Below are positions 1 to 64,000 of a DNA stretch of 64,000 nt, one piece after another. A program made the position numbers and the translations under genes. The DNA lies in contig CAVYVE010000003.1 of the NCBI GenBank assembly GCA_963771925.1, positions 30,053 to 94,052 of the forward strand. The letters are read 5' to 3'. The notes beneath the pieces are model-generated. The model searched no databases. It saw nothing but the letters and a program-made list of their open reading frames with translations, and was not told where the DNA came from. How positions within the stretch are numbered: the stretch's first letter is position 1; every line of letters starts with the position of its first letter. The stretch comes from an uncultured Phycisphaerales bacterium. Its GTDB lineage: Bacteria; Planctomycetota; Phycisphaerae; Tepidisphaerales; Tepidisphaeraceae.

Positions 1-180
1 CATGTGCCCTGGTATGTCGTTCCCGCCGATGACAAGGAGAATGCCCGGTTGATCGTTTCTCGGATTGTTCTCGACGCGCTCGACGAACTGAAGATGGCAT
101 ACCCGAAGACAACCCCGAAACGCCAGAGGGAATTGAAATCGATCCGCAAGCTACTCACCAACGAGAGCAAGAAAGGCTAG
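1..180 (+). CDS. polyphosphate kinase 2 (PPK2) family protein, C-terminal fragment (5' end outside the window)
   Basis: Frame-1 translation [36 protein letters not shown]...KKG stops at TAG 178-180. The PWYV-PAD segment followed by an amphipathic tail is typical of PPK2 C-termini. Confidence 0.55.
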
Positions 181-184
181 GACG

Positions 185-799
185 ATGGCCACGAAAGAAA
201 CAGAGCGCCCTCCAAGGCTCTTCCTCCTTCGCCACGGCAATACCGATTGGTCTGATTCGCGCAAACATACCGGTCGTACCGATATTCCGTTAAACGCAAC
301 CGGTGAGCGGCACGCTCTGCTCCTTGTGGCGAGACTTAAAGGTGAGAGGTTTGCCCGAGTATTTGTCAGCCCGCTTTTACGCGTGCGTCGCACCTGCCAA
401 CTTGCCGGATTCGCTGATCGTGCCGAGGTCAGTCCAGACCTGACGGAATGGGACTACGGTGACTACGAGGGCACTCTAACCACGGAAGTACATCGCACGC
501 GGCCCGATTGGTATCTTTATCGCGACGGTGCTCCCAACGGTGAATCGCCCGATCAAGTCGCAGTTCGCGCGAATCGTTTCATCGAACGCGTGCGACCGAT
601 CGACGGCGATGTCGCTGCTTTCTCCAGCGCCCAGATCATCCGCATGATCGCGGCCCGCTGGCTCGGCCTTGCGCCGTTGGCCGCAAGATATTTCTATACC
701 GAAACCGCCAGCGTCGGCATTTTGGGCTACGAACATGACCAAAGCCAGCCCGTCGTGCACCTCTGGGACGACGTTGGCGCCCTCGACAAAAACACTTGA
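185..799 (+). CDS. histidine phosphatase (phosphoglycerate-mutase-like) family protein
   Basis: Intact 204-aa ORF from ATG 185. The N-terminus LFLLRHGNTDWS...HTGRTDIPLNATG carries the RHG catalytic-His signature. Confidence 0.85.
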   Translation: MATKETERPPRLFLLRHGNTDWSDSRKHTGRTDIPLNATGERHALLLVARLKGERFARVFVSPLLRVRRTCQLAGFADRAEVSPDLTEWDYGDYEGTLTTEVHRTRPDWYLYRDGAPNGESPDQVAVRANRFIERVRPIDGDVAAFSSAQIIRMIAARWLGLAPLAARYFYTETASVGILGYEHDQSQPVVHLWDDVGALDKNT

Positions 800-811
800 A
801 GAATTGAGATC

Positions 812-2056
812 ATGCAGACCGCTAAGCCGATTCAAAAAACGCCGACAAGAAACGGGGCTGGCGAAGCGCCGTTAATCCTCACAATCAACGGTGGATCTTC
901 CAGCATCAAATTCGCCCTCTTTTCCGCGGCTTCACCTCTCCGACGCGTATTCAGCGGCCAGGTCGAACGCATTGGAGTGCCGGGCACCTTGTTGACGGCC
1001 ACACGTGAAAATTCGTCTGAACTCGACAAACACCCCATTCCCGCCAAGACGTTCCATGACGGCGTTCGAGGCGTCATCTCTTACCTGCGTCAGCGAATCG
1101 GCAAGTCCACCCTCAGCGCGATTGGGCATCGCATCGTCAAAGGCGGCGTGCATCTGGTTGACAACCAACTTATCACGGCAGACGTAATCGCTGAACTTCG
1201 GCGAATGCAGCCGCTCGATCTCGATCATCTGCCGCGCGAAATCGCCCTAATCGACGGTTTTCGCGAGACATTTCCGGAAATACCCCAGATTGCCTGCTTC
1301 GACACTGCGTTCCACAAAGATCTTCCTCGCATCGCCCAACTTCTCCCGATCCCGCGCCGTTATCTGAACGCCGGAGTGCGGCGGTTTGGCTTCCACGGAT
1401 TGTCGTACACGTACCTTATGGGCCAACTTGCCGTCGTGGCCGGCGCGGAAGTTGCGAACGGCCGGGTTATTCTTGCTCATCTCGGATCAGGCGCCAGCAT
1501 GGCCGCGGTGCATAATGGCAAGCCAATCGATACGACTATGGCCTTCACGCCAACATCCGGACTGGTGATGGGAACCCGACCCGGTGATCTGGACCCAGGA
1601 CTATTGGTTTACCTGATGAAAGACCAAAAGCTCTCCACCGATGATATGGACAAGTTCATCTCCCAACAATGCGGGCTAATCGGCGTCTCCGAAACAAGCT
1701 TCGATATGCGCGACCTTCTTGCCGCGCACGGCACCGATACCCGCGCTGCCGAGGCAGTCCAGCTATTCTGCTACCAGGCCAAAAAACACCTGTGTACCCT
1801 GATTTCGACTCTCGGTGGCTTGGACACGATCGTTTTCGCAGGCGGGATCGGAGAACGTGCGCCAGAGATACGGGCTGACATTTGTGATGGCTTAGATTTC
1901 TTGGGATTGAAGCTCGATTCTTCAAAAAACAAACGCGGATGCGATGTCATTTCCCACGACCAAAGCCGCGTCGAAGTTCGAGTCATCGCGACGGACGAAG
2001 AGATCGTTATCGCCCGAATTGCTTGCTCGATTTTGAAATGTCCCGGTGCTCATTGA
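812..2056 (+). CDS. ackA: acetate kinase
   Basis: Intact 414-aa ORF with the ordered acetate/propionate kinase motifs INGGSSSIKFALF, GHRIVKGG, FDTAFH, GFHGLSY, AHLGSGASM, GTRPGDLDPG and FAGGIGE. Confidence 0.9.
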   Translation: MQTAKPIQKTPTRNGAGEAPLILTINGGSSSIKFALFSAASPLRRVFSGQVERIGVPGTLLTATRENSSELDKHPIPAKTFHDGVRGVISYLRQRIGKSTLSAIGHRIVKGGVHLVDNQLITADVIAELRRMQPLDLDHLPREIALIDGFRETFPEIPQIACFDTAFHKDLPRIAQLLPIPRRYLNAGVRRFGFHGLSYTYLMGQLAVVAGAEVANGRVILAHLGSGASMAAVHNGKPIDTTMAFTPTSGLVMGTRPGDLDPGLLVYLMKDQKLSTDDMDKFISQQCGLIGVSETSFDMRDLLAAHGTDTRAAEAVQLFCYQAKKHLCTLISTLGGLDTIVFAGGIGERAPEIRADICDGLDFLGLKLDSSKNKRGCDVISHDQSRVEVRVIATDEEIVIARIACSILKCPGAH

Positions 2057-2248
2057 CTCGCATAAACGGCGTGCCTCATTATCAGTGGCTGACTAGTGGT
2101 CCATTCCGCTTGAATTTTCGGTCATTGTTGCCGATCCTTCTTTCGGGCATGTCGCCCGCGATCAAGGAGGATCGTGATGAACCGAAAGTATACCGTTCGG
2201 TTGTTGGGCTTGTGGTCACGACGAAAACTCCATTCAGACAGGGCCTGG

Positions 2249-2978
2249 TTACCAGCGGCCGAAATGAGCGCCGCCGTCGACGTACAGAATGTGGCCCGTG
2301 ACCGTCTCGGCGTCGGTCAGGTACATGACCGCGTCCGTGATGTCCTTGACCGTCGAAAGCCGACCCATCGGCGACAGGCTCTCCATCACGTCCTCCGGAG
2401 TCGTTTCGGTGAAGCGGCGTGTGGACCACGCCGGGTGCGACGGCGTTCACGCGGATGCCGTCCTTGGCATACTCCATCGCAAGATGCTGGGTGACGTTTC
2501 AAGCCCGCCTTTGGTGATCATCGGCACCGCCGCCGTGACGCCCCGGATCGGGTTGCGGGCCAGGGCCGCCGTGATCGTGACGATGCTCCCGCCGGTCTTC
2601 TGCGCCAGCATTTGCTTGATGGAGAGTTGGGTGACGTACAGGAAGCCCTCGAGGTTCGTCGAGACGAGCGACTTGAAGTCCTCGGCCGTGTAGTCCGTGA
2701 ACGGCTTGGTGAAGAAGATGCCGGCGTTATTGACCAGTACGTCGATCGACTTGAAGCGAGACAGCGCCGTCTCGACGATCCTGGCGGCGGTTGCCGGCTC
2801 GCCGATGTCGCCGTCCACCAGGGCGACGTGGTCGGAAGCCGCGACCTCGGCTGGATTGGGTCACCTTGCGGGAATTGGCAACGACGTTGAAACCCCGTTC
2901 GACAAATGCTTTCACGATTCCCGCGCCGATGCCCTGCGAAGCTCCGGTCACGATGGCTGTCTTCCTTGGGTCGCTCAT
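2249..2978 (-). pseudogene. short-chain dehydrogenase/reductase (SDR), reading frame broken at least 3 times
   Basis: Motifs present: TGASQGIGAGI (TGxxxGxG), NNAG, ITKGGLE / MEYAKDGIRVNAVAPG, and C-terminal HILYVDGGAHFGRW with stop TAA at 2249-2251. The pieces lie in ORF fragments 2727-2978, 2447-2818 and 2082-2477 plus a fourth frame. One shift looks like a lost G near 2485 (acgtcacc where acggtcacc is expected). Confidence 0.8.
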
Positions 2979-3033
2979 GGTTGTTTACCTCGAAATCGTC
3001 TTGGCACTGCAAGACATTTGGTATCCAAGCGGA

Positions 3034-4113
3034 TCAGAAATCCGCGTCCAGCACGATGCGGTAACGGGCCTTGCCTGATTCAAGTCGGGCGAAGGCCTCG
3101 TTGATATTGCTCATCGGGAAGTGCTCGGTCTGCGGCGCGATATTGTGCCGTGAAGCAAAGTCGAGCATCGTCTCGATCGCCACCGGCGAGCCGGTCGGCG
3201 AACCCGAGACGCTGCGCTGCTGCATGATGAGCGAGAATGCCGCGACCGGGATCGGTTCCAGCACGGCGCCGACGACATGCAGCCGGCCGTTCGGCGCGAG
3301 CGTGCCGATCATCGCGTCCCAATCGAGCTTCACGTTGACGGTGCTGATCAGGAGGTCGAAGCTGCCGCCGAGCTTCTTGATCGCCGCCGAGTCTTTGCTC
3401 GAGACGACGTGGTTCGCCCCGAAACCCTTCGCTTCATCGAACTTGCTCTCGCTCGACGTGAACGCCGTCACGTCGCAGCCGTAGGCGGCGGCGAACTTCA
3501 CGGCCATGTGCCCCAACCCGCCGATGCCGATGATGCCTACCCGGTCGGTCGGCTTGGCGTACATCGACCAGCGGCGCGAAGACGGTGATGCCCCCGCACA
3601 GGAGCGGCCCGGCTTCGGCGAAGTTCAGCTTTTCCGGCAGCGGGATGGCCCAGGCCCAGTGCGAGCGGATGTGGGTCGCGAACCCGCCGCGATGACCGAC
3701 GATGGTCGGTTGCACTTGCGGGCAAAGGTGATGGCTTCCCGACATGCACTGGTGACAGTGCATGCAGCTACCCGAGTTCCAGCCGACGCCGACGCGCTGT
3801 CCGACCTTGAGTCCCTTGGCATTCGGACCTACGGCCGTGACCCGACCGATGACCTCGTGGCCGAGAATCGCGGGGTACTGCGAAATGCCCCAGTCATTGT
3901 TCAAGACGGAGAGATCGGAGTGACACAAACCGCAGTGTTCGACAGCGACTTCAACGTCCTCGGCCCCGAGCGGTCCGAGATCAACGGTTTCCAGCACCAT
4001 CGGCTGTTTCGCCGCCTTCGCAACCCATGCCTTATAATTCGTCGCGATCTCTCGACTGTTTCTGGCTGATTGGCGCCGGCCGGCTCGTTGCGGGTTTGGG
4101 TTAAAGTGGACAT
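3034..4113 (-). pseudogene. zinc-dependent alcohol dehydrogenase (CAD/YahK-like), frame-broken
   Basis: Motifs present: CGLCHSDL, GHEVIGRV, the structural-Zn Cys cluster CMHCHQCMSGSHHLC, and the Rossmann motif GIIGIGGLGHMAVKF. The N-part is in fragment 3434-4000 and the C-part in 3034-3564, in another frame. The conserved N-terminus YKAWVAKAAKQP has no in-frame ATG unless a further shift joins it to ATG 4113. Confidence 0.75.
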
Positions 4114-4173
4114 GGCTATTCCTTTCTGCGGTTGAAGCGGTTGTGCGGAAATCGATCGATTCGCGAGATAGCG

Positions 4174-4539
4174 TTAATGCTCGCCATCGTAGAAGAACTG
4201 CTCGCGCGTGATTTTGTCGTCCTTGACGGTGTAGACGCCGACTTCTTCGCGGGTGATGCGCTTGCCGGTGGCTTTAGGGGTGATGTCGAGGGTGAAGTAG
4301 ACGACGAACTGGTCGGGGTTCGCGCCGTTGAAGAACGGGCCGGCCACGGTCTCGCCGTTGAAGGCTTTATCGGCGACCCAGTCCTCGGATTTCTTGATCA
4401 CCGGACCCTGTCCGGCGGTCTCCTTGCCGTCGCCTTCGACGGAGACGATTGTCGGCGAGTACATCGTGCGCATCACGTCGAAGTTCTTCCCCTGCCTGCA
4501 CAACTCCACAAATTTCCTTGCGACCGTTTGAAGGCTCAT
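4174..4539 (-). CDS. small NTF2/SnoaL-like protein (hypothetical)
   Basis: 121-aa ORF from ATG 4539 (MSLQTVARKF...) preceded by a GGAAAGGAA RBS-like sequence. The longer 222-aa ORF-track version has an implausible Arg/Ala-rich N-extension. The fold assignment is by eye only. Confidence 0.55.
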   Translation of the reverse strand: MSLQTVARKFVELCRQGKNFDVMRTMYSPTIVSVEGDGKETAGQGPVIKKSEDWVADKAFNGETVAGPFFNGANPDQFVVYFTLDITPKATGKRITREEVGVYTVKDDKITREQFFYDGEH

Positions 4540-4583
4540 AGTGAGTTCCTTTCCAAAAGAATTGTCCGCCGCACATATCCGAT

Positions 4584-5078
4584 TCAATCGGATGACCGAA
4601 GAGATTGAAATGGTTTGAACACGATCCATGTTAGGACAAGCAAGCCCCCGAAGACGATGACGTTTCGAAGTTGCAAAAAAGAGACCGGTTTCGGACTGGA
4701 GAATCGCCGCACTCCCAGGGTGGCGAGCGATGCCAGCATACGGTTGTGGCCGAACCGAATCGCCATCCGCGATGGCAGAGTTCCGCGCATCCATTGCGAC
4801 GGTAGATGCGCCGGCAGCGCCGCGAGAAGAACGCTCGGCCAACGCGCCATGGGCAACGACAACGGCAAACTCACCAAAACGGCATTAGGCGGCCGAACGA
4901 TCCCGATCTGTCCCGAATGCGGCGCGGCGGGAAGTTGCATGGCGAACCCCGCCAGCGATCCAACAAAGTATGAACTGACCGTGATCGCCGGGATCGCAAA
5001 CTTCGATGGCGATCCCCACACGGTATGCTTCATCCGCAATCCCCGCACGGCCTCGATCTGGCAGGCCACGTCACTCAT
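4584..5078 (-). CDS. hypothetical membrane protein (possibly DUF1772-like)
   Basis: 164-aa ORF with several hydrophobic stretches and a W...FGHNR segment loosely like DUF1772. The call is weak, and a competing plus-strand ORF 4615-5313 looks non-protein-like. Confidence 0.3.
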   Translation of the reverse strand: MSDVACQIEAVRGLRMKHTVWGSPSKFAIPAITVSSYFVGSLAGFAMQLPAAPHSGQIGIVRPPNAVLVSLPLSLPMARWPSVLLAALPAHLPSQWMRGTLPSRMAIRFGHNRMLASLATLGVRRFSSPKPVSFLQLRNVIVFGGLLVLTWIVFKPFQSLRSSD

Positions 5079-5433
5079 GTTGCGCCCAAGTACTCACCGT
5101 AGTTCAGCGCAGAAAGGCTGCCCCAATATACTTTCAACGGTGCGCCTGTCACGAAATGCGTTCCCTGGCGACAGCGATTTAGCCGCATCTCAACTGACAT
5201 TCATGTGTCCGGTTGGCGGAGGACATTCGATCACGGCGGATAATTCCCTTGAGACTTGCGAGGCAATGACGAACGCCGATCGTCGCTATAAGCCTTGGCC
5301 CCGCCTCACCTGATTCGACCGGGACCGACGCGGCTTACGTAGAAAATCGGATGCTCGTTTCCGCAGATTCCCGCTGTCGCGGCCGCCTCTCGCGTAAACC
5401 GCCCCGGCGGAAAACAGGGTAAAACCATGGCTG

Positions 5434-6529
5434 TCAGCGCTTCACGATCTCGGGATAGAACGCAGCATAGAAAGGGGCAAAGCGATCGATGATCCTGGCG
5501 GAGGTCTCATCGCTGAGGTGATTGCGCCAGTCGCCGACGATTCCCTTTCGCAGGGGTGAGGAATTGTCAGCCGTTCCACGCAGTCGCCCTGCGGTGGCGC
5601 GCTCGAAGGCATTGCAACACACGGCGTATTCAATAATTGAACGGTCCACCTGAAGCGAGGCAGATCGCAGTGCCGCACTCAACACCGACGCCGGGTCACG
5701 CGACAAGTCTTCATAACGTAGCATCACGCAATCCCCGCTTTCCTTCCAACTTAACAAATCATGCGCCGCATAGAGAGAAGTGCTCCACTTCATCACGTTG
5801 CAGAATTCAAACAGGGCTCGCTCGTCGAGAGATCGCAGATGATCCATTTGTGGATCGCGAGACATGTGGAACTTGTGAAAGAATTCCGAGACGGCGACAT
5901 CACGGAGATCGCGTACGATGACGAATGTGTGAAATGCCAGCCGGGTCAGCTCCGAGATCGTTTCATGACCATAGCGAAGGTGCCCGTGAAACACTTCACC
6001 AACGGCGACGGCGCTCGAGCTCGTGGTGATCGATCCCGCTCAGCCCCTTGCTGTCCATGTCGATGCAGCGTTGCCCCGGCAGGGTTCCCAGCAGCCGCCA
6101 GAGCCAGGTCGTTCCGGATTTGCCGATCCCATTGGCGATCAGTCGCGCGCCTTCCAATTGTGCCAGCAGCGATTCAACGCCGTCGAGCGACAGGCATGGA
6201 ACCACATTGCCCGCGACACAGTGAAATCCACGCTGCGCAATGACGCGGTTAAAGCGGTTTTCAACAAAATGCGCGACATAGGCTCCTTGCTTCAACGGTT
6301 GCGTCACATACTCGGCAACCGTTCCAAGCGAAGATACGATCGCTTCGTAATCCGTTTTGACAGGCCGGAGGTCTTCCCCTTCCTTGCGGTAGATCAGCAG
6401 ACGCGGCGTCTGACGCACCTTGCGCAGACGAACCATCAGACGAACCCCGCACGAAATCGTCTGCCACGAGTGCGGGATCAGCACGATATCGGTTTCAAAA
6501 GAATCGGCGGCGCTCACGATCTGCCCCAT
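5434..6529 (-). CDS. sulfotransferase family protein with an extra N-terminal domain, one frameshift
   Basis: The 5'-PSB loop IANGIGKSGTTWLWRLL is in fragment 5996-6529. VIVRDLRDVAVSEF, YEDL and RKGIVGDWRNHL are in fragment 5434-5994. The fragments abut in different frames near 5995-6030. Confidence 0.75.
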
Positions 6530-6807
6530 GACATCTGGTGGAATTCCATCCTTCTTCAGCCGACAACAACAGAACCCCCAACGATTGTCAGCCGATGATA
6601 ACGAAACGGAGCTTTGAAAAAACAGAAAAGTCCCGCTTCGTCACAGGGTTCCGATTATTCATGCCCCGACATTCGCCCCTTAAGGTAAACTTCAGAATTG
6701 GAGGACGGCGATGTTCGGCCCTTTTTTCGCGGCTGATCTACCGCGGTTTCGTATCCCGACATGGCAAGAAAAATAAGTGACGCTTTCGATGGTGCCAGCC
6801 GCGGCCG

Positions 6808-8490
6808 TTAGGCCGCAGGGCCGTGACTTGAGCGCAATTTTGCCAAAGCTGCCTGCTCGATCTGGCGGACGCGCTGCTTGGACAGGCCCATTCGGGAACC
6901 AACCTGCTCGTACGTTGCGGGGCGTCCTTCGATCAGGCCGTAATGCGCGGAGATGACGGCGCGCTCGCGTGGCTCCAGGCCGGAAAGGAGCTGCCGGACC
7001 TCGTCGCGATCGGAAACCTCGGCCGCCACGCGGAACGGACGGCGATCGGCCACGCCATCGAACACCGCTTCGCCGTGAACCGCGTCGTGCCCGCGGGCCA
7101 GCATTTGGGGAACGCTGCGGGCAAAGCCCTTCATCAGGGCGAACGTCGCATACGTGCTGAATCGGTTGCCCTTGTGGCAATCGAACGAATCGACGGCGCG
7201 AATCAGCGTGAGATTTCCGTCGCTGATCAATTCCATCAGCGACAGGCCCGGACGCAGATGCTTGCGGGCGACGCTGACCACCAGGCGGAGATTCGCCAGG
7301 ACGATCTGGTTTTTCACATCCGCCATCCGCCGGCGGATGGATTCCAGCGCGTTCAAATCGCGGGCCCGGGCGAATTGCGGCTCGATCTTCCGCCGGGCCG
7401 ATACGAATTCGAATTTGTGAAAATTCAGCTTCAAGAATAGTGCCCGCTCGCGGGCCGGCGAAAGCAGCGGCGTGCGATAAAGATCCTGCAAATACGCGGG
7501 CAAATCGCGCGGAACGCGCGTCTCTTCGCCTTTGAGTTCCCTCGGCAACTCCTCCTGCGAAGCGATCTGGTCGATCACCGCGGCGGCGTCTCTCTGGTGA
7601 TACAGGGGATCATCGATGAACCGAACTTTGCGCCGGCCGAGCTGGGCCAAGCGCTCTTCAACGATGACGCGATAGATGGCCGACTTCGTGCGGCATAACC
7701 GCCGAGCGAGACAGGCGATGGCGCTGCCGCGGCGATAGGCGCGGACGATCTCGGCCCGGTCGATTTCGGACAGTTCAGCCGGGGCGGCCGGGAAAATGGC
7801 CGACTGCGGATTGGCGCGATCGTGATCGCGGATAATGTGGGCGATCGTCAGCGGCGAGCGATTGAGCCGCCGCCCGATCCGACGCGAAATCTCGTTCACG
7901 CAGCAGTGGCAATGATTCGCCAATCGTCGGGCGCGGCGAAGGATTTCGATTTTCTCCGGTTCGGTGGCCTGCGAAAAATTCCCGGCCCGGATAATCTGAT
8001 CGCGATGAACCGCCAGGAATCGTTCGACGTTTCCGAGCAGGAAGCCGACCCGGCGTTTGCCGTCCTTAAAGATGAACCTCCGGGCCGCCAGCCCGCGCCG
8101 CCGCCAACGCTGGATCGTCTTGCTGGTGACATTGAACCGCTGCGTCACATCTTCGATGGTCATCACCGGCTCGGGGGCCTCGGCCTCATACAGATTCAGC
8201 GTTTCGCTGACCTGCTCGATCAGCAACCCCAGATCGTGCTGCAGGGCCATGCCCGTGAGCAGAGCATGATCGACTTGCCTGGGGTGATAGCCGGTGATGC
8301 GATAGATGATGAAATTGAACGGGTAAGCTTTGGCCGGCTCGATTTCGAGCAGAAGTTGTTCTGCCGCCAAAAGTTGCGACAGACGCGCCCCCAGGGGCGT
8401 GAAGGACATCTGCCGACACAAATCGCCGATCTTATCGATCCGGAACTTCGGCACGCTAGATATTATGCTCCTATCCCGGATATCGGTCAA
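6808..8490 (-). CDS. sigma-70 family RNA polymerase sigma factor with an N-terminal extension of about 320 aa
   Basis: Intact 560-aa ORF. The C-terminal third has region 2 (ANLRLVVSVARKH, ELISDGNLTLIRAVDSFD, FSTYATFALMKG) and region 4 (ATYEQVGSRMGLSKQRVRQIEQAALAKLR). The N-terminal part contains three further HTH-like segments. Confidence 0.85.
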   Translation of the reverse strand: MTDIRDRSIISSVPKFRIDKIGDLCRQMSFTPLGARLSQLLAAEQLLLEIEPAKAYPFNFIIYRITGYHPRQVDHALLTGMALQHDLGLLIEQVSETLNLYEAEAPEPVMTIEDVTQRFNVTSKTIQRWRRRGLAARRFIFKDGKRRVGFLLGNVERFLAVHRDQIIRAGNFSQATEPEKIEILRRARRLANHCHCCVNEISRRIGRRLNRSPLTIAHIIRDHDRANPQSAIFPAAPAELSEIDRAEIVRAYRRGSAIACLARRLCRTKSAIYRVIVEERLAQLGRRKVRFIDDPLYHQRDAAAVIDQIASQEELPRELKGEETRVPRDLPAYLQDLYRTPLLSPARERALFLKLNFHKFEFVSARRKIEPQFARARDLNALESIRRRMADVKNQIVLANLRLVVSVARKHLRPGLSLMELISDGNLTLIRAVDSFDCHKGNRFSTYATFALMKGFARSVPQMLARGHDAVHGEAVFDGVADRRPFRVAAEVSDRDEVRQLLSGLEPRERAVISAHYGLIEGRPATYEQVGSRMGLSKQRVRQIEQAALAKLRSSHGPAA

Positions 8491-8591
8491 GGTAAAAGGT
8501 TGGGTGCACGGAACTTGTTGATAGGAGCGATTTTAACCCTTCGTTTTGACTAATTTTCTGCCCCGGCTGATATTGCTTGCCGAGTTATCTC

Positions 8592-10259
8592 ATGTCCATT
8601 GCCCAGTCGTCTCGGCCGCCTTTGACAGTCTCGCCGCACCGGGCGGCACGTAGGGGACAAGCCGGCATTACCGCCGTCGTGTGCGGCGGGCTGCTCGCCC
8701 TGCTCATGGTCTGGGCGGTCGCTTTCCCCCAGACGGGCGACGGCGATGCGATCATGCACTATCTAAATGCGCGCGATGGCCTGTGGGAACCGGCGAAGCT
8801 GCTGGGATCGTGGGCCAGAATCGGGGCGAAAATTCCGCTGCTGATTCCGGCCCAATTCGGGATTCTTCCCGCGCGGTGGATGTCGGCGATCATTTCCGTG
8901 ATTTGTGCGTGGCAGACCATTCGGCTGGCCGACGACCTGGGAATCAAGCGGGCGTGGTTGGCGGCGCCGATGCTGATCTTCCAGCCGTTCGTGTTTACGC
9001 TGGCCGGCGACACGATGACGGAATTGCCGCTGGCGCTGGGGATCGTAATCGCGATTCGTCTGTGGCTGGCACGGCGCGTTTGGACATCGTGCCTCGTTAT
9101 GGGTTATCTGCCAACCGTTCGGCCGGAAGGATTTTTTCTGTGCGCGCTGTGGGCGGCGATGGTGATCGGGACCGAATCTGCCGGGCCGTGGCGGAAACGC
9201 GCGGCGAATGTGCTGATGCTGGGTTGGGGAACGCTGGCGTGGCTTGTGGCTTGCTGGATCGTGCATCGGAACGTCCATTATTTTTTCACGGATTGGTGGG
9301 CATGGCCGGCGGAATCGATGCGGATTTACGGACATGGATCGTTCTTTGCATATCCAAATCGCTGGCCGCTGTATTGCGGGCCGGTTTTATTTCCGCTTTT
9401 CGTGCTGGGAATGATACGAAGCCCCGGATGTACATCCGGGGCCGCGAGTGGCGCTGGAAATGTAGTTCTACTTGCCAGCGGCGGCGCACTTTTGATCCTG
9501 GAAACCACGCTCGGGCCCGAGATTCGCGAAAACGTGCTGCCGTGGGCGGCATTTCTGCTTGCCGGCGCGATTGCCTGGAGTGTTCGCCGGGAAAAGCTGG
9601 CCGTGTGCGTTTGGGTGTTCGTGCTGATCTTCACCCTGCACAGCGTTCTGTGGTGGCGGGGATGGTTCGGATCGTGCGGGCTGATGCGAATCCTGGCGTG
9701 CGTGGGGCCGATCACGGCCATCATCTGTCTGCGCGGCTGGAATTTTGTAGCCGACCGCCTGAGCGGGTTTCACCGAACCCTCGGCGTCGCAGGCATCGCC
9801 GCGATGGGGCTGACGGCGATGGGCTATTATCTGGTCGAGCCGACTCATCAGAGAATTTTTCCGCTGCAGCGCGCCTGCGAATTCGTCACGAAAACCGGGC
9901 TGCTGGCAAATGTGCCGAAGATTATCCTCGGCGATCCGATGGCTCAGGTCTCTTTGCACATGGGGCCGAATCCTTCGAATGTGATGGCGAATCAATGTAA
10001 CCGCGCCGGGGAGTGCAAACGGCTGTTGGATGTGCCGATCGGGTCGGCGGGATTGTGGGACAATCAGCACGCGCAGGCGTGGTTTCATGTGTCGCCGGCC
10101 GATTTGCCGACGCTGGGGTACAGCGTGCTGTTCGAGGCGCGGCAGCGGCCGGCGATTGCGATCGAGTGGCTGGAGCCGGCGAATCTGCCGCGCCAGCAGA
10201 TTTATCTGGTGATAAGGAAGGATCGGGCAGGCGAGATGCCGCCGGATGTGGCGCATTAG
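8592..10259 (+). CDS. polytopic membrane protein, GT-C-like glycosyltransferase candidate
   Basis: Intact ORF starting at ATG 8592, with TTG 8577 also possible. It has more than 10 hydrophobic helices and an early loop with the acidic motif GDGDAIMHY. The resemblance to ArnT/PMT-type enzymes is by eye only. Confidence 0.5.
   Translation: MSIAQSSRPPLTVSPHRAARRGQAGITAVVCGGLLALLMVWAVAFPQTGDGDAIMHYLNARDGLWEPAKLLGSWARIGAKIPLLIPAQFGILPARWMSAIISVICAWQTIRLADDLGIKRAWLAAPMLIFQPFVFTLAGDTMTELPLALGIVIAIRLWLARRVWTSCLVMGYLPTVRPEGFFLCALWAAMVIGTESAGPWRKRAANVLMLGWGTLAWLVACWIVHRNVHYFFTDWWAWPAESMRIYGHGSFFAYPNRWPLYCGPVLFPLFVLGMIRSPGCTSGAASGAGNVVLLASGGALLILETTLGPEIRENVLPWAAFLLAGAIAWSVRREKLAVCVWVFVLIFTLHSVLWWRGWFGSCGLMRILACVGPITAIICLRGWNFVADRLSGFHRTLGVAGIAAMGLTAMGYYLVEPTHQRIFPLQRACEFVTKTGLLANVPKIILGDPMAQVSLHMGPNPSNVMANQCNRAGECKRLLDVPIGSAGLWDNQHAQAWFHVSPADLPTLGYSVLFEARQRPAIAIEWLEPANLPRQQIYLVIRKDRAGEMPPDVAH
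9421..9442. repeat. 22-nt perfect palindrome GCCCCGGATGTACATCCGGGGC (copy 1, inside a CDS)
   Basis: Read directly from the sequence. The same 24-mer AAGCCCCGGATGTACATCCGGGGC recurs at 21722-21745. This copy is in frame within the membrane-protein gene (encodes ...SPGCTSGAA...). Confidence 0.8.
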
Positions 10260-10306
10260 GGCAGGTGCTTTGGCGCGGTGGGCCGGACTCCATACACTTA
10301 ACCGCG

Positions 10307-11772
10307 ATGAATCGGCTTTCTTTCGATATCGACGCGGTGATCGAGGGCAAGAGCCGGCTCAGCGAGGCCCAGGCGCTGGAGATTTATCAGTAACGCTTCC
10401 ATGCAGGATTTGGGCTCCTGGGCGCTGGCGGCGACGCAGCGGATGCATCCCGAGGATTACCGCACTTACGTCATCGACCGGAACATCAACTACACGAATG
10501 TCTGCACGGCCAAGTGCACGTTCTGCGCTTTTCGGCGCGATCATGAGGATTCCGACGCGTACACGCTTTCGTACGAGCAGATCGGGCAGAAGATCTCGCG
10601 AACTGGTGTGCCATCGGCGGAACGCAAATCCTCATGCAGGGCGGGATGAACGACCGACTGCCGATCGAGTATTACGAGGACCTGCTGCGTTACATCAAAA
10701 GCAATTTTCCCACGATCCATATCCACGCTTTTTCGCCGCCGGAGTTCGTGGAGTTCGAGCGGTTCTTTCAAATGGACGTTCGCGACATCATCCGCCGATT
10801 GCACAAGGCGGGCCTGGACACGATCCCCGGCGGCGGAGGGGAAATCTTCGCGCCGCGCGTTCGGCGGCGGATCGGCATCGGAAAATGCACCGGCGACGAT
10901 TGGCTTCGGGTCATGCGCGTTGCGCATGAGGAGGGGATGAACACGAGTTGCACCATGCTCATCGGGCATATCGAATTCGTTCGGGAGCGGATCGAGCACA
11001 TGGCGGCGCTGCGCGATATGCAGGATTATGCGAGGGCATTGCCTATTGCCAATTGCCTATTGCCTATTGGGAAGGGCCGCAATGACGTCATTCGGCGATG
11101 TCCAGGCCCGATGGCCGGGCGTATTTGCAAAATCCGTCGCCGATTGTTCCTCAATAGGCAATAGGCAATTGGCAATTGGCAATTATACGGCCTTCATCCA
11201 CTGGCCGTTCCAGCGTGAGAACACTCCGCTGGGCCGGGCGCAGGAATGGGACCCGGACGTGCACGGCCGATTTCGATGATTCGACCAACGAGGACATTCT
11301 GCGCGGGCGGGTGGTTCGCATGGCCGGGGCGCAGGAATATCTGCGCATGCTGGGGATCGCCCGGCTGTTTTTTGACAACATCGCGTCGTTGCAAAGCAGT
11401 TGGGTGACGATGGGCCCGAAGATCGGGCAACTCGCCATGTTTTTCGGGGCCAACGACATGGGCAGCGTCATGATGGAGGAAAACGTCGTCAGCGCGGCGG
11501 GGACGACGTATCGGCTCAGCGAGCGGGAGATTTGCCGGCTCATCCGCGACGCGGGATGGGTTCCGGCCCAGCGCGATCAGTATTACAACGTGCTTCGCCG
11601 GCACGATGGAGCGGATTCGCCCGATTTGGTTCCGCTCCAGAATCCGCCGGTGAGGAATGTGAATAAAATCGATAAGAAGTTCATCGGGACGGCGCCGGGG
11701 ATGGAGGATGGGAACGATCGAAACCTGAAAATGCAGTTGCCAATTTTGGGGGGCGAGAGACCCGCTGAATGA
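10307..11772 (+). pseudogene. radical SAM menaquinone (futalosine pathway) enzyme, MqnC/MqnE family, frame-broken and interrupted by a palindromic element
   Basis: Motifs present: DRNINYTNVCTAKCTFCAF (CxxxCxxC), ILMQGGMNDRLPIEYY, HIHAFSPPE, DTIPGGGGEIF, TAFIHWPFQRENTPL, SWVTMGPKIGQLAMFFGANDMGSVMMEENVVSAAG. The pieces lie in fragments 10013-10393 (tail), 10401-10649, 10634-11164, 11028-11279 and 11176-11772, so there are at least 4 frame changes. Confidence 0.8.
11038..11184. mobile_element. MITE-like palindromic insertion (about 32-bp imperfect terminal inverted repeats around an 82-bp core)
   Basis: The left arm ATTGCCTATTGCCAATTGCCTATTGCCTATTG (11038-11069) pairs with 11152-11183 as 25 bp, one mismatch, then 6 bp. 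The core contains the perfect palindrome AATGACGTCATT (11081-11092). The element sits where MqnC/E homologues have only a few residues between LRxxQD and TAFIPW. Confidence 0.5.
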
Positions 11773-11807
11773 AGTCCGCGAGCGGCGGGTGGCGAATATC
11801 AGGGGCG

Positions 11808-12370
11808 TCATGGGTTGCGGGCCGAGGATGTCGGCGGTGAATGTGTGCAGCTCGGCGGAGGGGTCGGTCCAGGCGTTTTCGGACATGCCGAGTTTTTCCG
11901 TGCACAATCGGGCCAGAAGCTGCTCTCGCGTCCATCCGGTGTCGCGCGCGACCTGGGGAAGAAACAGTCCCGTCCGGCCGCGGACGGTCAGATGAATCCC
12001 GTGTCGGGTCGGCTCGAAATCCAGCGGCGATGGGGCTTTTTCCAGGGGGCTGAGAATGGTGACTTCGATTTCAAGATCGGGCAATTCGTGACGGGTGACG
12101 GGCTGAGCGAGGAATCGCGGATCGCCTATCACGCATTCGGCCGCGGCTATGAGCGATTCGCGCAGCGATTTTGCCGGGGTCGAGAGTTCCGATGCATCCG
12201 CGCAGGGCATGTGGCTCGCGACGATGCAGGGAGACGAAACATCCCGCGGGTCGGGAAAAAATCGGATCGTCCAAGGGCAAGAGCGGGCGAGGGTCGCCGC
12301 CGAGCCGGCGGGTGACCACGTCGGCCGCCAGATCGAGAATGGCCCGGCTGGTCTGAGTGGGAATGTCCAT
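11808..12370 (-). CDS. AMMECR1 domain protein, frame-broken, 3' end uncertain
   Basis: It starts at ATG 12370 (MDIPTQTSRAIL...). Motifs present: GCFVSLH...LRGCIGTL, then in another frame GDPRFLAQPVTRHELPDLEIEVTILSPLE and GLFLPQVARDTGW...LLARLCTEKLG. The in-frame ORF runs antisense into the mqn gene, so a stop near 11808 (alternative frame) is assumed. Confidence 0.7.
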
Positions 12371-13070
12371 CGGACAATATCGTAACATCCCGCGCGCGAC
12401 GGAAAGCTGTTTGGGCGATCAGATTATCCACCGGCTTATGCACCGCCGATTCGCTTGTGCGGCAAGGGCTTGCGCACGGTGGTGGATAAGTGGTGGGCGG
12501 ATCTCGAAAAAAGCGAGGGATTTTTGTTGGAGGCGGATATATTCCCCTCCGTCGTCGGGCACGAAAGTGACCGGCGAAAAAGGAAAACGCTCCTGAAAAC
12601 GGAGTCCGGCTTTCCGAAAGCGATAGACCGTGCGAAGCAAGCAAATGCGGGCACGGCGAAAGTCGGCGGCCAGCGACAAGGCTACCCGAAACATCGGCGA
12701 AAAAAGGCCGAAAGGCAATCCGGGTTAGAGTCGCCGCCAGTGATCCGCGGATCGCGAAGAGAGAGTCTTCCGACACCCGCCGGATCGAGCCCAACATGCC
12801 GCGAGTGTTCTGGTAACGGAATGCCGAGCGGCGCGGATCCTAGGAACGGGCTCGGGAAAGCGAGACCCACGGCCGTCCAGTCGGGAAACCGCCAAGCCGC
12901 CCTATTGGGCGTGCGATCGCGGCGGAAACTGCCGCGATGATACCGTCTGTGTGAAAAGGCAGCCCCCTGTCGTTTCACACTGAGTGGACCGAGGCGGGCC
13001 CAGGCCCAGGAGCAGGTTGCCAAAAGATTCGGTCCGATACCAGAGATTGGTCGGCGAAAGCTGATTAAGA

Positions 13071-13107
13071 GGCCCACGCGGTGACGTCGCGAGTCACTTC
13101 GTGGGCC
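13071..13107 (-). terminator. hairpin 28 nt downstream of the TetR stop
   Basis: GGCCCACG...CGTGGGCC has an 8-bp outer stem and an inner GTGAC/GTCAC stem. T-rich tracts lie on both sides (TCTGGTTTTGG on the plus strand). Confidence 0.4.
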
Positions 13108-13134
13108 ATCTGGTTTTGGGGAAAATCTCATTTT

Positions 13135-13719
13135 TCACGCCCTTAATCCGCGCAGAATATACTCAATCGCGTCTTCCACTGAAAAATGATCGAACTGCCG
13201 CAGGTTCAGGGCGATCATCGCGTAGCCGATGCCGGTGTTGATCAGTTGCCAGGCGGGAATTTTGGGATTCAGGTTGTGGCGAAATTCGCCGGACTTTTGG
13301 CCGTCCGTGATGATCTTGCAGAAAAAACGCTCGATTTCGGAATAGTGCTGCTTCATGACGGACAGAACCTTGCGATCGCGGCTCGTGGCCAGAGCGCCAT
13401 GGATGACGTGATAGGCGTCCTCGTTGGCACGGATGTGTTCGGGAAAGTGGCGTGCGATGGCGCGAATCTTTTCGGTCGCGCCGCGGGAACCGGCGGTCAG
13501 CTCGCGCCAGTGACTGAGAGTTTGCTTGCTCATGGCGCGGGTGATGGTGACGAACATTTCCTGCTTGCTGGCGAAATGGCGATAGAGGATCGGCTCGGTG
13601 ACGCCGGAGGCGTCGGCGATGGCGGCGGTGGTCGCGGCGTTGTAACCCCACCGGGCGAATATCTTGGTCGCCACCGCGATCAGTTGCTCGCGTCGCTGAG
13701 GGGCCTTGAGCCGGCGCAT
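13135..13719 (-). CDS. TetR/AcrR family transcriptional regulator
   Basis: The HTH segment is REQLIAVATKIFARWGYNAATTAAIADASGVTEPILYRHFASKQEMF. The start is taken at MRRLKAP (ATG 13719) because the longer ORF N-terminus is the translated arm of a palindrome. Confidence 0.85.
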   Translation of the reverse strand: MRRLKAPQRREQLIAVATKIFARWGYNAATTAAIADASGVTEPILYRHFASKQEMFVTITRAMSKQTLSHWRELTAGSRGATEKIRAIARHFPEHIRANEDAYHVIHGALATSRDRKVLSVMKQHYSEIERFFCKIITDGQKSGEFRHNLNPKIPAWQLINTGIGYAMIALNLRQFDHFSVEDAIEYILRGLRA

Positions 13720-13776
13720 GCTGCGTGTGATAGCGGGGAACAACGGCGTTGGCAAATGGGCGCATTTTTCTACCGA

Positions 13777-13865
13777 GCCGGGGCGTGACTTCGGCGAGCT
13801 CAGTCGAGCCGTCGCCCCGGACCGGACCGACGGCTCGACTGAGCTCGCCGAAGTCACGGCCCGGC
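13777..13865. repeat. long intergenic hairpin (31-bp perfect stem, 13-nt loop)
   Basis: 13784-13814 pairs perfectly with 13828-13858, and the stem extends to 13777/13865 with one mismatch. It lies between the UxaC-like stop (13886) and the TetR start (13719), and TTCGTTTTC follows on the plus strand. Confidence 0.7.
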
Positions 13866-13885
13866 TTCGTTTTCAGGCTCCGTTT

Positions 13886-15200
13886 TCAGCGCGTCAGGAA
13901 TTCCGTGAAATTATCCTTGAGCAACAGTCGGACGTCGCGCTCGATGTCGGCGTTGCTTACGCGGCGGCCGGTGTCTTGCAGATCGGCGTATTTGTCGGTC
14001 AGGACCTTGGCAATAATCCGGCGGCTGTGATGCCATTTGTAAACCAATTGATCCAGAATGCGTGCGTCGGAATGCTGCGGAATAAAGCTCGTTCCGAGCA
14101 GTTCCAGGCGCATGCGCTCGATTTCTTCGATCAGGCTGGGATTGTTCAGGAACCACCAGCAGCCGAAGATCATGAGATTGCCGAATTTCCGCGCGGTGAC
14201 GCAAAGTTCGTGTTGGTTTTCGCGGGCGAGCATGGTGACGAGGAATTTGTTTGAGGGGAATTCGCGGCAAAGGTTGGCCACGGCCGCGATGTCGGCCTTG
14301 GCGGACATGTCGCCGCCGTCGCGCAGGCCCGGATTTACCCGCAGCTTTGAGCCGATCATCATGGCGAAGGGCAGGCCGCGCTCGGCGCAGACCGGCAAAA
14401 CGGCTTTTTCGAGGATGGTCTGGCCGGATTTCTCGACGGGGTCGGAGCCGCTGGGATATCGGAATTCCGGCGGAAGGCTGACGGCCAAATAAATCGCCTT
14501 CTGGCGATCGATCCACTCGCGGAGGAATCGGCGGACTTCCTCAACCGTGGCGGTGGAAATCTCGTCGGAGACCTTGAAGCCCCATTCGCCCAGCCGCTTC
14601 GCGGCGGTCGGCCACGTGCGCAGGAGCGGGTCGATCCGCAGCACGGCCTTGAATCGGGAATCGGACGCGACCGACGGATTCTTCAGCCAGCGGTTTCGCT
14701 CGTTGTCGTCGAAAACGGGATTGGTCATGGTGATCGAGGAAACGTTGCATAATTCCATGACGCGGTCGATGTATTTGCTCGGGTCCTGCTGGGCGAAAAA
14801 GGGACGATAGGCGTCGAGCGATTTTTCGTTGGGGTCGAGGCCGAGCAATTGCAGCGTCGTCAGCACGCCGCGGCAGGCTTCGCTGATGGGCGTGTGCTCG
14901 ACGAACAGATTTTTCCAGATGTGGTCGGCCTGTTGCTGTTTGGTCATCGTCCAGAACTGCTCGTAGGGAAGCGTCGTGGCAGGAACGACGCGGTACACCT
15001 CGGCGACGAGGTAGTGATACGTGACCAGTTCGTCGACGCCCCAGAGCATCAGGCCGGCCGGATCGGTCTGCGCCGGTCGAGTTGGCGACGGGCGTGCCGA
15101 AAGCCGGCGGATAAAGATGCGTGTGCATGTCGACGATGGCCTGGGCGTCGAGGGTGCGGGTGACGGTCTCGGCGAGTTGTGTGCGGGATTGGGTGTTCAT
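13886..15200 (-). CDS. glucuronate isomerase (UxaC)-like amidohydrolase, one frameshift
   Basis: The N-terminus MNTQSR...IVDMHTHLYPP is in fragment 14541-15290. The remaining 387 aa are in 13886-15049, with FGCWWFLNNPSLIEE...QHSDARILDQL resembling the UxaC C-terminal signature GSGWWFND...TDSR. Confidence 0.6.
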
Positions 15201-15364
15201 GGCGGCTCCGGTGCAAAGAGCGGCGACCTGCGGTCGCCCGCTAAGTAGTGCAATGCATATTAGAGTTGTCGGCCCGGACGGCAATGACAAAAGCAGTCAT
15301 TACTGTTATCTGAAACGCGGGCCGATTAAAATCCGCCCACTTCAAACAGCGCGAGGAGAACGCA

Positions 15365-16344
15365 ATGAGCAAGGGAATATGGGTTGTCGCGATCGTGCTG
15401 CTGCTGGGCGTGGCGGCAGCGGTGATTGTCCGAAAAGAGCAATCGCAACGGCACGGCGCTGACGATCGCCGTCATCCCCAAGGGCACGACGCATCAATAT
15501 TGGAAATCCGTTGAGGCGGGGGCGAAGGAAGCCGGCAGGGATTTGGGCGTCAACATCATTTACAAGGGATCGATGCAGGAGGATGACCGGGCCGGCCAGA
15601 TTTCCGTCGTCGAGCAGTTCGCCTCCGACAACGTGAGCGGAATCGTGCTGGCTCCGGTGGACAACGTCGCATTGGTTCCGGCCGTGCAGTCGGCGATGGC
15701 CAAGAAAATTCCCGTCGTCATCATCGACTCGTCCCTCGACGGCGAGCGCCGGCAAAGACTTTGTTTGCTATGTCGGCACGAACAACACGCTGGCCGGCAA
15801 GATGGGCGGAGAGGAACTGGCGAAACTTCTCGGCGGGAAGGGAAAGTACGTGCTGCTTCGCTATGCCGAAGGATCGGCCAGCACGATGCAGCGCGAGGCG
15901 GGGTTTCTCAGCGCGATGAAGGAAAATCCGGGGATGACGCCGCTGGTGATTAACAGATATGCCGGCACCAGCGTCAGCGAGGCAAAGGCCACGGCGCATT
16001 GAATCTGCTCGATCAGATCAGGCAGGCCGACGGGATTTTCTGCCCGAACGAATCCACGACGGTCGGGCATGCTGGACGTGCTGGAGCAAAACAATCTGGC
16101 GGGAAAGATTCATTTCGTCGGCTTCGACTGCGACGCCGAACTTGGTGGACGCGCTGAACAAAGGGAGAAATCGACGCGCTGGTGTCGCAGAATCCGACGA
16201 AGATGGCATACGAGGGCGTCAAGGCGTGCCTCGGGGCAATCCGCGGCGAGGCGCAGCCAGCCGGACATCGACAGCGGCGTGCAACTCATCACGCGGGACA
16301 ACCTCGACACGCCGGAGGTGCAGAAGCTGTTGTCGGGTGGTTGA
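15365..16344 (+). pseudogene. sugar ABC transporter substrate-binding protein (RbsB-like), at least 7 frame changes
   Basis: The signal peptide MSKGIWVVAIVLLLGVAAAV is followed by TIAVIPKGTTHQYWKSVEAGAKEAG, IVLAPVD, KIPVVIIDS, VGTNNTLAGKMGGE, LLRYAEGSASTMQREAGF, IFCPNESTTVGML, ATPNLVDALNKG, SQNPTKMAYEGV and ITRDNLDTPEVQKLL. These segments are scattered over all three frames. Confidence 0.8.
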
Positions 16345-16374
16345 TGGACATTTCTTACGAGATTTCACCGCCTG

Positions 16375-17866
16375 ATGCGAAGAGCGAAGCCGCGCCTGCG
16401 TATGGAAGGCGTGCGGAAACGATTCGGCGCGACCGTTGCGCTGGATGGGGTGGATTTATCCGTCGATTCCGGCGAGGTCTTGGCGCTGGTGGGCGAAAAC
16501 GGGGCGGGGAAAAGCACGCTGATGAAAGTTCTCTCCGGACGCACGCACCCGACGAGGGAAAAATGTGGCTGGAGGGCGGGAGTATCGGCCGCGCGATCCG
16601 CTGGAAGCGCGCCGCCGGGGCGTGGCGATGATTTATCAGGAACTGTCGCTGGCCAAGGACCTGAGCGTGATGGAGAACATTCTGCTGGGGATGGAGCCGG
16701 CGCGGGGGCCGTTTTTGCGGTGGTCGGAGATGAAACGCCGGGCGGCCGACGCGATGGCGCAGCTGGGACGGCCGGACATCGATCCGAGGATTTCGCTGGG
16801 AAAGCTTTCGCTGGCGCAGCAGCAATTGGTGGAGATCGCCCGCGCGATCTGCATCGGGTGCCGGGTGCTGGTCCTGGACGAGCCGACCAGCAGCCTGGCG
16901 CAATCGGATATCCGGCAGCTGTTTCGAACTGGTGAAGCGGCTGAAGGCCAGCGGATTGGCGATCATTTACATCTCGCATTTTCTGGAGGAAGTGCGGGAG
17001 ATTTCGGATCGGTTCACGGTCCTGCGCGACGGCAAAAGCGTCGGCGGTGGACCGACGGCGGCGACCGCGCACGGCCCAGATCATTTCCATGATGGTCGGC
17101 CGATCGGTCGATGATCTGTATCCGCGCTCGCGAGAAAGGCCGGGGAAGTGGTGCTGGAGGTCAAACATCTGGCCGGGGAATCGCAGGCCGGTCGATGCGA
17201 GCTTTTCGCTGCATCGAAGGTGAAGTCGTGGGGATTGCCGGGCTGATCGGGGCCGGACGCACCGAGCTGCTGCGCAGCATTTTCGGATTGGACCGGATCA
17301 AGAGCGGGGAGGTGCGCGATCGCGGCGTATGTCGGGCCCGCGTCGCCCGCGCGGCGATGGGCCGAGAAAGTGGGATTGCTCAGCGAAGACCGAAAAAGCG
17401 AAGGATTGGCGGTCGGTCTGAGCATCGCGGACAATCTGACGATGACGCGGCTGGGCTGGCTGGTGAATCCGACGACACAGGCGGCGCAATCGCGGCAATG
17501 GATTCAGAAGCTGCGGCATTCGCTGCCGCTCGCCGCGGCAGGCGGTGAGCGATCTGTCCGGCGGCAATCAGCAGAAGATCGCCGTCGCCCGGCTGCTGCA
17601 CCACGACGTGGACGTTTTCCTGCTGGACGAGCCGACGCGCGGCATCGACGTGGGATCCAAGGCGGAGATTTACCGGCTGATCGACGAACTGGCGTGCCGC
17701 GGCAAGGCGATCCTGATGGTCAGCAGCTATCTGCCGGAATTGCTCGGGCGTGTGCGACCGGATCGCGGTGATGTGCAAGGGCCGGCTGGTCCGGTCGGTT
17801 CCGGTGGATCAAACCAACGAACATCAGATTATGCTGGAAGCCACCGGCGCCCTGGAGACGGCATGA
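16375..17866 (+). pseudogene. sugar ABC transporter ATP-binding protein (RbsA/MglA-like, two ABC cassettes), at least 8 frame changes
   Basis: Motifs present: Walker [24 protein letters not shown], signature [14 protein letters not shown], Walker [12 protein letters not shown], a second Walker A GIAGLIGAGRTEL, a second signature [15 protein letters not shown], and [15 protein letters not shown]. Each lies in a different ORF-track fragment. Confidence 0.85.
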
Positions 17867-18903
17867 CGACCTCGCCGATACCGACGCAAACCTCCCCGCC
17901 GCCATCGCACGCCGAGTGCGCCGCCGTCCTCGGCCGAGCAGTTTTCCGACCTTCTGGGAACGATGGGGCCGATCGTGGGGCTGTTTTTCGTCTTCGCGAT
18001 CTTCGCCATTCTCGAGCCGAGAACATTTCTGACGCTGGATAACCTGCAGATCATTCTGCTGAACACGGCGGTGGTCGGCACCGCGGCGCTGGGGGCGACG
18101 GTCATCATCATCTCCGGCGGGATCGACTTGTCGGTGGGATCGAACATCGCGCTGTGCACGGTGGTCATCGCTTTGTGCCGACTGCACGGCCTGACGCCGA
18201 GCGTGGCGGCGCTGCTGCGGCATCGCCGCCGGCGCGAGCGTGGGCTTGCTCATCGGGCTGCTGGTGACGCAGTTCAATCTTTCGTCGTTCATCGTCACGC
18301 TCGGATTGTGGGGCGCGGTGCGCGGACTTGCGAAACGGCTGGCCGGCGGCAGCGAAATCTCGACCCAGCCGAGCTGGATCAGCCATCTTCTGCAAATGCT
18401 CCCGCCCGGACAGAAGTGGATGATCGTGCCGCCGGGCGTCTGGCTGCTGCTGGTCCTGAGCGTTTTCGTCGCGGCGGTGCTGCGATACACGCGGTTTGGA
18501 CGGCACGTCTTCGCCATCGGATCCAACGAACAGACCGCCCGCCTGTGCGGCGTCCCGGTCGACCAGAACCAAGCTGCTCATTTTCGTCTTCGCGACCGTC
18601 TTCGCCGGGATCGCCGGCGTGCTCCAGTTTTCCTATCTGAACAACCTCGGCGACCCCACCACCGCCAACGGATATGAACTGAACGTCATCGCCGCGGTGG
18701 TGATCGGCGGGGCAAGCCTTTCCGGCGGCAAGGGAAACATTTTCGGAACCCTCGTCGGGGCGCTGCTGATGACCATGGTGGCCAACGGATGCAACAAGAT
18801 TCCGAGCCTGACCAATGCCGATCAGGATATCGTGACCGGCGCGATCATCGTTGCGGCGGCGGGATTCGATCAGTTCCGGCAATCGCGGGGGATGGCAAAA
18901 TAG
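17863..18903 (+). pseudogene. sugar ABC transporter permease (RbsC-like), at least 3 frame changes
   Basis: The ATG at 17863 overlaps the ATPase stop (ATGA). Motifs present: GGIDLSVGS, FIVTLGLWGAVRGLA, RYTRFGRHVFAIGSNEQTARLCGVPV, VIGGASLSGGKGNIFGTLVGALLM. They lie in fragments 17963-18640, 18240-18677 and 18496-18903. Confidence 0.8.
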
Positions 18904-19274
18904 CGGTTTTACCGGGGTTTTTCTTCGCAGCGATCATGAACGCAAACGCAGGTGGCGGACGTGCATTCGTATGCGCGGGCCCGGCTGCAACAGGTCTTGC
19001 CGTCGCGTAAGACGCCAGTAGCCCGGCTTCACCACGCACTGGCATTTTGGACAGGCACATTTCACGGCGCAGACCATGCCTATGTTTTGGCGCAGGAATC
19101 GGAGCGAGTCAAAGATCGAAAACGCCCAGATTCCAACTGTCCCACCCGCAATGACTTGCCGGCTGTTGTGGGCCGGCCGTTTGCGAAAAATCTACGTGGG
19201 CGTGCTATACTTAGTGCGGAAGCATTCATCGGCCGGGCCGTTTGCCCGGGATTTGGAGCGCGTGGAGAACGGTT

Positions 19275-20076
19275 ATGAGTCGGTCAGATATCCCTTCGCG
19301 CGATGAAGGGAAAATGCCCAGCAAGGACATCACCCCGGTCCTCAAGGGCTGGGATTATGAGCCGGGCACCATCAACGTCCGCAAAATCAGCGGCATGGAC
19401 GGATCGCCCAAACTGCAAATGCGCGTCGATCTGGGCCTGCTGCAAATGGAAATGACCGGCCGTCCCGACGGCGCCCGCCCCCACGGCTGCGAATCACTCC
19501 TGGACTACTTCGAGCGCGAACTGAACGAGCACCGCATCCGCAACGGAACCGATCTCGGCTTCCAAATTACCGCGCGACCAATGCCAGGAGCTTCGCGAGG
19601 AAGCGGTCATGTACTACCAGCGATACCTGGGCCTGTTCGTGCTGGAGGATTTCAAGGCGGTCGTGCGCGACACGGCCCGCAATCTGCGCATGCTGGATTT
19701 CTGCGGCAAATTCGCCACCGACGAACAGGACCGGCTCATCCTTGAGCAATACCGGCCGTATATCATCATGATGAACTGCCGGGCCGAGGCTTCGATTTAT
19801 TTCAACAAGAAGGATTTCCGCACCGCCCTGGCCACGGTCCAGAAAGGCATGGAGAACATCCAGGAATTTTTCGCCCGGTTTGGACAGGAGGAGGCGTTCC
19901 ATCAATCGAACGAGGTTCGCGTGCTGAAGAAATTCGCCCGCGAAATTCGCCGCAAGATTCCCATCGATCCGATGACCCGCCTGCAACAGCAGTTGGACAA
20001 AGCGATCAAGATCGAGCGATACGAGGAGGCGGCCCGATTGCGCGATCAGATCAAGCGGATGCAAACCTCCGCCTGA
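19275..20076 (+). CDS. UvrB/UvrC-motif (UVR domain) protein, one frameshift
   Basis: The C-terminal segment LQQQLDKAIKIERYEEAARLRDQIKRMQ is a UVR motif. The N-part (19242-19745 frame) and C-part (19609-20076 frame) join near 19575-19605. Confidence 0.65.
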
Positions 20077-20169
20077 ATTCCAGCGCGGCGCGGCGGCTTC
20101 AGCCGCCGTGTTCCCAGCAATCCATTTCACCGGTAGACCATTTGATCTCCGCAATGTTATAAATCTTCC

Positions 20170-20734
20170 ATGCGGAGGAACCCCTGCGAAAACCTGCTCC
20201 TCTTCGCCTTCGCCGCCGCCCTGGCCGGCTGTTCCACAACCCCCCAACCCCCCTCCGCCAACGGCGGGCTGTTTCGCCAGCACAACGAAGGTTACAGCCT
20301 GCTCAACGATCTCATGAAAAAGGAGAGCAAGGTCGGGGACATCTTCATCATCAAAAGCGCGGATGACTCTGTGAAAACCCTCGTCAAGGAAATCGGCGCC
20401 GCCTGCGCAGGCGGCCAAAACGCAGATGGACCAGTTTCCCAAGCAGGACAACCGCATCGAATACGATGTTCCCGACCTGCCGTATATGGAAAAGAGGAGC
20501 CGCGATTTACAGGCCGACGACGACGAGAAAGCGCTGCTGCTTTCCAGCGGAAAGGATTTTGAGCGCCGGCTGATCTTCACGCAGGCCGAGGCCATGAATT
20601 ACGCAATGCAGTTGTGCAAAGCATTGGACGAGAAGGTAACCGATCCCGCCCGCAAGACTTTTCTGGCAAATCTGGCAAGACAGTGCGGGGATTTCCACGA
20701 CCAACTGATGAATCTCTTAGCCGTGAAAAGTTGA
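20170..20734 (+). CDS. hypothetical lipoprotein, one frameshift
   Basis: The signal peptide has a lipobox (LLLFAFAAALAGC). Fragments 20170-20562 and 20426-20734 join near 20410. Confidence 0.55.
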
Positions 20735-21649
20735 ACCTTGAAGCTCGCTCAGCCGGCCAATTTGTTGCAGAACCTGGGCCAACTGTTCGTAGACGGGTGC
20801 GGTGTGGCCGCACTGGCACGGCATCCTGCCGATTCGCGCCGCCGCCTGGGCCAGGCGCACCAGCACGTCCGGGATAGCTTTTTCGGGAATGTCTTTCACA
20901 TTCACGCCGCGGTAGTTGCTCAAAATGGATTGGATCGCCCCGGGCAATCGCTTTGCATCGACGCTGCCGTCGGCCAAGCGATAGGGAAGTTTCCACGTCG
21001 CCGGATGACCGGCGTCGCCGACATAGGCAAAACAGTTGGCCGGCACTTGATATTTCGGATGCAGAAGCAACCCCGTCGCAATCGCCGCCGGAACCGGCGG
21101 CGCATCGGCCGCCGCATCGGGCAAAAGACGAATCGCCGCGTCGCAGTCGTTTCGCCGCGCGCGATAAATCCCCTGAACGCTGAGCCACCACAGCGTTTCG
21201 CAGGGCTGCGATGCCTCCAGCGATGCGAACACCCGATCGTGCAATCCGCCATGTTCAATATCGGCGGCGTACAGCATGACGCCGTCGCTCACGGCGATCA
21301 CCGTCACGTGCTGTTCATCCGCGTACCGGCGGGCCTGCTCCAGCGCCGGTTCGACCGCCCGGCGATTCCAGGCCAGCGATCCCGGCCTTTTCGCTTCCAC
21401 GATCAGCTTTTTTATGCCCAGACGCGTCAGCACCAGATCGGCAAATCCGATTTGATTGTTCAGGTCGGAAACCGGCCAGTCCAGGACGGTGGTGAACAAA
21501 TCCTCGAGGATGTTTTCCGTCACTCTCTCCGCGGCCGCCCCGTGCCGATCCCGCTGCACCAGGCGGTCATCGCGCTTTTGGAGAAACGCCGCCCAGTTGG
21601 CTTGGGCCCGTTCAACGCAATGGCGATAGGATGCCAAATCTTCCGACAT
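20717..21649 (-). CDS. PD-(D/E)XK nuclease-like protein (type I restriction HsdR N-terminal-like domain) with an unknown C-terminal domain
   Basis: Intact 310-aa ORF. FADLVLTRLGIKKLIVEAKRPG fits the D...(E)xK core. The C-terminal half (HPATWKLPY...) was not recognised. Confidence 0.5.
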   Translation of the reverse strand: MSEDLASYRHCVERAQANWAAFLQKRDDRLVQRDRHGAAAERVTENILEDLFTTVLDWPVSDLNNQIGFADLVLTRLGIKKLIVEAKRPGSLAWNRRAVEPALEQARRYADEQHVTVIAVSDGVMLYAADIEHGGLHDRVFASLEASQPCETLWWLSVQGIYRARRNDCDAAIRLLPDAAADAPPVPAAIATGLLLHPKYQVPANCFAYVGDAGHPATWKLPYRLADGSVDAKRLPGAIQSILSNYRGVNVKDIPEKAIPDVLVRLAQAAARIGRMPCQCGHTAPVYEQLAQVLQQIGRLSELQGSTFHG

Positions 21650-21722
21650 CGTGCTTTCCCCAACGCGCGACCGAACGGATTGGATTATACGCCTTTTATT
21701 TTCGAAGTGCGCATCTCAATTC

Positions 21723-21746
21723 AAGCCCCGGATGTACATCCGGGGC
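21723..21746. repeat. 24-nt perfect palindrome AGCCCCGGATGTACATCCGGGGCT (copy 2, intergenic)
   Basis: Read directly from the sequence. It lies about 75 bp upstream of the start of the nuclease-like gene and shares a 24-mer with the copy at 9419-9442. Confidence 0.8.
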
Positions 21747-22063
21747 TACGGGAAGCGCATGCAATTCTGTAACCGGTATAAGACTACCACTGGTCACGTC
21801 GCCACCGTCCCGCTGTCGCTCGGCATGGATCGGATCATCTCGAACTCCACGATCGCGGTGTCGTTGGGGTGTAACTCTTATTTGTGGCGGCGCCTGACTC
21901 TGATCCGCTCGCCCGGTACTTCGGGAGCGGAGAAAAATTAGAGATCGCCGCAAAGAGGCGCCGCACTTACAGATCTTGGCCGATTCTACCGAGTCTGGCC
22001 AAGAAAACGGAAATCGAGTAAAGTCCGAAACTGCTCGGAAGAGCGCGGAGATTCCGAGGATTT

Positions 22064-22134
22064 TGGGGAATGGTGTAACGGTAGCACAGCAGACTCTGGA
22101 TCTGCTTGTCTAGGTTCGAATCCTAGTTCCCCAG
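22064..22134 (+). tRNA. tRNA-Gln (anticodon CTG)
   Basis: A manual cloverleaf fits: acceptor TGGGGAA/TTCCCCA, D arm GTGT-AACGGTA-GCAC, anticodon stem GCAGA/TCTGC with loop CTCTGGA, T arm CTAGG-TTCGAAT-CCTAG, discriminator G. No CCA is encoded. Confidence 0.9.
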
Positions 22135-22385
22135 TTGATTTATGGCCGATTTATCATGTGCTTTGCTTAGGGCAGTTTTGCAGTCCAGGATGGCATTTTA
22201 GCGCCTTTGCCTGCAAGGAACTCGATCAATGTATTCTCGACGGATGGGTCCAACGCCCGACGGAGGAGCAATGGGCCAGATACCGGCACCTTTAGCGGGA
22301 AAGGTCAATCAAAATGTAGGCCGTCAACTGGCAGCCTGACGGGGACTTCGGGTTGCACCTACCTCCCAAAAAGAGGAGGCGTATC

Positions 22386-22883
22386 ATGAGCTTCGGTCTG
22401 GCGGCATTTACCATCTTTCATGTCATGTTGAGCCTGGTGGGGATCTTCTCAGGATTCGTCGTGATGTTCGGGTTGCTGACGGCCAGACGACTCAAGCGCT
22501 GGACCGCGCTCTTCCTGGCAACCACGGTCGCAACGAGCGTGACAGGGTTTCTCTTTCCGGTCCATCACCTAATGCCTTCCCATGTGGTCGGCATCATATC
22601 GCTGTTGGTGCTGACGATCGCGATCTTCGCCTTGTACGGCCGTCACCTCGTCCGCTATTGGCGCTGGATTTACGTGATCGCCGCGATGCTGGCCCTCTAT
22701 CTGAACGTGTTCGTCTTGGTTGTGCAGGCCTTTCTCAAGGTGCCGGCTCTGAAAGCGATGGCTCCGACCGAGTCCGAGCCGCCGTTCAAGCTGACGCAGC
22801 TCACGGTTCTCTTTTTCTTCGTTGTAATTACCGTGATCGGCGCGATAAGGTTCCGCCTGGAGCAACCGTCGCTTGGTCAGTAG
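22386..22883 (+). CDS. hypothetical membrane protein (about 4 TM helices)
   Basis: ATG 22386 follows AAGAGGAGG. The product has hydrophobic helices throughout (MSFGLAAFTIFHVMLSLVGIFSGFVVMFGLL...). Confidence 0.65.
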   Translation: MSFGLAAFTIFHVMLSLVGIFSGFVVMFGLLTARRLKRWTALFLATTVATSVTGFLFPVHHLMPSHVVGIISLLVLTIAIFALYGRHLVRYWRWIYVIAAMLALYLNVFVLVVQAFLKVPALKAMAPTESEPPFKLTQLTVLFFFVVITVIGAIRFRLEQPSLGQ

Positions 22884-22935
22884 CGTCGTTTCGTGCTACC
22901 CGGCGAACTCGCCGGAATCAAGATTGGAGCTTTTG

Positions 22936-23955
22936 ATGCCGAAGATGCGCGCCGTACAGGTCCCCCGCCCAAAGGGTCCATTTGAAATCGTTCGAGCGCG
23001 AAATCCCCGAGCCGACGGCGGGAACCGTGCGGATCAAAGTTCAAGCCTGCGGGGTCTGCCACAGCGACTCGGTGACGAAGGAGGGGCTCTTCCCCGGCAT
23101 TGAGTATCCGCGGGTTCCGGGACACGAGGTCATCGGATCGATAGACACCCTCGGCCCGGGCGTGAAGCAATGGAAGGTTGGCCAGCGAGTCGGCGTCGGC
23201 TGGAACGGCGGATATTGCGGTTATTGCAACTCTTGCCGTCGAGGCGAATTCTTTGCCTGCCAGACCTCGACCCAGGTGACCGGCGTCACGCGCGACGGCG
23301 GGTACGCGGATTACATGATCGCCCCGGCTGAAGCGGTGGCGCTGGCCCCCGACGAGTTGTCCCCCGTCGAGGCCGCTCCGTTAATGTGTGCCGGGGTAAC
23401 CACGTTCAATGCACTGCGAAACAGCGGTGCTCGCCCCGGCGATGTCGTCGCCGTGCTCGGTTTGGGCGGGCTTGGCCATCTCGGCGTTCAGTTCGCCGCA
23501 AAATGGGCGCGAAGACCATCGCAATCGCGCGAGGCATGAACAAGGAACCGCTGGCCAAAAACCTGGGCGACATCACGTTACATTGACAGCCAAGCTCAGG
23601 ATCCCGCCGCCGAACTGCAAAAGCTGGGGGGCGCAAGGTGATCCTCGCAACCGTGACCGATGGCCCCGCGATGAGCGCCGTTCAGGGCGGTCTGGCCGTC
23701 AATGGAACGCTCATGATCCTCGGCGCTCCTCCCTCGCTTGAGGTCTCTCCCTTTGCGCTCATCAGCGGATGCCGGTCCATCAAGGGATGGTATTCGGGAA
23801 TGTCGATTGACTCACAAGAAACTCTTGCGTTCAGCGTCCTCGCCGGCGTGAGGTCCATGAACGAAGTTTTCCCCTTGGATCGCGCCGCCGAGGCTTACGA
23901 GCGTATGATGAGCGGCAAAGCCCGGTTTCGAGTGGTCCTCGCCATGGAAAACTAG
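22936..23955 (+). pseudogene. zinc-dependent alcohol dehydrogenase, at least 4 frame changes
   Basis: Motifs present: MPKMRAVQV..., CGVCHSD, GHEVIGSI, CGYCNSCRRGEFFAC, VAVLGLGGLGHLGVQFA, and C-terminal KARFRVVLAMEN. The pieces are spread over fragments 22873-23103, 22982-23539, 23386-23586 and 23638-23955. Confidence 0.8.
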
Positions 23956-24037
23956 CAAGCCAGCCGTCATGACGATTGAGCAATACGGTTGCGCGCCGGA
24001 ATCTTCAAAAATTTACTCTGGTCGCGACATCATCCCG

Positions 24038-24574
24038 TTATCCAATAGCCGCGATGATCGCTCGGGCATCAACCGGCCCATCATATCGCCGGCCATTGAT
24101 AAAAAGGGTGGGCGTCTTGCTCACGCCGCTTTGACGCCCGCTGTCAAAATCGGTGTCGATCCGCCGGCGATGTTTTTCCCGCGATCGGCTGGTTTCAAAC
24201 TCGTAGATCTCCAGGCCGAGGGTCAGCGCCAGATGGCTCAAGTCGATTTCCGCAAGTTCTTTTTGGTGCTGGAATAGCGCCTCGTGCATTTCCCAGAATT
24301 TTCCCTGGTCGGCGGCGGCTTCCGCGGCCTCGGCCGCGGCGCTGGCGTGCGGATGAATCGAACTTTGCGGGAAGTGCCGAAACACAAAACGCAGGCGGTC
24401 CCCAAGACGCCGCCGAACCTCTTTCACCACAGGAACGGCGTTCAGGCACGTCGGGCATTCATAATCGCCATATTCAACGATGGTAATGGGCGCTGTCGGC
24501 GGTCCGATGGCGTGATCCTGTTCCGTCACCGGCTCGGCCAGATCATTGCCCTCCGTTTTCAATGCCGCATCCAT
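24038..24574 (-). CDS. DsbA-family thioredoxin-fold protein
   Basis: Intact 178-aa ORF with the CxxC active site in IVEYGDYECPTC and the C-terminal segment GVSKTPTLFING. Confidence 0.8.
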   Translation of the reverse strand: MDAALKTEGNDLAEPVTEQDHAIGPPTAPITIVEYGDYECPTCLNAVPVVKEVRRRLGDRLRFVFRHFPQSSIHPHASAAAEAAEAAADQGKFWEMHEALFQHQKELAEIDLSHLALTLGLEIYEFETSRSREKHRRRIDTDFDSGRQSGVSKTPTLFINGRRYDGPVDARAIIAAIG

Positions 24575-24687
24575 CCGGTCCTCGCGTTCTCAGGTGCAAT
24601 CGTAGCAGGGTTGGTCGGAAGTATTCCATCGTTGTTCGGCAATGGAAAATAATCCTTGCCGGGGAGTTTCGGATATACAATACGGCC

Positions 24688-26375
24688 ATGACCGACACCT
24701 CAACACCAACATCCAACCCGATCGCCTTTCCGAAGCTTGACGCCAACGACCTGGCGGCGCTGAAGCCGCTGGCCGAATCCTGCTCTCTTCGAGGACGGCC
24801 AAATCGTTTTCCGCGCGGGCGATGCCGACCTGGATTTGTTCGTCGTCGAATCCGGCGCGATCGAGATATTGAACCCTTCCGACGACAATCGGCACGTCGT
24901 CACGCATGGTCCCGGGCAATTCGCCGGAGACATCGATCTGCTGACCCGCCGGCCGGTCATCGTGACCGGCATCGCGCGCGGCCGAACGCGGTTGATGCGC
25001 GTTCCGGGCGCGCGATTGCGCGAGATGCTGAACAAGGTGCCGCAACTCAGCGAAAAAATGCTGATCGCCGTCCAGGAGCGCCGGCGGCTGCTTGACCCAG
25101 GCGGGCGTGCTGGGACTTGAAGGTCGTCGGTCCGGGCAAATGCCGCGACACGATGCTCGTGCGCGAATTCCTTTTCAAGAATTTCGTTCCGTTCACCTGG
25201 TACGACTCGGCATCCGAGCAGGGGAAAAAGCTGATGGCAAGCTGGGGCTCGCCGAAAAAGTCGCCGGTCATTGAATGCGGCGGCGGCCAGCTGCTGATCA
25301 ATCCCGGGCTTCGCGAATTGGCGCACGGCGCCGGCGTCTGGCGTCATTGTCCGACCGATGACGGTGGATCTGGCGATCGTCGGCGCCGGACCGGCGGGAA
25401 TGGCCGCCGCCGTTTACGCCGCCTCGGAGGGCGTTTCCACCATCGTGCTCGACCGGCTCGGCCCCGGCGGCCAGGCCGCGGGATCGTCCAAGATCGAAAA
25501 TTTCATCGGCTTTCCCAGCGGGCTGTCCGGCGCGGAACTGGCGATGCGCAGCGTTCTGCAGATGCTCAAATTCGGAGCGAAGATGGTCGCGCCGGTGACC
25601 GTCGAGCGGATCGAGCCCAGCCGCGACGCCGGACGATTTTCACGTCCTGCATCTGGACTGCGGGACGGTGCTTCGTGCCCGCACGGTGCTGATCGCCGCC
25701 GGCGTGCGCTGGCGAAAGCTCGAAGCCGAAGGCGCCGAGCGATTTGAATCGGCCGGAATCCATTACGCCTGCACATCCGTCGAAGCGATTCTCTACGACA
25801 CGCAGGACGTCGCCGTCGTGGGCGGCGGAAACTCCGCCGGACAGGCGGCGATGTTCCTGGCCGAATGCTGCCGCGACCGAACGCGTTCATCTGCTGGTTC
25901 GAAGCCGCCTGGGGCCGGGAATGTCCGATTATCTCGTCGGCCGGATTCGCGCCGCGCCCAATATTTCCGTGCACGAAGGCGTCGAGATCGCCGCCGTGCA
26001 TGGCGAGCGGCGATTGGAAAGCGTCACCCTGCGGGCATTCAATCCCGACGGCGATTCGCCAACGAGCGATGATCCCGCGAAACTCTGCCCATCTCCGCCG
26101 CCTTCGTTTTCATCGGCGCCGAGCCGGGATGTTCCTGGCTGCCCGAAACGATTGCGCGCGATAAGCTCGGTTATATCCTGACCGGCATCGACGCCCTGCG
26201 ATCGGGCCGTTGGCCGCTGAAGGATCGCGAGCCGTGCCCGCTGGAAACCACCGTCCCCGGCATCCTCGCCGCCGGCGACATCCGCGCGGGTTCCACCAAG
26301 CGCGTCGGCTTCGCCGTGGGAGACGGATCGCTGGCGGTGACCTGCGTTCACAAATTGACGGCGATTCGCAGTTAG
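24688..26375 (+). pseudogene. cyclic-nucleotide-binding domain fused to a thioredoxin-reductase-like FAD/NAD(P) oxidoreductase, at least 7 frame changes
   Basis: The cNMP domain has FRAGDADLDLFVVESGAIEI...GQFAGDIDLL. The reductase part has [56 protein letters not shown] and VPGILAAGDIRAGSTKRV. The pieces lie in successive different frames. Confidence 0.8.
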
Positions 26376-26474
26376 CGCGAATCCGGCCTCCGCCATTCTA
26401 CCTTCGCCGCAAGGCAGGTCGCCGCCCCAACGGCCCCGGCGACTACGGCGTAATTCTTCTGTATATTCCACCTC

Positions 26475-28507
26475 GTGCCGTCCATGGCCCAAGAGCTTGA
26501 CACGAATTCACGCGACATGTCCGCCGCTGCGCCGGCCTCGTTGGCGCGGCCGCCTCCTGCGCGGCTTCGTCGGCCTCTTCATCGCCGCCGTCGCATGGAT
26601 CTTTTCGTCGAAGGAATGCATCTGCGTCACTGGGTTTTCGACATGACCGATCCGATTCATTTCAACGACGACATCCATCGCGGCTGCTATTGGGGCCTCA
26701 AGGCCAGTGGTTCTGAAGGATATCTCAACCAATACGAAAAAATGCGCATCGAGCGGCCTGAGTGGCAGGACGCTGCGCTGGGATATCTGGCTCGATTACG
26801 GCCCGCTGCGCTTGCTGGTGATGCGGCAATGGGGCGTTTGGCTGCGTGCCCATCACCCGCCCGGGGCTTTCGTGCCGCTGATCGACGCCTGGCAGCGGCC
26901 CTGGGCCTACACGGCGCCCGTGCTACGGTTCAACACCGCGATGGATGCCTTCGCCGCCATCCTCGCATTTTTGCTCACTCGACTTTGGGTCGTCCGCGGA
27001 ACATCCGATCGACCGCGCGGCATTTTCGCGGCGTCTGGCAGGGCTGCGCCGCCGCCAGTCTCCTGTGGTTCAACCCCGCCGTATTGCTGAACGCCTACGG
27101 CTGGCCCTCCTGGGATTCCTGGATCATTCCGTGGTATTTGCTCGCGGCGCTATTGGCCAGCACCGAATGGTGGTTCTGCGCCGGACTCGCGATCGCGATC
27201 GGCGCGATGTTCAAGGGCCAACAACTCGCCGTCGCCCCCATCTTTGTTCTCTGGCCACTGGTTCAAGGCCGAGTGGGCTCGGCCCTTCGCTGGCTGAGCG
27301 GCTTGATCTTTGGCTTTGCGGCGATCGCATCACCGTGGCTGGTAAGCTATCTCCCTCTCGATCGCGTCGAAGCCGCTCGCCGAATCCAAACACTCTTGCC
27401 TGTGACGCTTTATCCGCCAAACCTGTTCGCCATTCCGCGCACGATCGACATCCCGGCGATCGTGTGGATCGCGGGCCTGCTGATCGTCGCGGCCGCGGTT
27501 CCGTGGATTCTGCGCATTCAATTGCAGCGCCCCGACTCGCGCATTCGCGCCATCGTGAATTCCAACCGGTTCTGGACGCTCGCCGCCGCGGTCATCATTC
27601 TCCTTGCGGCATACTGGCCCTGGTTCTTGCCGCGCAATCATCACGGATGGCGTCTTGGCCTGCTGGCGGCGGCCGTTCTCGCCGCCGCCGCGCTTTGGTT
27701 TCGCCCCCGGCATCAGCCTTACGTCCTTGCGGCCGCGACCGGCACCAGTCTTCTTCTATGTATGGACGTTTTCCACGGCAGTTCCGCCTGGTGGGATTGT
27801 GCGTTCCATTTCGGCACAATCCACTGGCCGTTCATGATCCAAGGTTTGACCAGCAATATCCCCGGAATGCTCGAGGTCGGCGCTACCACTGGCCCCAGAT
27901 GGCTCACGACGCGGCCTTCACTCTTCCCGCGATCGTGGTGCATTGGCCGGGGTTCATCAGGGACAGGTTCTGGTGGCCGGCCTCCGCTCTGAACGTCACT
28001 TCAAAACAACTCTTCGACACGATCTACGCGATCCTTCTCACGATCAGCGGACTCGCCATTGGACTTCAGGCTCGCCGCAATGACCGTAGGTTGCTGGCTG
28101 CCCTCGTGACGCCTTGGCTGCTGTTTTTTATGTTTCCCGTTCAGATCCAGGAGCGGTATCTCCTATTCGCGGCCGGAGTTTCCGTCATCAGTGTCGGCCA
28201 AAGTATCGGCGCGGCGCTGCTCGGCATTTTTCTGTCATTCGTTACCACCGTGATGACGCTCAATGTCATGATGGACCACGGCGACGTGGGCGCTTTCGGC
28301 GCGAAGCTTTGCAAGGCTTTCCCCCGGCTCTTTTCCCCGGCCAGCGGCCAAACCATCCGGGAATACATCCAGGGCACTCACCCGGACATTGCCTGGGGCG
28401 TCTTGGTCGCCGCCGGCGTATTCTTCTACCTCAGCCTTGCTCCAAGCCCAATCCAGCGCCTCGGCGCGGAGGCGCGACGGCGAAATGGGCAACGGCGTGA
28501 AATATGA
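26475..28507 (+). pseudogene. polytopic membrane protein, GT-C/DUF2029-like glycosyltransferase candidate, at least 4 frame changes, start uncertain
   Basis: Features include LDYGPLRLL (similar to the DYPPL loop), FKGQQLAVAPIFVLWPL and many helices. The pieces lie in frames of 26475-27992, 26707-27090 and 26945-28507. One shift maps to the T4 run at 26602-26605. Confidence 0.55.
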
Positions 28508-28624
28508 AATAAAATCCAGAATGCGGCGGAGCATCCGTGGTACATTTAGTGGAGTCGCCGGGCAGCGATTTCTTCGTTCCGTTTCCTGCTTCCGCAACCC
28601 CGGCTGTAACAGAGAGCTTTTGCC

Positions 28625-31600
28625 ATGTCGGTTTCTTCCAGAGTTGTGTCCGCGATCGGCCGCCGCACGCACCGCGAAGGATTCGTCCGCGTCGACGGCG
28701 TGGAGATGTATCAGATACGCGACTACGATCGGCTCCAGCCGTTTCTGATCTCCATCACCAGCGAATCCGATCTGTGGATGTATGCTTCTTCGGCCGGCGG
28801 CATTACGGCCGGACGCGGGGATGCGGATCATGCGCTGTTTCCTTACGAATCGGTCGATCGCCTGCACCGCGGATACGGCATTTCGGGCGGCGCAACCTTG
28901 CTGAGGGTTTGGCGCAATGCCGGGCCGGCGGTGATGTGGGAGCCGTTTGCGTGCCAATCGTCGCATCCCTCCATCGAGCGGAATTTATACAAGAGCGCTG
29001 CTTGGAAACCGCCTGATGTTCGAGGAAGTGCATCGGCAACTGCACCTGATTTTCCAGTATACCTGGGCAACCAGCACGCGGTTTGGATTTGTAAGGACCG
29101 CGTCGCTGATGAATGATGATGATTCCCTGGTCCGAGTCGAAATGCTCGACGGCCTCTTGAACATTCTTCCGTCGGGCGTGCATCTGGCCATGCAGGGAAG
29201 CCTCAGCCCGCTGCTCGATGCTTACAAGCAGAACGAGTTGGACGCGACGACGGGGCTGGCAATGTACTGCCTGACCGCGGCGGTGACCGACCGCCCTGAG
29301 CCGTCGGAAGTGCTCAAGGCCACAACGGTCTGGAGCCGGGGGCTGGCAAACGCTTCGGTTCTGTTCCGCGAAGAGATGAGAAATGATTTTCGCCAGGATC
29401 GAGATCTTCCGCCGACCCCCCGTGTCGCCGGCTGTCGCGGCGCGTTTTTGCTCCACGCATCGCAGGATCTGGCTCCGCGGGAAATCATCGGCTGGGATAT
29501 CGTGTGCGATGTCGATCAGGACCACCTCAGCGTTTCCAAGACGCGGGCGATGCTGCGCGGCGATGGCGAAAAAATTCGCCGCATGGTGCGCGAAGATGTC
29601 GATCGCAGCGAAAACGGGCTGTTGCGGATCGTCGCGGAGGCGGATGGGTTGCAGGTATCCAACGACCGAATGACCTGCGCGCACCATCTCACGAACGTGC
29701 TGTTCAACGCGATGCGCGGCGGCGTGCCGCTGCGGCAGGCGAGCGTCCGAGCCGAGGAATTCTCAAACTTCGTCCGTGACCGCAATCTTGCGGCCTATAC
29801 GGCAAACCGCGACCTTTTGCGAAAGCTGCCCGACACCCTCGAGATCGCCGAGCTGGTGACGCTGATGGACCAATTCGCCACCAGCGACCTGACGCGGCTG
29901 GCGTATGAGTATCTTCCGCTGTTTTTCAGCCGGCGTCATGGAGATCCCAGCCGGCCCTGGAACTGGTTCTCCATCCGCGTCCGCAATCCGGACGGCAGCG
30001 CACTGATCGGTTATGAGGGGAATTGGCGGGATATCTTTCAGAATTGGGAAGCGCTGGCCGTGACATTCCCGGAATTGATCGAGGGATTCGTCGCGAAATT
30101 CGTCAACGCCTCGACCGTGGACGGATTTAATCCGTATCGCATCACTTCCGAGGGAATCGACTGGGAGATTCCAAAACCCAACGACCCGTGGTCGCACATC
30201 GGCTATTGGGGAGATCATCAAATCGACTATCTGCTGAAACTTCTCGAGCTATCGCGCGATTTCCATCCCGGCCGGCTGGAATCGCTGCTCGAACGGAGGG
30301 TCTTCAGTTACGCCAACGTGCCTTATCGGCTCGGCTCCTATCCGGCCATGGTGCAAAATCCTCGCGAGACAATTTGTTGGGACACCGCCGAGGCGGCGCG
30401 CATCGATCGCCTCGTCTCGGCGATCGGCGCCGACGGCAAACTCCTTCACGATGAGCACGGAAACGTCTATCACGCCACGCTGCTGGAAAAGCTGCTGGTG
30501 CCGCTGTTGTCCAAGCTTTCCAACTTGGTTCCGGACGGCGGGGTCTGGATGAATACCCAGCGGCCCGAGTGGAACGATGCCAATAACGCCCTGCCAGGGT
30601 ACGGCATTTCGGTAGTGACGCTGGCCCATCTGCGGCGTTACCTGGCTTTCCTTGCCGACCTTCTCGCGCCAATCGCGGGGCTCCGCTGCGATATTTCAAC
30701 CGAGGTCGCTACATGGGCCAGTGACCTTCACCAGGTGCTGCGGAATCATGAACCTCTCCTCGCGAAACCGCGTTTTTCGTCGCAGCAGCGGCGAACGCTC
30801 ATGGACGACTTGGGGCTGGCGTTCGAGAATTATCGCCTTTGCGTCTATGCAAAGGGTTTTTCGTCCGAAAGGCGATCCTGTCCGCTCCAGGAACTGCTCA
30901 CGTTTCTGAACCTGGCCTTGCGCTTCGTGGACCATTCACTGGCCGTTAATTGGCGGGAGGATGGGTTATTTCATTCGTACAATATGCTCGACCTCCCCGG
31001 CGGCAATCACCATGCCAGCATTCGCCATCTTCATGAAATGCTCGAAGGTCAGGTCGCGATCCTCAGCTCGGGAACGACGAATGCTGCCCAGGCACTGGCG
31101 CTGCTCTCGGAAATGTTCAGAAGCCGGCTCTACCGGCCGGATCAGCGCAGCTTCATGCTTTATCCGGTGAAGGACCTTCCCGGCTTTTTGCAGAAGAATA
31201 TTATTCCGGCCGACGCCGTGCGCCGTTCGCCGCTCCTGTCGGCGATGATCGAAGCCGGTGAGAATTCAATCATCGCCTGCGACGCGGATAACGCCTATCG
31301 CTTTAACGGAAGCTTTCAGAACAGCGGCTGGGTGAAAGAGGCCTTGTCGCGACTCGCCACCGAACGGCGATGGGAAAATCTGGTCGCATCGCACGGGCCG
31401 GAAGTGCTTAAGCTTTACGATGATGTGTTCGACCACGATTCTTTCACCGGCCGGTCGGGAACGATGTACGCTTACGAAGGCATTGGGTGCATCTATTGGC
31501 ACATGGTATCCAAGCTGCTGCTGGCGGTGCAGGAATGTTTTTGGCGAGCCATCGAGGAAAATGCTCCGAATGCGGAAATCGAAGCTTTGGCCGATATCTA

Positions 31601-32182
31601 TTACCGTGTGCGGGCCGGGCTGGAATTCAACAAGACGGCGTCGGAATACGGGGCGTTTCCCACCGACCCCTATTCACACACGCCGCTCGGCGGCGGAGCA
31701 CGCCAGCCCGGCATGACCGGGCGAGTTAAGGAAGAAATTCTCACCCGCCTCGGCGAATGGGGCCTGCGCGTGCGCGGCGGACCGATCTGTTTCGACCTCG
31801 GCTCCTGCGCCGATCGGAACTGCTCAGCCGAGCCGGCCATTTTTCCTACGTAGCGCTGGACGGATCAACGCGGTCCATCGACCTTGGGCCGGGGATGGCC
31901 GCGTACACTTTCTGCCAGGTGCCCGATGATGTATCGTGCGACGGAACATGAGCGGACAACGAACATTCGAGTTCATCGGTCGGATGGTTCGGTGAATCTG
32001 TGGGCATCGCACGCGGTCTGGACCCCGGCATCTCCAGGGAGATTTTCCAGCGTCGCGGCACGGTGACGCGGCTCGAGGTATTGTTTCACCCGCGAAATCC
32101 TCGGAAGATGAACTTTCTACGTCATTCCCACCCGGTGACTGCGGCGGTACGTCCGTGGGCGTCACGCCCAGACGTTCTTTGA
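28625..32182 (+). CDS. large conserved hypothetical protein (about 1180 aa), possibly an (alpha/alpha)6 glycoside hydrolase/phosphorylase-like enzyme. The central 2.8 kb is intact. One frameshift lies near 28990 and at least three lie after 31780.
   Basis: The 968-aa core ORF is 28947-31853, and the N-terminal 28625-29116 frame joins it near 28990. Segments noted: RHGDPSRPWNWF, GYWGDHQIDYLLKLLELS, NTQRPEWNDANNALPGYG. C-terminal pieces lie in frames 31757-31951, 31884-32066 and 32000-32182. The function call is weak and the 3' end is uncertain (32111-32182). Confidence 0.5.
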
Positions 32183-33244
32183 AGACCGTGCTGAATCGCA
32201 CGTGGCTCGCAAACCCGGATTGCTCTGCCACGCTGGGAATGTCCAGGCTGGTCTCGCGAAGAAGTTTGGCGGCGCGATCGAGATGAACCCGGCGTATTTC
32301 CTCCAGCAGGCTGCGCCTCATGACGTGGCGAAACCGGCGCTCCAGATTGCGCCGGCTCATCGCCACCTCATTCAAAACGTCCTCGACGCTGATGGGTTCC
32401 GACGCATGCTGGCGGATGAACTTGGCGGCCTCGGCGATGATTTCGTCTTCGATGCTGAGCACGTCCGTCGAGTGGCGGGTAATGACCCCGTGGGGAGCGA
32501 TTTCGATGGGCTGCGCGGGGGCGTTTCTCCTTTCATCAGGCTGTCGAGCAGTCTTGGCCGCTTCGAAACCGATTTGTTCGGCGCCCAGATCGATGCTGGA
32601 AAGCGTGGGCCGGGCCATTTCGTTCAGCAGGACGTCGTTGTCCACGCCGAGGACCGCGATTTCCTCGGGGACGGAAATCCCATTTTGGCGGCAAATATCG
32701 ATGGCGTGCCAGGCGTATCGGTCGTTGGCGGCAAGGATCGCGCAGGGCGCGGCAGGGATTTGATCCATTCCTCGGGCACTTCATCGGCGGCGGCGGCGTC
32801 GCTGAAGAAAACGCCTTCCCGCCGGCACTCGGCCGCAAACGCATCGCGCCGCAGCAGCGACCAGGACGCGGTTGGATGCCCGCAGAATCCGTAGGAACGA
32901 AACAGACGATCCCAGAAATAGACGAACGCCATTTTCCCAACCGCGCGATCGTCGGGCAAAACGGTGGGCACGTGCGCCTGGCGAAGTTGCCGGGCCGAAA
33001 TGGTGCGCGCGGCATTGACCATCGGCATCCGGACACGCTGGAAACGGTCGAAGCTGCGCGCGGCGTGAATCATGGCGATCACCCCATCGACGCTGCGCAG
33101 GTCCAGCTTCCGCGAGGACAGCATGTACATGGGCGGCATTTCGAATTCCCAGTCCGCCCGAAGATTGGCGTAGGCCATGACCCCGCGCAGCACTCCGCGG
33201 CCGTAACCGCCTGCAAAGTCAACCTGGATTCCGATTCGGTGCAT
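32117..33244 (-). pseudogene. XylR-like regulator (periplasmic-binding-protein-like sensor domain plus AraC-type HTH), frame-broken
   Basis: The sensor part has VDGVIAM, AILAANDRYAWHAIDICRQNGISVPEEIAVLGVDND. The AraC HTH has ISVEDVLNEVAMSRRNLERRFRHV...SVAEQSGFASHVRFSTVFKERLGVTPT. The expected YRRSHRVGMT-stop tail is in another frame, giving a stop at 32117-32119. Confidence 0.75.
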
Positions 33245-33425
33245 CCGCTGGGCCTCTCTGCCGCAAAACGTTTAATATTTTACGCAAAATAACCTTGGAA
33301 GCGGCCTGATGCAAATTAAAATTACAACGGCCTTGGGGCGGCGGAGCGACATGTCGGGCACGGCGATCCTTTAGAAAGATCGCGGCCTCGCTTTAGCGCC
33401 TCTCTGACAAAAGGACATCTATCTC

Positions 33426-34381
33426 ATGTCACGGACATCGGGAAGTCAACTTGGTACCCGTCAACGCCCCGCCGGGGCATTCACTCTGGTGGAGTTGTTG
33501 GTCGTGATCGGCATCATCGCCATTCTGGTGGCGATTCTGCTGCCGGCGCTGAACCGGGCGCGCCAGCAGGCCAACCTCCTGACCTGCCAAACTCATCTCC
33601 GTCAGATTGGGCAGGCGATCGTGCTTTACACGGGAGACTATAAGGGAGTATTGCCGTATGGCTACTGGGCCGGCGGCCCCATCTACAATGCTGCTACCGC
33701 CGGCGACTGGTCCACTTTGCTTACCTTTGAGCTCTCGAGCCGCCTCGGCAACACCTACGGCCAGCAAGGCACCACCGGCGGATACCAGTCATTCAACCGC
33801 GGGATATTCCTGGATGTAGATACGATCCAGGGCGATGGCGGATTGCATTATTCCTGTAATCCCAGGCTCATGCCGAATCTCGGTACGGTGTTAAACGATG
33901 GAACGCCCTACCACGGGTGTGTACCGTATAAAATTGCCCACATTCAACGTTCATCGGAGATCGTGCTGATCATGGACGGAGTACAGATCAGGGTAAATGG
34001 CACCGCCAGCAACGGCTCGGCTGACGACAATTATTGGGGCGCCTTTCAACCGCGTACGCCATCGATGATTGGAAATTCCTGGGCTTGGGACATGAATTTG
34101 TGGCGGACTATTTGCTGTTCAACGACGCGACAGATAACGGCAGCTCGATCGATCCGGGCCCGAACACAGATGACGGCTCGCCGGGTGGAGAGTCAGGGCC
34201 AGAATTGCCCGATGGCGAAATCCGCTGGCGTCACATGAACAACAGGGCCGCCAATTTCCTCTATGTCGACGGCCATGTGGAATCGCACTTCATCAAGCCC
34301 AATCCCGGCGGGGCAAACTTGACGCCGCCACAGTACTACACCACCGACCTGCAGGGCAGGAACATCAACGTGAACCCCTGA
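33426..34381 (+). CDS. prepilin-type N-terminal cleavage/methylation domain protein, DUF1559 / H-X9-DG family, one frameshift
   Basis: The N-terminus is [26 protein letters not shown] and the C-terminus is [19 protein letters not shown] (H-X9-DG). The fragments 33426-34238 and 34034-34381 join near 34040-34060. Confidence 0.85.
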
Positions 34382-34938
34382 ACGAGTTCCAGCAAAAGAA
34401 CATATCGGACGCGATGCGGACCGGCTAACTCCGCCGTGGCGCTGCCGCCATGCTCGGTTTACAAAGCGCGGTTTGGGGTACAAGTGCCCGCCATTCGCTT
34501 GTTGAGCAAAAGCGCGTGAAACTGATACGACCGAATAACGACATCTACTTCCGTTTTCGCGCCGGGTTCAAAGGCTTGCTAAAAGAACGCGCACCATTTT
34601 GCGCAGGGCACTCGTTCTTGAAAGGCCGGACGAGTCGAAATCAACTGGCTCAAGCAAGCCTTTCGCGGAAGATAGGCTCATCGTCCACCATGCAAACCGC
34701 CGCCAAAAAATGCGGCTCTGCTCGCGTCTGCTTCAAGTCACCGGTTAAACCTGTAAACTTCTCGGTCTTTCCAGGTTTGCGTCTTGGGCACGGCAAAGTA
34801 CGACCGGATGCCGCAAAACGTGAAATGTTTTGCGCCAAATTAACTTGCGGGATGCTGCCAGTAAGGTACTGTATCGACAGTGATGTCCGGCGCGGATCCG
34901 GCATCGTGAGCAATCATTTCAACCTGTCCGGAGGAAAG

Positions 34939-35664
34939 ATGCGAGTTCGATTTCTAGCTTGTAGCACGTTCTTCACCGCGGCCGCAGCGGCGCTGCTTGG
35001 CGTGACGGCGCATTCGCAGGCGGCCCTGGTCACCGTCAGTGCGGCGACGATGACCGACGCATACATGTCGTGGACCCCTTTGCCCGGAAATACCGTCGGA
35101 GGCGCTTCCGCCAGCGGTTGGAGCGTTGGCGCTCTTGACGCCAGCTTTAACGGCGCAGGCGACACCGTGACCGTGAGCCCCAACACGAATATCGCAGACA
35201 GCGTCCCCACCAGTACTTACTGGTTTATCGGCGGCGATGTTAACGATCCGGGTCAACTCATGGACGCCAGCTTGTACTGCGAGGTTGACAGCATCACGGA
35301 TCTGAACTGGACGTTCAACTACAACGTGCTTTCAAACACGTTTCAGTTTCCGCCGATGACGTCTTCCGTTGCGTTCATCAAGGCGTTCGCGCCAGGTTAC
35401 AGCTATATCGGCGAGGTCACGGCGCCGCTGACCGTGGGCATGGGCAGTCTGGCGCTGAATCCGTCGGTGGCGGGTTTCGGTGGTCTTGCTGCCGGCGACA
35501 TCATTCAGTACGGTTTTGAAACCGTGGGCCCGGATCTAACCGACAGCGCCGCCGCGGCGGCAGGCGATGCGGTGATCACCGCAGTTGCGGTTCCCGAGCC
35601 AACCACCGTCGCGCTGGCTGCGGGCGCGTTGGTGCTGCTGGCTCGCCGTCGTCGCTACGCTTGA
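34939..35664 (+). CDS. PEP-CTERM sorting-domain protein
   Basis: ATG 34939 follows GGAGGAAAG. The product has a signal peptide and the C-terminal anchor VPEPTTVALAAGALVLLARRRRYA. Confidence 0.8.
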   Translation: MRVRFLACSTFFTAAAAALLGVTAHSQAALVTVSAATMTDAYMSWTPLPGNTVGGASASGWSVGALDASFNGAGDTVTVSPNTNIADSVPTSTYWFIGGDVNDPGQLMDASLYCEVDSITDLNWTFNYNVLSNTFQFPPMTSSVAFIKAFAPGYSYIGEVTAPLTVGMGSLALNPSVAGFGGLAAGDIIQYGFETVGPDLTDSAAAAAGDAVITAVAVPEPTTVALAAGALVLLARRRRYA

Positions 35665-35899
35665 TTGATCGCCAGCTCGCGGCGTTCAGGCAACCAGCCT
35701 TCGCGGCGTCCCGAGCTTCCGATGGCGCAAAGGCTGGTCTCTATTCCGAGGCCAGTATGGACCGCCGACGCCGGGCTTGAATAGACGACCCTCCGCATGA
35801 TTGGGAAACTCCGGTCCAGTTTGAGTCGTATGGCTCAAACTGGACCGATGCGTTTGTTGCAACGATACGATCTACCGAAAACATATTGAGGTGCCTTTC

Positions 35900-37730
35900 A
35901 TGGCCACATTTCAGCGTGCTGCGATTCTGACGGCAGTCTTTTTTTTTGCTGGAATTGCGCCTTGCATCTCGGCGTCTGCCGACGCGACTGGCCCGGTGAG
36001 GGTGGAACTGCGTAAGACCGAAACCGGCTGGACGCTGATTCGACACGGCCAGCCTTATTTCATTCAAGGCGCCGGTGGCGACGCCTCCCGAAAAATGCTC
36101 AAGAGCTGCGGCGGCAATTCCTTCCGCACCTGGGGGGCCGATGACATCGGCGATCAACTCGACCAAGCTCACCGCCTCGGCCTGACCGTCACCGTCGGTA
36201 TCTGGCTGGAGCATTCGGGCGGCCCGAATCATTTCGATTACCACAATCCGCGGCAGGTCGCCGAACAGCTCGAAAAGGTGCGGCAGGCCGTTTTGAGGTA
36301 CAAGGATTATCCCGCGGTTCTTGTATGGGGCATCGGCAATGAAATGGAGGGATACAAGGACGGAGGCGATCCGGCAGTTTGGAAGGCCGTCGAGCGAGCC
36401 GCGGCTTTGGTGCACAAGCTCGACCCCAATCACCCGACGATGACGGCGATCGCTGAGATCGGCGGCAAACGCGTTGCGTCCATCGACGAATATTGCCCGG
36501 ACATCGACATCGTCGGCATCAATACTTACGCGGGCGGCCCATCGGTGGCGCAGCGGTATCGCCAGCTCGGCGGATTTAAGCCGTTTATCTTGACCGAGTT
36601 TGGTCCTGGCGGCACCTGGGAAGTCGGCAGCAATGCCTGGGGAGCCCCGATCGAACTCACCAGCACCGCCAAGGCCCTGGAGTATCGGCAAACGTATCTT
36701 CGCTCGATTCTCCCCGAACGGGGAAAACTGTGTCTCGGATCGTACGCGTTTTTGTGGGGAAACAAGCAGGAAGCCACCGCGACATGGTTCGGAATGTTCC
36801 TCCCGGATGGGACACGATTGGCGGCAGTTGACATGATGGCGCAACTCTGGACAGGCCGGCCGCCGGCGCATCCTTGTCCGACCGTTGATCCCATAACGCT
36901 GGATCGCGCCGATGTCGAAGGCGGCGCGACCATTCACGCCACGCTGGACGCCAGCGACGCCGATGATTATCCCCTGACGGCCAAATGGGTGCTGACGGTC
37001 GATCCCGCGGTGTATCAAACCGCCGGCGCATCAGGATGAGGCGCGTGTGATTCCCGGTGCGATCGAATCCGGCGACATTCACGGCGCGGTAATTCACATG
37101 CCCGATCGGACCGGGCCGTATTGGCTTTATGCCTACGTCCATGATGGTCACGGCGGCGGCGCCACGGCGGTGGCATCGCTACATGTCCATCCCACGGCGC
37201 CCGCCCCTTCTCAATCCGGCGCTGCCCGCGCGCGGCTTCCGCTGGTCTTGTACGGCGATGGAGCGGAGAATCCTCCTCCCTTTGCCTGGTCGGGTTGGAT
37301 GGGCGATTTGAAAGCTCTCGCGGTAGACGACAAGTGCTCGACCAATCCGCATTCCGGTACGACGTGCATGAAGTGCCAGTTCAAAGCCGCCAGCGGCTTC
37401 GGTGGAATCGCCTGGCAGAGCCCGGCGAACAATTGGGGCGATCAGCCGGGACTCGATCTGCGCGGCGCACGCAAACTTACCTTCTGGGCGCGCGGGGAAA
37501 ACGGCGGCGAGGTCGTCAGCTTCAAGCTCGGAATCCTCGGCCCCGATGCAAAATTCCCCGATTCCGATCACTCCGAATTGCCCGATGTGACCCTCAGCAC
37601 CGATTGGAAACAATACAGCATAGACCTGAGCGGCAAAGATCTGAGCCGAATCGCCACGGGCTTCGTCTGGGTGGTCTCGGCCTCGGGAAAACCGGTCACC
37701 TTTTATCTGGATGATGTACAATACCAATGA
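35900..37730 (+). CDS. secreted clan GH-A (GH2/GH5-like TIM barrel) glycoside hydrolase with a C-terminal carbohydrate-binding-like domain, one frameshift near 37025
   Basis: The product has a signal peptide, then YFIQGAGG, YPAVLVWGIGNEMEG (acid/base-type NE), LDPNHP, IDIVGINTY, FILTEFGPGG (nucleophile-type E) and ATATWFG. The 37047-37730 frame continues the protein (beta-rich, DDVQYQ end). Confidence 0.65.
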
Positions 37731-37985
37731 AGGATTCGCCCGTTGAGCCTTGCGGCTTTTCGCTTCTTTGCCGGGCGATTCGTTCATTCGATTTAATCCG
37801 GTCCGAGTAAAACCGCGATGCCCGTGAAATTTGGCGTCAATCGCCGGTTATCCAGGCTCTGCCGCGAAACATTAAACTATTTACGCGATATAAGATGGTT
37901 GGAGTGCCCACCAGTGTTACACTTGCTCCGATAGCGCGGATTGGATAAGAAGCATCGTTTCATCCCTTCTCGGAGGCGCGGAGTC

Positions 37986-39830
37986 ATGAGGAACCATCGA
38001 AACAGTCGAGGATCAGCGGCCCTGGCGGCGTGCACGGCGGGAATCTTTTCGGCGGCGATCGCATCGTACGCCTGTGCGCAGACCAATCTTGTGATCGACT
38101 ACAATTTCGCCGCCGGCGTTGATGGATCTCCCGACGCCTCCACCGGCGACGTGCCCATGACCAACTCCCTCAACCCCGACGCTGGGCCGTGGATGGGCTG
38201 GAACAACTGGGTATATCCATACGCAGGATATTATTGCAGCACAGTCGATACCGGTCTCCCCTCGACATCCAGCGGCAATGGTGGAAGTGACCAGTACGGC
38301 AAGACCTTTGGCGGCAACAATGGCAACCCTGGGACCAGCAACGGCGGCATCTACCAGTACGTCGGCGCCACCGCGGGCGATACCTACACCGCCTCCGGGT
38401 TTTTTGACAACTCGGCCATAGCTAACGACGGCGAGGACGAACTGAACAGTGGCCAAACCGACTCCGTTGAAATGCTTTTCTATTCGGGAGCCGACGGCAC
38501 AGGGACCACCTTGGCCACCAACGTCTCCGCCAGGGAATGTTAACCAGAACTCGCCGACAGATATCTGGACGCAGGAAAGCGTCACCGGAGTCGCCCCCAT
38601 TGGAACAGAATCGGTCGAGTGGTTGGCGTTTTTCTACAATCCGAACTCCGCAGGCGGCGCCTCTATGTTGACGATGCCAGCCTCGTCCAGGTCAACTTGA
38701 CACCAACTTGGACCGGCGGCGGCGCGGACGATAACTGGACGACTCCCGGAAACTGGGGCGGAACCGCGCCGGTTGCCACCAATGCTTTGGTCTTCGACGG
38801 TAACACTCAAACCACCAACAACAATAACTTCGCCGCCAATACCGCGTTCGACGGAATTACCTTCAATCCCACGGCCGGCGCGTTTGTGCTGGGTGGAAAT
38901 TCGATCGCCCTTGCCGGAGACATCGTCAACAATAGTTCGAGCGCGCAGACCGTCAATCTCGCCCTGGCGCTGCCAGCAAAACACAAACGTCAACGCGGCC
39001 GCGGGCAACATCACCATCGGCGGCGCGATCAGCGGGGGATTCTCGCTGACCGCGAACGGCGCCCATGTCGTTACGCTGACCGGGTCCAATTCCTATTCCG
39101 GCGGAACCAACGTCAGCGCCGGCACGCTCGTCATCGGCGCGGCCGGGCGCTTCCGGCCAACAGCGCGGTCTCCATCACCGGCGGCACCTTGAAACTGGCC
39201 CTCAACACCGGCGGCGAAACGCTGTCGTCGTTGTCCATCTCCTCCGGCAGTGCCTTGGATATCGGCAATAACCATATTATCATCAGCGATCCAGGCGGCA
39301 GCATTGACGCCGCGATCCGCGGCTATCTGGCCGACGGTTACAACGGCGGAGCATGGAACGGCACCAGCGGCGGCGGCATCGTCACCTCCGCCCCGACCTC
39401 GATCGGCGCCGGCACATATAGCATTGGTTATGCGGACGGCGCCAATGGTGTCGTCGCCGGCCTGTCTTCCGGCGAACTCGAAGTCGCATACACCCTGGCC
39501 GGCGATGCAAATCTTGACGGCAAGGTTGACAGTGCCGACTTTGGCATTCTGGCCGACAACTACGGCGCTTCGGGCGCGGTTTGGGATGAGGGCGATTTCA
39601 ATTACGACGGCAAGGTAGACAGCGCGGACTTCGGAATCCTGGCGGTCAACTACGGCCAATCGGCCGGCAGCAACGCCGACGTGGTGACGGCGGCCGACTG
39701 GTCGGCCTTGGACGCCTTCGAGTCGGCCAACGACATAACGCTGTCCGCGGTTCCGGAGCCGGCCTCCGCGGGGTTGCTCGTATTGGCCTGTTTGGGATCG
39801 CTTGCTCGACGGCGAAAGCGGGCGGTATAA
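37986..39830 (+). pseudogene. PEP-CTERM protein with an N-terminal lectin/CBM-like region, autotransporter-associated beta-strand repeats and a dockerin-like module, 4 frame changes
   Basis: The product has a signal peptide (AALAACTAGIFSAAIASYACAQ), WTGGGADDNWTTPGNWGG, the LTGSNSYSGGTNVSAGTLVIG repeat type, GDANLDGKVDSADFGILADNYG twice, and the anchor VPEPASAGLLVLACLGSLARRRKRAV. The reading path alternates between two frames near 38530, 38660, 38965 and 39140. Confidence 0.75.
39488..39655 (+). repeat. dockerin-like double EF-hand module (copy A)
   Basis: It encodes YTLAGDANLDGKVDSADFGILADNYGASGAVWDEGDFNYDGKVDSADFGILAVNYG. It is about 90 percent identical at nucleotide level to 42076-42243, based on 16 mismatches in about 156 nt aligned by hand. 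Confidence 0.75.
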
Positions 39831-39839
39831 TCCGATTGG

Positions 39840-42540
39840 ATGAGAAGGGCGCGGAGTTTTTGTGTTGTTAGATATTTGTGCTGCGAGCCTTCACGCGTGA
39901 GTGCGGCCATTCCATTCCGGCGCATCTCCGGCGCTCGGCGACGTCCGCGCCGATCGGTTTCCCGTGACGCACAGTCCATCTCTCGCGCCTGCTGTACCCT
40001 TGAATCTTTGGAGGGCCGCGTCCTTTTGTCATCCGCACCGGCCGCGCCGGCGGGCGTCTTGGCGACGAATGGAACGACGCCGACAGATATCCAAGTTAGC
40101 TGGAACACCACGGCGGAGGCAACGTCGTATCAGGTATGGCGAAGCACCACGGACACCACATCTTCCGCGACCGATATCGCTCCCAACGTCACCGGCACGT
40201 CCTTTGACGACACCTCGGTCACCGTCGGCACAACTTATTTTTATTGGGTGGTGGCGTCCAACACGTCGGGGAACAGTTCCTACAGTGCGATCGCCAGCGC
40301 TACCGGCGGGACTTTGGTGTGGGACGACACGTTCGGCGCCACTGGAATCAGTTCCGCATGGGGCCCTGACAACCCGACCGATCCAAACAACCAGAACGTC
40401 ATCTACACCAACACGTCGGCCGCGAATTCCACCGCCGACAATCCAACGACCCTGCAAGTTGTCAGTGATTCCCAGGCCACCGACGGGCAAGCTCTGGCGA
40501 TGTCGCTGACGCCTTCACCCACGAACAATGGGGAATACGATTCCGCGGAAATCTGCACGGAAGTCGATCCATCCGGCATCGCCAACAATATGGAATACGG
40601 CGAGATCCAGGCCCGCATCAAAATACCCGGCGGAAACAACAGCGGGGCGATCTGGCCCGCGTTTTGGCTGCTCGGCGATGACATCAGCACGGTCGGCTGG
40701 CCCAAAAGCGGTGAGATCAACGTCATGGAAAATGACGGCGCCAACCCGAGCACCATTGATTCGACCATTCACGGGCCGATGGCCGACGGCCAGGATTACA
40801 ACTACGGATCGGGCGTGGGGGCTTCCTACACGTTGTCCGGAGGCCAGGACTTTTATTCCGGCTATCATATTTTTTCCGTGAATTGGGGACCGAATTCCAT
40901 CACATTCTCGGTTGACGGCCAGGCTTTCGAGACGCTGACCCCCGCAAGCATTCCCTCGGGAAGCAGTTGGGTATTTAACGGCAAGCCCTTTTTCATTATC
41001 CTGGACGTCTGCGAAGGCGGCGACTTCGCCCCCGGCACTATCACCAGCACGCAGACGATGGATGTGGATTATGTGGCGCGCCTACAGCCTGCCGCCGCCG
41101 ACGGGCCTCGTGGCCGCGATTGCGACCAACAGCAGTCCCGCCAATGTCAGTTGGAGCGCGGTCGACGGGGCCACGTCGTATGAAGTTTGGCGAAACACCA
41201 CCTCGAGCGTTTTGTCGGCCAAGGAACTTGCCGGCGACGTGACGAGCACGTCGTACTCCGATTCTTCGGCGGCTTCCGGAACCAATTACTATTACTGGAT
41301 CGTTTCAGCCAATGCCGCGCAAACGAGCGGTTATAGCGCGTCGGAGGTCACGAGGCTCACGCCCTCCGTAACCATCTCCTCTGCACCGGCAAATATCACA
41401 TACGACGGGACCAGCGACGTAACCAGTTGGGCATCGACCGGCGTAACCGGCGTGACTGGCTCGCCCGCCCCAACCGGATCGGCCAGCCTGGTCTATTACA
41501 ACGGCACGACCGACACCGGGACGCCGCTGAGTTCTCCGCCGATCGGCCTCGGCACTTACACCGTCGTGGGGACTTATGCGGGGGACGGCAATTATGTTCC
41601 GGCCCAGAGTTCGCCGGTAACGTTCACCATCAATAATCCAACCGGGCTTTCGACCGGTAACGGCGCCCAATATACGATCACCTGGAACGGGGAAACGCCG
41701 ACGTTGGATGTCTCCGCGGGCATCGTGACACTCAGCGCCGATCTTTCCGTCACGTTTCCCAATTACAATCTCACGGTCGAAAGCGGCGCGAGCGTTTTGC
41801 TGGATGCCGGCCAGCATATCGCGCAGCTCGAGGTGATCGGCAACGGGACTCTCAACGTCGACTCGTATTGGGTGATCGTCAACTACGGAGCAGGCCCCGA
41901 TCCGTTTTCGACCATCGAATCGTATCTGGCGAGCGGCCACAACGGGGGATCATGGACTGGTCCCGGAATCGTCAGCACCGCCGCGGCCACGAGCTACGGC
42001 CATTATGGCGTCGGGGTTGCCGACGGCGCTGATGGCGTCGTCTCGGGCCTCGCCTCCGGCCAGATCGAAGTCCTCTATACGCTCTACGGCGATGCGAATC
42101 TCGACGGCAAGGTCGACAGCGCCGACTTCGGCATTCTGGCCGACAACTACGGCGCTTCCGGCGCCGTTTGGGATCAGGGCGACTTCAATTACGACGGCAA
42201 GGTCGATAGCGCCGACTTCGGATTGCTGGCCCTCAACTACGGCAACAGCGGCAACTCCAATTTGCCCAGTATGCAGTTGTCGACCGTAACGTTGACGCCA
42301 ACAACAACCACCGGGACGGTGGTATCCACAATATCGTCCACGCAATCGATCACACCGGCGGCGTCCACTACCACGCCCCAGACCGTTGCCAACGCCACTC
42401 CAATCGCCGCGAAGCGTCCTCCGTCAAAATTCTCAGCCGCGACAAGTTCTTTCGCTGTTGCGACAATACCCCTTTCTAACGGCATCGCAAAGAGTCCCCA
42501 GCGACATAATACGGACGCCGAATTCCTTTCCAACCAGTAA
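39840..42540 (+). CDS. GH16-family beta-glucanase (laminarinase-like) with Fn3-like modules, a dockerin-like module and a Thr/Ser-rich tail, one frameshift near 41075
   Basis: The GH16 catalytic strand is WPKSGEINVMEN (ExDxxE type), with WPAFWLLG and VDYVRAY-type ends. Two modules of the type SWxxxxxATSYxVWR follow. Fragments 39840-41183 and 41062-42540 join at MDVDYV/RAYSLPPP. Confidence 0.75.
42076..42243 (+). repeat. dockerin-like double EF-hand module (copy B)
   Basis: It encodes YTLYGDANLDGKVDSADFGILADNYGASGAVWDQGDFNYDGKVDSADFGLLALNYG. See copy A. Confidence 0.75.
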
Positions 42541-42594
42541 CGGCGCGGCATCCGTTGAACTGAACTCCACAACAATCCCGGCATAATTGAGCTT

Positions 42595-43505
42595 ATGCAG
42601 TTAACCGCAGCCATCCCGGACCTTCTTCGCTCTCCCACAATCGACCAAGTGGGCGTTGAAGAGCGCGTCGAACGCCTGCAGAAACGCAGCATCAAAAATC
42701 GTCCAAAATTCACGCCTTGAAGCTGGCGCTCTCCATGATCGATCTGTCGACCCTGGAAGGGGCGGATTCCAACGGCAAAGTCAAACAGCTATGCAGCAAG
42801 GCCAGGCATCTGCACGATGCTCTTCCCGATCTTCCGCACGTGGCGGCGGTTTGCATTTATCCGATGCTGGTGCGGTGCGCCAAAGAGCAGTTGCAGGACA
42901 CCGGCATCAAAATCGCCGCCGTGGCCACGGGGTTTCCCAGCGGGCAATATCCCCGAAGCACCAAGCTCGCCGACACGAAATTCGCTGTCGAGGAAGGGGC
43001 GGATGAAATTGACATGGTCATCAGCCGCGGACATTTCCTCGCCGGGGAATACGCGTATGTGTTCGATGAGATCGCCGCGATCAAGGAAGCCTGCGGCCCG
43101 GCCCATCTGAAAGTCATTCTGGAAACCGGCGAACTCGGCACGCTCGATTCGGTTCGCAGAGCCAGCGATCTGGCCATGCACGCCGGCGCGGATTTCATCA
43201 AGACCAGCACCGGCAAAGTCCAGCCCGCCGCCACGCAACCGGTCACGCTGGTGATGCTCGAAGCCATCCGCGATTTCTATCAGGCGACGGGAAAGAAAAT
43301 CGGCATGAAGCCCGCCGGCGGCATCTCGACGGCCAAAGTTTCCCTGCAATACTTGGTGATGCTCCGCGAAACCCTCGGCGAAGATTGGCTCACGCCCGAC
43401 CTGTACCGCATCGGCGCCAGCCGGCTGGCGAACGATATCCTGATGCAACTGATGAAGGAGCGGACCGGCGTGTATCAGTCGGGAGATTATTTCTCCAAGG
43501 ATTGA
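42595..43505 (+). CDS. deoxyribose-phosphate aldolase (long DERA-type), one frameshift near 42695
   Basis: Motifs present: MIDLSTLEG, GADEIDMVI, FIKTSTGK (Schiff-base Lys), MKPAGGI. The N-terminal 35 aa (MQLTAAIPDLL...RSIKN) are in another frame and join at an A-rich tract. Confidence 0.85.
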
Positions 43506-43589
43506 GCGAACGGCCATCGCCTACCGCCGCCACCAGTGTTAAACCAGCGGAATGCCGTCATCTCCGAAGATAACACCTGCCGCCGATTC

Positions 43590-44834
43590 TCACACCGCCA
43601 TCGCGGGTTGTGGCGGAAGGTCGAACGGCCGGGACGCCGCAGCTTGAACTGGGGCCGGTTTCGCGGCCGACTTCGGACCGCGGATTTTCAGGCGCTTGGC
43701 CAACCGCATGCAGGGGGCTTCGACCGTCTTGTGCAACACGTCCGCGGCGATGATGCTGCAAGCGATGGCCGAGATGTAGGCGAACAGGGCCAGAAGCGGC
43801 GACTTGTCGCCGTAGGTCAGGAAAATGTCGATCACGGCGACGCCGACAGCCACGTGTATGAGATAGAGGCTGTAAGAGATTTTGCCCAGGTACTGGATCC
43901 ATCCCCAGGAAAGCCAGACGGCCATCTGGCCCAGACGGGCGCAGAGATAGATCAGCAAAATGGTCCCGACGGCGGCGAAGACTCGGTAATCGAGTCGCCA
44001 AAGCTGGCCCGCAAGCGTGGCGCCGATCAATACCCAAAACCAGCGCTCGCGGATTTTTCCGGAAAAGGTCCAGGCGAAGACGGCGCCCATGGCGAACATG
44101 AACCACATGCCGCTGAAATTCATCTTGTCTTCGCCGTAGCGGTAGAAAATCGAATAGATGGTAATCGCCGCGAATACCGTGGCCAGAGTCCAATTCCCCG
44201 CTCGTTGTCCGAAGCGCTCCCGAATCCTTTGGGCGATCATCAACGTGATGATGATGGTGAGATAAAACCGCACTTCAAGGCAAAGGGTCCAGGCGACGCC
44301 CACCACCAGGAGCTTGTTCATCACGTCCGGCACGTAGAACATGTTCCCGAGAATCGTGCCGGCGCCCCAGTAGTGGAGGATCGTCGATGTGTATTTGTGC
44401 CACAGAACGCAGCGGTATCCAATCGTAAGGAAAATGACGGCCCAGTAGGGAGGATCGAGGCGGATGGAGCGGCGAATCATGAAATTCGCGGCGAATTTCG
44501 GGGTGCAGACGTCGTTTCGCAGGGTGTAGGCGATGACGAATCCGCTGAGCACGAAGAAAATCTCCACGCCGACGTAGCCTTGCAGCAAGACCCAGTCCAC
44601 CGCGGCCGGCGTGTATGGGGCAAGCAGATAGTGGAGCTTGGAAACGATCGGCGTATAGAAGTGAAAGAGCATGACGAGCAGCGCGGCGACGCCGCGAAGG
44701 CCGTCGATGAAAAGCAGGCGCGCGGCCGGCGAGCTCTGCGGCGCCGCGCCGGCGGGTTCCTGACGGGAAGCAGAACTCTTCGGTGCGCTTTGCAAGGCGA
44801 TGGTCATGATGATCTCCCTCACCAACGGCCACAT
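43590..44834 (-). CDS. acyltransferase family 3 membrane protein (polysaccharide O-acyltransferase candidate)
   Basis: Intact 414-aa ORF. FIDGLRGVAALLVMLFHF is followed by about 10 helices, which is typical of acyltransferase_3/OafA-type enzymes. The start could also be the second Met (44807). Confidence 0.75.
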   Translation of the reverse strand: MWPLVREIIMTIALQSAPKSSASRQEPAGAAPQSSPAARLLFIDGLRGVAALLVMLFHFYTPIVSKLHYLLAPYTPAAVDWVLLQGYVGVEIFFVLSGFVIAYTLRNDVCTPKFAANFMIRRSIRLDPPYWAVIFLTIGYRCVLWHKYTSTILHYWGAGTILGNMFYVPDVMNKLLVVGVAWTLCLEVRFYLTIIITLMIAQRIRERFGQRAGNWTLATVFAAITIYSIFYRYGEDKMNFSGMWFMFAMGAVFAWTFSGKIRERWFWVLIGATLAGQLWRLDYRVFAAVGTILLIYLCARLGQMAVWLSWGWIQYLGKISYSLYLIHVAVGVAVIDIFLTYGDKSPLLALFAYISAIACSIIAADVLHKTVEAPCMRLAKRLKIRGPKSAAKPAPVQAAASRPFDLPPQPAMAV

Positions 44835-44850
44835 CGGCCGTCATGGGTCC

Positions 44851-46508
44851 TCAAAATCGATAAGAGAGCGCGGCTCGTAATCCGGTTCCGGAATAATTGG
44901 TGAACGATCCGGGAACGTAGTAGTACAGATACTCAACGGAGGCTTCCAAATGGTCGGCGACGTGCATCGCCGGGCCGATGGCCACGGTGGTGCCGAATTG
45001 CGATGCGTCGGGAACAAATGGCAACTCGACCCGGACGTGCACGGAGAGCCATTTGAAAATATGCGGCTCGATCTCCACGACCGGCCCAAACGTCTGATAC
45101 CAGTGCGGAGAGTTGTAAGCCGAAACGGAGATTTGATAGTCAATGACTTCGTATTCCACGCCTAATCGAAGCTGGGCCGGAGCCCACAGGAGATAGGTCG
45201 GCTCGGCATGGATGAAGTTGCGCCCATTTCCATCGGAATAGAAAGCATGGCTGGCGGAAATCCTGGCGCTGAGATTGTCGGTGAGTTGGCAGCCGGCGCC
45301 CAAACCGATGACATCTTGCGTGACCCCTTCCGCGACCGTGGCGATGCTGTCATCGACAGGATCGTTGAAGTGATAAAAGCCGTAAAGCCACGCCGACTGT
45401 GACGGTACCCAGGTCGATCCCAGGCTAAAGCCGGCCTTGTCAAAGGAATTGACCTGGAAGCCCGAAGCGCCGCCTTGCAGGGAGAGGGTGCTGTCAACGT
45501 GATCTTCGACGCCCAAGCCCTCTTCGTATCGAGTTACGTTGCCGAAATCCGTGTCATGGTTGTTGAACCAGCCGGTGTTGAACGTGCCGTCGACATGCAC
45601 GTGATCCGAAACGGCCGCCGAAAGGGTGTTGAACAATCCGGACTGATAGAAATTGTCGGTTCCCTGAAAGTAGAAGTATTTGGAGGAGAGCTGCGCGGCC
45701 CGGCTTTGCTGGATTTCGTTGAGGCCGGATTTGGCGCTGTAATAGCTGGGATCGACAAGCATGGCCTGGGTGTATTCGGCCTGGGCCTTGGTTAGATTCC
45801 AATTGGCGCGATTGATGTCTCCCAGCAAAGCCAGGGCGGCAGCGGATTTGGGATCTCTTGCCAGAACGCTTTGGGCAATCCTCCTGGCTTCGTCGGTTCG
45901 GCCACGCGATTTGAGGAACTGCGCGTAGTCAAGATTGATCCACTGGTCCGTCGGGGCGAGGTCCAGTGCGTCGAGATAGGCGCGTTCCGCTTCTTTGTAT
46001 CGACCGGCCTTTTCCAGCGCCTGCGCCAGTTGACCCGGCTCCACGGATCCGAGGGATTGCGCTGCGCCATTTCGCGCAGCACCTGGATTTGCCGACTGGT
46101 GCGGCCGGTAAGCCCTGCGGCCTTGGCGAGCATTTCGCCCCAGCCCGGCACTTCGGGCGCGGCGCGGTACACGGCCTCAAGGTGCGGATAGGCCAGTGCG
46201 GGCTCGTTCAATGGTGCGAGGTACAGGTATCCCAGCGAGCGTTGCAATGACATATCTTCGGGATGTTCTTCAGAGCAGACCTCCAGCGCGGCCGCGGCGG
46301 CGGCGCAGTCGGCCTCGGACTTGGTTTGATAAGCCTTGGCTTCGAGCCGCCTGGCGTGTTGGAGTTGCGCGGCATACTGGCGGGCGGTGAGTTTGCCCGA
46401 AAAGTTGAGAGACTGCGCCACCGCGGCGTGAGCCGATAAAAAAATGATCGTCGCCAGGATCACCCCGACCCCGGCGCGTTGCAGGTGGATGGGAACTTTC
46501 GCATTCAT
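44851..46508 (-). CDS. TPR-repeat plus C-terminal beta-barrel outer-membrane exporter (PgaA/BcsC-like architecture), one frameshift near 46040
   Basis: ATG 46508 overlaps the synthase stop (ATGA). The product has a signal peptide (GVILATIIFLSAHAAVAQ) and TPR-like helices (AYLDALDLAPTDQWINLDYAQFLKSRGRTDEARRIAQSVL). The C-terminal roughly 270 aa have alternating beta-strand character and end with ...GLRAALSYRF. Confidence 0.65.
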
Positions 46509-49500
46509 GGATTGCCTTGGCCCTGCCTCCATGGAATATGGGTATGGGAATTCCCGATCCGGACGGGAATGTTGGCTTCATCCATACCGCTGGGAGTAAT
46601 CACTTCGAGCTGAATACGATAGTCACCAGGCTGACCGGGCAAATCGATCATGGCATCCGCTCCGCCACGGAGGGGAACAATGTGCCCCACATCCGCGGCA
46701 AAACCGGGACCGGACACGGTCCAGTGATACTGAGGCTGCTCACCGTTGTACGATTTCACGTCCGTTCGAACGAGGAACGGTTCATGCGGCCACTGCGGAT
46801 CGGTGGGGTATTCGACGTTGACGATTCTCGGACCCCCGTAGGGGTAGGTGCCGTTCAGTTTCGGGTCGGGATTCCACCACGCATATTTGAGAGCAAAATA
46901 AGCTGGCTTAAGCCGGCCATCCAAATCAGCGATTCCGAACCAAGTTGCCGTGCCTTCGTAGCGGTCTCGCCAGCAATAGGCGATGCCGCCGACGTTCCAA
47001 CCGGCATTGGGCTGGATATATTCGCGCCAGCGATGGGAGTAAAGCCAAGCCTTGTAAATTGCGGTATCTTCGACCAATCCGCCGCCGGCGTCGTATTCGT
47101 TGTATTTGTTTTCCCAGTAGCCATTGGGTCCGAATTCGCTGACCAGATAAGGCCGGGTGGGATCGATGCGGGCCGCGATCTCCTTGAGGTGGGAAATGTC
47201 CGGTTCGTAATAACTATTGACGGCGATGACATCCACCGCCGGCGCGCCCTTGGCAAAATCCGAAATGGCTCCGGCAATTTGCGTCGATTCATTGGCGCAG
47301 AAAACGGGATGATTGGGGTCGAGTTCTTTGATCCGCTGCGCCATTCGCTGCACGAACAGCACATAGGAGTGGCGAACCTCGGTTAGATAGGGTTGGCCGT
47401 ATTCGTGTTTCAGCAATCCCCACACCTCGTTGCCGAGGCACCAGCCGAGCAAGCCGGGATGATCGCGATACTCCAGCACGGTCTCCTCGATTTGCCGTTC
47501 GTAGGCCGCTTCCTTTTCCGTATCGGTCAGGTAATCGACATCCTGAACGAACCAGAAACCATACAGGACCTTAAGCCCGTTATCGGAGGCGGCATTGAAA
47601 ATGTTGCGGTCGGACCATGTCTCGCCGTAGCGGCGAATCGTGTTGCCGCCCATGGCGCGGATGGCTCGAAAGTCCTCGCTTAACTCACGGTGGCTGAGGG
47701 GCACGTCGGCATCGCGCCAGTCGTGGCCCGGGTTATAGGCAATGCCTTTGATGTAGTAAGGGGCCCCGTCGATCATCAGCGAAAAATGCCCCGGCGAGCC
47801 GCGCACGCACGGCGACGGCGAGCGAACCGGTTGCAGATCGCCCCAGAGCGTCTGATCGGCTGAGAGGCGCTCGAGCGCCGCCGTCACTGAAGGGCGCCAA
47901 TTTGAGTCCCTCGCCCATCGACGACAAAGCCAGGGAATCGTCGGTCCAGCCTGAGTTGCCGGCTTGACCGGGATCGAGCAATGCGCCGGGGATCTCTCGC
48001 GCTCGTGACTGCTGTCGCGAAACACGACCGCCTTGATCTCGGGATAAAACCGTGAGATTCTCGACATGGCATCTTGCATCCATCCGGCGCGATCGGCGTC
48101 GGCCTTGGGGGCATCCAGATCCATAATCATGACGGGCAAATGCCAGGCCTTTGCTCTCGAGCGAAACGGCTCATAAATATCGCCGAATGAGCTGGCGCCG
48201 GCGTCGGCGCCATTCGCGCCGGACACGGCAATCCAATCGACGTAGCCTTCTCCGGCTTCGCCGGGGAAATAGAAATCCATGCTTTGAGCGCTGGCGGGGT
48301 TCCAGACCCAACCGGCATTGGTGGCGCCTTCAGAGTCGAACGTGGTAAGGATCCGTCGCCAAGCCGCTATGAAATCGGCCGGCCTGTTGCCACCCGACAC
48401 CGACCAGGGCATTTGCGGGTTGTCCGGCTGCGGCGCAAAACAGATCAGCACCGGCTCGCCAAAGGCGCGAACGTCGTCCGCGAAGCGGCGGATGTAATCG
48501 TCAAATCGTCCGGCGGCGATGGATTTGAGAATCGCCCGATCGCCCGGCCGAACCGTCGCCGCGTCAGGGCCGTGACTTGACGGAAGCCAGTTGATCATCG
48601 GGATCGCGCCGCCGCGCCGGATTTCCTTCAGCATCGTGATCGGGAAGTCCGCGTCGGCGTTTGCGGTCCACCACTGATTCAGGGCGACGATGCGGAAATT
48701 AAAATCGAGTCCCTTCTGGAGGGACGCGAGCCTCGATGACCTTCGGGTGCTTTGAGTGTCGCCCAGATCGATCCCGGTGTAGAAACCGCCGACGTTGACA
48801 TTTTTGTTCAACTCGAATGGAACTTCAATCGTTTGGGCTTGGGGCCGCACCATGGCGATCACGTAGCCGGCGCAGATCGTCAGCGCGATGGCGGCGGGAA
48901 TCACGCGGCCCTCGCGGATCTGGCCCAGAACGACATCGTATAAGCGGCCCAGCACGCGAATCACCGGCCTCACGAACACGTCGCGAACCTTGCGCATCAT
49001 CGAAAGACGCCGGCGAAGGGCGCACAGCGTGCTTTGCTGCGCGATAATCGAAACGTAGATCAAAGCAATGGCGTTGGCTGAACCCAAGGCGCCCATAAAC
49101 AGCGCGGCGGGCGAGGAATCCCTGTAAACGCCGATGACGACGGCGACCGTTAGAATTCCACCGGCGATGAAATTCGGCATGGCGACGTCACCGGCGTCGC
49201 TGGGCTTGTCTTCCTTCGGAGTTGGGATGTAGGGCACTTTGATGCGGAATACGGCGCAGAGAACTCCAACCAAGTAGACCCACCAGGTGGCCGTCGCCAG
49301 AACGCCGCCGGCCAGATGAATCCCGCGTTCGCGCGGCTCCAGGAGCCATCGCTGGACCCGAAGGCGCACCAGCATTCCGAGAATCAACATCGGAGCCACG
49401 GCGGCGAGAATCTGCGGCAGCGTGGCCCGCCAGGCGATCAGCCCATAAGAAAGGCACAGCACCGGGACCACCATTTCCAGCAGGCCGACCAAGCCTCGCA

Positions 49501-50605
49501 GGAAAAATATGGGACAGAGCAGGAAATGGATTTTCTGGCGGAGATTGAATCCCTTGAACAGGCTGGGATATTCCTGGAACAGAAGATCGAATACGCCGCA
49601 ACTCCACTTCAGTTGCTGTTTGTAAAACGCGCCGAGGGTTGAGGGCACGAGTCCGCGCGTGAGGATTTCCGGCACGTAAACCGAACGCCATCCCTTGGAG
49701 AAAAGGCGCATGGCGGTGTGCATGTCCTCGGCAAGCCCGGGCGCGTGCCCGCTGATCGTGTCCAGGGCGACGCGTCTGAATACGCAGTTGGCCCCGATCG
49801 CCTGCACGGTCCCGTGGCCGTGCATTCCCATCATGAACGGTCCGTAGAAGTGATACGACTGCTCGGCCGCGCCGCGCGCCACGAACGAATCGCCGGCGTT
49901 GCGATAGGCCTGCACCGACTGAACGAATCCCACGGCCGGATCTTCGAAGTATCCCAGTGTGCGGTGGAGCAGATACGGCGCCGGCTCGTGATCGGGATCG
50001 AGCACGACCGCGATCTGGCCCGTACACTGCGCCAGGGCGTTGTTGATGTTTCCGGCCTTGGCATTTTTCTTTTCCTCTCGGGTGACATGGATGACGCCCA
50101 GCTCGTCGCAAATCTTCTTCAGCCGGGGATCGTTTCCCTCATCGCAGAGATAATTCTTGTGGGGATATCGAACCGCGGTCATCGCCTTGAGGGTGCGGGC
50201 GATCATTCCGATCGGTTCGCCCGGGCACGCGGTGGTGAGCATATCGACGGCCCATCTTCGCCGCGGCCGCAGGACCGGCGGAGCCGAGATCGCCCAATAG
50301 TTGTACCATTCAAACAGCGACGCAAACGCCCGCAAAGCCATCGCGCCGGTCAGCATCAAATAAACCGCTGGATCGCCCACGCGATCCGGATTCATCAGCC
50401 ACGCCAGCAGCCCGATGACCGAGACCGCCGCCACCAGGATCAGCAATCGCAGCTTGAGAAGTTGCCCGCGCGAGGGCGGAGTCACGCGAACCGGCTGGGC
50501 CGGCCACCGCATCGGCGACCAGCCTTCCATCGCGCGATTGGTCTCGTTCAGATCGCTTTTGACCGTCGCGGCGGACCTCGAAGGATATTGGACGTCGGTA
50601 GACAT
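46505..50605 (-). CDS. multidomain polysaccharide synthase: processive GT2, multi-TM region, GH26-like domain, clan GH-A TIM-barrel domain and an Ig-like tail
   Basis: Intact 1366-aa ORF. GT2 motifs in order: CDEGND, VLDPDH, LAEDMH, QQLKW. There are about 8 hydrophobic helices. Next come QWWTANADADFPITMLKEIRRGGAIPMINWLP and DDYIRRFADDVRAFGEPVLICF, then YYIKGIAYNPG, LLGWCLGNEVWG, LDPNHP, VDVIAVNSY, YLVSEFGPNG and GTATWFG. Confidence 0.8.
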   Translation of the reverse strand: MSTDVQYPSRSAATVKSDLNETNRAMEGWSPMRWPAQPVRVTPPSRGQLLKLRLLILVAAVSVIGLLAWLMNPDRVGDPAVYLMLTGAMALRAFASLFEWYNYWAISAPPVLRPRRRWAVDMLTTACPGEPIGMIARTLKAMTAVRYPHKNYLCDEGNDPRLKKICDELGVIHVTREEKKNAKAGNINNALAQCTGQIAVVLDPDHEPAPYLLHRTLGYFEDPAVGFVQSVQAYRNAGDSFVARGAAEQSYHFYGPFMMGMHGHGTVQAIGANCVFRRVALDTISGHAPGLAEDMHTAMRLFSKGWRSVYVPEILTRGLVPSTLGAFYKQQLKWSCGVFDLLFQEYPSLFKGFNLRQKIHFLLCPIFFLRGLVGLLEMVVPVLCLSYGLIAWRATLPQILAAVAPMLILGMLVRLRVQRWLLEPRERGIHLAGGVLATATWWVYLVGVLCAVFRIKVPYIPTPKEDKPSDAGDVAMPNFIAGGILTVAVVIGVYRDSSPAALFMGALGSANAIALIYVSIIAQQSTLCALRRRLSMMRKVRDVFVRPVIRVLGRLYDVVLGQIREGRVIPAAIALTICAGYVIAMVRPQAQTIEVPFELNKNVNVGGFYTGIDLGDTQSTRRSSRLASLQKGLDFNFRIVALNQWWTANADADFPITMLKEIRRGGAIPMINWLPSSHGPDAATVRPGDRAILKSIAAGRFDDYIRRFADDVRAFGEPVLICFAPQPDNPQMPWSVSGGNRPADFIAAWRRILTTFDSEGATNAGWVWNPASAQSMDFYFPGEAGEGYVDWIAVSGANGADAGASSFGDIYEPFRSRAKAWHLPVMIMDLDAPKADADRAGWMQDAMSRISRFYPEIKAVVFRDSSHERERSPAHCSIPVKPATQAGPTIPWLCRRWARDSNWRPSVTAALERLSADQTLWGDLQPVRSPSPCVRGSPGHFSLMIDGAPYYIKGIAYNPGHDWRDADVPLSHRELSEDFRAIRAMGGNTIRRYGETWSDRNIFNAASDNGLKVLYGFWFVQDVDYLTDTEKEAAYERQIEETVLEYRDHPGLLGWCLGNEVWGLLKHEYGQPYLTEVRHSYVLFVQRMAQRIKELDPNHPVFCANESTQIAGAISDFAKGAPAVDVIAVNSYYEPDISHLKEIAARIDPTRPYLVSEFGPNGYWENKYNEYDAGGGLVEDTAIYKAWLYSHRWREYIQPNAGWNVGGIAYCWRDRYEGTATWFGIADLDGRLKPAYFALKYAWWNPDPKLNGTYPYGGPRIVNVEYPTDPQWPHEPFLVRTDVKSYNGEQPQYHWTVSGPGFAADVGHIVPLRGGADAMIDLPGQPGDYRIQLEVITPSGMDEANIPVRIGNSHTHIPWRQGQGNP

Positions 50606-51014
50606 ATATCGTTACGAACAAATAGCGGCCACCACTGCAAAAGCCGCCGCAATAAATCGCTCGCCCCGATTCCACCTGGGAACACCCCGGACTGGCTGAG
50701 ATGGACTTTACCACGCTCCCTGGACGCGGCGCTAAATACGGCCGAGACGGCGGCACAGATGGCCGATAGTACTGAGAACTTGCGTCAAGTTTTTAGATGG
50801 TGGCGATTGTGAGATCGCCACATGCACCCATCGAATATGGAACAGCTTTAACGTTCTTTTGCGCCGATGCGCGCGTCGTCCTACAGATATGGACCCTACC
50901 TATGCGACCAATCCATAGTCGTGAATATCCGCGTACGGCTCCTCGACGCGGTTTCGCTGCGAAGCGCGAGGCGCCTGCACCACGAAATTTGCCCGGCGTT
51001 CATCGTTCGGCAGA

Positions 51015-52396
51015 TCATTTACCACGGCGGCCTTCAACTTCGCTCCGTGACGTTCTGAGAAAAATCGCGGCCTCAACGGCTTTCTCCATGTTGGTCCGTT
51101 TGGCGCTCAGCACGAGAATCGTCGCGTTGGAGCGAGCGGCCAGCGCAACCGTATCTGGATTCTCCAGAACCGGCCCGGCGTCAAACAGAACGTAGCGATA
51201 CGCGGAACGCAATTGGTGGATCACGTCGGTCACCGCGCGTCCCTGCAGCCTGGCGGCCGCGGACGACGACGGTTTCCCGCACGGAAGCAAGAAAAGATTT
51301 GGCACATGAGTCGAGCAGACGAATTCTGCCGCGGCGGTCGGATTGTCCAGCGCTTCACAGAAACCCAAAAGCGATTCGGGCTGAGTCAGCAACTTGTGCT
51401 GGATTGGACAGCGCATGTCCGCATCCACCAGAAGCACGCACTCCCCCGTCAGAGCCAGAGTCGCGGCGAGATTCAGCACAACCGTCGAACGACCTTCACC
51501 CCGCGAGGGAGAAGTGATCAACACCGATCCGCGTTGCTGGCTGACTTCGCCTCCCAACAGATTCATCAGCAACGCCCGGCATGAGATGGCCACTTCCGAT
51601 GTAGGATCAATATGGGCCGCGAGGCTTTGAGCCGCCGGAGACGCCCGTCGCGAAAGCGACGGCAAATACCCGGCGGTCTGCAAACCGGTCATCCTAAGTA
51701 TCTGCGACGGCGATGCGACGCGACGGTCCAGAGTTGCCCGTATTAGCACGATGGCAATCCCCAGAACCAATCCGAATGCCGCCGCCAGCGCCATCAGCAA
51801 TTCCGGCGAGGCGCCGATTGGCCCAACATCGGGGTTTGCCGGTATGGCCCGATAGATCGCATTCTGATCCAGACCGGAAAGCCCTTGGCCTCGATTCATC
51901 TTGAGACGTTCCTGTGACAACAGGGCTTCAATGACGCCATCGACCACACGGCTGGCCTCATGCGGGTATTTGGAGATCAATACAATTTCCAGTTTTCCCG
52001 CGGACGCATGCACGGTCGCGTGCAATTTGCTGCGCAAGGCCGCAATCGATTCGTGTTCGGAGCCGAAGACCGAAAGCTCAGATGCGTCGATGTATTCAAC
52101 TGCATTTGACAGGATTTCGTCAGAGTAGGCCGCATCCGCCAGATTGGTCAGCCCGTCGACCGACATCGAACCTACAAGAATGTCAGCATGGCTAAGCGCT
52201 CGCGGGGCGGATTCTTGAATAAAACCTCGCACGGCGTAGGTGCGCCCACGGACAGCAAATAGACCATCATTGCCAGCGCTGTGGCAAGCGTCGTCAACGC
52301 CAAAACAAACCGTCCGTCCATGATGCGACGGGCAATGCCTGTAAAGCGATTACCGGAAACAACACCGGTTTCCCTACTATTTTCCACCGCGTGCAT
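51015..52396 (-). CDS. polysaccharide co-polymerase (Wzz/GumC-like) fused to a BY-kinase-like P-loop domain with a degenerate Walker A, one frameshift near 52230
   Basis: An N-terminal TM helix (FVLALTTLATALAMMVYLL) lies in fragment 52172-52462, and a second TM is LLMALAAAFGLVLGIAIVLI. The P-loop reads LITSPSRGEGRST (Arg where the GK[ST] Lys is expected, codon CGT checked in the DNA). Walker A' is VLLVDADMRCP and Walker B is YVLFDAGPV. There is no C-terminal Tyr cluster. Confidence 0.7.
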
Positions 52397-52462
52397 AAGA
52401 TGTAACACTCGAGATGAGCGAATTCCCTTGAGGAAAGTATATAACTCGAAAAAGCATAACAC

Positions 52463-52500
52463 GCAATTGCTTCTTTGTTAAGATAAGCGCAATAATTGCG
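52463..52500. promoter_or_regulatory. two related palindromes in an AT-rich intergenic region upstream of the co-polymerase gene
   Basis: GCAATTGC lies at 52463-52470 and CGCAATAATTGCG at 52488-52500. The surrounding 52397-52663 is visibly AT-rich in an otherwise GC-rich window. Confidence 0.3.
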
Positions 52501-52663
52501 ATTAGGTGTGAATATAGGAGACCTTTTGCGGTTATATTGATTAAACCGGAAAGAACGAAGAAATCGACTGTGATGGCTTACTGAAATGATTGGAGCATTG
52601 CCGTTTTCGGCGTCCGATCATTGTCGGTTATGAAATGCCGCTGCCGCAGCCGGGCGAAAGCGC

Positions 52664-53641
52664 TCAGCCTTCTATCAGAGTTAATGCCCCAGGCGAGAAT
52701 ATGTTGGAGATGAACTCGATATCGAGATACTCCGACCCCGAGCCGCCGACGACGGCGTAACCGGACTTGGGTTTCAAAAACTGGTTGTCTTCGACGGTGA
52801 GGTCGCTGATCGTTGGGCCGTTGGACCAGTAAAGGAATCCCTCTTTATCACCCGTTGAAGTGTTATCCATGAAGGTATTGCCCGAATTCGCCGCCCCCCC
52901 GGCATAGGTAAACGCCGCGTATCCATACCCGGCGTTGTTCGCCGATTGGCAGTCGATCACCATGGAGTTCGTCACGCCGCCGTCCAGATCGAATCCGCCC
53001 CCGTCGTTGTCCCGGGTCTTGTTATTGTGGCTATAGCAATTGCTGATGGTGACATCATTGCTGTCATACGCCCAGATGCCGTCCGGCCCGTCGGCCGCAT
53101 TGTTATTGCCGCCGTTGCCGTAAGCCTGGCAGTCTTGCACCGTCGCCCCGTTCAATCCGGCCAGCATTATCCCGCTGCCCGAAGGCGAATTGCTCCCCGC
53201 GATCCCCAAGTTGTTGTACGCCGTGCTGTTCAGCAGCGAAAATCCCGTGATCGACTCCGTGGCCCCATACGTCGATATCCCGGCAATGCCATTATTGAAC
53301 GCGGTAACGTCCGACAGGCTGATGTTGGCATACGTCCCGTCCCCGGCGGTGCCGATCACGACGCCGTAGCCCGAAGCGAATCCCGACACGGTCACATCGC
53401 TCAGCGTCAAGCCGCTGACGCCCGGCTCATCGGATTCGAAGGAAATTCCATTGCCGCTCTTTCCAATCACCTGCACGTTGCTGATCGACACTGAACTAAC
53501 GTCATACCCCGTCAATCCCCCAACCTTATGGCCGTTGCCATGGAGGGTTTCTCCAGATTGCAGCGTCAAGACTTTGGTTGTGTCCACGGTAAGAGTGACG
53601 ACGGAAAATAGCGTCCGCGATTCCAGGGCTTCGATAAACAT
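52664..53641 (-). CDS. right-handed parallel beta-helix repeat protein (polysaccharide lyase/hydrolase-like fold)
   Basis: Intact 325-aa ORF with repeated motifs of the type I.N..V.G..GNGI / V.DC.A.GNGG / ISNCYSHNN. The N-terminus starts directly with MFIEALESRTLFS, and an in-frame TAA lies 17 codons upstream. Confidence 0.7.
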   Translation of the reverse strand: MFIEALESRTLFSVVTLTVDTTKVLTLQSGETLHGNGHKVGGLTGYDVSSVSISNVQVIGKSGNGISFESDEPGVSGLTLSDVTVSGFASGYGVVIGTAGDGTYANISLSDVTAFNNGIAGISTYGATESITGFSLLNSTAYNNLGIAGSNSPSGSGIMLAGLNGATVQDCQAYGNGGNNNAADGPDGIWAYDSNDVTISNCYSHNNKTRDNDGGGFDLDGGVTNSMVIDCQSANNAGYGYAAFTYAGGAANSGNTFMDNTSTGDKEGFLYWSNGPTISDLTVEDNQFLKPKSGYAVVGGSGSEYLDIEFISNIFSPGALTLIEG

Positions 53642-53896
53642 AAGTTTGCTATCGGAAAATCGAAGCGAATAAGTTTTAGAATCGTGGGTGAATTATTTGC
53701 GGCCGCCGCGTCATCTGGATTCTGGATGCCGACGCATCGACGCCTTTCAATCGGTGGAGATCGGTGCAACCGCATTTCCGGGCCGAAGTTGCGGTCACGG
53801 CCGGTGCGCACCGGCGGGAGCCTCCGATAGCGAGATTCGCATCCCGCCGCCCATTTTCTATGATCCTATTTTCCAGATCGCCATCGGAGCATCGGC

Positions 53897-54961
53897 ATGG
53901 TATGGATGTGGCTTGGTTTCACGCTTCTCGTCGTGGGCATGCTCGCGCTGGACCTGGGCGTCTTTCACCGCAAGCAACACGTCATCGGAACAAAAGAAGC
54001 CCTTGTATGGACCGCCGTATGGATCGGCGCGGCTGTTGCCTTCAGCGTCTTTGTTTTCTTCGCCTACGAAAACCACTGGGCTGGCCTGGGCAACCGCATT
54101 GACGGCGTCGTCGGAACCACCACCGGCGGAAAAGCCGCCGTCCTCAAATACCTCAGCGGTTATGTCCTGGAAAAATCCCTCAGCGTGGACAACATTTTTG
54201 TCATCTCCGTGATCTTCGGTTCCTTCGCCATCCCTTTGGAATACCAACACCGCGTCCTTTTCTGGGGCGTCCTCGGCGCGCTGCTGATGCGGGCCGTCAT
54301 GATCCTCGTCGCGGCCGAACTGATCGCGCGACACCATTGGGTGGTCTATATCTTCGGCCTGCTGCTTATCGCCACCGCGATCAAAATGCTGGCCATGAAG
54401 ACGAGCAATTCCCGTCTGGCGGACAACATCATCGTGCGGCTGGCCCGGCGCGTCCTGCCCGTAACGGATCGGTTTCACGGCGCACGCTTCATCGTGTCCG
54501 TCGATTCGCCGGCCACCGGCCGCGCTTTTGCCTATGCCCTTACGCCGCTGGCATTGGCCCTGATCGCAGTCGAAGCAACCGACTTGCTGTTTGCGGTGGA
54601 TTCCGTTCCCGCCATCTTTGCCGTCACGGCCGATCCTTTTCTCGTTTTCACCAGCAACGTCTTTGCCATGCTGGGGCTCCGCTCCCTCTATTTCGCCCTC
54701 GCTGGAATGATCGAGCAATTCCGCTATCTGAAAACGTCCCTTGCCGTGGTCCTGGCAGTAGTCGGAGTCAAGATGCTGGCCGCCGATTGGCTCAGGGCCA
54801 CAATCGGCTCCGGGTTTGAGATCTGGCTGCTGGCGATCATCCTGCTCATTCTGGCGATCGGAATCCTCGCATCGTGGATCGCCGACCGCCATCGGGCCGC
54901 GAGTGGGGACAAGCTCCAATCCACCCCTGGGCCCAACCCATCCGGAGACGCCGGATCATGA
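53897..54961 (+). CDS. TerC family integral membrane protein
   Basis: Intact 354-aa ORF with the TerC motifs EKSLSVDNIFVISVIF and FAVDSVPAIFAVTADPFLVFTSNVFAMLGLRSLYF. Confidence 0.85.
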   Translation: MVWMWLGFTLLVVGMLALDLGVFHRKQHVIGTKEALVWTAVWIGAAVAFSVFVFFAYENHWAGLGNRIDGVVGTTTGGKAAVLKYLSGYVLEKSLSVDNIFVISVIFGSFAIPLEYQHRVLFWGVLGALLMRAVMILVAAELIARHHWVVYIFGLLLIATAIKMLAMKTSNSRLADNIIVRLARRVLPVTDRFHGARFIVSVDSPATGRAFAYALTPLALALIAVEATDLLFAVDSVPAIFAVTADPFLVFTSNVFAMLGLRSLYFALAGMIEQFRYLKTSLAVVLAVVGVKMLAADWLRATIGSGFEIWLLAIILLILAIGILASWIADRHRAASGDKLQSTPGPNPSGDAGS

Positions 54962-55386
54962 GCGATTGGCTGACTACGCACGGGTGGTGGGTGGCGATCC
55001 TTTCCGCGTTGCTGGGCGTCGCCTCGGCGGCGGCGGGCTTCGCGATCTTGATAACGTTGCCGGAGGATCATTTTCTTCGCAACGAAGAAGAACCGCCTTC
55101 CGCCAAACCCCGCCGGGCCATCCACCCCGTTCTGCTCGTTCTGAAAAACGCTATGGGCGCGTGCGTCGTCGCGGCGGGCGTATTCATGTCCCTGCCGCTG
55201 GTTCCGGGGCCGGGACTGGTCACGGTGCTCATTGGCCTGTCCCTGATGAGTTTTCCGGGAAAACGGAAATTGGAATTACGACTCCTCCGCGCCCCGCTGG
55301 CCCTGGGCACGATCAATTGGCTGCGTTCCAAGAACGGCCGCCCCCCGCTTCGCCTGCCGCCATTCCCCAGTCGCGCCCCCTCATAG
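54958..55386 (+). CDS. small membrane protein, PGPGW-like
   Basis: The ATG overlaps the TerC stop (ATGA). The product has two TM hairpins, one containing SLPLVPGPGLVTVLIGL. Confidence 0.55.
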   Translation: MSDWLTTHGWWVAILSALLGVASAAAGFAILITLPEDHFLRNEEEPPSAKPRRAIHPVLLVLKNAMGACVVAAGVFMSLPLVPGPGLVTVLIGLSLMSFPGKRKLELRLLRAPLALGTINWLRSKNGRPPLRLPPFPSRAPS

Positions 55387-55430
55387 CCGAAACAAAAGCC
55401 GCGGGATAGCCATCCCGCGGAACAGACGGA

Positions 55431-55739
55431 TCACCTTCGCAGCTTCCGCCCCACACGCCGTTCCACCGAATCGACTTTTGATTCCAATGCCCCCTTGCGG
55501 CCTTTACGCCAATCCATTTTGACCGTGCAAGAAATGCGATTGCAGTCCTTGGCCAGGTCTTCGTAGCACTTTTGAATGACGGCCATCACCTCGGGCCATT
55601 CGCCTTCGATGCAGGTGCCGAGGGGGCCGACCTTGTACGGCAAGCCGCTACGGTCGACGATGTCCAGACAGCGAGCCACGTAGGCCCCGACGCTTTCACC
55701 TTTGTCCATCGGCCAGATGCTGAATTCGGCTAAAAGCAT
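55431..55739 (-). CDS. MTH1187/YkoF-family thiamine-binding-like protein (DUF77)
   Basis: 102-aa ORF. MLLAEFSIWPMDKGESVGAYVARCLDIVDRSGLPYKVGPLGTCIEGEWPEVMAVIQKCYE matches the family pattern AE.S..P.G.G.S...YVA...I..SGL.Y...MGT.IEG. Confidence 0.7.
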   Translation of the reverse strand: MLLAEFSIWPMDKGESVGAYVARCLDIVDRSGLPYKVGPLGTCIEGEWPEVMAVIQKCYEDLAKDCNRISCTVKMDWRKGRKGALESKVDSVERRVGRKLRR

Positions 55740-55877
55740 GTTTTCATCTCCGCAGGGCTATACAAAATACCGTCACGGACGGAATAAATCGCCTGAACCC
55801 CATCCGCTGTGGCAAAGACTCGCTGTCTGATTTGGTTTGAGGATTCCAACAGGTTCAAAGGGCGTTATGATTGGGGC

Positions 55878-56606
55878 ATGATCCGCTCGTTTTTTGCATT
55901 TCTAGTCGCACTGGCGCTGCCGGCGATCGCATTGGCCGATGGACCGACCACGCGGCCGGTGAAAGTAGCGGTGACACCCTTCGAGGTTCTCGGCAGCTCG
56001 GAGCAGCAGTGGATGGGCCAGGCTTTGCAGGAGGGGCTGGCGATGGGAATTCAGAAGGCTGGGGCGATTTCGGCGATCATCGTGCCGGGACTCTCGCCGG
56101 CCGATGCGACGGCCGCAATTGCCGCGGCCAAGCCCGTGGATGCCGATGCCGTGCTCTTCGGAGTGATTCAGGTTTTGGACGATCAGATTCGGATCGGCGG
56201 CCAGATCGTTTCGGTGAAAACCGGGCAGACCATCGGCGTTCTGCAATGCGACGGCACGGTGCGCGGATTGTTCGATACCGAAGACATCCTCAGCGCCCGT
56301 GCCGGGCGGATTCTGACGCCCGCGAATCGGACGGCGCCTGCGAGGACGGCTGGGCCGGTGACGTTTGAGATTGTCGGGCCGACGGTGGCGACGCGCGGCC
56401 CGCGCTATTTTGACGGCGACATATCGGCGGTGATCGCACGGCCCGAACGGTTCCGCGACGACTACGACCGCTACTATTATCATTCCGCGGACACGGCGGG
56501 ATGGGGATCGATATGTGGAGCGCCGTTTTCATGCGGCGGCCCGTTCGTATGCGGGGGCGGCAATCCGGCCCTGTTTCCCGTGGCCGCGCCGGTCAGCGGG
56601 TGGTGA
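55878..56606 (+). CDS. hypothetical secreted protein
   Basis: It starts at ATG 55878 with the signal peptide MIRSFFAFLVALALPAIALA. No family was recognised. Confidence 0.55.
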   Translation: MIRSFFAFLVALALPAIALADGPTTRPVKVAVTPFEVLGSSEQQWMGQALQEGLAMGIQKAGAISAIIVPGLSPADATAAIAAAKPVDADAVLFGVIQVLDDQIRIGGQIVSVKTGQTIGVLQCDGTVRGLFDTEDILSARAGRILTPANRTAPARTAGPVTFEIVGPTVATRGPRYFDGDISAVIARPERFRDDYDRYYYHSADTAGWGSICGAPFSCGGPFVCGGGNPALFPVAAPVSGW

Positions 56607-56616
56607 AAGCAAAATA

Positions 56617-56711
56617 CAACCACGAAGACACGAAGAGCACGAAGACAGACACGAAGAAATTAATTGTATTTCTTCGTGTCTGTCTTCGTGCTCTTCGTGT
56701 CTTCGTGGTTG
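56617..56711. repeat. perfect 44-bp hairpin (7-nt loop) built from CACGAAGA octamer repeats, copy 1
   Basis: 56617-56660 is the exact reverse complement of 56668-56711. It starts 11 nt after the stop at 56606 and ends 34 nt before pyrE. Confidence 0.9.
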
Positions 56712-56744
56712 CATTTCCTTCTCAACGCCCCGATTATTCCCGGC

Positions 56745-57269
56745 ATGACGCGACAGCAGCTTGCCGAGCGGATTGCGCAAGTTTCTCTCTTACGCGGCGA
56801 ATTCACTCTCCGAAGCGGACGAAAGAGCAATTATTATCTGGATAAATATCGGTTCGAGACTCAGCCGGATGTCCTGGCGGAACTGGGGAAATTATTCGCT
56901 CGGATGGTAACGGAGAAGGTAAACCGCATCGCCGGGGCGGAATTGGGGGCGGTGCCGCTGGCGGCGGCGACCGCGATGGCGTGCGGTAAACCGTTCGTCA
57001 TCGTGCGGAATCAAAAGAAGGACTACGGAACCAGCAAGCAGATCGAAGGTGTCCTGAACGCGGGTGAGACGGTTCTCATCGTCGAAGACGTGTTGACCAC
57101 CGGGGGGCAGGTGATCGAGGCGGCCAAGACTTTGAAGGATGCGGGCGCGAAAATCGATCGCATCGCGGCGGTCATCGACCGCCAGGAAGGGGCCAGAGAG
57201 AATATCGAATCGGCTGGTTACGCGTTCGAGGCCCTGTTCACCGCCGCGGATTTGGGGATCGGCAAATAG
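56745..57269 (+). CDS. pyrE: orotate phosphoribosyltransferase
   Basis: 174-aa ORF from MTRQQLAERI. Motifs present: GEFTLRSGRKSNYYLD and the PRPP loop VLIVEDVLTTGGQ. Confidence 0.9.
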   Translation: MTRQQLAERIAQVSLLRGEFTLRSGRKSNYYLDKYRFETQPDVLAELGKLFARMVTEKVNRIAGAELGAVPLAAATAMACGKPFVIVRNQKKDYGTSKQIEGVLNAGETVLIVEDVLTTGGQVIEAAKTLKDAGAKIDRIAAVIDRQEGARENIESAGYAFEALFTAADLGIGK

Positions 57270-57271
57270 TC

Positions 57272-58123
57272 ATGAGGACGATCATCGTGCTATGGGCGGC
57301 GGTTTTTTTCGCGGGCGCACTGGCGCTGGCGGCGGTCCAGACGGACGTGGAATACGCAAAGGCGGGAGATGTCAGTCTGAAGCTGGACGTGAATGTGCCC
57401 GACGGGGATGGGCCGTTTCCCGTGGCGATTCTGATTCACGGCGGCGGTTGGGTGACCGGGGACAAGGCGGGGCTGTTCCACATTCCAACCGATGCGCTGA
57501 CCAAGGCGCGGTTCGCTTGGTTCAGCATCAACTATCGACTGGCGCCGAAATATCGGTGGCCGGCCTGCTTTGACGATGTGCAAACGGCGATTCGATGGGT
57601 GAAGGCGCACGCGACGGAATATAAGGGCGATCCGCGGCGAATCGCATTGGTGGGATATTCGGCGGGCGGGCAGTTGGCGTGCCTGGCGGCGGTGTTGGCC
57701 AAGGACGATACGCGCGTGCAGGCGGTGGTGGGATTGGCGCCTCCGACCGACCTGGAATTGGATTTGCCCCAGCGCGGGGGGTTGAGCAAATCGTTGCAGG
57801 AACTGCTGGATCGGCCGCACGTGGTGACGGAGGAGGCGAGGCGGATTTTGCATTCGATGTCGGCGATCAATTTTGTGAAGCCGGGGTTGCCGCCGTTTTT
57901 GATTATGCAGGGGGATGCGGATCGGAGCGTGCCGTATCAGGGATCGCTCAATTTTGTCGCGAAACTCAAAGAGAACGGCGTGGATTGTGAGATGGTGACG
58001 TTAAAGGGTGCGCCGCACAATATCGGGAAATGGGAAGCGGTCGATCCGATGTTCCAGCAGAAAATGGTGGATTGGCTGTTGGGGGTTTTGGGGAAGAACA
58101 CGCCGCCCAGGGGCGGCGGCTAA
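57272..58123 (+). CDS. alpha/beta hydrolase (esterase/lipase, HGGG type)
   Basis: The product has a signal peptide, the oxyanion motif LIHGGGW, the nucleophile elbow GYSAGG, and GDADRSVP. Confidence 0.8.
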   Translation: MRTIIVLWAAVFFAGALALAAVQTDVEYAKAGDVSLKLDVNVPDGDGPFPVAILIHGGGWVTGDKAGLFHIPTDALTKARFAWFSINYRLAPKYRWPACFDDVQTAIRWVKAHATEYKGDPRRIALVGYSAGGQLACLAAVLAKDDTRVQAVVGLAPPTDLELDLPQRGGLSKSLQELLDRPHVVTEEARRILHSMSAINFVKPGLPPFLIMQGDADRSVPYQGSLNFVAKLKENGVDCEMVTLKGAPHNIGKWEAVDPMFQQKMVDWLLGVLGKNTPPRGGG

Positions 58124-58147
58124 AAGCGGGTCGGTGGCTTGGGGATG

Positions 58148-58909
58148 CTAACTCTCCACGCCGGTGCGCCCCGGCTTGTCCGTTTCCTCCGCGACTTCGC
58201 CCATCGCCTCATCCATTTCACCCGCGCCGTATATGCCCAGTTCTTCCAAAGCCAACAGCGCGGCTTTCTGTTCGGCCATCTTTTTGTTCGGGCCCCAGGC
58301 GCTGCTGAATCGGCGGCTCTCGATCACCACGCAAATCTCAAAACATTTGCTGTGGTCGGGACCCTTCTCATCCAGCAGTTCGTAAATCGGCGCAGCGCCC
58401 AACGCCTTCTGCGCGTACTGCTGCAAAACCGCCTTGAAATTCTGCTGATGGGTATTGGATGCGATCAATTCGATCTTGGGGGACATCGTGCGCAGAACGT
58501 ACTGCTTCACAACGTCGAATCCGCCATCGAGATAAATGGCGGCCACGATGGACTCATAGACCGCGGCGGCGAGTGAGCTGGGCATTTCCTCGCGGCTGCT
58601 GATGCCTTTGCCGATGATCAGCAGATCGATCAGGCCGGTCTCGTTGGAGACCTCCGCGCAGGTTCGCCGCGAGACAACGGCGGATTTGATCTTGGTGAGA
58701 TCGCCCTCCAGATATTCGGGAAATCGCTTGTAAAGGGCTTCGCAAACGATCAGATCGAGCACGGCGTCGCCGAGGAATTCCATGCGCTCGTTGCTCTTGA
58801 GCCGATGGTCGGCCACCGAGGCATGTGTGAGCGCCTCTTTCAGCAGGTCGGGGTTCTGGAACGTGTACGATATGATTTTCTCGGCACGTTCGCGGTCTTC
58901 AGTGTTCAC
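58148..58909 (-). CDS. rnc: ribonuclease III
   Basis: GTG start at 58909. The signature NERMEFLGDAVLDL is followed by a C-terminal dsRNA-binding domain (GPDHSKCFEICVVI...AEQKAALLALEEL). Confidence 0.9.
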   Translation of the reverse strand: MNTEDRERAEKIISYTFQNPDLLKEALTHASVADHRLKSNERMEFLGDAVLDLIVCEALYKRFPEYLEGDLTKIKSAVVSRRTCAEVSNETGLIDLLIIGKGISSREEMPSSLAAAVYESIVAAIYLDGGFDVVKQYVLRTMSPKIELIASNTHQQNFKAVLQQYAQKALGAAPIYELLDEKGPDHSKCFEICVVIESRRFSSAWGPNKKMAEQKAALLALEELGIYGAGEMDEAMGEVAEETDKPGRTGVES

Positions 58910-59048
58910 CTGGGCACCAAAAGGACGATAAATCAGCGCGACATGGGTGTCAATTCAAATGGGCGATCGCATCGCTTGCGATGGCGGCGCAGGACACCTA
59001 ATATTTGCCGTAAAGGGTTGTTTCTGATCGACTCTGCTAGGCGGATTT

Positions 59049-61049
59049 ATGCGAAAGCCTGCTGCGTTGGTTGTGATTGTCTTGCTGTTTGCGGGGTTGC
59101 GCCTGTCGCGTGCCGAATCGCCGGCGCCCAAATCGCTGTTCGATCCCGCCAAGTACATGCGTGTCGCCGATGTCCGGCCGGGGATGAAGGGATATGGGCT
59201 GAGCGTTTTCAAGGGAACAAAAATCGAGAAATTCGACGTCGAAGTCGTCGACGTGGTCAAGGATTTCAATCCGAAATACGATGCGATTTTGATTCGGTGT
59301 CCGCAGAAGTTTCTGAAAGAAACGGGGCCGATCGCGGGCATGAGCGGTTCGCCGATTTATCTGTACGATAAAACCGGCAACGCGAAGATGGCCGGCGCGT
59401 TCGCGTACGGCTGGCCGTTTTCCAAGGACTGCCTGGCCGGCGTGCAGCCGATCGAATACATGCTGGCATTGCCGGCCAACGCTTCATTTTCTTGGTCGGC
59501 GCTGAACCCCGCGGAGGGACCGCATCGCGGCACGCCCGACGGTCCATCGCCGCAGAGCGGCGGGAATCGGTCGGTGAATCCCGCTCCGCGCTGGAGCCTG
59601 GATGATGTTCCGCTGCGGCCATGGGGCCGGCCGGTCAAGACGTTTAGCACCGGCTATCGTGCGATGCTGGGTGATGGAGCGGTGGGGATGCGGCCGCTGG
59701 CGACGCCGCTGATGGCGGGCGGCGTGAGCGCGCAGGCGCTGGCGAAGATCGCCCCGCTCTTCGCGGGGACGGGACTGGTGCCCATGCAGGCCGGCAGCGG
59801 AATCGGCTCGGGCGATACCGACGCGGCAAAGCCCAAGCTGGAACCGGGATCGGTGCTGGCCGTGCCACTGCTGACCGGAGACATGGAACTGACGGCCGTC
59901 GGCACCTGCACGGAAAAAATCGGCAACCGGATTTTCGGATTCGGGCATCCGTTCAACGACGAGGGCCCCATCGATCTGCCGATGGGCAGCGGGTCGATCG
60001 CGGCCGTCGTGGCGAATCTGGAGACGAGCTTTAAGCTGGGATTCATTTCCGGGACCAGCGGAGCGCTGCTGACGGATCAGACGGTGGGAGTCGCGGGCCT
60101 GGTGGGGCGGTCGGCGCCGATGGCGCCGTTGACGCTGCGGATCGTGTACGACGACGGCTCGCTGGATCAGACGTATCATTTTTCGGCGGCGTTGCATCCC
60201 AAGCTGACGCCGCTGATCGCGGGGGCGGCCATGACGATGGCGATTTCGGGCGATAAGAATCTGCCGGAATTTCACACCGTCTATTACGATCTGACGGCGG
60301 CCTTTGCCGATGGGCGCGTCGTTCATGTTCGCAACAGCAGCGTGAACGGCGACGGCAGCGAGATCGTGGCGGACGTGGCGTTGCCGCTGATGGTGGCGGC
60401 GAACAATCCGTTTCGGAACGTGGCTTTGAAGAAGCTGTCGGGGACGATCCGGGTTTCGGATGATGCGCGGTCGGCGACGATTACTTCGGTGATGGTGCCG
60501 CGCACCAAATATCAGCCGGGTGAGACGGTCCAGGCGTACATTTCATACCTGCCGTTTCATGCGGCCGAGACCATTTTGCCCGTGGATTTCGAGCTGCCGC
60601 GCGATCTGCCGGACGGGGATTACCAATTCATCGTTTCGGATTGGACGCGGTATCTGGAGGACGAGCGCACCGCCAACCCGTTCAAGTTCACGGCCAGCAA
60701 TATCGACGAGCTGTTCACGGTGATTAAGGACGTGGTGGGGATTCGGCATGATTCGGTGTATATGCGGCTGGTGCGGCAAGCGGACGGGATTGCGGTGGGC
60801 CATACGGCGATGCCGCGACTGCCGGCAAGCCGGCGCCAGGTGCTGCTGGATTCGGGGCGCAGCGACATCATGCCGTTTGTCACCTCGACGGTGAAGATCG
60901 TGCCGGCGGGGTTCGTGATGAGCGGGTCGGCGGAGTTTGAGATCACCGTTGAAAAGCACGGGAAAGTGGAAGTGCCGACGACGCGCGGGACCAGGACGGA
61001 GAACGAAGGCACTGCGATGCCGTCGATGCCGTCGATGCCTAAGAAATAG
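59049..61049 (+). CDS. SpoIVB-type peptidase S55 domain protein
   Basis: Intact 666-aa ORF with a signal peptide. GTKIEKFDVEVVDVV...IAGMSGSPIYLYDKTGNAKMAGAFAYGW...VQPIEYML resembles the S55 catalytic region. Confidence 0.6.
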   Translation: MRKPAALVVIVLLFAGLRLSRAESPAPKSLFDPAKYMRVADVRPGMKGYGLSVFKGTKIEKFDVEVVDVVKDFNPKYDAILIRCPQKFLKETGPIAGMSGSPIYLYDKTGNAKMAGAFAYGWPFSKDCLAGVQPIEYMLALPANASFSWSALNPAEGPHRGTPDGPSPQSGGNRSVNPAPRWSLDDVPLRPWGRPVKTFSTGYRAMLGDGAVGMRPLATPLMAGGVSAQALAKIAPLFAGTGLVPMQAGSGIGSGDTDAAKPKLEPGSVLAVPLLTGDMELTAVGTCTEKIGNRIFGFGHPFNDEGPIDLPMGSGSIAAVVANLETSFKLGFISGTSGALLTDQTVGVAGLVGRSAPMAPLTLRIVYDDGSLDQTYHFSAALHPKLTPLIAGAAMTMAISGDKNLPEFHTVYYDLTAAFADGRVVHVRNSSVNGDGSEIVADVALPLMVAANNPFRNVALKKLSGTIRVSDDARSATITSVMVPRTKYQPGETVQAYISYLPFHAAETILPVDFELPRDLPDGDYQFIVSDWTRYLEDERTANPFKFTASNIDELFTVIKDVVGIRHDSVYMRLVRQADGIAVGHTAMPRLPASRRQVLLDSGRSDIMPFVTSTVKIVPAGFVMSGSAEFEITVEKHGKVEVPTTRGTRTENEGTAMPSMPSMPKK

Positions 61050-61060
61050 GTGAATTCAAT

Positions 61061-62086
61061 ATGACAAGAGCTTGGATGTCGAGGCCCAGGGTTTGGATAC
61101 GCCTTGCCGACTTAAGTCGGCACGCCGCGGTGATGTTGATGGCATTCGCCATGGCGGCACCGGTGCCGGCGCCGGCGCTGGCGGTGACGACTTCGCACTG
61201 GGTGCAGGCGAACGAGAACGATTTCAAGGGCGGCACGCTGCACAACGTGGTGGTCACCAACCTCGGGGACGTTAAGCTCTCGCGCGCGGTGAAAACCATC
61301 CACGAGCAGGACCCGGATGTCACCACCGTCAACGCCCTGGCGCAGGCGCCCGATGGAACGATTTACGCGGGGACCGGGCCCAAGGGAATTCTACTGGCGA
61401 TCAAAGACGATAAAGTCAGCAAAGTGGCAACGATCGACAACACGGTGAACATTCTGTCGATCCTGGTGGATTCAAAGGGTGCGATATTGCTGGGCACGGG
61501 CGGGGAAAAGGGGCAGGTGCTCAGGATGCAGAAGATCGGGGCCAAGCCCGTGCCAATCTTCTCCAACGATGACGTGCAATATGTCTGGGCGTTGCAGCAG
61601 ACGCCGGATGGCAACATTTACGCGGCAACGGGTCCGAACGGGGAGGTCTTTGAGATCAAGCCGGACGGATCCAGCTCGCAGTTGTACAAAAGCTCCGAGG
61701 ACAACATCACCAGCATGATCAGCGACGGCAAAGACATGCTGTATCTGGGGACCGATCCAAATGGGCTGGTGATTCAGTTGAACCGCAAGACCAGGGAGCC
61801 GTTTATCATTTACAACGCGCCGGAATCGGAGATCACGGCCCTGGCGATGGATCATTTGGGAAATCTGTACGCGGCAACGGGGGAAGTGAGCGATCGGCAA
61901 CAGCCGCCGCAGGCCCAGCAGGAGCCCAGGAACGCAGGTCGGCCGGAATCGCCCAGCGCCCCCCCGCCGATTCCGGCCAATCCGACGCCGGAACCTCCCA
62001 AGCCGCCAAATCCGAATCCCGGCGAGCCGCAGCCGATTCCGCAGAAGCCGACGGGCAGAATCTTACCCGCCGGGCGCCGAAGATGA
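61061..62086 (+). CDS. beta-propeller repeat protein, N-terminal part (possibly one gene with 62083-63588)
   Basis: It has repeats of the type DGTIYAGTGPKGILL / DGNIYAATGPNGEVF / LGNLYAATGE and a Pro-rich tail. Its stop overlaps the next ATG (ATGA). Confidence 0.6.
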   Translation: MTRAWMSRPRVWIRLADLSRHAAVMLMAFAMAAPVPAPALAVTTSHWVQANENDFKGGTLHNVVVTNLGDVKLSRAVKTIHEQDPDVTTVNALAQAPDGTIYAGTGPKGILLAIKDDKVSKVATIDNTVNILSILVDSKGAILLGTGGEKGQVLRMQKIGAKPVPIFSNDDVQYVWALQQTPDGNIYAATGPNGEVFEIKPDGSSSQLYKSSEDNITSMISDGKDMLYLGTDPNGLVIQLNRKTREPFIIYNAPESEITALAMDHLGNLYAATGEVSDRQQPPQAQQEPRNAGRPESPSAPPPIPANPTPEPPKPPNPNPGEPQPIPQKPTGRILPAGRRR

Positions 62087-63588
62087 TGGACATAGCGGCG
62101 GCCATCGGCAACGACGATCCGGGCGATGGCGGGGACAATCCCGGCGGGAGTGGTGGAGATAATCCGGGCGGCGGTGGCGGAGATAATCCGGGCGGCGACA
62201 ATCCCGGTGGCGATCAGCAGAATCCGCCGGCGAATCCGCTGGTGCCGGCCATGCCTCCGAATCATGCCAACGCGCAGCAGAATGCTTCGGAATCGCAAGG
62301 ACCGGCGGGAAATGCGATTTACAAGATCGACCCCGAGGGATTCGTGACGGAAATATTTCGGGAAGACGTGGTGATTTACGGCATGATCAGCGAGGGCAAT
62401 TTGCTGCTGGTGGGAACGGGCGAGGACGGAAATATTTACCAGGTGAACCCCGCCGCCCAAGAAACGATGGTGCTGGCGAAGGTGGATGCCAAGCAGGTCA
62501 TCTGTTTGCTGCCGGCAAAGGATGGGCGGATTTTCATGGGTCTGGCCAACACGGGCGGGGTGGCGGCGATGACGGCCGGATACGCGTCGCAAGGCACGTA
62601 TCTCAGTCCCGTATTGGATGCGACGCAGACGGCCCGATTCGGCAACTTGCAGCTTCACGGCCAGTTGCCGATCGGGACAAGCCTGAACGTCTCGACACGA
62701 AGCGGCAACGTAAGGGACGCGGATTCGCCGGGATGGTCGAAATGGTCGCCGCAGCGGCAGGCTTCGCAGTACATGAAAATCGACTCGCCGCCGGCGCGGT
62801 TCCTGCAATATCGCCTGACGTTTCAGACCAGCGATCCGTCGAACTCCGCGCTGGTGGATCACGTGGACGTGGCCTACCAGATTCCCAACCTCGCCCCGGT
62901 CGTCAAATCGGTCAAGATTGGAACCGACGCCGGTCAAGGCGAGAACGGCCAACAGGATGGCGGCCCGGGAGCGGCGCCGGCGGCACACGGCGGGGATGCC
63001 GGCGCCAAAACGCCCGGCGGAACGGGGACGCAAACCATTACCTGGGATGCTTCCGATCCCAACAACGATGTGCTGACGTACACACTCTATTTCCGCTTGG
63101 ATCAGGGGCCGTGGATTCTGCTCAAGGACGACCTGAAGGAATTGAGCTATGAATGGGACACGCGGACCGTGGCGGACGGGCAATACCAGGTGAAGGTCGT
63201 CGCATCGGATGCACTCTCAAACCAGCCGGGGGACGGCAAGACGGCCAGCCGGGTGAGCGATTACTTCATCGTCGACAACACCCCCCCCAACATCGGCGAC
63301 CTGGAATGCAAGGTGGTGGGCGAAACCGTCGACATTTCGCTGCGGGCGCAGGTTCGGACCAGCATCGTGGCCGGCGTGGAATACACGTTGGATTCCGGGA
63401 ACGAGTGGCAAACGGTGCTTCCGGTGAACGGCATGTTCGACGGTCCGAACGAAATCGTGAAATTTACGCTGAAGGGATTGACGGTCGGGGCGCATCAGGT
63501 GACGATCCGCGCCACGGACAGCCACGGCAATCAAGCGCTGCAGACCGTTTTGTTCAAGATCGAATCGGCGACGGCCCGCGGGCAATGA
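62083..63588 (+). CDS. beta-propeller / Ig-like domain protein, C-terminal part
   Basis: A GDNPGG low-complexity start is followed by propeller blades (NLLLVGTGEDGNIYQV) and then Ig/Fn3-like modules (ITWDASDPNNDVLTYTLYF..., VADGQYQVKVVASD). Confidence 0.6.
   Translation: MMDIAAAIGNDDPGDGGDNPGGSGGDNPGGGGGDNPGGDNPGGDQQNPPANPLVPAMPPNHANAQQNASESQGPAGNAIYKIDPEGFVTEIFREDVVIYGMISEGNLLLVGTGEDGNIYQVNPAAQETMVLAKVDAKQVICLLPAKDGRIFMGLANTGGVAAMTAGYASQGTYLSPVLDATQTARFGNLQLHGQLPIGTSLNVSTRSGNVRDADSPGWSKWSPQRQASQYMKIDSPPARFLQYRLTFQTSDPSNSALVDHVDVAYQIPNLAPVVKSVKIGTDAGQGENGQQDGGPGAAPAAHGGDAGAKTPGGTGTQTITWDASDPNNDVLTYTLYFRLDQGPWILLKDDLKELSYEWDTRTVADGQYQVKVVASDALSNQPGDGKTASRVSDYFIVDNTPPNIGDLECKVVGETVDISLRAQVRTSIVAGVEYTLDSGNEWQTVLPVNGMFDGPNEIVKFTLKGLTVGAHQVTIRATDSHGNQALQTVLFKIESATARGQ
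62115..62215 (+). repeat. imperfect tandem repeat encoding GDNPGG units
   Basis: It encodes PGDGGDNPGGSGGDNPGGGGGDNPGGDNPGGD, read directly from the sequence. Confidence 0.7.
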
Positions 63589-63620
63589 GATTCTCGCGGA
63601 TCAATAACAGGAACTGAATT

Positions 63621-63755
63621 ATGCATTACCCGCACAAGACGAGCAACATCAAGCGAGCCCGCAACATCGGATTCCGTGCCCGAATGCGCACGAAAAAGGG
63701 CCGGCAGATGATCAACCGCAAGCGCCGCGCCGGCCGGCGCGTGCAGGTGGTATGA
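63621..63755 (+). CDS. rpmH: 50S ribosomal protein L34
   Basis: 44-aa product MHYPHKTSNIKRARNIGFRARMRTKKGRQMINRKRRAGRRVQVV, a typical L34. Confidence 0.9.
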   Translation: MHYPHKTSNIKRARNIGFRARMRTKKGRQMINRKRRAGRRVQVV

Positions 63756-63783
63756 AGGCCGGGTCTGGCCCTGCAACTCGCTA

Positions 63784-63887
63784 AATACAACCACGAAGAC
63801 ACGAAGATCACGAAGACAGACACGAAGAAATGTATTTGCCTTTCTTCGTGTCTGTCTTCGTGATCTTCGTGTCTTCGTGGTTGTATT
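63784..63887. repeat. perfect 47-bp hairpin (10-nt loop), copy 2 of the CACGAAGA-repeat element
   Basis: 63784-63830 is the exact reverse complement of 63841-63887. The arms differ from copy 1 at one position (G to T), with the matching C to A change in the other arm. Confidence 0.9.
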
Positions 63888-63934
63888 GATGGACCCTGGT
63901 GCGAACGCGGTCGGATTAGCCTAAAATACCGGGT

Positions 63935-64000
63935 ATGAGAGCCGGGACGCTCCTTCTGCTCGGCATGTCGATTTGGGCCTGGTCGATTCCCCCCGCCCGT
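63935..64000 (+). CDS. start of an unidentified secreted or membrane protein (3' end outside the window)
   Basis: ATG 63935 gives MRAGTLLLLGMSIWAWSIPPAR, which looks like a signal peptide. Only 22 codons are visible. Confidence 0.3.
   Translation, partial: MRAGTLLLLGMSIWAWSIPPAR

Follow-up and report, generated by a model that had tools for sequence, protein, structure and literature searches.

A palindromic insert in mqnC

The window analysed here is a stretch of 64,000 nucleotides from an uncultured Phycisphaerales bacterium, whose genome we call G000. It contains the gene mqnC, the interior of which holds a 147-base palindrome (11038–11184). Inverted-repeat analysis divided this palindrome into two 32-nt arms, 97% complementary, and a centre of 82 nt (table 1). 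The initial annotation had placed a 147-bp palindrome with arms of about 32 bp inside a menaquinone gene, between LRDMQDYA upstream and NYTAFIHWPFQ downstream; both statements are borne out, the host gene being mqnC. The perfect palindrome it saw in the core is also there: AATGACGTCATT, 12 nt long, at 11081–11092. The heptamer-array pattern of the arms matches five times in the window and not once in 100 shuffles. The third unit of the right arm carries a T that gives CAA TTG, where an A would create an in-frame TAG. No Pfam family matched the insert peptide.

Table 1. Features of mqnC and of its insert in the window.
Feature	Position	Strand	Remarks
mqnC (cyclic dehypoxanthinyl futalosine synthase, radical SAM)	10307..11772	+	three frames in the assembly, five extra bases; fragments best match TIGR03699
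Private +1 insertion	10390	+	creates TAA 10391–10393; not in G009, G005, G007; read as assembly error
Radical-SAM cluster motif CTAKCTFC (CxxxCxxC)	10503..10526	+	read from the sequence
Two private +1 insertions	10598 and 10608	+	from comparison with relatives; read as assembly errors
ATTAT, proposed left target-site duplication	11025..11029	+	conserved Asp-Tyr codons
Left arm	11038..11069	+	four ATTGCC(T/A) heptamers plus ATTG; upstream-frame peptide LPIANCLLPIG
Centre, part 1	11070..11108	+	encodes helix (K)GRNDVIRDVQA; includes the 12-nt palindrome and a private extra base
Private +1 insertion	about 11094–11096	+	in insert centre; shifts the frame
Centre, part 2	11109..11135	+	RWPGVFAKS codons, the conserved motif of the insert
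Variable linker VADCS	11136..11151	+	dN/dS about 0.8
Right arm	11152..11184	+	paired 32 nt = 11152–11183; (A/T)GGCAAT heptamers; peptide SIGNRQLAIGN
Private +1 insertion	11267	+	read as assembly error

ATTAT does occur at both ends, the second copy at 11182–11186, but its reading as a target-site duplication has to be rejected. The left copy stands 8 nt off the arm, the right one mostly reads ATTAC (AATTAC) in the relatives examined, and both are conserved codons.

TIGR03699 is the best match for all mqnC fragments of G000. The intact orthologue of the relative G009 scores 435.5 bits against it (cut-off 428.1), with a match interrupted at residue 242 by the insert. C65, C69 and C72 are invariant in an alignment of 31 MqnC sequences. 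The AlphaFold model of the G009 protein classes as a TIM-barrel fold and has MqnE (6xig) as its top PDB match, with a TM score of 0.80 on target.

Does the organism have another way to menaquinone, or another copy of the gene? Two genes of PF02621 (MqnA/MqnD) are present in G000, and the family is found in relatives too. A classical men pathway had been raised as a possible backup; MenD was found above the cut-off in none of the nine genomes searched. No second intact mqnC was found in G000. The only other match is a more distant radical-SAM paralogue (C2:26039–27109), probably the MqnE-like gene mqnE, which is likewise split over three frames. Lying on the only menaquinone route detected, mqnC is presumably essential.

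Frame breaks and assembly noise

As the initial annotation recorded, the upstream frame stops within the insert (NRQ-stop) and the ORF 11028–11279 is open across it. It placed the indel responsible near 11030; we find the extra base in the centre instead (table 1). In relatives the left arm continues the upstream frame (ALPIANCLLPIGK), and the right arm is read in what is the +1 frame of the window.

Is mqnC then a decaying pseudogene, to whose inactivation the palindrome contributed or which it merely accompanied? Five frame-breaking insertions lie within 1.4 kb. A 4.4-kb alignment shows a lower density in the immediate flanks, with one in about 3 kb, and the MqnE-like paralogue is split as well. 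Against this stands the quality of the assembly, which has 5 contigs and a completeness of only 59%. Over 5 kb, private indels of 1–2 nt number 18 for G000 and 26 for G007; the short-read assemblies G009 and G005 have only 3–5. The background of the G000 assembly is about 3.6 indels per kb. Unrelated genes of the window show the same density, as does the few-contig assembly G007, but it is absent from short-read relatives. Because the density in mqnC equals this background, the five extra bases are best read as long-read sequencing errors, and the gene as not truly broken. Moreover, each of the five changes is a +1 insertion, in-frame stop codons are absent, and the protein is otherwise highly conserved. 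All functional orthologues carry the insert, and we found no classical men pathway able to stand in for the futalosine route. We therefore regard decay of the gene as very improbable, and the inactivation by a mobile element that the initial annotation had considered is not supported. A pseudogene call for mqnC here is likely to be a mis-annotation, and loss of menaquinone cannot be deduced from this or similarly noisy long-read genomes.

The insert in related genomes

How old is the insert? A homologous insert of 126–228 nt is present at the same site in every mqnC of the Tepidisphaeraceae/Tepidisphaerales examined (about 45 genomes), and in all clean assemblies the reading frame passes through it. 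Intact ORFs of 466–502 aa span it in G009, G005, G010, G008, G002, G007, G004, G011 and G001, and at 26 of the further loci. At the same site, other Phycisphaerae have a loop of 11–17 aa (11 aa in two, 17 in one), and Planctomycetes outside the order (Pirellulaceae, Gemmataceae) only ETGGFT (18 nt). We conclude that the insert has been there since the order arose and is not a recent hit. To judge from the reading frames of the relatives, it would be translated, occupying the loop that joins the LRDMQDYA helix to the YTAFIHW strand and adding some 48 residues.

A homologous, non-palindromic protein segment in related genomes had been named beforehand as an outcome that would speak against a mobile element. 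The homologous segment exists, but is still palindromic in most relatives. Arm pairs with arm over 30–46 base pairs in about 25 of 39 lineages. Complementarity is gone in about a third of lineages, with the gene still intact. G-U accounts for roughly 6% of the arm pairs; the rest are almost all Watson–Crick.

Could the centre be an older, ordinary protein insertion at a hotspot, on both sides of which heptamer arrays then inserted independently and repeatedly, lineage by lineage? The centre is indeed retained in the arm-less lineages L065, G014, G013 and G016; in L065, which is 63% identical, it reads MPGVFAKS. Arm type varies between sister lineages, and in the hybrid alleles of G002 and G017 the left and right arms are unrelated and do not pair. 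One-sided insertions, however, would hardly give the geometry that we observe: the arrays invariably start 11–12 nt past the Tyr codon, comprise about four units where these are clear, and are inverted on both sides. Nor was a single-armed state seen, even the hybrids carrying two arms. Independent insertion thus appears unlikely.

Constraint on the centre

In six type-A species, RWPGVFAKS has a dN of 0.13 and a dS of 1.31, that is, a dN/dS of about 0.1 for the centre, as under purifying selection at the protein level. For the helix part the ratio is about 0.25, and for the gene outside the insert it is 0.05, with a dS of 1.08. RWPGVFAKS is kept across the family; no amino-acid sequence is conserved between the peptides of different arm types. 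The AlphaFold model of the G009 protein (overall pLDDT 78.9, pTM 0.83) gives a pLDDT of about 95 for the centre, 84–95 for the helix 256–266 and 44 for the right arm. From substitution pattern and model alike, the centre appears to be a genuine piece of protein, consisting of a short helix and RWPGVFAKS. The other outcome that had been foreseen, an element tolerated or translated as a surface loop, is supported by this constraint and by the clean-assembly orthologues, which are intact through the homologous palindromic insert. Translational bypass and intein-like removal of the insert are ruled out by the protein-level purifying selection on its centre.

In the same six species the dS of the arms is merely 0.37–0.42, which indicates constraint or homogenisation at the nucleotide level.

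The arms as genome-wide hairpin repeats

What kind of DNA are the arms? A genome-wide search, as proposed in the initial annotation, shows that the arm sequence does occur elsewhere: about 10 other loci have the mqnC arm of G000, in short hairpins with loops of 10–20 nt. The right arm matches the intergenic hairpins C5:352448 and C5:776521 over 26–32 nt at 97–100%. The 82-nt centre has no other match in G000, and there are no full-length copies of the element; the arms alone recur. The term MITE-like is apt for the arms alone, which belong to a genome-wide family of hairpin repeats; it is inapt in that there is no target-site duplication, the centre is unique and the insert has the age of the order.

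In G000 we counted 114 heptamer-array loci of at least five families; 35 of these loci contain two or more arrays. A 397-kb portion of G009 has 16 such loci, nearly all with stops in every frame; at most one of these is a further in-frame heptamer hairpin, and none clearly so. The 114 loci of G000 yielded no convincing case. Across species the arms have at least 10 heptamer spellings, each matching a family present in its own genome. For five arm types we counted arrays of three units, with 2 mismatches allowed, in each of five genomes (table 2); in one of the five tests the count in the arm's own genome is not the highest. Arrays of AGTTGCG number 40–204 in the four genomes with such arms, and 0 in G009, G005, G007 and G000. 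As DNA, the arms are copies of the hairpin-forming heptamer arrays that are scattered between genes throughout these genomes.

Table 2. Arrays of five arm heptamers in five genomes.
Heptamer (genome with this arm type)	G031	G032	G033	G034	G035
GATTGCC (G031)	62	0	13	2	0
AGTTGCC (G032)	0	364	49	0	0
AGTAGGC (G033)	51	36	85	0	0
GGGTTCA (G034)	0	194	77	23	0
GTTGTCC (G035)	0	3	0	0	64

Y1 transposase genes (PF01797) are present in all 5 genomes, with no heptamer array within about 1.5 kb at the 10 loci read. Mobilisation of the RAYT type was rejected, since the transposases do not adjoin arrays. A search of G000 for gene cassettes between inverted arrays 200–1500 nt apart gave just infA and one gene-less stretch. 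PF05635 had no match in G000 or at the sampled loci (tblastn with an approximate consensus query, and a scan for the NIAEG motif), the G000 assembly being noisy and 59% complete.

Might the hairpin itself be selected, as an RNA or DNA structure that serves for processing or stability or as a translational pause tuning MqnC? Selection rather than copying would then keep the arms complementary, and it is true that complementarity survives at least 10 arm spellings, that synonymous sites show about 3 times as much conservation in the arms as elsewhere in the gene, and that the insert folded as RNA gives a very stable stem (−84.7 kcal/mol, z = −6.6; no shuffle folds equally well). But the stem is absent from about a third of lineages, as noted above, whose mqnC is intact, and from the hybrid alleles. 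DNA copying would be expected to leave pairs that are so nearly all Watson–Crick. The repeat families to which the arms belong as ordinary members are intergenic and are palindromic wherever they occur, and no Rfam family matches the insert on either strand. We consider selection for the hairpin decidedly unlikely.

Proposed turnover of the arms

Between G010 and G002 the flanks are 95.6% identical, the arms 84% and 66%. Between G000 and G009 the left arm is 100% identical, the flanks 85–90%. These contrasts, like the hybrid alleles of G002 and G017, speak for changes in discrete steps. The right arm of G002 has a junction (ACTTCCCCCGGC) common to type-B mqnC alleles. Because this junction is shared, the G002 event points to allelic recombination in preference to ectopic conversion.

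How might arms change their spelling and still pair? The arms may have been overwritten repeatedly, in discrete events. One candidate route would be ectopic gene conversion, with intergenic hairpins of the family resident in the genome as donors; another would be recombination with other mqnC alleles. Complementarity would be maintained through copying from arm to arm, like template switching at quasipalindromes. Selection would retain only stop-free versions with a length divisible by three, and the enzyme would therefore remain functional, with the insert as a tolerated, partly co-opted loop. We saw neither an enzyme nor a donor event for such overwriting and give this mechanism about an even chance. 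More tentatively, and to our mind rather doubtfully, the heptamer hairpins could be distinct replicators that overwrite resident copies in place. An active family would then re-spell both mqnC arms by structure- or microhomology-guided copying, leaving the frame intact, and the centre might be a co-opted remnant of the first element. If so, the mqnC loop would preserve a datable succession of repeat families that extends as far back as the order itself.

Most likely, then, the palindrome is an old, in-frame, translated insert of mqnC, in which a co-opted centre is flanked by loose linker arms copied from hairpin repeats, and the apparent breakage of the gene is due to assembly indels. As such it is a clean natural example of selfish-looking palindromic DNA that has settled permanently in a presumably essential enzyme and become functional in part. 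The example falls outside Rickettsia, in a free-living soil lineage whose cultured relatives include Tepidisphaera and Humisphaera. As the insert has occupied one fixed site since the order arose, and its successive arm spellings, at least ten in number, reflect the repeat repertoires of the genomes, it could be used to test how heptamer hairpins spread and are homogenised.

Comparison with known systems

The insert shares terminal inverted repeats with MITEs, but has neither a flush target-site duplication nor several full-length copies in the genome. In REPIN–RAYT systems, hairpins arise from inverted doublets of short repeats, which make up within-genome sequence populations that change over time (PMC3116915). 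Hairpin-forming inverted pairs, mostly extragenic and numbering tens to hundreds per genome, are common to both; here, however, the repeat units are heptamer arrays, and no association with a RAYT was found.

Heptanucleotide tandem repeats with lineage-specific spellings are abundant between genes as cyanobacterial STRR and as TAACTGA in Beggiatoaceae (PMC4679880). The repeats described here are likewise intergenic, lineage-specific tandem heptamers, and the spellings CAACTGA and GTCAGTT resemble those. Theirs are mainly direct arrays upstream of genes (PMC4679880), whereas ours form inverted hairpin pairs, one of them in frame in an enzyme.

Intragenic REPs, tagged with GTAG or CGTC, belong to short palindromic repeats that are mostly extragenic but sometimes lie in ORFs, where they are translated; two Xanthomonas species have different REPs at about the same site in recB (PMC3733652). 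The ATTGCC(T/A) arms resemble them in being mostly extragenic and occasionally translated. They differ in having no GTAG or CGTC tag, in Y1 transposase genes that are not flanked by the repeats, and in a protein-constrained centre.

Rickettsia palindromic elements (RPEs), as summarised in PMC10969869, are about 100–150 bp long, lie in frame in housekeeping enzyme genes and encode peptides of 30–50 residues that are thought to be located at the surface. Like the mqnC insert, they are translated palindromes in housekeeping enzyme genes, conserved among related species. By that account an RPE repeats as a whole element, with a conserved peptide, in dozens of unrelated genes; the mqnC element repeats its arms only, with a unique centre. 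Its arms are tandem heptamers of species-variable spelling around a fixed centre, in-frame copies are rare, and its host is a free-living soil planctomycete. Of the systems known, RPEs and intragenic REPs are the nearest analogues of the mqnC case, which is a variant in which heptamer arms turn over around a fixed, protein-constrained centre.

The insert in mqnC and its relatives

What kind of gene does the palindrome occupy? G000, the genome under study, comes from an uncultured member of the Tepidisphaeraceae (Planctomycetota, Phycisphaerae, Tepidisphaerales), a lineage known from soil and peat metagenomes. Its host gene is mqnC: TIGR03699, the profile of cyclic dehypoxanthinyl futalosine synthase, is the best match for each fragment. 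The two arms, 97% complementary and 82 nt apart, are both tandem ATTGCC(T/A) heptamers, with LRDMQDYA leading into the left one and, in the +1 frame, NYTAFIHWPFQ after the right one. Matches to the three-unit heptamer pattern number five over the window, all of them within the insert; 100 shuffles gave none. Folded as a single strand, the insert reaches −84.7 kcal/mol (z = −6.6). The sequence facts listed in the initial annotation, including a 12-nt palindrome and two ATTAT pentamers, are correct. Both MqnA and MqnD were found, with no MenD match above the cut-off; thus the futalosine route is the sole menaquinone route detected.

The insert is old. The 18 family-level genomes recovered in the first search, and further loci of the public collection, all carry a homologous insert of 126–228 nt at exactly the same position of mqnC. 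In clean assemblies one ORF of 466–502 aa crosses the whole of it, typically reading ...LRDMQDYAKALPIANCLLPIGKSRNDVMRDVQARWPGVFAKSVFEPSSIGNRQLEIGN...YTAFIHW; since the insert is in frame, its translation is strongly implied. The intact protein of G009, a relative with a cleaner assembly, exceeds the MqnC equivalog cut-off, its profile match being split at the insert. A deep-branching member of the Tepidisphaerales (locus L065, 63% identity) has the centre, as MPGVFAKS, without arms. At the same site other Phycisphaerae have a loop of 11–17 residues (11 in two, 17 in one), and Pirellulaceae and Gemmataceae the canonical ETGGFT.

The right end of the insert varies. G009 carries a tandem duplication of the arm/junction (GCAATTCCACCA twice, read as NSTSNSTGN) and G001 (locus L012) an additional SPNSQLVTS block; the junction can expand by whole-codon steps. 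In the short-read assembly G006 (loci L018 and L075, PMAK01000028) the insert is merely 80 nt, with NN between the arms; here the palindrome seems to have been collapsed or scaffolded across, and the centre to be absent for technical reasons.

MqnC of this clade has two other extensions. A conserved C-terminal tail of about 55 residues (...DSPDL..PPVR.V..IDK.FIGAAPG...KVQLPILGG) runs past the end of the TIGR03699 profile, is common to family and order, L065 included, and is modelled at pLDDT <50. The second, about 25 non-palindromic residues relative to Pirellulaceae/Gemmataceae MqnC (EWDPDVHG..DDSTNEDILRGRVVRMAG), lies between NTPLGRA and EYLRML and exists in some form in all Phycisphaerae examined.

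Coordinates of features (bare positions, window; C1, C2 and C5, contigs of G000)
Feature	Position	Remark
Left arm	11038-11069	32 nt
Right arm	11152-11183	32 nt
12-nt palindrome	11081-11092	
Private insertions in mqnC	10390, 10598, 10608, ~11094-11096, 11267	
Second MqnC extension	~11225-11300	
C-terminal MqnC tail	11600-11772	
Background indel interval	13890-18900	unrelated genes
Sugar ABC operon	within 13890-18900 (includes 15365-18903)	
MqnC paralogue	C2:26039-27109	radical SAM, probably mqnE
Heptamer-array loci (examples)	C1:575226-575333, C5:75007-75101, C5:476016-476092	
infA (IF-1)	C2:133520-133934	
GC-rich palindromic repeat	C1:841100-841330	between two TTGTCAT-type arrays
Y1 (IS200/IS605-type) transposase gene	C1:792686-796126	three tandem copies, ~1.5 kb apart, identical scores
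Arm/junction duplication	G009 L002 2380-2410	

Frame breaks and probable assembly noise

If the relatives read through the insert, why is mqnC of G000 split? The frame is broken at several sites, beyond the insert alone. Alignment with three congeners locates five private changes, all +1 single-base insertions and none a substitution to a stop codon. We counted private 1–2-nt indels in 5 kb of unrelated genes; those of G000, against the three congeners, are for the most part +1 insertions, and the marker completeness of this genome is only 59% despite its 5 contigs.

Private indels in 5 kb
Genome	Assembly	Indels
G000	5 contigs	18
G007	7 contigs	26
G009	short-read	3
G005	short-read	5

With 5 in 1.4 kb, mqnC has the same indel density as the background, about 3.6 per kb, and we read the breaks as probable long-read assembly errors. 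The proposal that a palindromic element had broken the gene is not supported: breaks occur elsewhere too, at the background rate, and the ORFs of relatives cross the insert. Nor does the frame change near 11030, as had been suggested. In relatives the left arm continues the upstream frame and the right arm is read in that of the downstream gene, and therefore the sole G000 defect within the insert is an extra base near 11095.

The MqnC paralogue, too, falls into three frames, which fits assembly noise. A degraded-looking sugar ABC operon has the same indel density as the rest of the background interval; because this matches the background, its damage is most likely an assembly artefact, not gene decay.

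Structure and selection

How does the protein accommodate the insert? In the AlphaFold model of G009 MqnC (pLDDT 78.9, pTM 0.83; best match, the MqnE crystal structure), the left arm is coil (pLDDT 76–84), the centre, at pLDDT about 95, a helix leading into WPGVF, and the right arm disordered (pLDDT 44). Selection was measured across six species with ATTGCC-type arms.

Selection by region of mqnC
Region	dN	dS	dN/dS
Rest of mqnC	~0.06	1.08	0.05
Helix before RWPGVFAKS	0.30	1.2	~0.25
RWPGVFAKS	0.13	1.31	~0.1
Linker 3′ of RWPGVFAKS	0.70	0.87	~0.8
Arms	0.10-0.14	0.37-0.42	~0.3

By these values the centre is a constrained protein segment, and in the arms it is the DNA sequence that is constrained, or homogenised. 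Three consecutive AGGCAAT units spell TAG in each frame, and such runs exist in intergenic copies. In the right arm of mqnC the unit that could yield CAA TAG carries T or C in every case, apparently a mark of translation.

Origin and turnover of the arms

Where do the arms come from? The G000 arm sequence recurs at about 10 other loci as short hairpins (2–4 heptamers, a 10–20-nt loop, then the inverse). The best matches cover 26–32 nt at 97–100%, and beyond the heptamers the inner stem is similar as well (...CTATTGGAAG / CTTCCTCAATAG...). G000 has 114 heptamer-array loci of at least five families (TTGTCAT/TGGTCAT, the commonest, TAGTGGT, TTTCGGA, CTAGAGA and ATTGCCW); 35 of the loci contain two or more arrays, for the most part inverted pairs, and short loops separate many of the pairs. 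Of the 16 heptamer loci in 397 kb of G009, nearly all are closed by stops in every frame. An in-frame copy such as that in mqnC is therefore unusual, rather than one case among many. Complete TTGTCAT-type hairpin elements flank infA on both sides, and the GC-rich palindrome (CCCCTCGCCCC...GGGGAGAGGG / CCCTCTCCCC...GGGGCGAGGGG) is a further repeat class.

Across lineages the arms use at least 10 heptamers (ATTGCCW, GATTGCC, AGTTGCG, AGTTGCC, AGTAGGC, GTCAGTT, TTGTCCG, GGGTTCA, CAGCGTT, GGATGAA and others); clear arrays have about four units and start 11–12 nt past the Tyr codon. Five genomes were searched for three units of each one's own arm heptamer, with 2 mismatches allowed.

Arrays of each mqnC arm heptamer in five genomes
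Heptamer (source of arm)	G031	G032	G033	G034	G035
GATTGCC (G031)	62	0	13	2	0
AGTTGCC (G032)	0	364	49	0	0
AGTAGGC (G033)	51	36	85	0	0
GGGTTCA (G034)	0	194	77	23	0
GTTGTCC (G035)	0	3	0	0	64

Arm spelling follows each genome's repeat repertoire: every genome has arrays of its own family, and in four tests out of five that own count is the highest. Arrays of AGTTGCG number 40–204 in the four genomes with AGTTGCG arms and 7–96 in three with arms of the other type, and are absent from G009, G005, G007 and G000. In G033 the odd unit order AGTAGGC-AGCGGGC-AGTAGGC is common to mqnC and dozens of intergenic copies. Between G010 and G002 the flanks are 95.6% identical and the arms 84% and 66%; between G000 and G009 the flanks are 85–90% identical and the left arm fully so. 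Arm change, judged from such alignments, is episodic. In G002 and G017 the left arm is unrelated to the right; because the G002 right arm has its junction in common with type-B mqnC alleles, allelic recombination is suggested for that event. We conclude that the arms are copies of hairpin repeats from their own genome and are replaced in discrete steps.

Might the hairpin itself be selected, as an RNA or DNA structure? Pairing between arms (30–46 base pairs, nearly all Watson–Crick) is kept in about 25 of 39 lineages. Three observations weaken this main rival: pairing is gone from about a third of lineages, hybrid alleles have unrelated arms, and the arms are ordinary members of their families, which are palindromic wherever they occur.

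Under stepwise replacement, the arms would be exchanged by gene conversion, with intergenic hairpins or other mqnC alleles as donors, and copying between the arms would keep the two alike, as in template switching at quasipalindromes, which is well established. Selection would then filter for open, in-phase versions. We identified no enzyme mobilising the heptamer hairpins. Y1 transposase genes are present (eight PF01797 matches in G000) and, at the loci read, do not adjoin heptamer arrays; in G000 the two loci read were the best match and, of the three tandem copies, the first. In the noisy, 59% complete G000, neither tblastn with an approximate consensus query nor a motif scan matched a PF05635 cassette.

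Comparison with known systems

We found no paper on such elements in Planctomycetes or in mqnC. In Rickettsia palindromic elements and intragenic REPs, palindromic repeat DNA now forms a translated loop in a housekeeping enzyme (PMC10969869, PMC3733652). The mqnC insert works in the same way but belongs to neither group: its coding centre is single-copy, its repeats seldom lie in frame and, unlike intragenic REPs, it lacks both a GTAG or CGTC tag and an association with RAYT genes. Heptamer arrays of the STRR or TAACTGA type (PMC4679880), set as inverted pairs, make up its arms. To these systems the mqnC case adds a protein-constrained centre, a deficit of synonymous change in the arms, and a matrix in which arm spelling tracks the repeats of each genome.

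Follow-up and report, generated by a model that had tools for sequence, protein, structure and literature searches.

The stretch of DNA that we analysed, a window of 64,000 nucleotides from an uncultured planctomycete (Phycisphaerae), carries a five-gene locus on its minus strand, which was compared with the loci of relatives. The genes read, in order, a beta-helix protein (52664..53641), a Wzc-like protein of the PCP-2a/BY-kinase fold (50900..52396), a GT2 synthase (46505..50605), a TPR plus 16-strand beta-barrel exporter (44851..46508) and an AT3 membrane acyltransferase (43590..44834). This order, given in an earlier note on the same DNA, is borne out by the open reading frames, by their family matches and by the same arrangement elsewhere, as other genomes encode orthologues of all five proteins (34-74% identity) in a matching arrangement, which is far beyond chance. 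The overlap described between the exporter start (ATG, 46508-46506) and the synthase stop (TGA, 46507-46505) is exact (ATGA), and the acyltransferase gene does closely follow the exporter stop, at a spacing of 16 nt rather than 17 nt. As the note had reported for Wzx, Wzy and an initiating PGT, no member of the Poly_export, Wzx, Wzy or PGT families was present among the ~47 largest open reading frames scanned across the window, and the precomputed Pfam lists of the relatives likewise contain no Wzx, Wzy, OPX or PGT. A c-di-GMP receptor (PilZ) was not detected either, indicating that regulation differs from that of the paradigm systems.

The Wzc-like protein (~497 aa) was delineated by profiles, frame reconstruction, alignment and a structural model searched with Foldseek. 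It consists of TM1, a periplasmic domain of ~140 aa, TM2 and a P-loop domain, with a tail that ends ...PYADIHDYGLVA. Its Walker A motif reads GEGRST, which is invariant in the subfamily, so that the Walker A Lys is replaced by Arg in 7/7 members. An Arg at this position is also found in a few distant BY-kinase-like proteins of undefined activity. Profile matches include TIGR03018/TIGR01007 (E ~1e-26, below their cut-offs), PF13614 and PF06564 (BcsQ; 25.8 bits, above cut-off). With the model, Foldseek returned full-length E. coli Wzc (TM ~0.65), then CapAB, BceF and Etk, and the top 28 PDB matches are all full-length Wzc, which upholds the proposed PCP-like identity. The gene had been placed at 51015-52396 with a single frame shift. 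Its Wzc/kinase-like assignment stands, but two breaks were found, one near 52250 and one near 51047 (beside a T5 run), and the conserved C-terminal tail lies in a third frame with its stop at 50902-50900, which moves the 3' end to 50900.

One explanation of this protein is that it is a working BY-kinase which autophosphorylates its tail tyrosines or phosphorylates the synthase to control chain length or output, thus running a true PCP-2a phospho-cycle on a synthase. It has the fold and general architecture of Wzc, the alignment shows that the Walker A' aspartates (VLLVDAD) and Walker B Asp are retained, and the subfamily conserves two tyrosines within the final 12 residues ([PT]Y..[IV]HDYG), which may leave room for real phosphoregulation. 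However, the Walker A Arg argues against kinase activity, given that the Wzc K540M mutant is the non-phosphorylated form in PDB entries (PMC12004946). The Walker A' Arg is also unconserved (R, Q or H in the alignment), the subfamily has no Tyr-rich cluster, and no gene for an LMW-PTP or other phosphatase stands beside the loci examined in relatives. We consider a working kinase unlikely on this evidence. There is also no long periplasmic coiled coil in the subfamily, the missing helical hairpin appearing as a gap of ~260 alignment columns. The Walker A Arg, together with the lack of a Tyr cluster, an associated phosphatase and a periplasmic coiled coil, suggests that the protein most likely functions free of phosphorylation, as an oligomeric scaffold or a nucleotide-dependent switch on the synthase. 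It would then be a functional counterpart, anchored in the membrane, of BcsQ/BcsB, PgaD or Alg44, akin in principle to the BY pseudokinases EcpK and HfsB. BcsQ sets a precedent for a synthase-directed Walker A ATPase that lacks the canonical Lys (PMC8892547), and there is precedent too for BY pseudokinases that serve as scaffolds (PMC12004946).

The short Wzc-like subfamily is rare, with only ~8 clusters (50% identity) matching the full profile among 1.84 billion representatives; beyond these, scores drop to ~200 bits and the matches are mostly proteins of 600-800 aa that align over the TM2-plus-kinase part only. The Wzc-like gene lies directly upstream of the synthase, and co-oriented with it, in 7/7 contexts (the window, L001, L002, L005, L006/L008, L007 and L012). 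The kinase-like, synthase and TPR/barrel genes are adjacent and co-oriented in all of these up to L007, and L012, a 3.4-kb contig, holds the beta-helix gene, the kinase-like gene and the start of the synthase. The outer flanks of the three-gene block differ in every context, and four of these loci also encode the acyltransferase and the 325-aa beta-helix protein. Synteny in relatives, a check that the note had proposed, thus reveals co-conserved genes with a block that is kept and outer flanks that vary. Synthase homologues at a greater distance have no PCP-like gene beside them and often no TPR exporter either. Genes for glucose supply also adjoin loci of relatives (UDPGP in L006, phosphoglucomutase in L004).

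A second explanation, which is improbable, holds that the PCP-like and beta-helix genes are a separate unit serving another pathway, such as a distant Wzx/Wzy cluster, and that the exopolysaccharide operon comprises the synthase, exporter and acyltransferase only. It draws on the gaps of 294 nt before the synthase and 267 nt before the PCP-like gene, on the PCP-like gene being missing beside distant synthase homologues and on the varying position and strand of the beta-helix gene. Against it, everything beyond the invariant neighbourhood of the PCP-like gene and the synthase differs among contexts, no OPX, Wzx, Wzy or PGT partner lies nearby, and searches found the subfamily solely beside the synthase, in 2 GTDB species representatives and 1 further metagenome contig. 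The spacer before the synthase (50606..50899), described earlier as a leader of about 400 nt, is shortened to 294 nt by the co-polymerase stop at 50900, a gap across which co-transcription is presumptive. It is not conserved among relatives (mean column identity 50%, length 19-365 nt) and gave no Rfam match at E<=1. The AT-rich spacer between the beta-helix and PCP-like genes (52397..52663) has one sigma-70-like match at 52481-52453, which is a consensus match only, shuffled sequences giving more of them; the 52-54 kb region has a GC of 0.546. The beta-helix open reading frame was confirmed as a 325-aa right-handed beta-helix protein (PF13229, E 5e-15) with the N-terminal motif MFIEALESRTLFS. 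Orthologues of 68-73% identity adjoin the locus, not always at the same place or on the same strand, in L002, L006/L008, L007 and L012. A PDB sequence search gave no match, and the protein is a candidate secreted glycan-processing enzyme.

The synthase (1366 aa) was recognised from GT2 and GH TIM-barrel matches and is arranged as two TM helices, a cytoplasmic GT2 domain, a TM bundle, a periplasmic GH26-like module, an Ig-like domain, a GH158-like module and a beta-sandwich. The GT2-GH fusion described earlier is therefore upheld, with the "GH" part resolved into two modules. It has >1,400 homologues, the best at 64% identity. The catalytic domain (residues 114-422, 49340..50266) is BcsA-like (PDB 4hg6/5ej1, E 1e-40; TIGR03030 CelA, E 1e-46), with only E 4e-11 against the PgaC model, and its motifs D155, D203-P-D205-H, E293-D294 and Q330-Q-x-K-W334 do not vary across 114 family members. 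The number of TM helices that separate the GT2 domain from the last one is ambiguous. We place the C-terminal 780 residues, with the GH modules, in the periplasm solely by the positive-inside rule, as the loop that precedes the last TM helix contains 11 Lys/Arg. The GH26-like module (residues 695-866, 48008..48523; 2bvd, E 7e-14) resembles the C. thermocellum lichenase Lic26A and, by alignment to 2bvd, has lost both catalytic Glu, with Q726 at the acid/base and D829 at the nucleophile position, where 59/114 and 76/114 family members, respectively, have Glu. Both catalytic Glu of the GH158-like module (residues 981-1350, 46556..47665; 9oro, E 3e-26; 6pal (BuGH158), E 2e-18) are intact (E1060 in LGNEVW, E1157 in VSEFGP) and are present in 112/114 and 113/114 family members. 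GH158 enzymes are endo-beta-1,3-glucanases active on curdlan and laminarin (PMC6442616, PMC7553746).

The exporter (~552 aa) begins with a signal peptide at 46416-46508 (MNAKVPIHLQRAGVGVILATIIFLSAHAAVA|QS), followed by TPRs at ~45694-46390 and a barrel at 44854-45693 that ends ...SYRF. TPR Pfams, OMP_b-brl and a PgaA TIGRfam match, together with a model (pLDDT 82) of ~6 TPRs and a 16-strand barrel, agree with the exporter assigned earlier. The best PDB matches of the model, BcsC (9b8a/9b8h/6tzk), PelB-PelC (PelB 9h80_M) and PgaA (4y25), rule out an unrelated OMP. The single frame shift noted earlier in this gene is indeed one break, a missing C in AAC(C)TGG near 46031. Since a public allele (P0343) that starts MNAKV at the overlapping ATG is intact at 552 aa, being 98.75% identical over residues 1-160 and matching the 397-aa open reading frame beyond, this break is probably an assembly error. 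The acyltransferase (414 aa; PF01757, E 3e-21, above cut-off) has at least 6 strongly hydrophobic segments and no SGNH domain. Its orthologues directly follow the exporter in L002, L006 and L007, an AT3 gene also follows the synthase in the Bacteroidota relative L011, and its role is likely O-acylation of the polymer.

The fusion of a GT2 with a periplasmic retaining GH also follows the logic of NdvB and the pseudomonad "Orphan" synthases (PMC10237404), and many synthase homologues have no adjacent exporter gene, so that the product could be a periplasmic or cyclic beta-glucan, cleaved and cyclised by the fused GH, instead of a secreted matrix polymer. We give this little credence because a BcsC/PgaA-class exporter, conserved in the clade, is translationally coupled to the synthase through the ATGA overlap, and because an N-terminal GT2 is here combined with GH26-like and GH158 modules whereas NdvB has an N-terminal GH17. 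Least probable is a decaying pseudogene cluster with real mutations, for although three frame breaks fall in 2/5 genes, and the closest relative (L006) also has kinase-gene breaks and a split synthase, the relatives are long-read "contig_N" MAGs, the public exporter allele is intact, the exporter break amounts to a single base dropped within CCTGG and one kinase break adjoins the T5 run, out-of-frame segments still encode conserved protein sequence, and several neighbouring open reading frames of the window overlap in different frames, a pattern expected of split genes; the three breaks are most likely long-read assembly errors.

We thus favour, with moderate confidence, a reading of the locus as one conserved functional unit that makes and exports an exopolysaccharide by a synthase-dependent route, the polymer probably being an O-acylated beta-glucan. 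The GT2 domain would polymerise UDP-glucose into a beta-glucan, most likely with beta-1,3 linkages as judged from the GH modules, and thread it through its own TM channel. In the periplasm the intact GH158-like module would trim or transglycosylate the nascent chain, a role comparable to those of BcsZ, the PgaB C-terminal domain, AlgL and the GH17 domain in NdvB, with the catalytically dead GH26-like module as a putative glucan-binding guide. The AT3 enzyme would O-acylate the polymer, the TPR/barrel protein would carry it across the outer membrane, and the beta-helix protein may process it as a secreted enzyme.

Wzc-like proteins have their textbook place in a different export pathway than cellulose-synthase-type systems, and the significance of the locus is that a cellulose-synthase-type enzyme and an outer-membrane pore always stand beside a shortened Wzc-like protein of that other pathway. 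The earlier interpretation, in which a PCP/Wzc-like protein and a TPR/barrel exporter surround a single processive synthase, is supported by homology and synteny in MAGs of uncultured bacteria. That this pairing is unusual agrees with a 2025 review according to which synthase-dependent pathways have no PCP2-like system (PMC12220298), and our literature search found no published description of this synthase, exporter and PCP-like combination. The claim is tempered by the degenerate kinase and by partial precedents, as cellulose synthases are already known to have P-loop SIMIBI ATPases such as BcsQ/WssA for partners (PMC8892547) and the reverse crossover, with PgaA-like barrels serving Wzx/Wzy systems, has been published (PMC9603273, PMC9601211).

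Among known systems, bacterial cellulose systems, especially the acetylated-cellulose Wss operon (WssA/BcsQ, WssB/BcsA, WssE/BcsC, WssF-I), share with the locus a BcsA-type GT2 (PMC8892547, PMC10302187), a TPR plus 16-strand barrel exporter, downstream acylation genes, an integral glycoside hydrolase (BcsZ there) and an upstream gene for a P-loop SIMIBI-fold accessory protein; in E. coli this protein, BcsQ, is likewise without the canonical Lys of Walker A. In contrast, the locus has no BcsB or PilZ, its hydrolase is a GH158 fused to the synthase rather than a separate GH8 BcsZ, its P-loop protein is a two-TM Wzc-fold rather than a soluble BcsQ, its acyltransferase is AT3 rather than MBOAT/AlgI-type, and its exporter has ~6 TPRs in ~552 aa, whereas the BcsC family model NF008520 spans 1157 positions. 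E. coli Wzc and other PCP-2a/BY-kinases share with the Wzc-like protein a periplasmic alpha/beta domain flanked by two TM helices and, after these, a cytoplasmic domain of the BY-kinase fold, and EcpK and HfsB, which act in the phosphorylation-independent pairs EpsV-EcpK and HfsA-HfsB, likewise lack catalytic hallmarks (PMC12004946). However, the periplasmic domain here is short and has no long helical hairpin, only the Walker A Lys is lost whereas EcpK has lost all motifs (PMC12004946), and the gene adjoins a processive synthase in place of OPX, Wzx, Wzy or PGT partners.

The cyclic beta-1,3-glucan synthases NdvB and "Orphan" (BcsA-like) also combine a cytoplasmic GT2, a TM channel and a periplasmic clan-A retaining GH acting on nascent beta-glucan in one polypeptide (PMC10237404), but with the reverse domain order, a GH17 in place of the GH26-like and GH158-like modules and ~500 aa less; the synthase described here is in addition accompanied by an exporter of the outer membrane, an acyltransferase and a PCP-like protein. 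PgaABCD (PNAG) and Pel have exporters of the same fold class (PgaA 4y25, TMt 0.77; PelB 9h80_M, TMt 0.69) and also modify the polymer in the periplasm before export, although their synthases belong to other subfamilies and the locus contains no counterpart of a deacetylase, PgaD or PelD-G. Curdlan CrdASC, mixed-linkage glucan BgsBA and the cyanobacterial cellulose synthase with HlyD-like/TolC components pair BcsA-like beta-glucan synthases with a non-BcsB inner-membrane/periplasmic adaptor, which is of MFP-type or undefined fold and not of the PCP/BY-kinase fold; to our knowledge, none of the three has fused GH modules. Finally, the Myxococcus Wzp beta-barrels with class-3 OPX are an established crossover of "synthase-type" and "Wzx/Wzy-type" export parts (PMC9603273, PMC9601211) that runs in the opposite direction, as there a PgaA-like barrel serves a Wzx/Wzy system with PCP and OPX, whereas here a PCP-like protein stands, without OPX, beside a synthase.

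The minus-strand locus at 43590-53641 encodes, in order, a beta-helix protein (52664-53641, PF13229), a PCP/BY-kinase-like protein of ~497 aa (50900-52396), a 1366-aa synthase (46505-50605), a TPR/outer-membrane-barrel exporter read in two overlapping ORFs (45792-46532 and 44851-46044) and an Acyl_transf_3 (AT3) protein (43590-44834). This gene list and its order, both proposed in an earlier note, were upheld by our ORF list and family scans. The synthase stop and exporter start share an ATGA exactly as described there, and 16 nt separate the exporter stop from the acyltransferase ATG. The borders assigned to the locus are also right since a plus-strand DeoC-type aldolase gene converges on it and a plus-strand TerC gene diverges from it. 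Revision was needed for the PCP-like gene, which had been placed at 51015-52396 with one frame shift and followed by a leader of about 400 nt. Comparison with orthologues indicates that a shift is indeed present, but that three frames are read and not two. Specifically, the TM1 segment starts at the ATG at 52396 in a different frame from the central ORF (51015-52232), the body runs from ~52250 to ~51047, and the conserved tail ...AVVNDLPNDERRANFVVQAPRASQRNRVEEPYADIHDYGLVA is closed by the stop codon 50902-50900. Thus the gene spans 50900-52396, which leaves a spacer of 294 nt before the synthase. Among relatives this spacer varies from 19 to 365 nt; a riboswitch or leader RNA within it was rejected, as there was no Rfam match at E<=1 and no alignment among relatives. 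A promoter/terminator scan gave promoter matches that were not above shuffled expectation.

The single frame shift that had been reported in the exporter was also found, as one base missing in AAC(C)TGG near 46031. The public protein P0343 (552 aa) is an intact allele that is 98.75% identical over residues 1-160 and beyond that matches the 397-aa downstream ORF, and its start is the exporter ATG that had been proposed. Frame breaks are dense, occurring at ~46031, ~51047 and ~52250 in the window and at ~9990, ~11170 and 12555-12679 in L006, a locus of the nearest relative. This relative (L006/L008) has its own kinase-gene breaks together with a split synthase, and 'contig_N' names in long-read style are found for its contig and for one from another relative, both of which are annotated as MAGs of uncultured Phycisphaerales. 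In both the window and L006 the kinase gene has two breaks at nearby, non-identical positions, one at the junction of TM1 with the periplasmic domain and one at the junction of the kinase core with the tail. Programmed frameshifting of the kinase gene was considered as a cause of breaks near the same two places and rejected, since the positions differ by at least ~10 nt, both assemblies are broken elsewhere too and the exporter has an intact allele. Assembly error is the simpler reading of the breaks, and a presumed one in the kinase gene. The exporter break is a C lost within CCTGG, a Dcm-type motif, and systematic basecalling error is the likely cause of the breaks, although this leaves the coincidence in the kinase gene without explanation.

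We assigned the PCP-like protein to a fold class using a monomer model of its orthologue P0123 (pLDDT 75). When this model was compared with the PDB using Foldseek, ranks 1-28 were all full-length E. coli Wzc at a TM of ~0.65, and CapAB, the Wzc kinase domain, BceF and Etk came next. As the 28 best matches are all full-length Wzc, we regard the model-based assignment to the Wzc/PCP fold as sound. This agrees with the proposal of a Wzz-like co-polymerase with a kinase-like domain, given TM1, TM2 and the Wzc fold. As in PCP-2a proteins, two transmembrane helices surround a periplasmic domain, and the C-terminal part is a cytoplasmic P-loop domain with the BY-kinase fold; the topology of this and the other locus proteins was taken from a hydropathy scan. 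Several other PCP-2a features are lacking. The periplasmic domain is only ~140 aa long and is without the Wzz/Wzc helical hairpin that would reach an OPX protein, ~260 alignment columns of coiled coil being missing from the subfamily of short Wzc-fold proteins that adjoin the synthase, and the ~47 larger ORFs of the window include no Poly_export gene. Walker A reads GEGRST in all seven alignment members, and one further relative has GDGRST; Arg thus replaces the catalytic Lys of GxxGxGK[ST]. Of Walker A' (hhhhDxDxR), VLLVDAD is retained in nearly all members, the Arg position that follows being a non-conserved R, Q or H, and the Asp of Walker B (hhhhDxxP) is retained as well (YVLFDAGP). Instead of a C-terminal Tyr-rich cluster, such as the SYYYYYYY of the canonical match P0128, the tail ...EEPYADIHDYGLVA carries two Tyr that are conserved but spaced, and no phosphatase gene lies beside any of the loci L001, L002, L005 and L006. 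NCBIfam scores stay under the family cut-offs, including 92 against a cut-off of 108 for TIGR01007. When 1.84 billion cluster representatives were searched exhaustively with an HMM, only ~8 clusters matched the whole profile; beyond these, scores drop to ~200 bits and the matches, mostly of 600-800 aa, cover only the TM2-plus-kinase part. Arg-for-Lys Walker A motifs (GEGRST/GDGRTT) were also seen in the distant BY-kinase-like proteins P0135, P0139 and P0143 (560-700 aa, alignment A2), and such proteins may form a wider, unstudied class.

A P-loop protein beside a cellulose synthase-like enzyme could also be BcsQ, and the protein does score 25.8 bits against PF06564 (cut-off 21.3). However, it reaches only 28 against TIGR03371 (cut-off 158), the BY-kinase models score far higher, and both its membrane anchor and its fold differ from the soluble ~28 kDa protein with a deviant Walker A that characterizes BcsQ/WssA; this identity is thus ruled out. 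No BcsQ structure occurs among the top 50 fold matches of the model, and the likeness to BcsQ is one of functional analogy only.

Comparison with PDB sequences divides the synthase into three catalytic-type modules, namely GT2, GH26-like and GH158-like. The GT2 module (residues 114-422) is BcsA-like (4hg6, E 1e-40), and its motifs D155, DPDH, ED and QQxKW, in which K replaces R, are invariant across 114 full-length homologues. With seven or eight hydrophobic segments in the hydropathy scan, the protein has the predicted makeup of an inner-membrane processive GT2 that carries its own TM channel and the D, DxD, (T/A)ED and Q(Q/R)x(R/K)W motifs of synthase-dependent systems. The GH26-like module (residues 695-866) is closest to the lichenase Lic26A, but has Q726 and D829 at the aligned positions of both catalytic Glu (acid/base HE.. 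and nucleophile ..AEF..), which in the wider family of 114 homologues are kept in only about half to two-thirds. The GH158-like module (residues 981-1350) has both E1060 and E1157, and it matches 9oro (E 3e-26, aligning residues 57-423) and 6pal (E 2e-18). Its LGNEVW and VSEFGP align with GH158 motifs, at least 112 of the 114 members conserving them, and the alignments predict a module of GH158 type in which a clan-A TIM barrel has the acid/base Glu (in NE) and the nucleophile Glu and a beta-sandwich forms the C-terminus. Known GH158 endo-beta-1,3-glucanases act on curdlan and laminarin (PMC6442616, PMC7553746). The JGI label 'GH17 exo-beta-1,3-glucanase' of a homologue was rejected, as comparison with PDB chains indicates GH158 and GH26-like modules. 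From the 11 Lys/Arg in the loop that leads into the last TM helix, the positive-inside rule places the C-terminal 780 residues putatively in the periplasm. Control by c-di-GMP through PilZ was rejected as family scans gave no PilZ match; more broadly, Pfam/NCBIfam-type profiles revealed no PilZ or other c-di-GMP-binding family in the five proteins at E<=0.01, with PilZ, a PgaCD interface, PelD and Alg44 considered as receptors; a binding site of non-Pfam type may exist. The synthase family comprises >1,400 matches of 1,250-1,390 aa in Planctomycetota, Verrucomicrobiota and Bacteroidota, and our literature searches found no description of this family or of a GT2-GH158 fusion.

For the exporter we used an AlphaFold model of its closest intact orthologue, P0184 (73% identity, pLDDT 82), in which the N-terminus is disordered and 13 helices (~6 TPRs) and 16 strands are present. 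BcsC (9b8a, 9b8h, 6tzk), PelB-PelC (9h80_M, TMt 0.69) and PgaA (4y25, TMt 0.77) were the top matches in Foldseek against the PDB, and generic porins had lower scores. The window exporter has a Sec signal peptide and a C-terminal ...SYRF, and thus combines an outer-membrane beta-barrel porin with periplasmic TPRs as synthase-dependent systems do. Its earlier placement in this class is therefore borne out by the BcsC, PelB and PgaA matches, and the modeled structure indicates that it is a compact member. The AT3 protein matches PF01757 with 76 bits (cut-off 31) over profile positions 2-325 of 326 and is polytopic by its hydrophobic segments, as in other AT3 proteins, from which O-acylation is predicted. 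A PDB sequence search with the beta-helix and AT3 proteins found nothing.

Whether the PCP-like gene belongs with its neighbors was addressed using the loci of relatives, whose proteins are 34%-74% identical to those of the window. PCP-like, synthase and exporter genes follow one another in this order on one strand in the window, L001, L002, L005, L006/L008 and L007, and the 3.4-kb contig L012 retains the beta-helix gene, the PCP-like gene and the start of the synthase. In the window, L002, L006 and L007 the acyltransferase comes directly after the exporter, and 325-aa beta-helix orthologues (68-73% identity) adjoin the locus in L002, L006, L007 and L012, with side and strand varying. The three core genes are thus co-conserved. 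Beyond the block each genome has different genes (RND pumps, a gene of the PMT_2 family, glycogen phosphorylase, transposases), and the PCP-like gene is therefore not the edge of another cluster. No Wzx, Wzy, OPX (such as Wza) or phosphoglycosyltransferase was found among the ~47 larger ORFs of the window, as had been claimed, nor in the Pfam lists of L001, L002, L005 and L006; undecaprenyl-linked repeat-unit machinery is thus absent from these ORFs, as is typical of a synthase-dependent system. Distant synthase homologues have other contexts. In L003 the synthase is accompanied by a TPR protein of 735 aa and the PCP-like gene is absent, Bacteroidota homologues occur with stand-alone GH26 and GH158-like genes and an AT3 gene or small outer-membrane barrel, the L009 synthase adjoins none of these partners, and a Chthoniobacteraceae contig has a barrel, a short OPX and a 696-aa PCP/BYK 6 kb off on the other strand. 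Because of these differing contexts, we read the gene neighborhoods as those of an ancient synthase core with the TPR exporter as its clade-level partner and the short PCP as a lineage-specific addition in Phycisphaerae.

Several of these neighborhoods show additional features. In the Chthoniobacteraceae locus L010 (1-2243 and 8001-12095) the synthase homologue (45% identity) lies ~6 kb from the outer-membrane barrel, with a 239-aa Poly_export/SLBB protein (the short OPX) and the 696-aa PCP/BY-kinase on the opposite strand. Such an arrangement is either a further type of synthase and PCP/OPX neighborhood or possibly a coincidence. The Bacteroidota loci L011 (4089-7740 and 11971-17500) and L004 (13877-16589) have the synthase beside GH26, GH158-like and AT3 genes, and their neighbors include phosphoglucomutase and a second GT2 of Cellulose_synt type together with a DUF3131 protein. 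The AT3-synthase pairing recurs across phyla.

Regarding the product, three lines favor a beta-glucan with beta-1,3 linkages as the predicted polymer, since the top GT2 matches are UDP-forming cellulose synthases, since beta-1,3 and mixed-linkage glucans are the substrates of the fused GH families, and since UDP-glucose pyrophosphorylase (L006) and phosphoglucomutase (L004) genes adjoin relatives' loci. The GT2-GH26-GH158 family may both build and remodel an undescribed beta-glucan in a single polypeptide. In the reading that we favor, the PCP-like protein would serve as a phosphorylation-independent scaffold or as a nucleotide switch. There is precedent for such roles in BcsQ, a SIMIBI ATPase with a Walker A lacking the canonical Lys that binds ATP and contacts BcsA (PMC8892547), and in the BY pseudokinases EcpK and HfsB, proposed as scaffolds for PCP partners (PMC12004946). 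We tentatively propose, at somewhat less than even odds, a hybrid fourth export arrangement in which a Wzc-fold ring without spire or kinase chemistry is the dedicated co-polymerase or gate of a processive BcsA-type synthase whose chain passes to a BcsC-type porin, which would make it the first PCP at work in a synthase-dependent pathway, together with a GT2-GH26-GH158 family that makes an undescribed beta-glucan.

The remainder of the window also contains features of note. A probable secreted beta-glucan-degrading cluster adjoins the locus at 31824-42540, with an AraC-type regulator (31824-32768) on the minus strand and, on the plus strand, a prepilin-like N_methyl protein (33426-34238), a free-standing paralogue of the GH158-like synthase module (35891-37039, 30% identity), a GH16+fn3 protein (39840-41183) and two dockerin/Ig-like proteins (38619-39830 and 41062-42540). 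The enzymes of this cluster may act on the polymer of the locus, degrading or recycling it, or on laminarin-type food. The GH16 protein (TLESLEGRVLLS; 40008, plus strand) and the beta-helix protein (MFIEALESRTLFS; 53626, minus strand) have in common an N-terminal LExRxL[LF]S motif, which we take to be of planctomycete type; in the beta-helix protein, where it is not preceded by a classical signal peptide, it occupies residues 5-13. Further away, 8000-18000 has a strongly positive GC skew of 0.09-0.15 over ~10 kb, many overlapping medium ORFs in different frames and fragmentary CofH/MqnC and ABC_tran matches, and looks like plus-strand genes broken by indels. The only tRNA in the window is tRNA-Gln(CTG) at 22063-22135 (plus strand).

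The three-module synthase family is widespread with no characterized member, and is a candidate source of O-acylated beta-glucans, with soil Planctomycetota, Verrucomicrobiota and Bacteroidota as candidate hosts of new glucans. The taxonomic range of the PCP partner is narrow. With five genes in ~10 kb, the locus is compact enough for heterologous reconstitution. Every part of the locus falls in a known family or fold class, and their combination was not described in the literature that we searched. Current reviews assign PCP/BY-kinase proteins to Wzx/Wzy and ABC pathways and TPR/barrel porins to synthase pathways, with a 2025 review describing a PCP2-like system as absent from synthase-dependent pathways (PMC12220298). 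The locus is a reverse crossover of PCP and synthase parts, in which a synthase of BcsA type and a porin of BcsC type are paired, in a conserved way, with a Wzc fold. Such pairing blurs the line between pathways from the undocumented side and suggests that the Wzc fold is reusable as a phosphorylation-independent scaffold for a different polymerase.

Follow-up and report, generated by a model that had tools for sequence, protein, structure and literature searches.

The window analysed here is a 64,000-nucleotide stretch of DNA from an uncultured Phycisphaerales bacterium (GCA_963771925.1, CAVYVE010000003.1:30053-94052). An intact open reading frame with an ATG start, on the minus strand at positions 46505–50605, encodes a 1366-residue protein that joins a GT2 synthase, a transmembrane (TM) region, a GH26-like barrel, a GH158 barrel and an Ig-like domain. 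The strand had been left unstated in the preliminary description of this DNA. All of the motifs quoted there were located in the translation (CDEGND at residue 154, VLDPDH at 201, LAEDMH at 291, QQLKW at 330, FAPQPDNPQMPW at 723, LGNEV at 1057 and SEFGP at 1156), and the frame is, as claimed, the longest in the window, the next longest encoding 968 residues. By our own arithmetic, the chance of a 1366-codon open frame at about 60% GC is near 1e-19.

The genes flanking the synthase lie on the same (minus) strand. Upstream, positions 50903–52232 encode a Wzc-like protein with a weak chain-length-determinant N-terminus and a tyrosine-autokinase/ParA-type ATPase, identified by TIGR01007 (92 bits), TIGR03018, Pfam AAA_31 and synteny; a BcsQ-like reading of this neighbour was rejected in its favour. 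Downstream are a gene for a PgaA/BcsC-like protein consisting of TPRs and an outer-membrane beta-barrel porin (44851–46532), which in relatives is a single 566-residue frame, and a gene for a membrane protein of the acyltransferase-3 family (43590–44834; Pfam PF01757, E 3e-21; syntenic in loci L001 and L002), which probably O-acylates the glycan. The order Wzc-like gene, synthase, TPR-porin gene and acyltransferase-3 gene is syntenic in two Phycisphaerales metagenome-assembled genomes (MAGs) and partly so in L006 and L008. The 566-residue TPR and PgaA-like porin protein is encoded immediately downstream of the synthase in L001, L002 and L008, and in L007, a Bacteroidota locus, the acyltransferase-3 gene also lies beside the synthase. 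An inner-membrane synthase, a TPR/beta-barrel porin and a hydrolase, here fused, fit the set of components for synthase-dependent exopolysaccharide secretion. The Bcs system follows the same scheme of inner-membrane synthase, TPR-porin and periplasmic clan GH hydrolase, but its hydrolase belongs to GH8, whereas the hydrolase domains of the window protein are of GH26 and GH158 type and fused in cis.

Many nearby genes had been described as frame-broken; our analysis covered two operon partners, for which this proved correct. The TPR-porin gene is split by a 1-nt deletion near position 46029 and the frame of the Wzc-like gene shifts near 51050. Such breaks might mean that in this genome the locus is inactive or undergoing decay, with an intact synthase whose export route is blocked by its frameshifted partners. 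We regard such decay as improbable, since both broken genes are otherwise 62–73% identical to intact orthologues and lack internal stops, a related MAG carries a break in the synthase instead, and every catalytic residue of the synthase in the window is kept; frame breaks that differ between related MAGs are what indel errors of assembly, rather than selection, typically leave.

In the model, residues 1–586 form a processive GT2 synthase of the BcsA/CesA type that crosses the membrane seven times. The first 103 residues (nt 50297–50605), assigned from hydropathy and the helices of the AlphaFold model, contain an amphipathic helix (12–27), TM1 (46–70) and TM2 (79–103), and are followed by the cytoplasmic catalytic domain with IF2 (residues 104–352, nt 49550–50296), identified by Pfam GT2 (E 2.5e-23), alignment to BcsA and invariant motifs. 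Residues 353–521 (nt 49043–49549), for which we used the AlphaFold model and Foldseek matches to BcsA/CesA, include the channel-forming helices TM3 and TM4, IF3 (431–452), the gating loop YIPTPK (459–464), TM5 and TM6. Hydropathy and the AlphaFold model place a long basic cytoplasmic helix (524–565) and an extra seventh TM helix (568–586) in residues 522–586 (nt 48848–49042); the Arg/Lys-rich stretch at 531–567, read from the sequence, is consistent with the positive-inside rule. The two N-terminal and about six C-terminal hydrophobic helices reported previously are thus recovered as hydropathy segments, except that the segment at 431–452 is the interface helix IF3 in the AlphaFold model and does not span the membrane. 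Because TM7 carries the chain across the membrane, the remainder of the protein is predicted to be periplasmic, in keeping with the extracytoplasmic location proposed earlier, but it amounts to about 780 residues (587–1366) and not to about 640. AlphaFold pLDDT was 92.8 for the synthase part and 89.5 for the periplasmic part.

In the catalytic domain, D155 (CDEGND), D203-x-D205 (DPDH) and E293-D294 (EDMH) align to the BcsA motifs, with D294 as the predicted catalytic base, and are accompanied by KAG (183–185), QSVQ (229–232) and QQLKW (330–334); the GT2 motifs are invariant among 120 homologues. The acceptor-binding motif QQLKW departs from QxxRW, with Lys for Arg in 120/120 homologues and the Trp retained, and is a variant of that motif rather than a loss. 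Y459, T462 and K464 of the gating loop (FxVTxK in BcsA) are likewise invariant in homologues. The best match of the synthase part in both sequence and fold is BcsA: phmmer gave E 1e-41, and in a Foldseek search with the synthase model BcsA ranked first (E 1e-24, TM-score 0.68 normalised to query), followed by CesA, HAS and CslF6, so that the original reading of the N-terminal part as a processive GT2 can be refined to BcsA-type.

The window protein shares with BcsA the GT-A fold, the D, DxD, ED and Q..W motifs, KAG, the IF helices, the gating loop and the TM channel. However, it has two N-terminal TM helices where BcsA has four, an additional C-terminal TM helix and the variants QQxKW, YIPTPK and AIGANC, and it is without PilZ and BcsB. 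Pfam and NCBIfam profile searches of the protein found no PilZ domain, as had been noted before, and there is no BcsB-like gene among the neighbours of the synthase. A BcsA cellulose synthase proper was rejected (TIGR03030, 159 bits against a cutoff of 699; PRK11498, 116 against 992; no PilZ), and the product of the window protein is probably not cellulose. The PilZ-free, BcsA-like GT2 enzymes CrdS (curdlan) and BgsA (mixed-linkage glucan) of Rhizobiales make beta-1,3 or beta-1,3;1,4 glucans (PMC6821405, PMC5567048), the same product class as we predict here, but in them the tail after the last TM helix is about 100 residues long and carries no fused hydrolase. Identity of the GT2 core to the rhizobial BcsA/BgsA/CrdS-type synthases is 26–30%, and the residues that discriminate between these subfamilies (S8 Table of PMC6821405, mapped via the BcsA alignment) correspond fully to neither CrdS nor BgsA: some are BcsA-like, some CrdS/BgsA-like and others unique, giving a signature of its own, so that the linkage type cannot be read from the GT2 core.

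We also considered a product other than a beta-1,3-containing glucan, that is, another beta-glycan or a polymer of another UDP-sugar, with the specificities of the GH158- and GH26-like domains shifted to match. The family's departures from the invariant motifs of BcsA, CrdS and BgsA (QQxKW for QxxRW, QSVQ for QxPH/Q, YIPTPK for FxVTxK and AIGANC for FFCGSA) speak for such a product. Nevertheless, we think it has little likelihood, as matches in NCBIfam and PDB to cellulose synthases (E 1e-46 and 1e-41) are far stronger than those to PgaC (4e-11) and NodC (2e-7), and much of the evidence from the periplasmic domains, given below, also argues against it.

Nearest the membrane in the periplasmic part is a (beta/alpha)8 barrel resembling the GH26 lichenase Lic26A (residues 611–865, nt 48011–48775), identified by phmmer to 2bvd, Foldseek and tabulation across the family. 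The phmmer match to Lic26A (2bvd), with a residue alignment, had E about 4e-14 to 1e-13, and the Foldseek match a TM-score of 0.77 normalised to target and an rmsd of 3.2 Å. Pfam PF02156 gives no match for the window protein, but P0026, another member of the family, scores 41.6 bits with it, above the cutoff of 20.2. GH26 is mostly a mannanase family, which counts for a non-beta-1,3 product; against this, the sole GH26 structures matched by the domain, with phmmer and Foldseek alike, are of lichenase, a 1,3;1,4-glucanase. The likeness to this enzyme (CtLic26A, CelH; 2BVD/2CIP) is one of fold and sequence, and its HE...E dyad survives elsewhere in the fusion family, whereas the window protein has Gln726 (nt 48428–48430) at the acid/base position and Asp829 (nt 48119–48121) at the nucleophile position, both Glu residues having been lost. 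The suspicion that a first, GH26-type barrel might be non-catalytic was therefore well founded. The catalytic pair is missing from 13/13 of the closest homologues of the window protein; across the family the HE...E dyad is intact in 41/121 rows, and Glu occupies both positions in 54/113 full-length members. Pairwise identity of the domain is 0.37 where the dyad is lost and 0.46 where it is kept, with no such acceleration in the GT2 or GH158 domains. The barrel of the window protein is probably a binding module rather than an enzyme. A partly disordered, poorly conserved linker follows (residues 866–935, nt 47801–48010; pLDDT <50 at model residues 283–301; 12–21% family identity).

The second barrel (residues 936–1245, nt 46871–47800) is of the GH158 (beta/alpha)8 type according to phmmer, Foldseek and its conserved Glu pair, and continues into the C-terminal Ig-like beta-sandwich of the GH158 module (residues 1246–1352, nt 46550–46870), which has strands at model residues 671–761 and aligns to the Ig domain of GH158(Pro). 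What had been described as a clan GH-A barrel with an Ig tail is GH158; in the alignment, LGNEV coincides exactly with the acid/base motif of this family and SEFGP with its nucleophile motif. Both residues are kept, Glu1060 (nt 47426–47428) and Glu1157 (nt 47135–47137) aligning to Glu143 and Glu229 of GH158(Pro), and the pair is present in 117/119 homologues. The phmmer E values were about 2e-26 to 1e-25 for GH158(Pro) and about 1e-18 to 2e-18 for BuGH158, and the top Foldseek matches were GH158 structures (best E 2.5e-27, TM-score 0.73–0.81 normalised to target). By alignment, the sugar-stacking platform and translocation residues are retained, with Tyr for W77 and F278, Trp for W236, Glu for E285 and Phe for Y291 (also Phe in BuGH158), which argues against a non-beta-1,3 product. 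The domain resembles BuGH158 (6PAL) and GH158(Pro) (9ORO/9P25) in its barrel and Ig-like domain, its NE/EFGP Glu pair, its aromatic platform and its Trp236/Glu285 equivalents.

The fused GH158 differs from the characterised enzymes in being tethered to a synthase. It forms a divergent sub-clade, with about 26% identity to characterised members and about 27% to a canonical GH158 encoded in the same window, and this distance counts for a non-beta-1,3 product. Arg104 of the GH158 tunnel salt bridge falls within a 3-residue deletion, and a family-specific, conserved 8-residue insertion, VWGLLKHEYGQPYL, lies directly after the acid/base. Given this divergence and the insertion beside the acid/base, specificity or reaction type may differ. 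The GH158 enzymes characterised so far are soluble, belong to polysaccharide-utilisation loci and serve catabolism; GH158 has a strict need for a beta-1,3 bond spanning subsites -2 and -1 (PMC13195107). From its sequence, we infer that the fused domain would have endo-beta-1,3-glucanase activity. It is this linkage requirement, together with the retained platform residues and the match of the GH26-like barrel to lichenase structures only, that suggests a beta-1,3 product.

The architecture is not a one-off: the same domain order is common in metagenomes, and clustering at 50% identity yields at least 57 clusters that have it, with members placed by source names in Planctomycetota, Verrucomicrobiota and Bacteroidota. 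Annotations are generic throughout the family, and we found no paper describing it. Standalone GH158, GH26 and GH16 genes recur beside family members, a further point against a non-beta-1,3 product. The well-studied cellulose, PNAG, Pel and alginate systems have a periplasmic hydrolase that is not part of the synthase, and what this protein contributes is still a matter of debate; the maintenance of a 1:1 synthase–hydrolase fusion in so many clusters of three phyla argues that cutting is an integral step of synthesis.

In the NdvB ‘Orphan’ synthases of pseudomonads, GH17 has already been modelled on the periplasmic side and GT2 on the cytoplasmic side of a TM region, the whole forming a machine that makes cyclic beta-1,3-glucan (PMC10237404), so that the concept is not new, although the fusion family is. 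In both, one polypeptide has a processive GT2 in the cytoplasm, linked through TM segments to a retaining clan GH-A domain in the periplasm that is active on beta-1,3-glucan, and both share the concept of synthesis, translocation and then cutting or transglycosylation. However, the domain order is reversed in the window protein, which has C-terminal GH26-like and GH158 barrels, one of them dead, instead of GH17, the phyla differ, and an outer-membrane porin gene flanks the synthase. Assignment as an NdvB-type GH17–GT2 protein was rejected (no PF00332 match; GH domains C-terminal and of other families). The E. coli OPG pathway consists of the GT2 OpgH with OpgG, OpgB and OpgC, and OPGs are beta-1,2/1,6 glucans. 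It resembles the present system in its inner-membrane GT2, periplasmic processing domain, acyltransferase-3 (the family of OpgC) and LtaS/OpgB-type phosphoglycerol transferase, found here in Bacteroidota loci, but its components are separate proteins and OpgG is neither GH158 nor GH26.

These likenesses raise the possibility, to which we attach limited but appreciable weight, that the GT2 makes a beta-1,3-glucan on which GH158 acts mainly as a transglycosylase, giving short, branched or cyclic periplasmic glucans decorated by neighbouring enzymes with acyl or phosphoglycerol groups, and no long secreted exopolysaccharide. GH17 and GH158 alike are retaining clan GH-A beta-1,3-glucan enzymes, a weak Pfam match and Foldseek matches link the domain to GH72 Gas glucanosyltransferases, the conserved insertion by the acid/base could reshape the plus subsites, and 1:1 tethering of hydrolase to synthase favours short products. 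The acyltransferase-3 and the LtaS/OpgB-like transferase of about 800 residues encoded directly downstream in L009 and L010 also resemble OPG-decorating enzymes. On the other hand, no GH158 transglycosylase is reported in PMC13195107, and the PgaA-like TPR-porin and Wzc-like genes flanking the synthase in the window and in relatives point to outer-membrane export.

Our current working hypothesis, which the balance of evidence modestly favours, is that the locus encodes a synthase-dependent system for an acylated glucan with beta-1,3 linkages and that the fused GH158 processes this glucan in cis. The GT2 would polymerise glucose from UDP-glucose into a beta-1,3-containing glucan, curdlan-like or mixed 1,3;1,4, and thread it through the synthase's own TM channel; the dead GH26-like barrel may hold or guide the emerging chain, in the manner of BcsB or the PgaB C-terminal domain, and the active GH158 would cut or transfer the chain, setting its length or releasing it. 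In the Phycisphaerae lineage the product would be O-acylated by the neighbouring acyltransferase-3 and exported via the PgaA-like TPR-porin, and the Wzc-like kinase may substitute for the missing PilZ/c-di-GMP control. We infer, as the best reading, that a single protein builds the glycan, moves it across the membrane and also trims or transglycosylates it, much as was first proposed. Against our hypothesis, an active endo-glucanase tethered 1:1 to a synthase seems hard to square with a long polymer, two partner genes are frame-broken in the window, and Bacteroidota and some other family loci lack the TPR-porin and Wzc-like partners. More speculatively, and with a fairly low probability, GH158 as a transglycosylase or chain-length ruler and the dead GH26-like barrel as a lectin domain could together convert the nascent beta-1,3 chain to envelope glucans of defined, branched or cyclic form that carry substituents, which would constitute an unrecognised synthase class in Planctomycetota, Verrucomicrobiota and Bacteroidota, convergent with NdvB/OPG, and the first biosynthetic role of GH158.

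To our knowledge, GH158 has so far been known solely from catabolic loci, and the fusion points to a possible biosynthetic role for this family. As a single-gene system, it makes the role of the hydrolase addressable by point mutation, and the repeated loss of the GH26 dyad with the fold kept offers a clean natural case of an enzyme turning into a binding module. The fusion predicts a beta-1,3-containing glucan in many uncultured Planctomycetota, Verrucomicrobiota and Bacteroidota, which would be relevant to soil and aquatic carbon and to biofilm matrices.

The fusion synthase is encoded on the minus strand by a single uninterrupted ORF of 1366 codons with an ATG start (46505..50605), which is indeed the longest in the window, the runner-up encoding 968 aa, and the ordered motifs reported in the preliminary description were all found: CDEGND (residue 154), VLDPDH (201), LAEDMH (291), QQLKW (330), FAPQPDNPQMPW (723), LGNEV (1057) and SEFGP (1156). 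Pfam models of GT2 families matched residues 134–404 (E 2.5e-23), together with a weak match to Cellulose_synt, and the best NCBIfam model was CelA (E 1e-46), although the 159 bits obtained lie below the cutoff of 699, so that the protein does not qualify as a CelA equivalog. A phmmer search of the PDB returned Rhodobacter BcsA at E 1e-41. AlphaFold modelling was carried out in two pieces, and the model of residues 1–600, built with 119 homologues (pLDDT 92.8, pTM 0.91), had BcsA as its top structural match (E 1e-24, TM-score 0.68 normalised to the query), with plant CesA, hyaluronan synthases and CslF6 ranking next. In this model an amphipathic helix (aa 12–27) and the transmembrane helices TM1 (46–70) and TM2 (79–103) precede the GT-A domain, which is followed by IF2 with QQLKW, two TM helices (355–387 and 396–420), the interface helix IF3 (431–452), the gating loop YIPTPK (459–464), two further TM helices (472–495 and 499–521), a long Arg/Lys-rich helix (524–565) and a seventh TM helix (568–586). 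A hydropathy scan gave two hydrophobic segments N-terminal and six C-terminal to the GT2 domain, as had been proposed. The seventh helix should deliver the remainder of the protein to the periplasm, because the glycosyltransferase must be cytoplasmic for access to UDP-sugar and the basic helix fits the positive-inside rule; this remainder comprises about 780 residues rather than the approximately 640 first estimated. No PilZ domain was detected by Pfam and NCBIfam searches, in agreement with the earlier reading.

The second model (residues 590–1366; pLDDT 89.5, pTM 0.91) contains a disordered linker at 872–890. When the GH-like character of this C-terminal part was put in question, Foldseek and phmmer matched it to GH158 and to the GH26 lichenase Lic26A (CelH). 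The top Foldseek matches were the solved endo-beta-1,3-glucanases GH158(Pro) (E 2.5e-27, TM-score 0.81 normalised to the target) and BuGH158 (0.73), and the barrel previously described as clan GH-A, with LGNEV as acid/base and SEFGP as nucleophile motif, is thereby identified as GH158. In the phmmer alignment of the window protein with GH158(Pro), LGNEV falls on LGNES and VSEFGP on VTEFGP, so that Glu1060 and Glu1157 correspond to the acid/base Glu143 and nucleophile Glu229 of that enzyme (PMC13195107); these glutamates are kept in 117 of 119 homologues. According to PMC13195107, GH158 strictly needs the sugars in subsites −2 and −1 to be beta-1,3-linked, owing to an aromatic platform that consists of Trp77, Phe278, Tyr291 and Trp236. 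The window protein has Tyr, Tyr, Phe (as in BuGH158) and Trp, respectively, at these positions, retains the equivalent of Glu285 and has Arg for Lys283, whereas the tunnel salt-bridge Arg104 is lost to a 3-residue deletion. Unlike GH158(Pro) and BuGH158, the whole fusion family carries an 8-residue insertion immediately after the acid/base Glu (aa 1061–1075, within 46871–47800; GNEVWGLLKHxYxQPYLTxVR), which could reshape the plus subsites.

For the barrel nearest the membrane, the sole solved GH26 relative detected was Lic26A (Foldseek E about 3e-14, TM-score 0.77 normalised to the target; phmmer E 4e-14). Opposite the acid/base Glu of its HEANG motif the alignment has Gln726, and opposite its nucleophile Glu (AEF) it has Asp829; since both are replaced, the suspicion that this barrel is non-catalytic is borne out and extends to both residues. 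When the query and 120 homologues were aligned, the GH26 dyad (HE...E) was intact in only 41 of 121; it was absent from the query and from each of the 13 closest relatives, the residues there being PQ with D, G, A or T. Pairwise identity of the GH26-like domain was 0.37 among dyad-less members against 0.46 among the rest, and the GT2 and GH158 domains of the dyad-less members were, if anything, closer to each other. This pattern fits a loss of catalysis followed by relaxed constraint on a domain whose fold is retained.

Among 5.8 billion proteins searched, more than 120 clusters of 1280–1390 aa matched, covering 87–99% of the query at 39–64% identity, from Tepidisphaeraceae, Chthoniobacteraceae, and Bacteroidota or Bacteroidia where the source names an organism; as the family is widespread, the window protein is one ordinary member of it. 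All clusters are labelled only generically, for example as 'glycosyltransferase' or 'cellulose synthase (UDP-forming)', and automatic annotation catches one half of the fusion or the other, never both. The closest full-length homologue (P0001, 64% identity) has the JGI name 'exo-beta-1,3-glucanase (GH17 family)', and in other sources relatives are called 'cellulose synthase'. An exhaustive HMMER search with the periplasmic part against 1.84 billion 50%-identity representatives gave 162 matches below 1e-30, and GT2, GH26-like and GH158 domains occurred together in 57 of the 154 sequences retrieved from these; the shorter matches were mostly fragments whose first residue aligned within the query, along with genuine standalone GH158 and GH26-like proteins. 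Identity to close and far homologues fell from GT2 (0.80 and 0.68) through the GH158 barrel (0.69 and 0.52) to the GH26-like domain (0.50 and 0.36). The GT2 motifs, including the Lys of QQxKW and the YIPTPK gating loop, were invariant in the query and 120 homologues. According to PMC6821405, the BcsA, BgsA and CrdS subfamilies share full conservation of QxxRW, KAG, QxPH/Q and FxVTxK; the fusion family has QQxKW, the same KAG, QSVQ and YIPTPK. It has a GT2 motif signature of its own.

In tblastn searches against plasmids the GT2 core was only 26–30% identical to rhizobial BcsA/BgsA/CrdS-type synthases, which is too distant for product assignment. The subfamily-discriminating residues of PMC6821405, mapped via the BcsA alignment, form a mixture, with a unique AIGANC replacing FFCGSA; because of this mixed pattern the linkage type cannot be read from the synthase, and linkage prediction from this domain was dropped. 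The window has a canonical standalone GH158 (35891–37039, plus strand; E 7e-83 to GH158(Pro) and 3e-45 to BuGH158) that shares only 27% identity with the fused domain; its 382-aa ORF stops inside the Ig-like domain region, which may reflect truncation or a frame break. A GH16 plus fn3 protein (39840–41183, plus strand) lies between dockerin-type-domain proteins (38619–39830 and, with Big_3_5, 41062–42540, both plus strand), and the stretch 38619–42540 may represent a gene cluster for degrading beta-glucan next to the synthase operon. The reading frames 39840–41183 and 41062–42540 overlap by about 120 nt. Elsewhere, a standalone gene of about 435 aa, GH2_C/GH158-like, adjoins the synthase in five loci (L003, L007, L009, L010 and L011). 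At L007 and L010 a standalone GH26 gene is also nearby, and L007 (15228–18500) further encodes a second GT2 (Cellulose_synt-like, 636 aa), paired with a DUF3131 protein and a STAS protein and separated from the fusion synthase by a few kb, which may be another glucan system. We infer that the product is a beta-1,3-containing glucan, because glucan synthases are much closer to the fusion synthase than PgaC or NodC is, because of the specificities of the two fused hydrolase families, because the GH158 sugar platform is retained, and because GH158, GH26 and GH16 neighbours recur. A different polymer seems improbable.

In a contig scan the closest named genomes were two uncultured Phycisphaerales MAGs (63% and 71% identity), which share with the window the gene order Wzc-like, synthase, 566-aa protein and acyltransferase-3, the last being the family of OpgC. 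The upstream gene, initially read from Pfam as BcsQ-like, was reassigned as a Wzc-like tyrosine kinase (NCBIfam 92 bits versus 28; BcsQ 28–39 overall), its best models being polysaccharide tyrosine-autokinases (TIGR01007, 92–101 bits), with a weak chain-length-determinant N-terminus. In the 566-aa protein, TPR repeats are combined with an outer-membrane barrel at the C-terminus; it is matched by the models of the PgaA export porin (E 1.6e-11) and of BcsC. In the window its gene is split into ORFs 45792–46532 and 44851–46044 by a 1-nt deletion near 46029 (minus strand), a gap after GCCGGGT relative to two relatives; the 246-aa ORF 45792–46532, once considered a separate gene, is its N-terminal part. 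The Wzc-like gene has a single-base frame break near 51050 (minus strand), near its 3′ end, and the real C-terminus, ...EEPYADIHDYGLVA, sits in another frame. Such breaks might signal a decaying locus, but we consider this doubtful: assembly indels are the simplest explanation, because in one related MAG (L002) it is the synthase that is split (323 + 1009 aa). A right-handed beta-helix protein (PF13229; window 52664–53641, minus strand; L001 6747–7769; L002 16964–18184), 70–73% identical, lies near the operon in all three genomes in differing position and orientation, and may act as a glycan lyase, hydrolase or epimerase. More distant loci differ in their partner genes: at L008 the synthase sits between a ParA/AAA_31 gene and a TPR protein, and at L006 a TPR protein follows it.

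Our favoured reading, which we hold to be somewhat better than an even bet, is a synthase-dependent system with polymerase, periplasmic glycan-binding module and processing glycosidase in one polypeptide. The dead GH26-like barrel would be the binding module and GH158 the glycosidase; in the window lineage the product would be acylated and then exported via the TPR-porin, and the Wzc-like kinase would stand in for PilZ/c-di-GMP control. The main alternative, to which we give perhaps half that credence, is an NdvB/OPG-like role. Among Bacteroidota loci, acyltransferase-3 directly follows the synthase at L007, and a membrane LtaS/OpgB-like transferase of about 800 aa (Sulfatase/alkaline-phosphatase superfamily) does so at L009 (10945–13428) and L010 (10846–13263), which hints at phosphoglycerol-type decoration of the glucan. 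OpgC-family and OpgB-like neighbours favour short, remodelled, substituted glucans, as does the awkwardness of an endo-glucanase tethered 1:1 to a polymerase, whereas the porin and Wzc-like partner of the window lineage argue for export. For NdvB 'Orphan' proteins a published model combines a periplasmic GH17 with a cytoplasmic GT2, by which beta-1,3-glucan is synthesised, cleaved and cyclised (PMC10237404).

As a concept, the joining of a processive GT2 to a periplasmic GH active on beta-1,3-glucan has its precedent in NdvB, and the components are known families. The preliminary description had allowed that the architecture might prove both common and characterised: it is common, but the literature searched held no account of a GT2–GH26–GH158 fusion, and the full arrangement of GT2, extra TM helix, GH26-like, GH158 and Ig-like domains is undescribed in the searchable literature. 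The GH158 paper mentions neither GT2 nor synthases (PMC13195107), and the fusion would place GH158 in a biosynthetic context.

Follow-up and report, generated by a model that had tools for sequence, protein, structure and literature searches.

Two long perfect hairpins in the window

The window analysed here is a stretch of 64,000 nt (G000:C3:30053-94052) from the genome G000, a Phycisphaerae-like MAG assembled into 4.39 Mb on 5 contigs with 60% G+C. Tepidisphaeraceae source names on the close relatives of its proteins are consistent with a planctomycete host of the Phycisphaerae. Within the window lie two giant inverted repeats, copy 1 between an ORF and a pyrE-like gene and copy 2 immediately beyond rpmH (Table 1). 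The initial annotation had described them as exact inverted repeats of 44 and 47 bp, each arm with four repeat units and the two copies separated by one compensated difference, and both the coordinates and the sequences of the arms bear this out. Copy 1 has a 7-nt loop and copy 2 a 10-nt loop, and in both copies each arm is made of four CACGAAGA units preceded by an AACC head. The 16-mer CACGAAGACACGAAGA occurs 4 times in the window, where 0.02 occurrences are expected. The single arm difference reads GAGCAC/GTGCTC in copy 1 and GATCAC/GTGATC in copy 2, leaving the base pair intact.

Table 1. Coordinates of the two hairpins and the neighbouring genes in the window.
Feature	Position	Strand
Copy 1, 5' arm (AACC head and four CACGAAGA units)	56617..56660	.	
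Copy 1, loop TAATTGT (loop subfamily TTAATTGCA)	56661..56667	.	
Copy 1, 3' arm, exact reverse complement of the 5' arm	56668..56711	.	
Copy 1 with semi-conserved A/T-rich outer extension (63-nt arms, 89% complementary)	56598..56730	.	
Copy 2, 5' arm	63784..63830	.	
Copy 2, loop TGTATTTGCC, also found in the copy at G000:C1:867185 and, reversed, in that at C5:201408	63831..63840	.	
Copy 2, 3' arm, 100% complementary to the 5' arm	63841..63887	.	
ORF without Pfam match, stop 10 nt before copy 1	55809..56606	+	
Phosphoribosyltransferase (pyrE-like) gene, beginning 33 nt past copy 1	56745..57269	+	
rpmH (ribosomal protein L34), stop 28 nt before copy 2	63621..63755	+	
Next plus-strand gene (start only, 47 nt past copy 2, extending beyond the window)	63935..64000	+	
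rnc (RNase III), 1.4 kb from copy 1; genomic context only	58148..58909	-	

Folded as RNA, copy 1 is predicted to reach -84.9 kcal/mol (z -19) and copy 2 -87.4 kcal/mol (z -17), while the values predicted for DNA folding are -58.5 and -59 kcal/mol, respectively. Several statements about the setting of the hairpins also hold. Each copy does sit just after a plus-strand stop (10 and 28 nt) and ahead of the next plus-strand gene, and neither is followed by a T-run. The stems had been judged far beyond those of ordinary terminators; they are 3-5 times longer, a terminator scan called neither copy a canonical terminator, and both lack the combination of a short GC-rich stem and a T-run that defines intrinsic terminators. 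The minus-strand rnc gene is indeed 1.4 kb away, although this closeness is probably a coincidence, since the other 20 copies of the element are scattered over four contigs.

The hairpins belong to a dispersed intergenic family

The initial annotation had suggested counting the element across the genome. This search returned 22 paired hairpins in G000, one further element with 440 bp between its two arms, and also a few solo arms, or about 24 copies. The arms, with the consensus AAATGCAACCACGAAGACACGAAGATCACGAAGACAGACACGAAGAAA, are 95-100% identical between copies that occupy distinct loci with unique flanks, and at unrelated sites this level of identity extends to the loops. Most loops measure 7-20 nt and a few reach 110 nt; they fall into a small number of subfamilies, so that the orientation of a copy can be read. 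Our home-made and crude codon-usage gene caller, applied to an apparently frameshift-rich assembly, places every one of the 22 copies in intergenic space (15 between tandem, 5 between convergent and 2 between divergent genes). For many of them a stop codon is only 0-10 nt away and the hairpin takes up nearly the whole spacer, and 20 of the 22 are downstream of at least one gene. When a uniform rule was applied, G000 was found to contain 53 CRCNRAR-class hairpins, including 24 of CACGAAG, 19 of CGCAGAG and 8 of CGCGGAG type, none of them within a called gene. An Rfam search with the element gave sub-threshold matches to miRNA hairpins only and no family. These properties, together with presence/absence differences at orthologous sites (see below), support the proposal that the hairpins are REP- or MITE-like elements.

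Other hairpin families are present in the same genome. One giant and near-perfect palindrome, at window positions 13776-13866 (G000:C3:43828-43918), has 45-nt arms and a 1-nt loop (AGCCGGGGCGTGACTTCGGCGAGCTCAGTCGAGCCGTCGCCCCGG) and represents a family with at least 4 G000 copies, found also at C1:691904, C1:767743 and C2:117000. A hairpin at window positions 11038-11183 (G000:C3:41090-41235) has arms of tandem TTGCC[TA]A units, and further tandem-unit families in G000 are built from TTGGTCA/TTTGTCA heptamers, GGTTAGT heptamers or CAGATG-type arms. At G000:C2:133521-133941, infA (translation initiation factor IF-1) lies between inverted TTGGTCA/TTTGTCA heptamer arrays, indicating that inverted arrays can bracket a housekeeping gene when both of its adjacent spacers are occupied. 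Separately, the segment G000:C5:1006140-1006915 contains T tracts longer than 200 nt and, at a distance of about 330-540 nt, A tracts that match them, which is probably an assembly oddity.

Pairing of the stem is maintained by compensated changes

The initial annotation had also proposed that covariation be checked across copies. We aligned 25 copies from G000 and the genomes G005, G006 and G012 over a 48-pair stem. In this alignment 92.1% of cells are paired, compared with 36-50% in slid controls. Changes on both sides of the stem occur at 18 of the 48 pairs (56 cells), a level reached in 0 of 500 shuffles, so the compensated change first noticed between the two window copies generalises to the family. 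The position that distinguishes GAGCAC from GATCAC is U-A in 15 copies, G-C in 5 and A-U in 1. Between congeners the second base of all four units switches in concert from A-U to G-C (CACGAAGA in G000, CGCGAAGA in G005). Among the imperfect core cells 26 are G-U and 43 are unpaired, roughly the neutral expectation, and this ratio therefore gives no pointer to RNA over DNA as the level at which pairing is kept up.

Turnover at orthologous sites in congeners

Twelve G000 hairpin sites were compared with five congeners, the comparisons being between species rather than strains. At the pyrE site (copy 1), the G005 hairpin is likewise perfect and has the same architecture, with CGCGAAGA as every unit of both arms; a degenerate copy is found in G006, a remnant in G009 and none in G012, G007, G003 or G001. 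The rpmH site (copy 2) holds a decayed copy with a different loop in G009, an occupancy equally compatible with transposition and with old vertical inheritance combined with homogenisation. Empty sites were found for E3 in G007 and for E10 in both G009 and G006, and E5 is nearly empty in G007, with only a remnant of the right end. Other sites in the congeners are occupied by CGCGAAGA-type hairpins or by unrelated sequences, namely CAGATG-type palindromes, TTGTCAT heptamer hairpins or a CCCCTCGCCCC-type element. The flanks of G000 and G009 are about 84-94% identical, compared with 95-100% among the G000 copies themselves, indicating that the family has recently spread or been homogenised.

Insertions at these sites can be nested or of another kind altogether. 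At G000:C5:1089709-1089905 and at L061 of G006, a hairpin of one family sits in the loop of another, and hairpin loops seem to be preferred landing sites. The long loops show no similarity to the nuclease gene described below that would mark them as its remnants; one of them contains a nested hairpin of another family. In G009, the closest congener, the loci L066, L057 and L076, which are orthologous to G000:C1:705961, C1:592870 and C2:733402, carry two-gene insertions of 500-650 bp in place of hairpins, and these are toxin-antitoxin-like (e.g. HigB/HigA-like). Short spacers after stop codons are thus hot spots for many hairpin elements, and because the same intergenic spots attract unrelated palindromes and toxin-antitoxin-like pairs, properties of the site may drive occupancy.

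Comparison of filled and empty sites gave no clean target-site duplication. The best pair, G005 versus G012, reads GAAAT versus GAATT, and the others are too diverged; written out, its junctions are AGGCGAAAT/CGCTC versus AGGCGAAAT-element-GAATT/CGCTC, with no exact duplication of the target visible. No movement of a hairpin copy was seen in these interspecies comparisons.

One member of the family encloses a GxxExxY nuclease gene

The element with distant arms, at G000:C1:705956-706475, has the same arms as the hairpins around a 440-bp loop, and the ORF in this loop matches PF13366 (PDDEXK_3) with 95.9 bits and TIGR04256 (GxxExxY protein) with 100.6 bits. Its E...D...ExK site is intact. Towards its 3' end the ORF contains a single 1-nt frameshift, which a run of three A at that point would repair; in this apparently frameshift-rich assembly the shift could be an error of sequencing. 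The CACGAAGA arms of the hairpins are thus also those of a gene-bearing copy in the same genome, although no known transposase is encoded there. G000 has two more PF13366 genes, located between inverted arrays of their own, each of three octamers and of CGCAGAGG and CGCGGAGA type, respectively, and hairpins that have the arms of the CGCAGAGG-armed gene but enclose no gene are dispersed over the genome.

An AlphaFold model of the nuclease built from 42 sequences has a pLDDT of 93.9. Four residues do not vary in the alignment, namely D69, E79, K81 and, within the GxxExxY motif, E29, and they make up a complete PD-(D/E)XK site. A Foldseek search with the model gave only weak PD-(D/E)XK matches, with TM values of 0.4-0.5 (Cas4 SSO0001, lambda exonuclease, AddAB and tRNA-splicing endonucleases), and a sequence search of solved structures gave no match.

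Nuclease genes and iterated arms are associated across phyla

To assess how general this arrangement is, we examined PF13366 loci in other genomes. Of 41 genomes from the same bacterial family, 36 encode PF13366 proteins, with 1-7 genes each, and 29 of 30 loci, from 30 genera, lie between inverted arrays that score 32-81, while control windows shifted by 700-900 nt score 13-26. The wider sample comprised 80 loci, one genome per species, from more than 12 phyla including archaea (Acidobacteriota, Pseudomonadota, Planctomycetota, Chloroflexota, Verrucomicrobiota, Cyanobacteria, Omnitrophota, Gemmatimonadota, Myxococcota and Actinomycetota among them, plus two archaeal groups), and was retrieved with two peptide patterns from the query, so that it represents the nearer relatives within PF13366. 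Flanking inverted repeats reach a score of 32 or more at 52 of these 80 loci, compared with 3 of 80 in the reverse-only control.

The arms have a common design in which (T)(C/A)ACC precedes 3-4 units, for example CACAGAG, CACGGAG, CGCAGAG, CGCAAAG or CACGAAG, and the ACC head is found in about 44 of the 52 arm-positive loci. The same ACC-headed design was found in Kouleothrix, in Anaerolineae and in the AT-rich Bacteroides finegoldii and Bernardetia. With their AACC head and four CACGAAGA units, the window arms conform to it, having an ACC head and at least three tandem CRCNRAG-type units. When three units were strictly required, the purine-type array lay upstream of the gene and its complement downstream at 31 loci, versus 3 with the reverse polarity. 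The GxxExxY family itself has thousands of members, with proteins 55-80% identical across bacterial phyla and some archaea; none was found among 50,697 phage records, and plasmid matches numbered only 6.

The unit type tracks the nuclease tree better than it tracks host phylum. On a quick maximum-likelihood tree of 48 nuclease proteins, unit type requires 13 changes, where 200 shuffles gave 25.9 on average and never fewer than 21, and host phylum requires 22 changes against a shuffled mean of 27.7. One clade (SH-aLRT 99) that spans four phyla contains all five CACGAAG-armed genes and the only CATGAAG-armed gene. Taken together, these observations indicate that gene and arms are co-inherited and cross phylum boundaries together. 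Such co-inheritance is no demonstration that the protein reads the units, and a contrast test of protein residues against unit type had only 1-4 independent pairs and was underpowered. Our literature searches found no publication describing GxxExxY genes with iterated-unit arms ('GxxExxY' is mentioned in passing) and no relevant occurrence of the arm sequences.

Comparison with known repeat and nuclease systems

The arrangement resembles the REP/REPIN-RAYT system in that dispersed intergenic palindromes exist in tens of copies, a single enzyme gene is bracketed by the same repeats, and the repeat is lineage-specific in sequence and varies in abundance between relatives. REPs are defined as imperfect palindromes of 20-40 nt with a GTAG or CGTC tag (PMC3733652), whereas the arms described here are 44-47 nt long, consist of tandem octamers and have no such tag. 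The enzymes also differ, the RAYT being a Y1 HUH transposase and the gene here a PD-(D/E)XK GxxExxY nuclease. A direct link to RAYTs was rejected, as none of the 8 PF01797 matches in G000 is near a CACGAAGA arm. Three RAYT-like Y1 ORFs of this genome (G000:C2:350292-350963, C5:1441631-1442252 and C5:78878-79514) do lie between inverted repeats, which are TTTAGCC-type and other palindromes, two of the three being GTTTAGCC-type and REP-like, and G000 thus has classical REPtron-like units beside the GxxExxY type.

A second parallel is provided by the Ssn GIY-YIG nucleases, whose genes are flanked by hairpin-forming NTS/SRM repeats that the enzyme cuts, with repeats on both sides in 42% of homologs (PMC11893778). 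In both systems a small single-domain nuclease gene has hairpin repeats on both sides and many further copies in the genome, and the repeat varies with the nuclease lineage. The domain is GIY-YIG (cd10448) there and PF13366 PD-(D/E)XK here, the long arms with iterated octamers are particular to the present system, and cleavage of the repeat, shown for Ssn, is inferred for GxxExxY. Like MITEs, the hairpins share terminal inverted repeats between one gene-bearing copy and many short gene-less ones, differ in presence at orthologous sites and form nested insertions; unlike MITEs, they come with no recognised transposase and no clean target-site duplication, and the whole short element is a near-perfect hairpin.

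There is also a likeness to intrinsic terminators and to RNase III-processed stems such as those of 23S rRNA intervening sequences, which are stem-loops after genes or around a small ORF; the present stems are long enough for RNase III, but exceed those of intrinsic terminators by the factor given above. A link to 23S intervening sequences was discarded, since G000 has no PF05635 gene and no long inverted repeat in its 23S region, and 0 of 118 GxxExxY loci lie beside rRNA. Conserved 23S and 16S motifs are on separate contigs (G000:C2:~473400-473800 and C5:~240600-241600), so the rRNA genes of this genome appear to be unlinked.

Origin and possible function of the hairpins

The most likely interpretation of the window hairpins is that they are repeated DNA rather than dedicated terminators. 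More specifically, they are probably gene-less, REPIN- or MITE-like copies of the arms of a GxxExxY cassette, the hairpin relating to the nuclease cassette as a MITE would to its insertion sequence or a REPIN to its REPtron. Copies would then multiply or become homogenised at the DNA level. The cognate nuclease would recognise the octamer arrays, which it would probably meet in the form of folded single strands or cruciforms, and would cut near the conserved ACC/GGT ends. We regard such recognition and cleavage by the nuclease, suggested by analogy to RAYT/REP and Ssn/NTS, as a tentative proposal about which doubt is in order, and the same doubt, if anything slightly stronger, attaches to the idea that the element is mobilised by its own nuclease. 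A transcribed copy would form a dsRNA stem of 44-47 bp that RNase III could cut, and transcripts may be blocked or ended there, in both cases as a side effect.

Several observations count against this interpretation and against mobilisation of the element by its own nuclease. Among them are the lack of any observed movement or clean target-site duplication and the occupation of the rpmH site in both G000 and G009, as described above. Only one of the roughly 24 CACGAAGA copies has the gene, and that gene is frameshifted. G005 has dozens of CGCGAAGA hairpins and no PF13366 match, and G018 has hairpins with no gene found, both genomes being fragmented short-read assemblies. The protein resident in the hairpin is about 50% identical to each of the three proteins it was compared with, one of which is CACGAAG-armed; a closer relationship to the CACGAAG-armed protein was therefore rejected.

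A quite different possibility, already raised in the initial annotation, is that the hairpins act mainly as RNA. Long dsRNA stems in 3' UTRs or in the spacers between cistrons would then serve to terminate, insulate or stabilise transcripts and would be substrates for processing by RNase III. The location of 20 of 22 copies downstream of a gene, many abutting its stop codon, is in keeping with this, as are predicted RNA stems of -85 to -90 kcal/mol on either strand, the preservation of the stem by compensated changes, a T-rich tail in about half of the copies and an rnc gene in a genome whose predicted 44-47 bp dsRNA stems would have the structure of RNase III substrates. Loop orientation agrees with transcription in 8 of 10 informative copies, which is not significant. 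This explanation nevertheless leaves unaccounted for the 3-4 identical octamers in each arm, the joint switch of all eight units between congeners and the cross-phylum tie to a nuclease gene. The gene pair around two of the copies is divergent, many orthologous sites are empty or filled with unrelated palindromes, so that no host function is conserved there, G-U is not enriched among the imperfect pairs (26 versus 43 unpaired), the window copies were not called as terminators and proximity to rnc holds for one copy only. We therefore consider a primary role as RNA unlikely. Alternatively, the palindromes could be passive, made and homogenised by replication slippage, template switching and gene conversion at intergenic sites prone to hairpins and involving no dedicated enzyme, with the nuclease gene simply tending to land in hairpins of this kind. 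The many unrelated hairpin families at the same spots, some of them nested, would fit such an origin, as would the decayed copy at the rpmH site of G009 and the genomes that have hairpins and lack the gene. It is hard to reconcile with the ACC head and CRCNRAG arms that accompany the gene across phyla, even in AT-rich Bacteroidota, with a unit type that tracks the protein tree, the arms thus travelling with the gene, or with 95-100% identity, loops included, between copies at unrelated sites, and we rate it as distinctly improbable. Finally, the initial annotation had named an element absent from the rest of the genome, and hairpins assembled from fold-back chimeric reads, as the findings that would overturn its reading. 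What we found are some 22 near-identical copies at distinct loci with unique flanks, and related copies at orthologous and other sites of independently assembled genomes, which leaves an assembly artefact with a negligible probability.

Returning to the reading of the hairpins as copies of cassette arms, a wider form of it would place GxxExxY genes and their iterated-octamer hairpins beside RAYT/REPIN and Ssn/NTS, as an equivalent system with a PD-(D/E)XK enzyme. A given nuclease lineage would be specific for a unit of its own (CACGAAG, CGCGAAG, CACAGAG, CACGGAG or others) in folded DNA, cutting at the ACC/GGT ends would give rise to gene-less hairpins by the dozen in a genome, or homogenise or mobilise them, and the concerted unit switches between congeners would reflect changes of specificity. 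In this full form we offer the proposal as a speculative one, with the odds against it.

Implications

For annotation, these hairpins should be labelled as repeat elements and not as terminators. If the link between arms and nuclease is true, it would account for a large proportion of the long perfect palindromes at which short-read assemblies of Planctomycetota and other phyla break, and nucleases of this kind could serve as sequence- or structure-specific tools, like Ssn. Most directly, such a link would give a widespread family of small nucleases of unknown function a candidate substrate, namely its own octamer arrays and the hairpins built from them.
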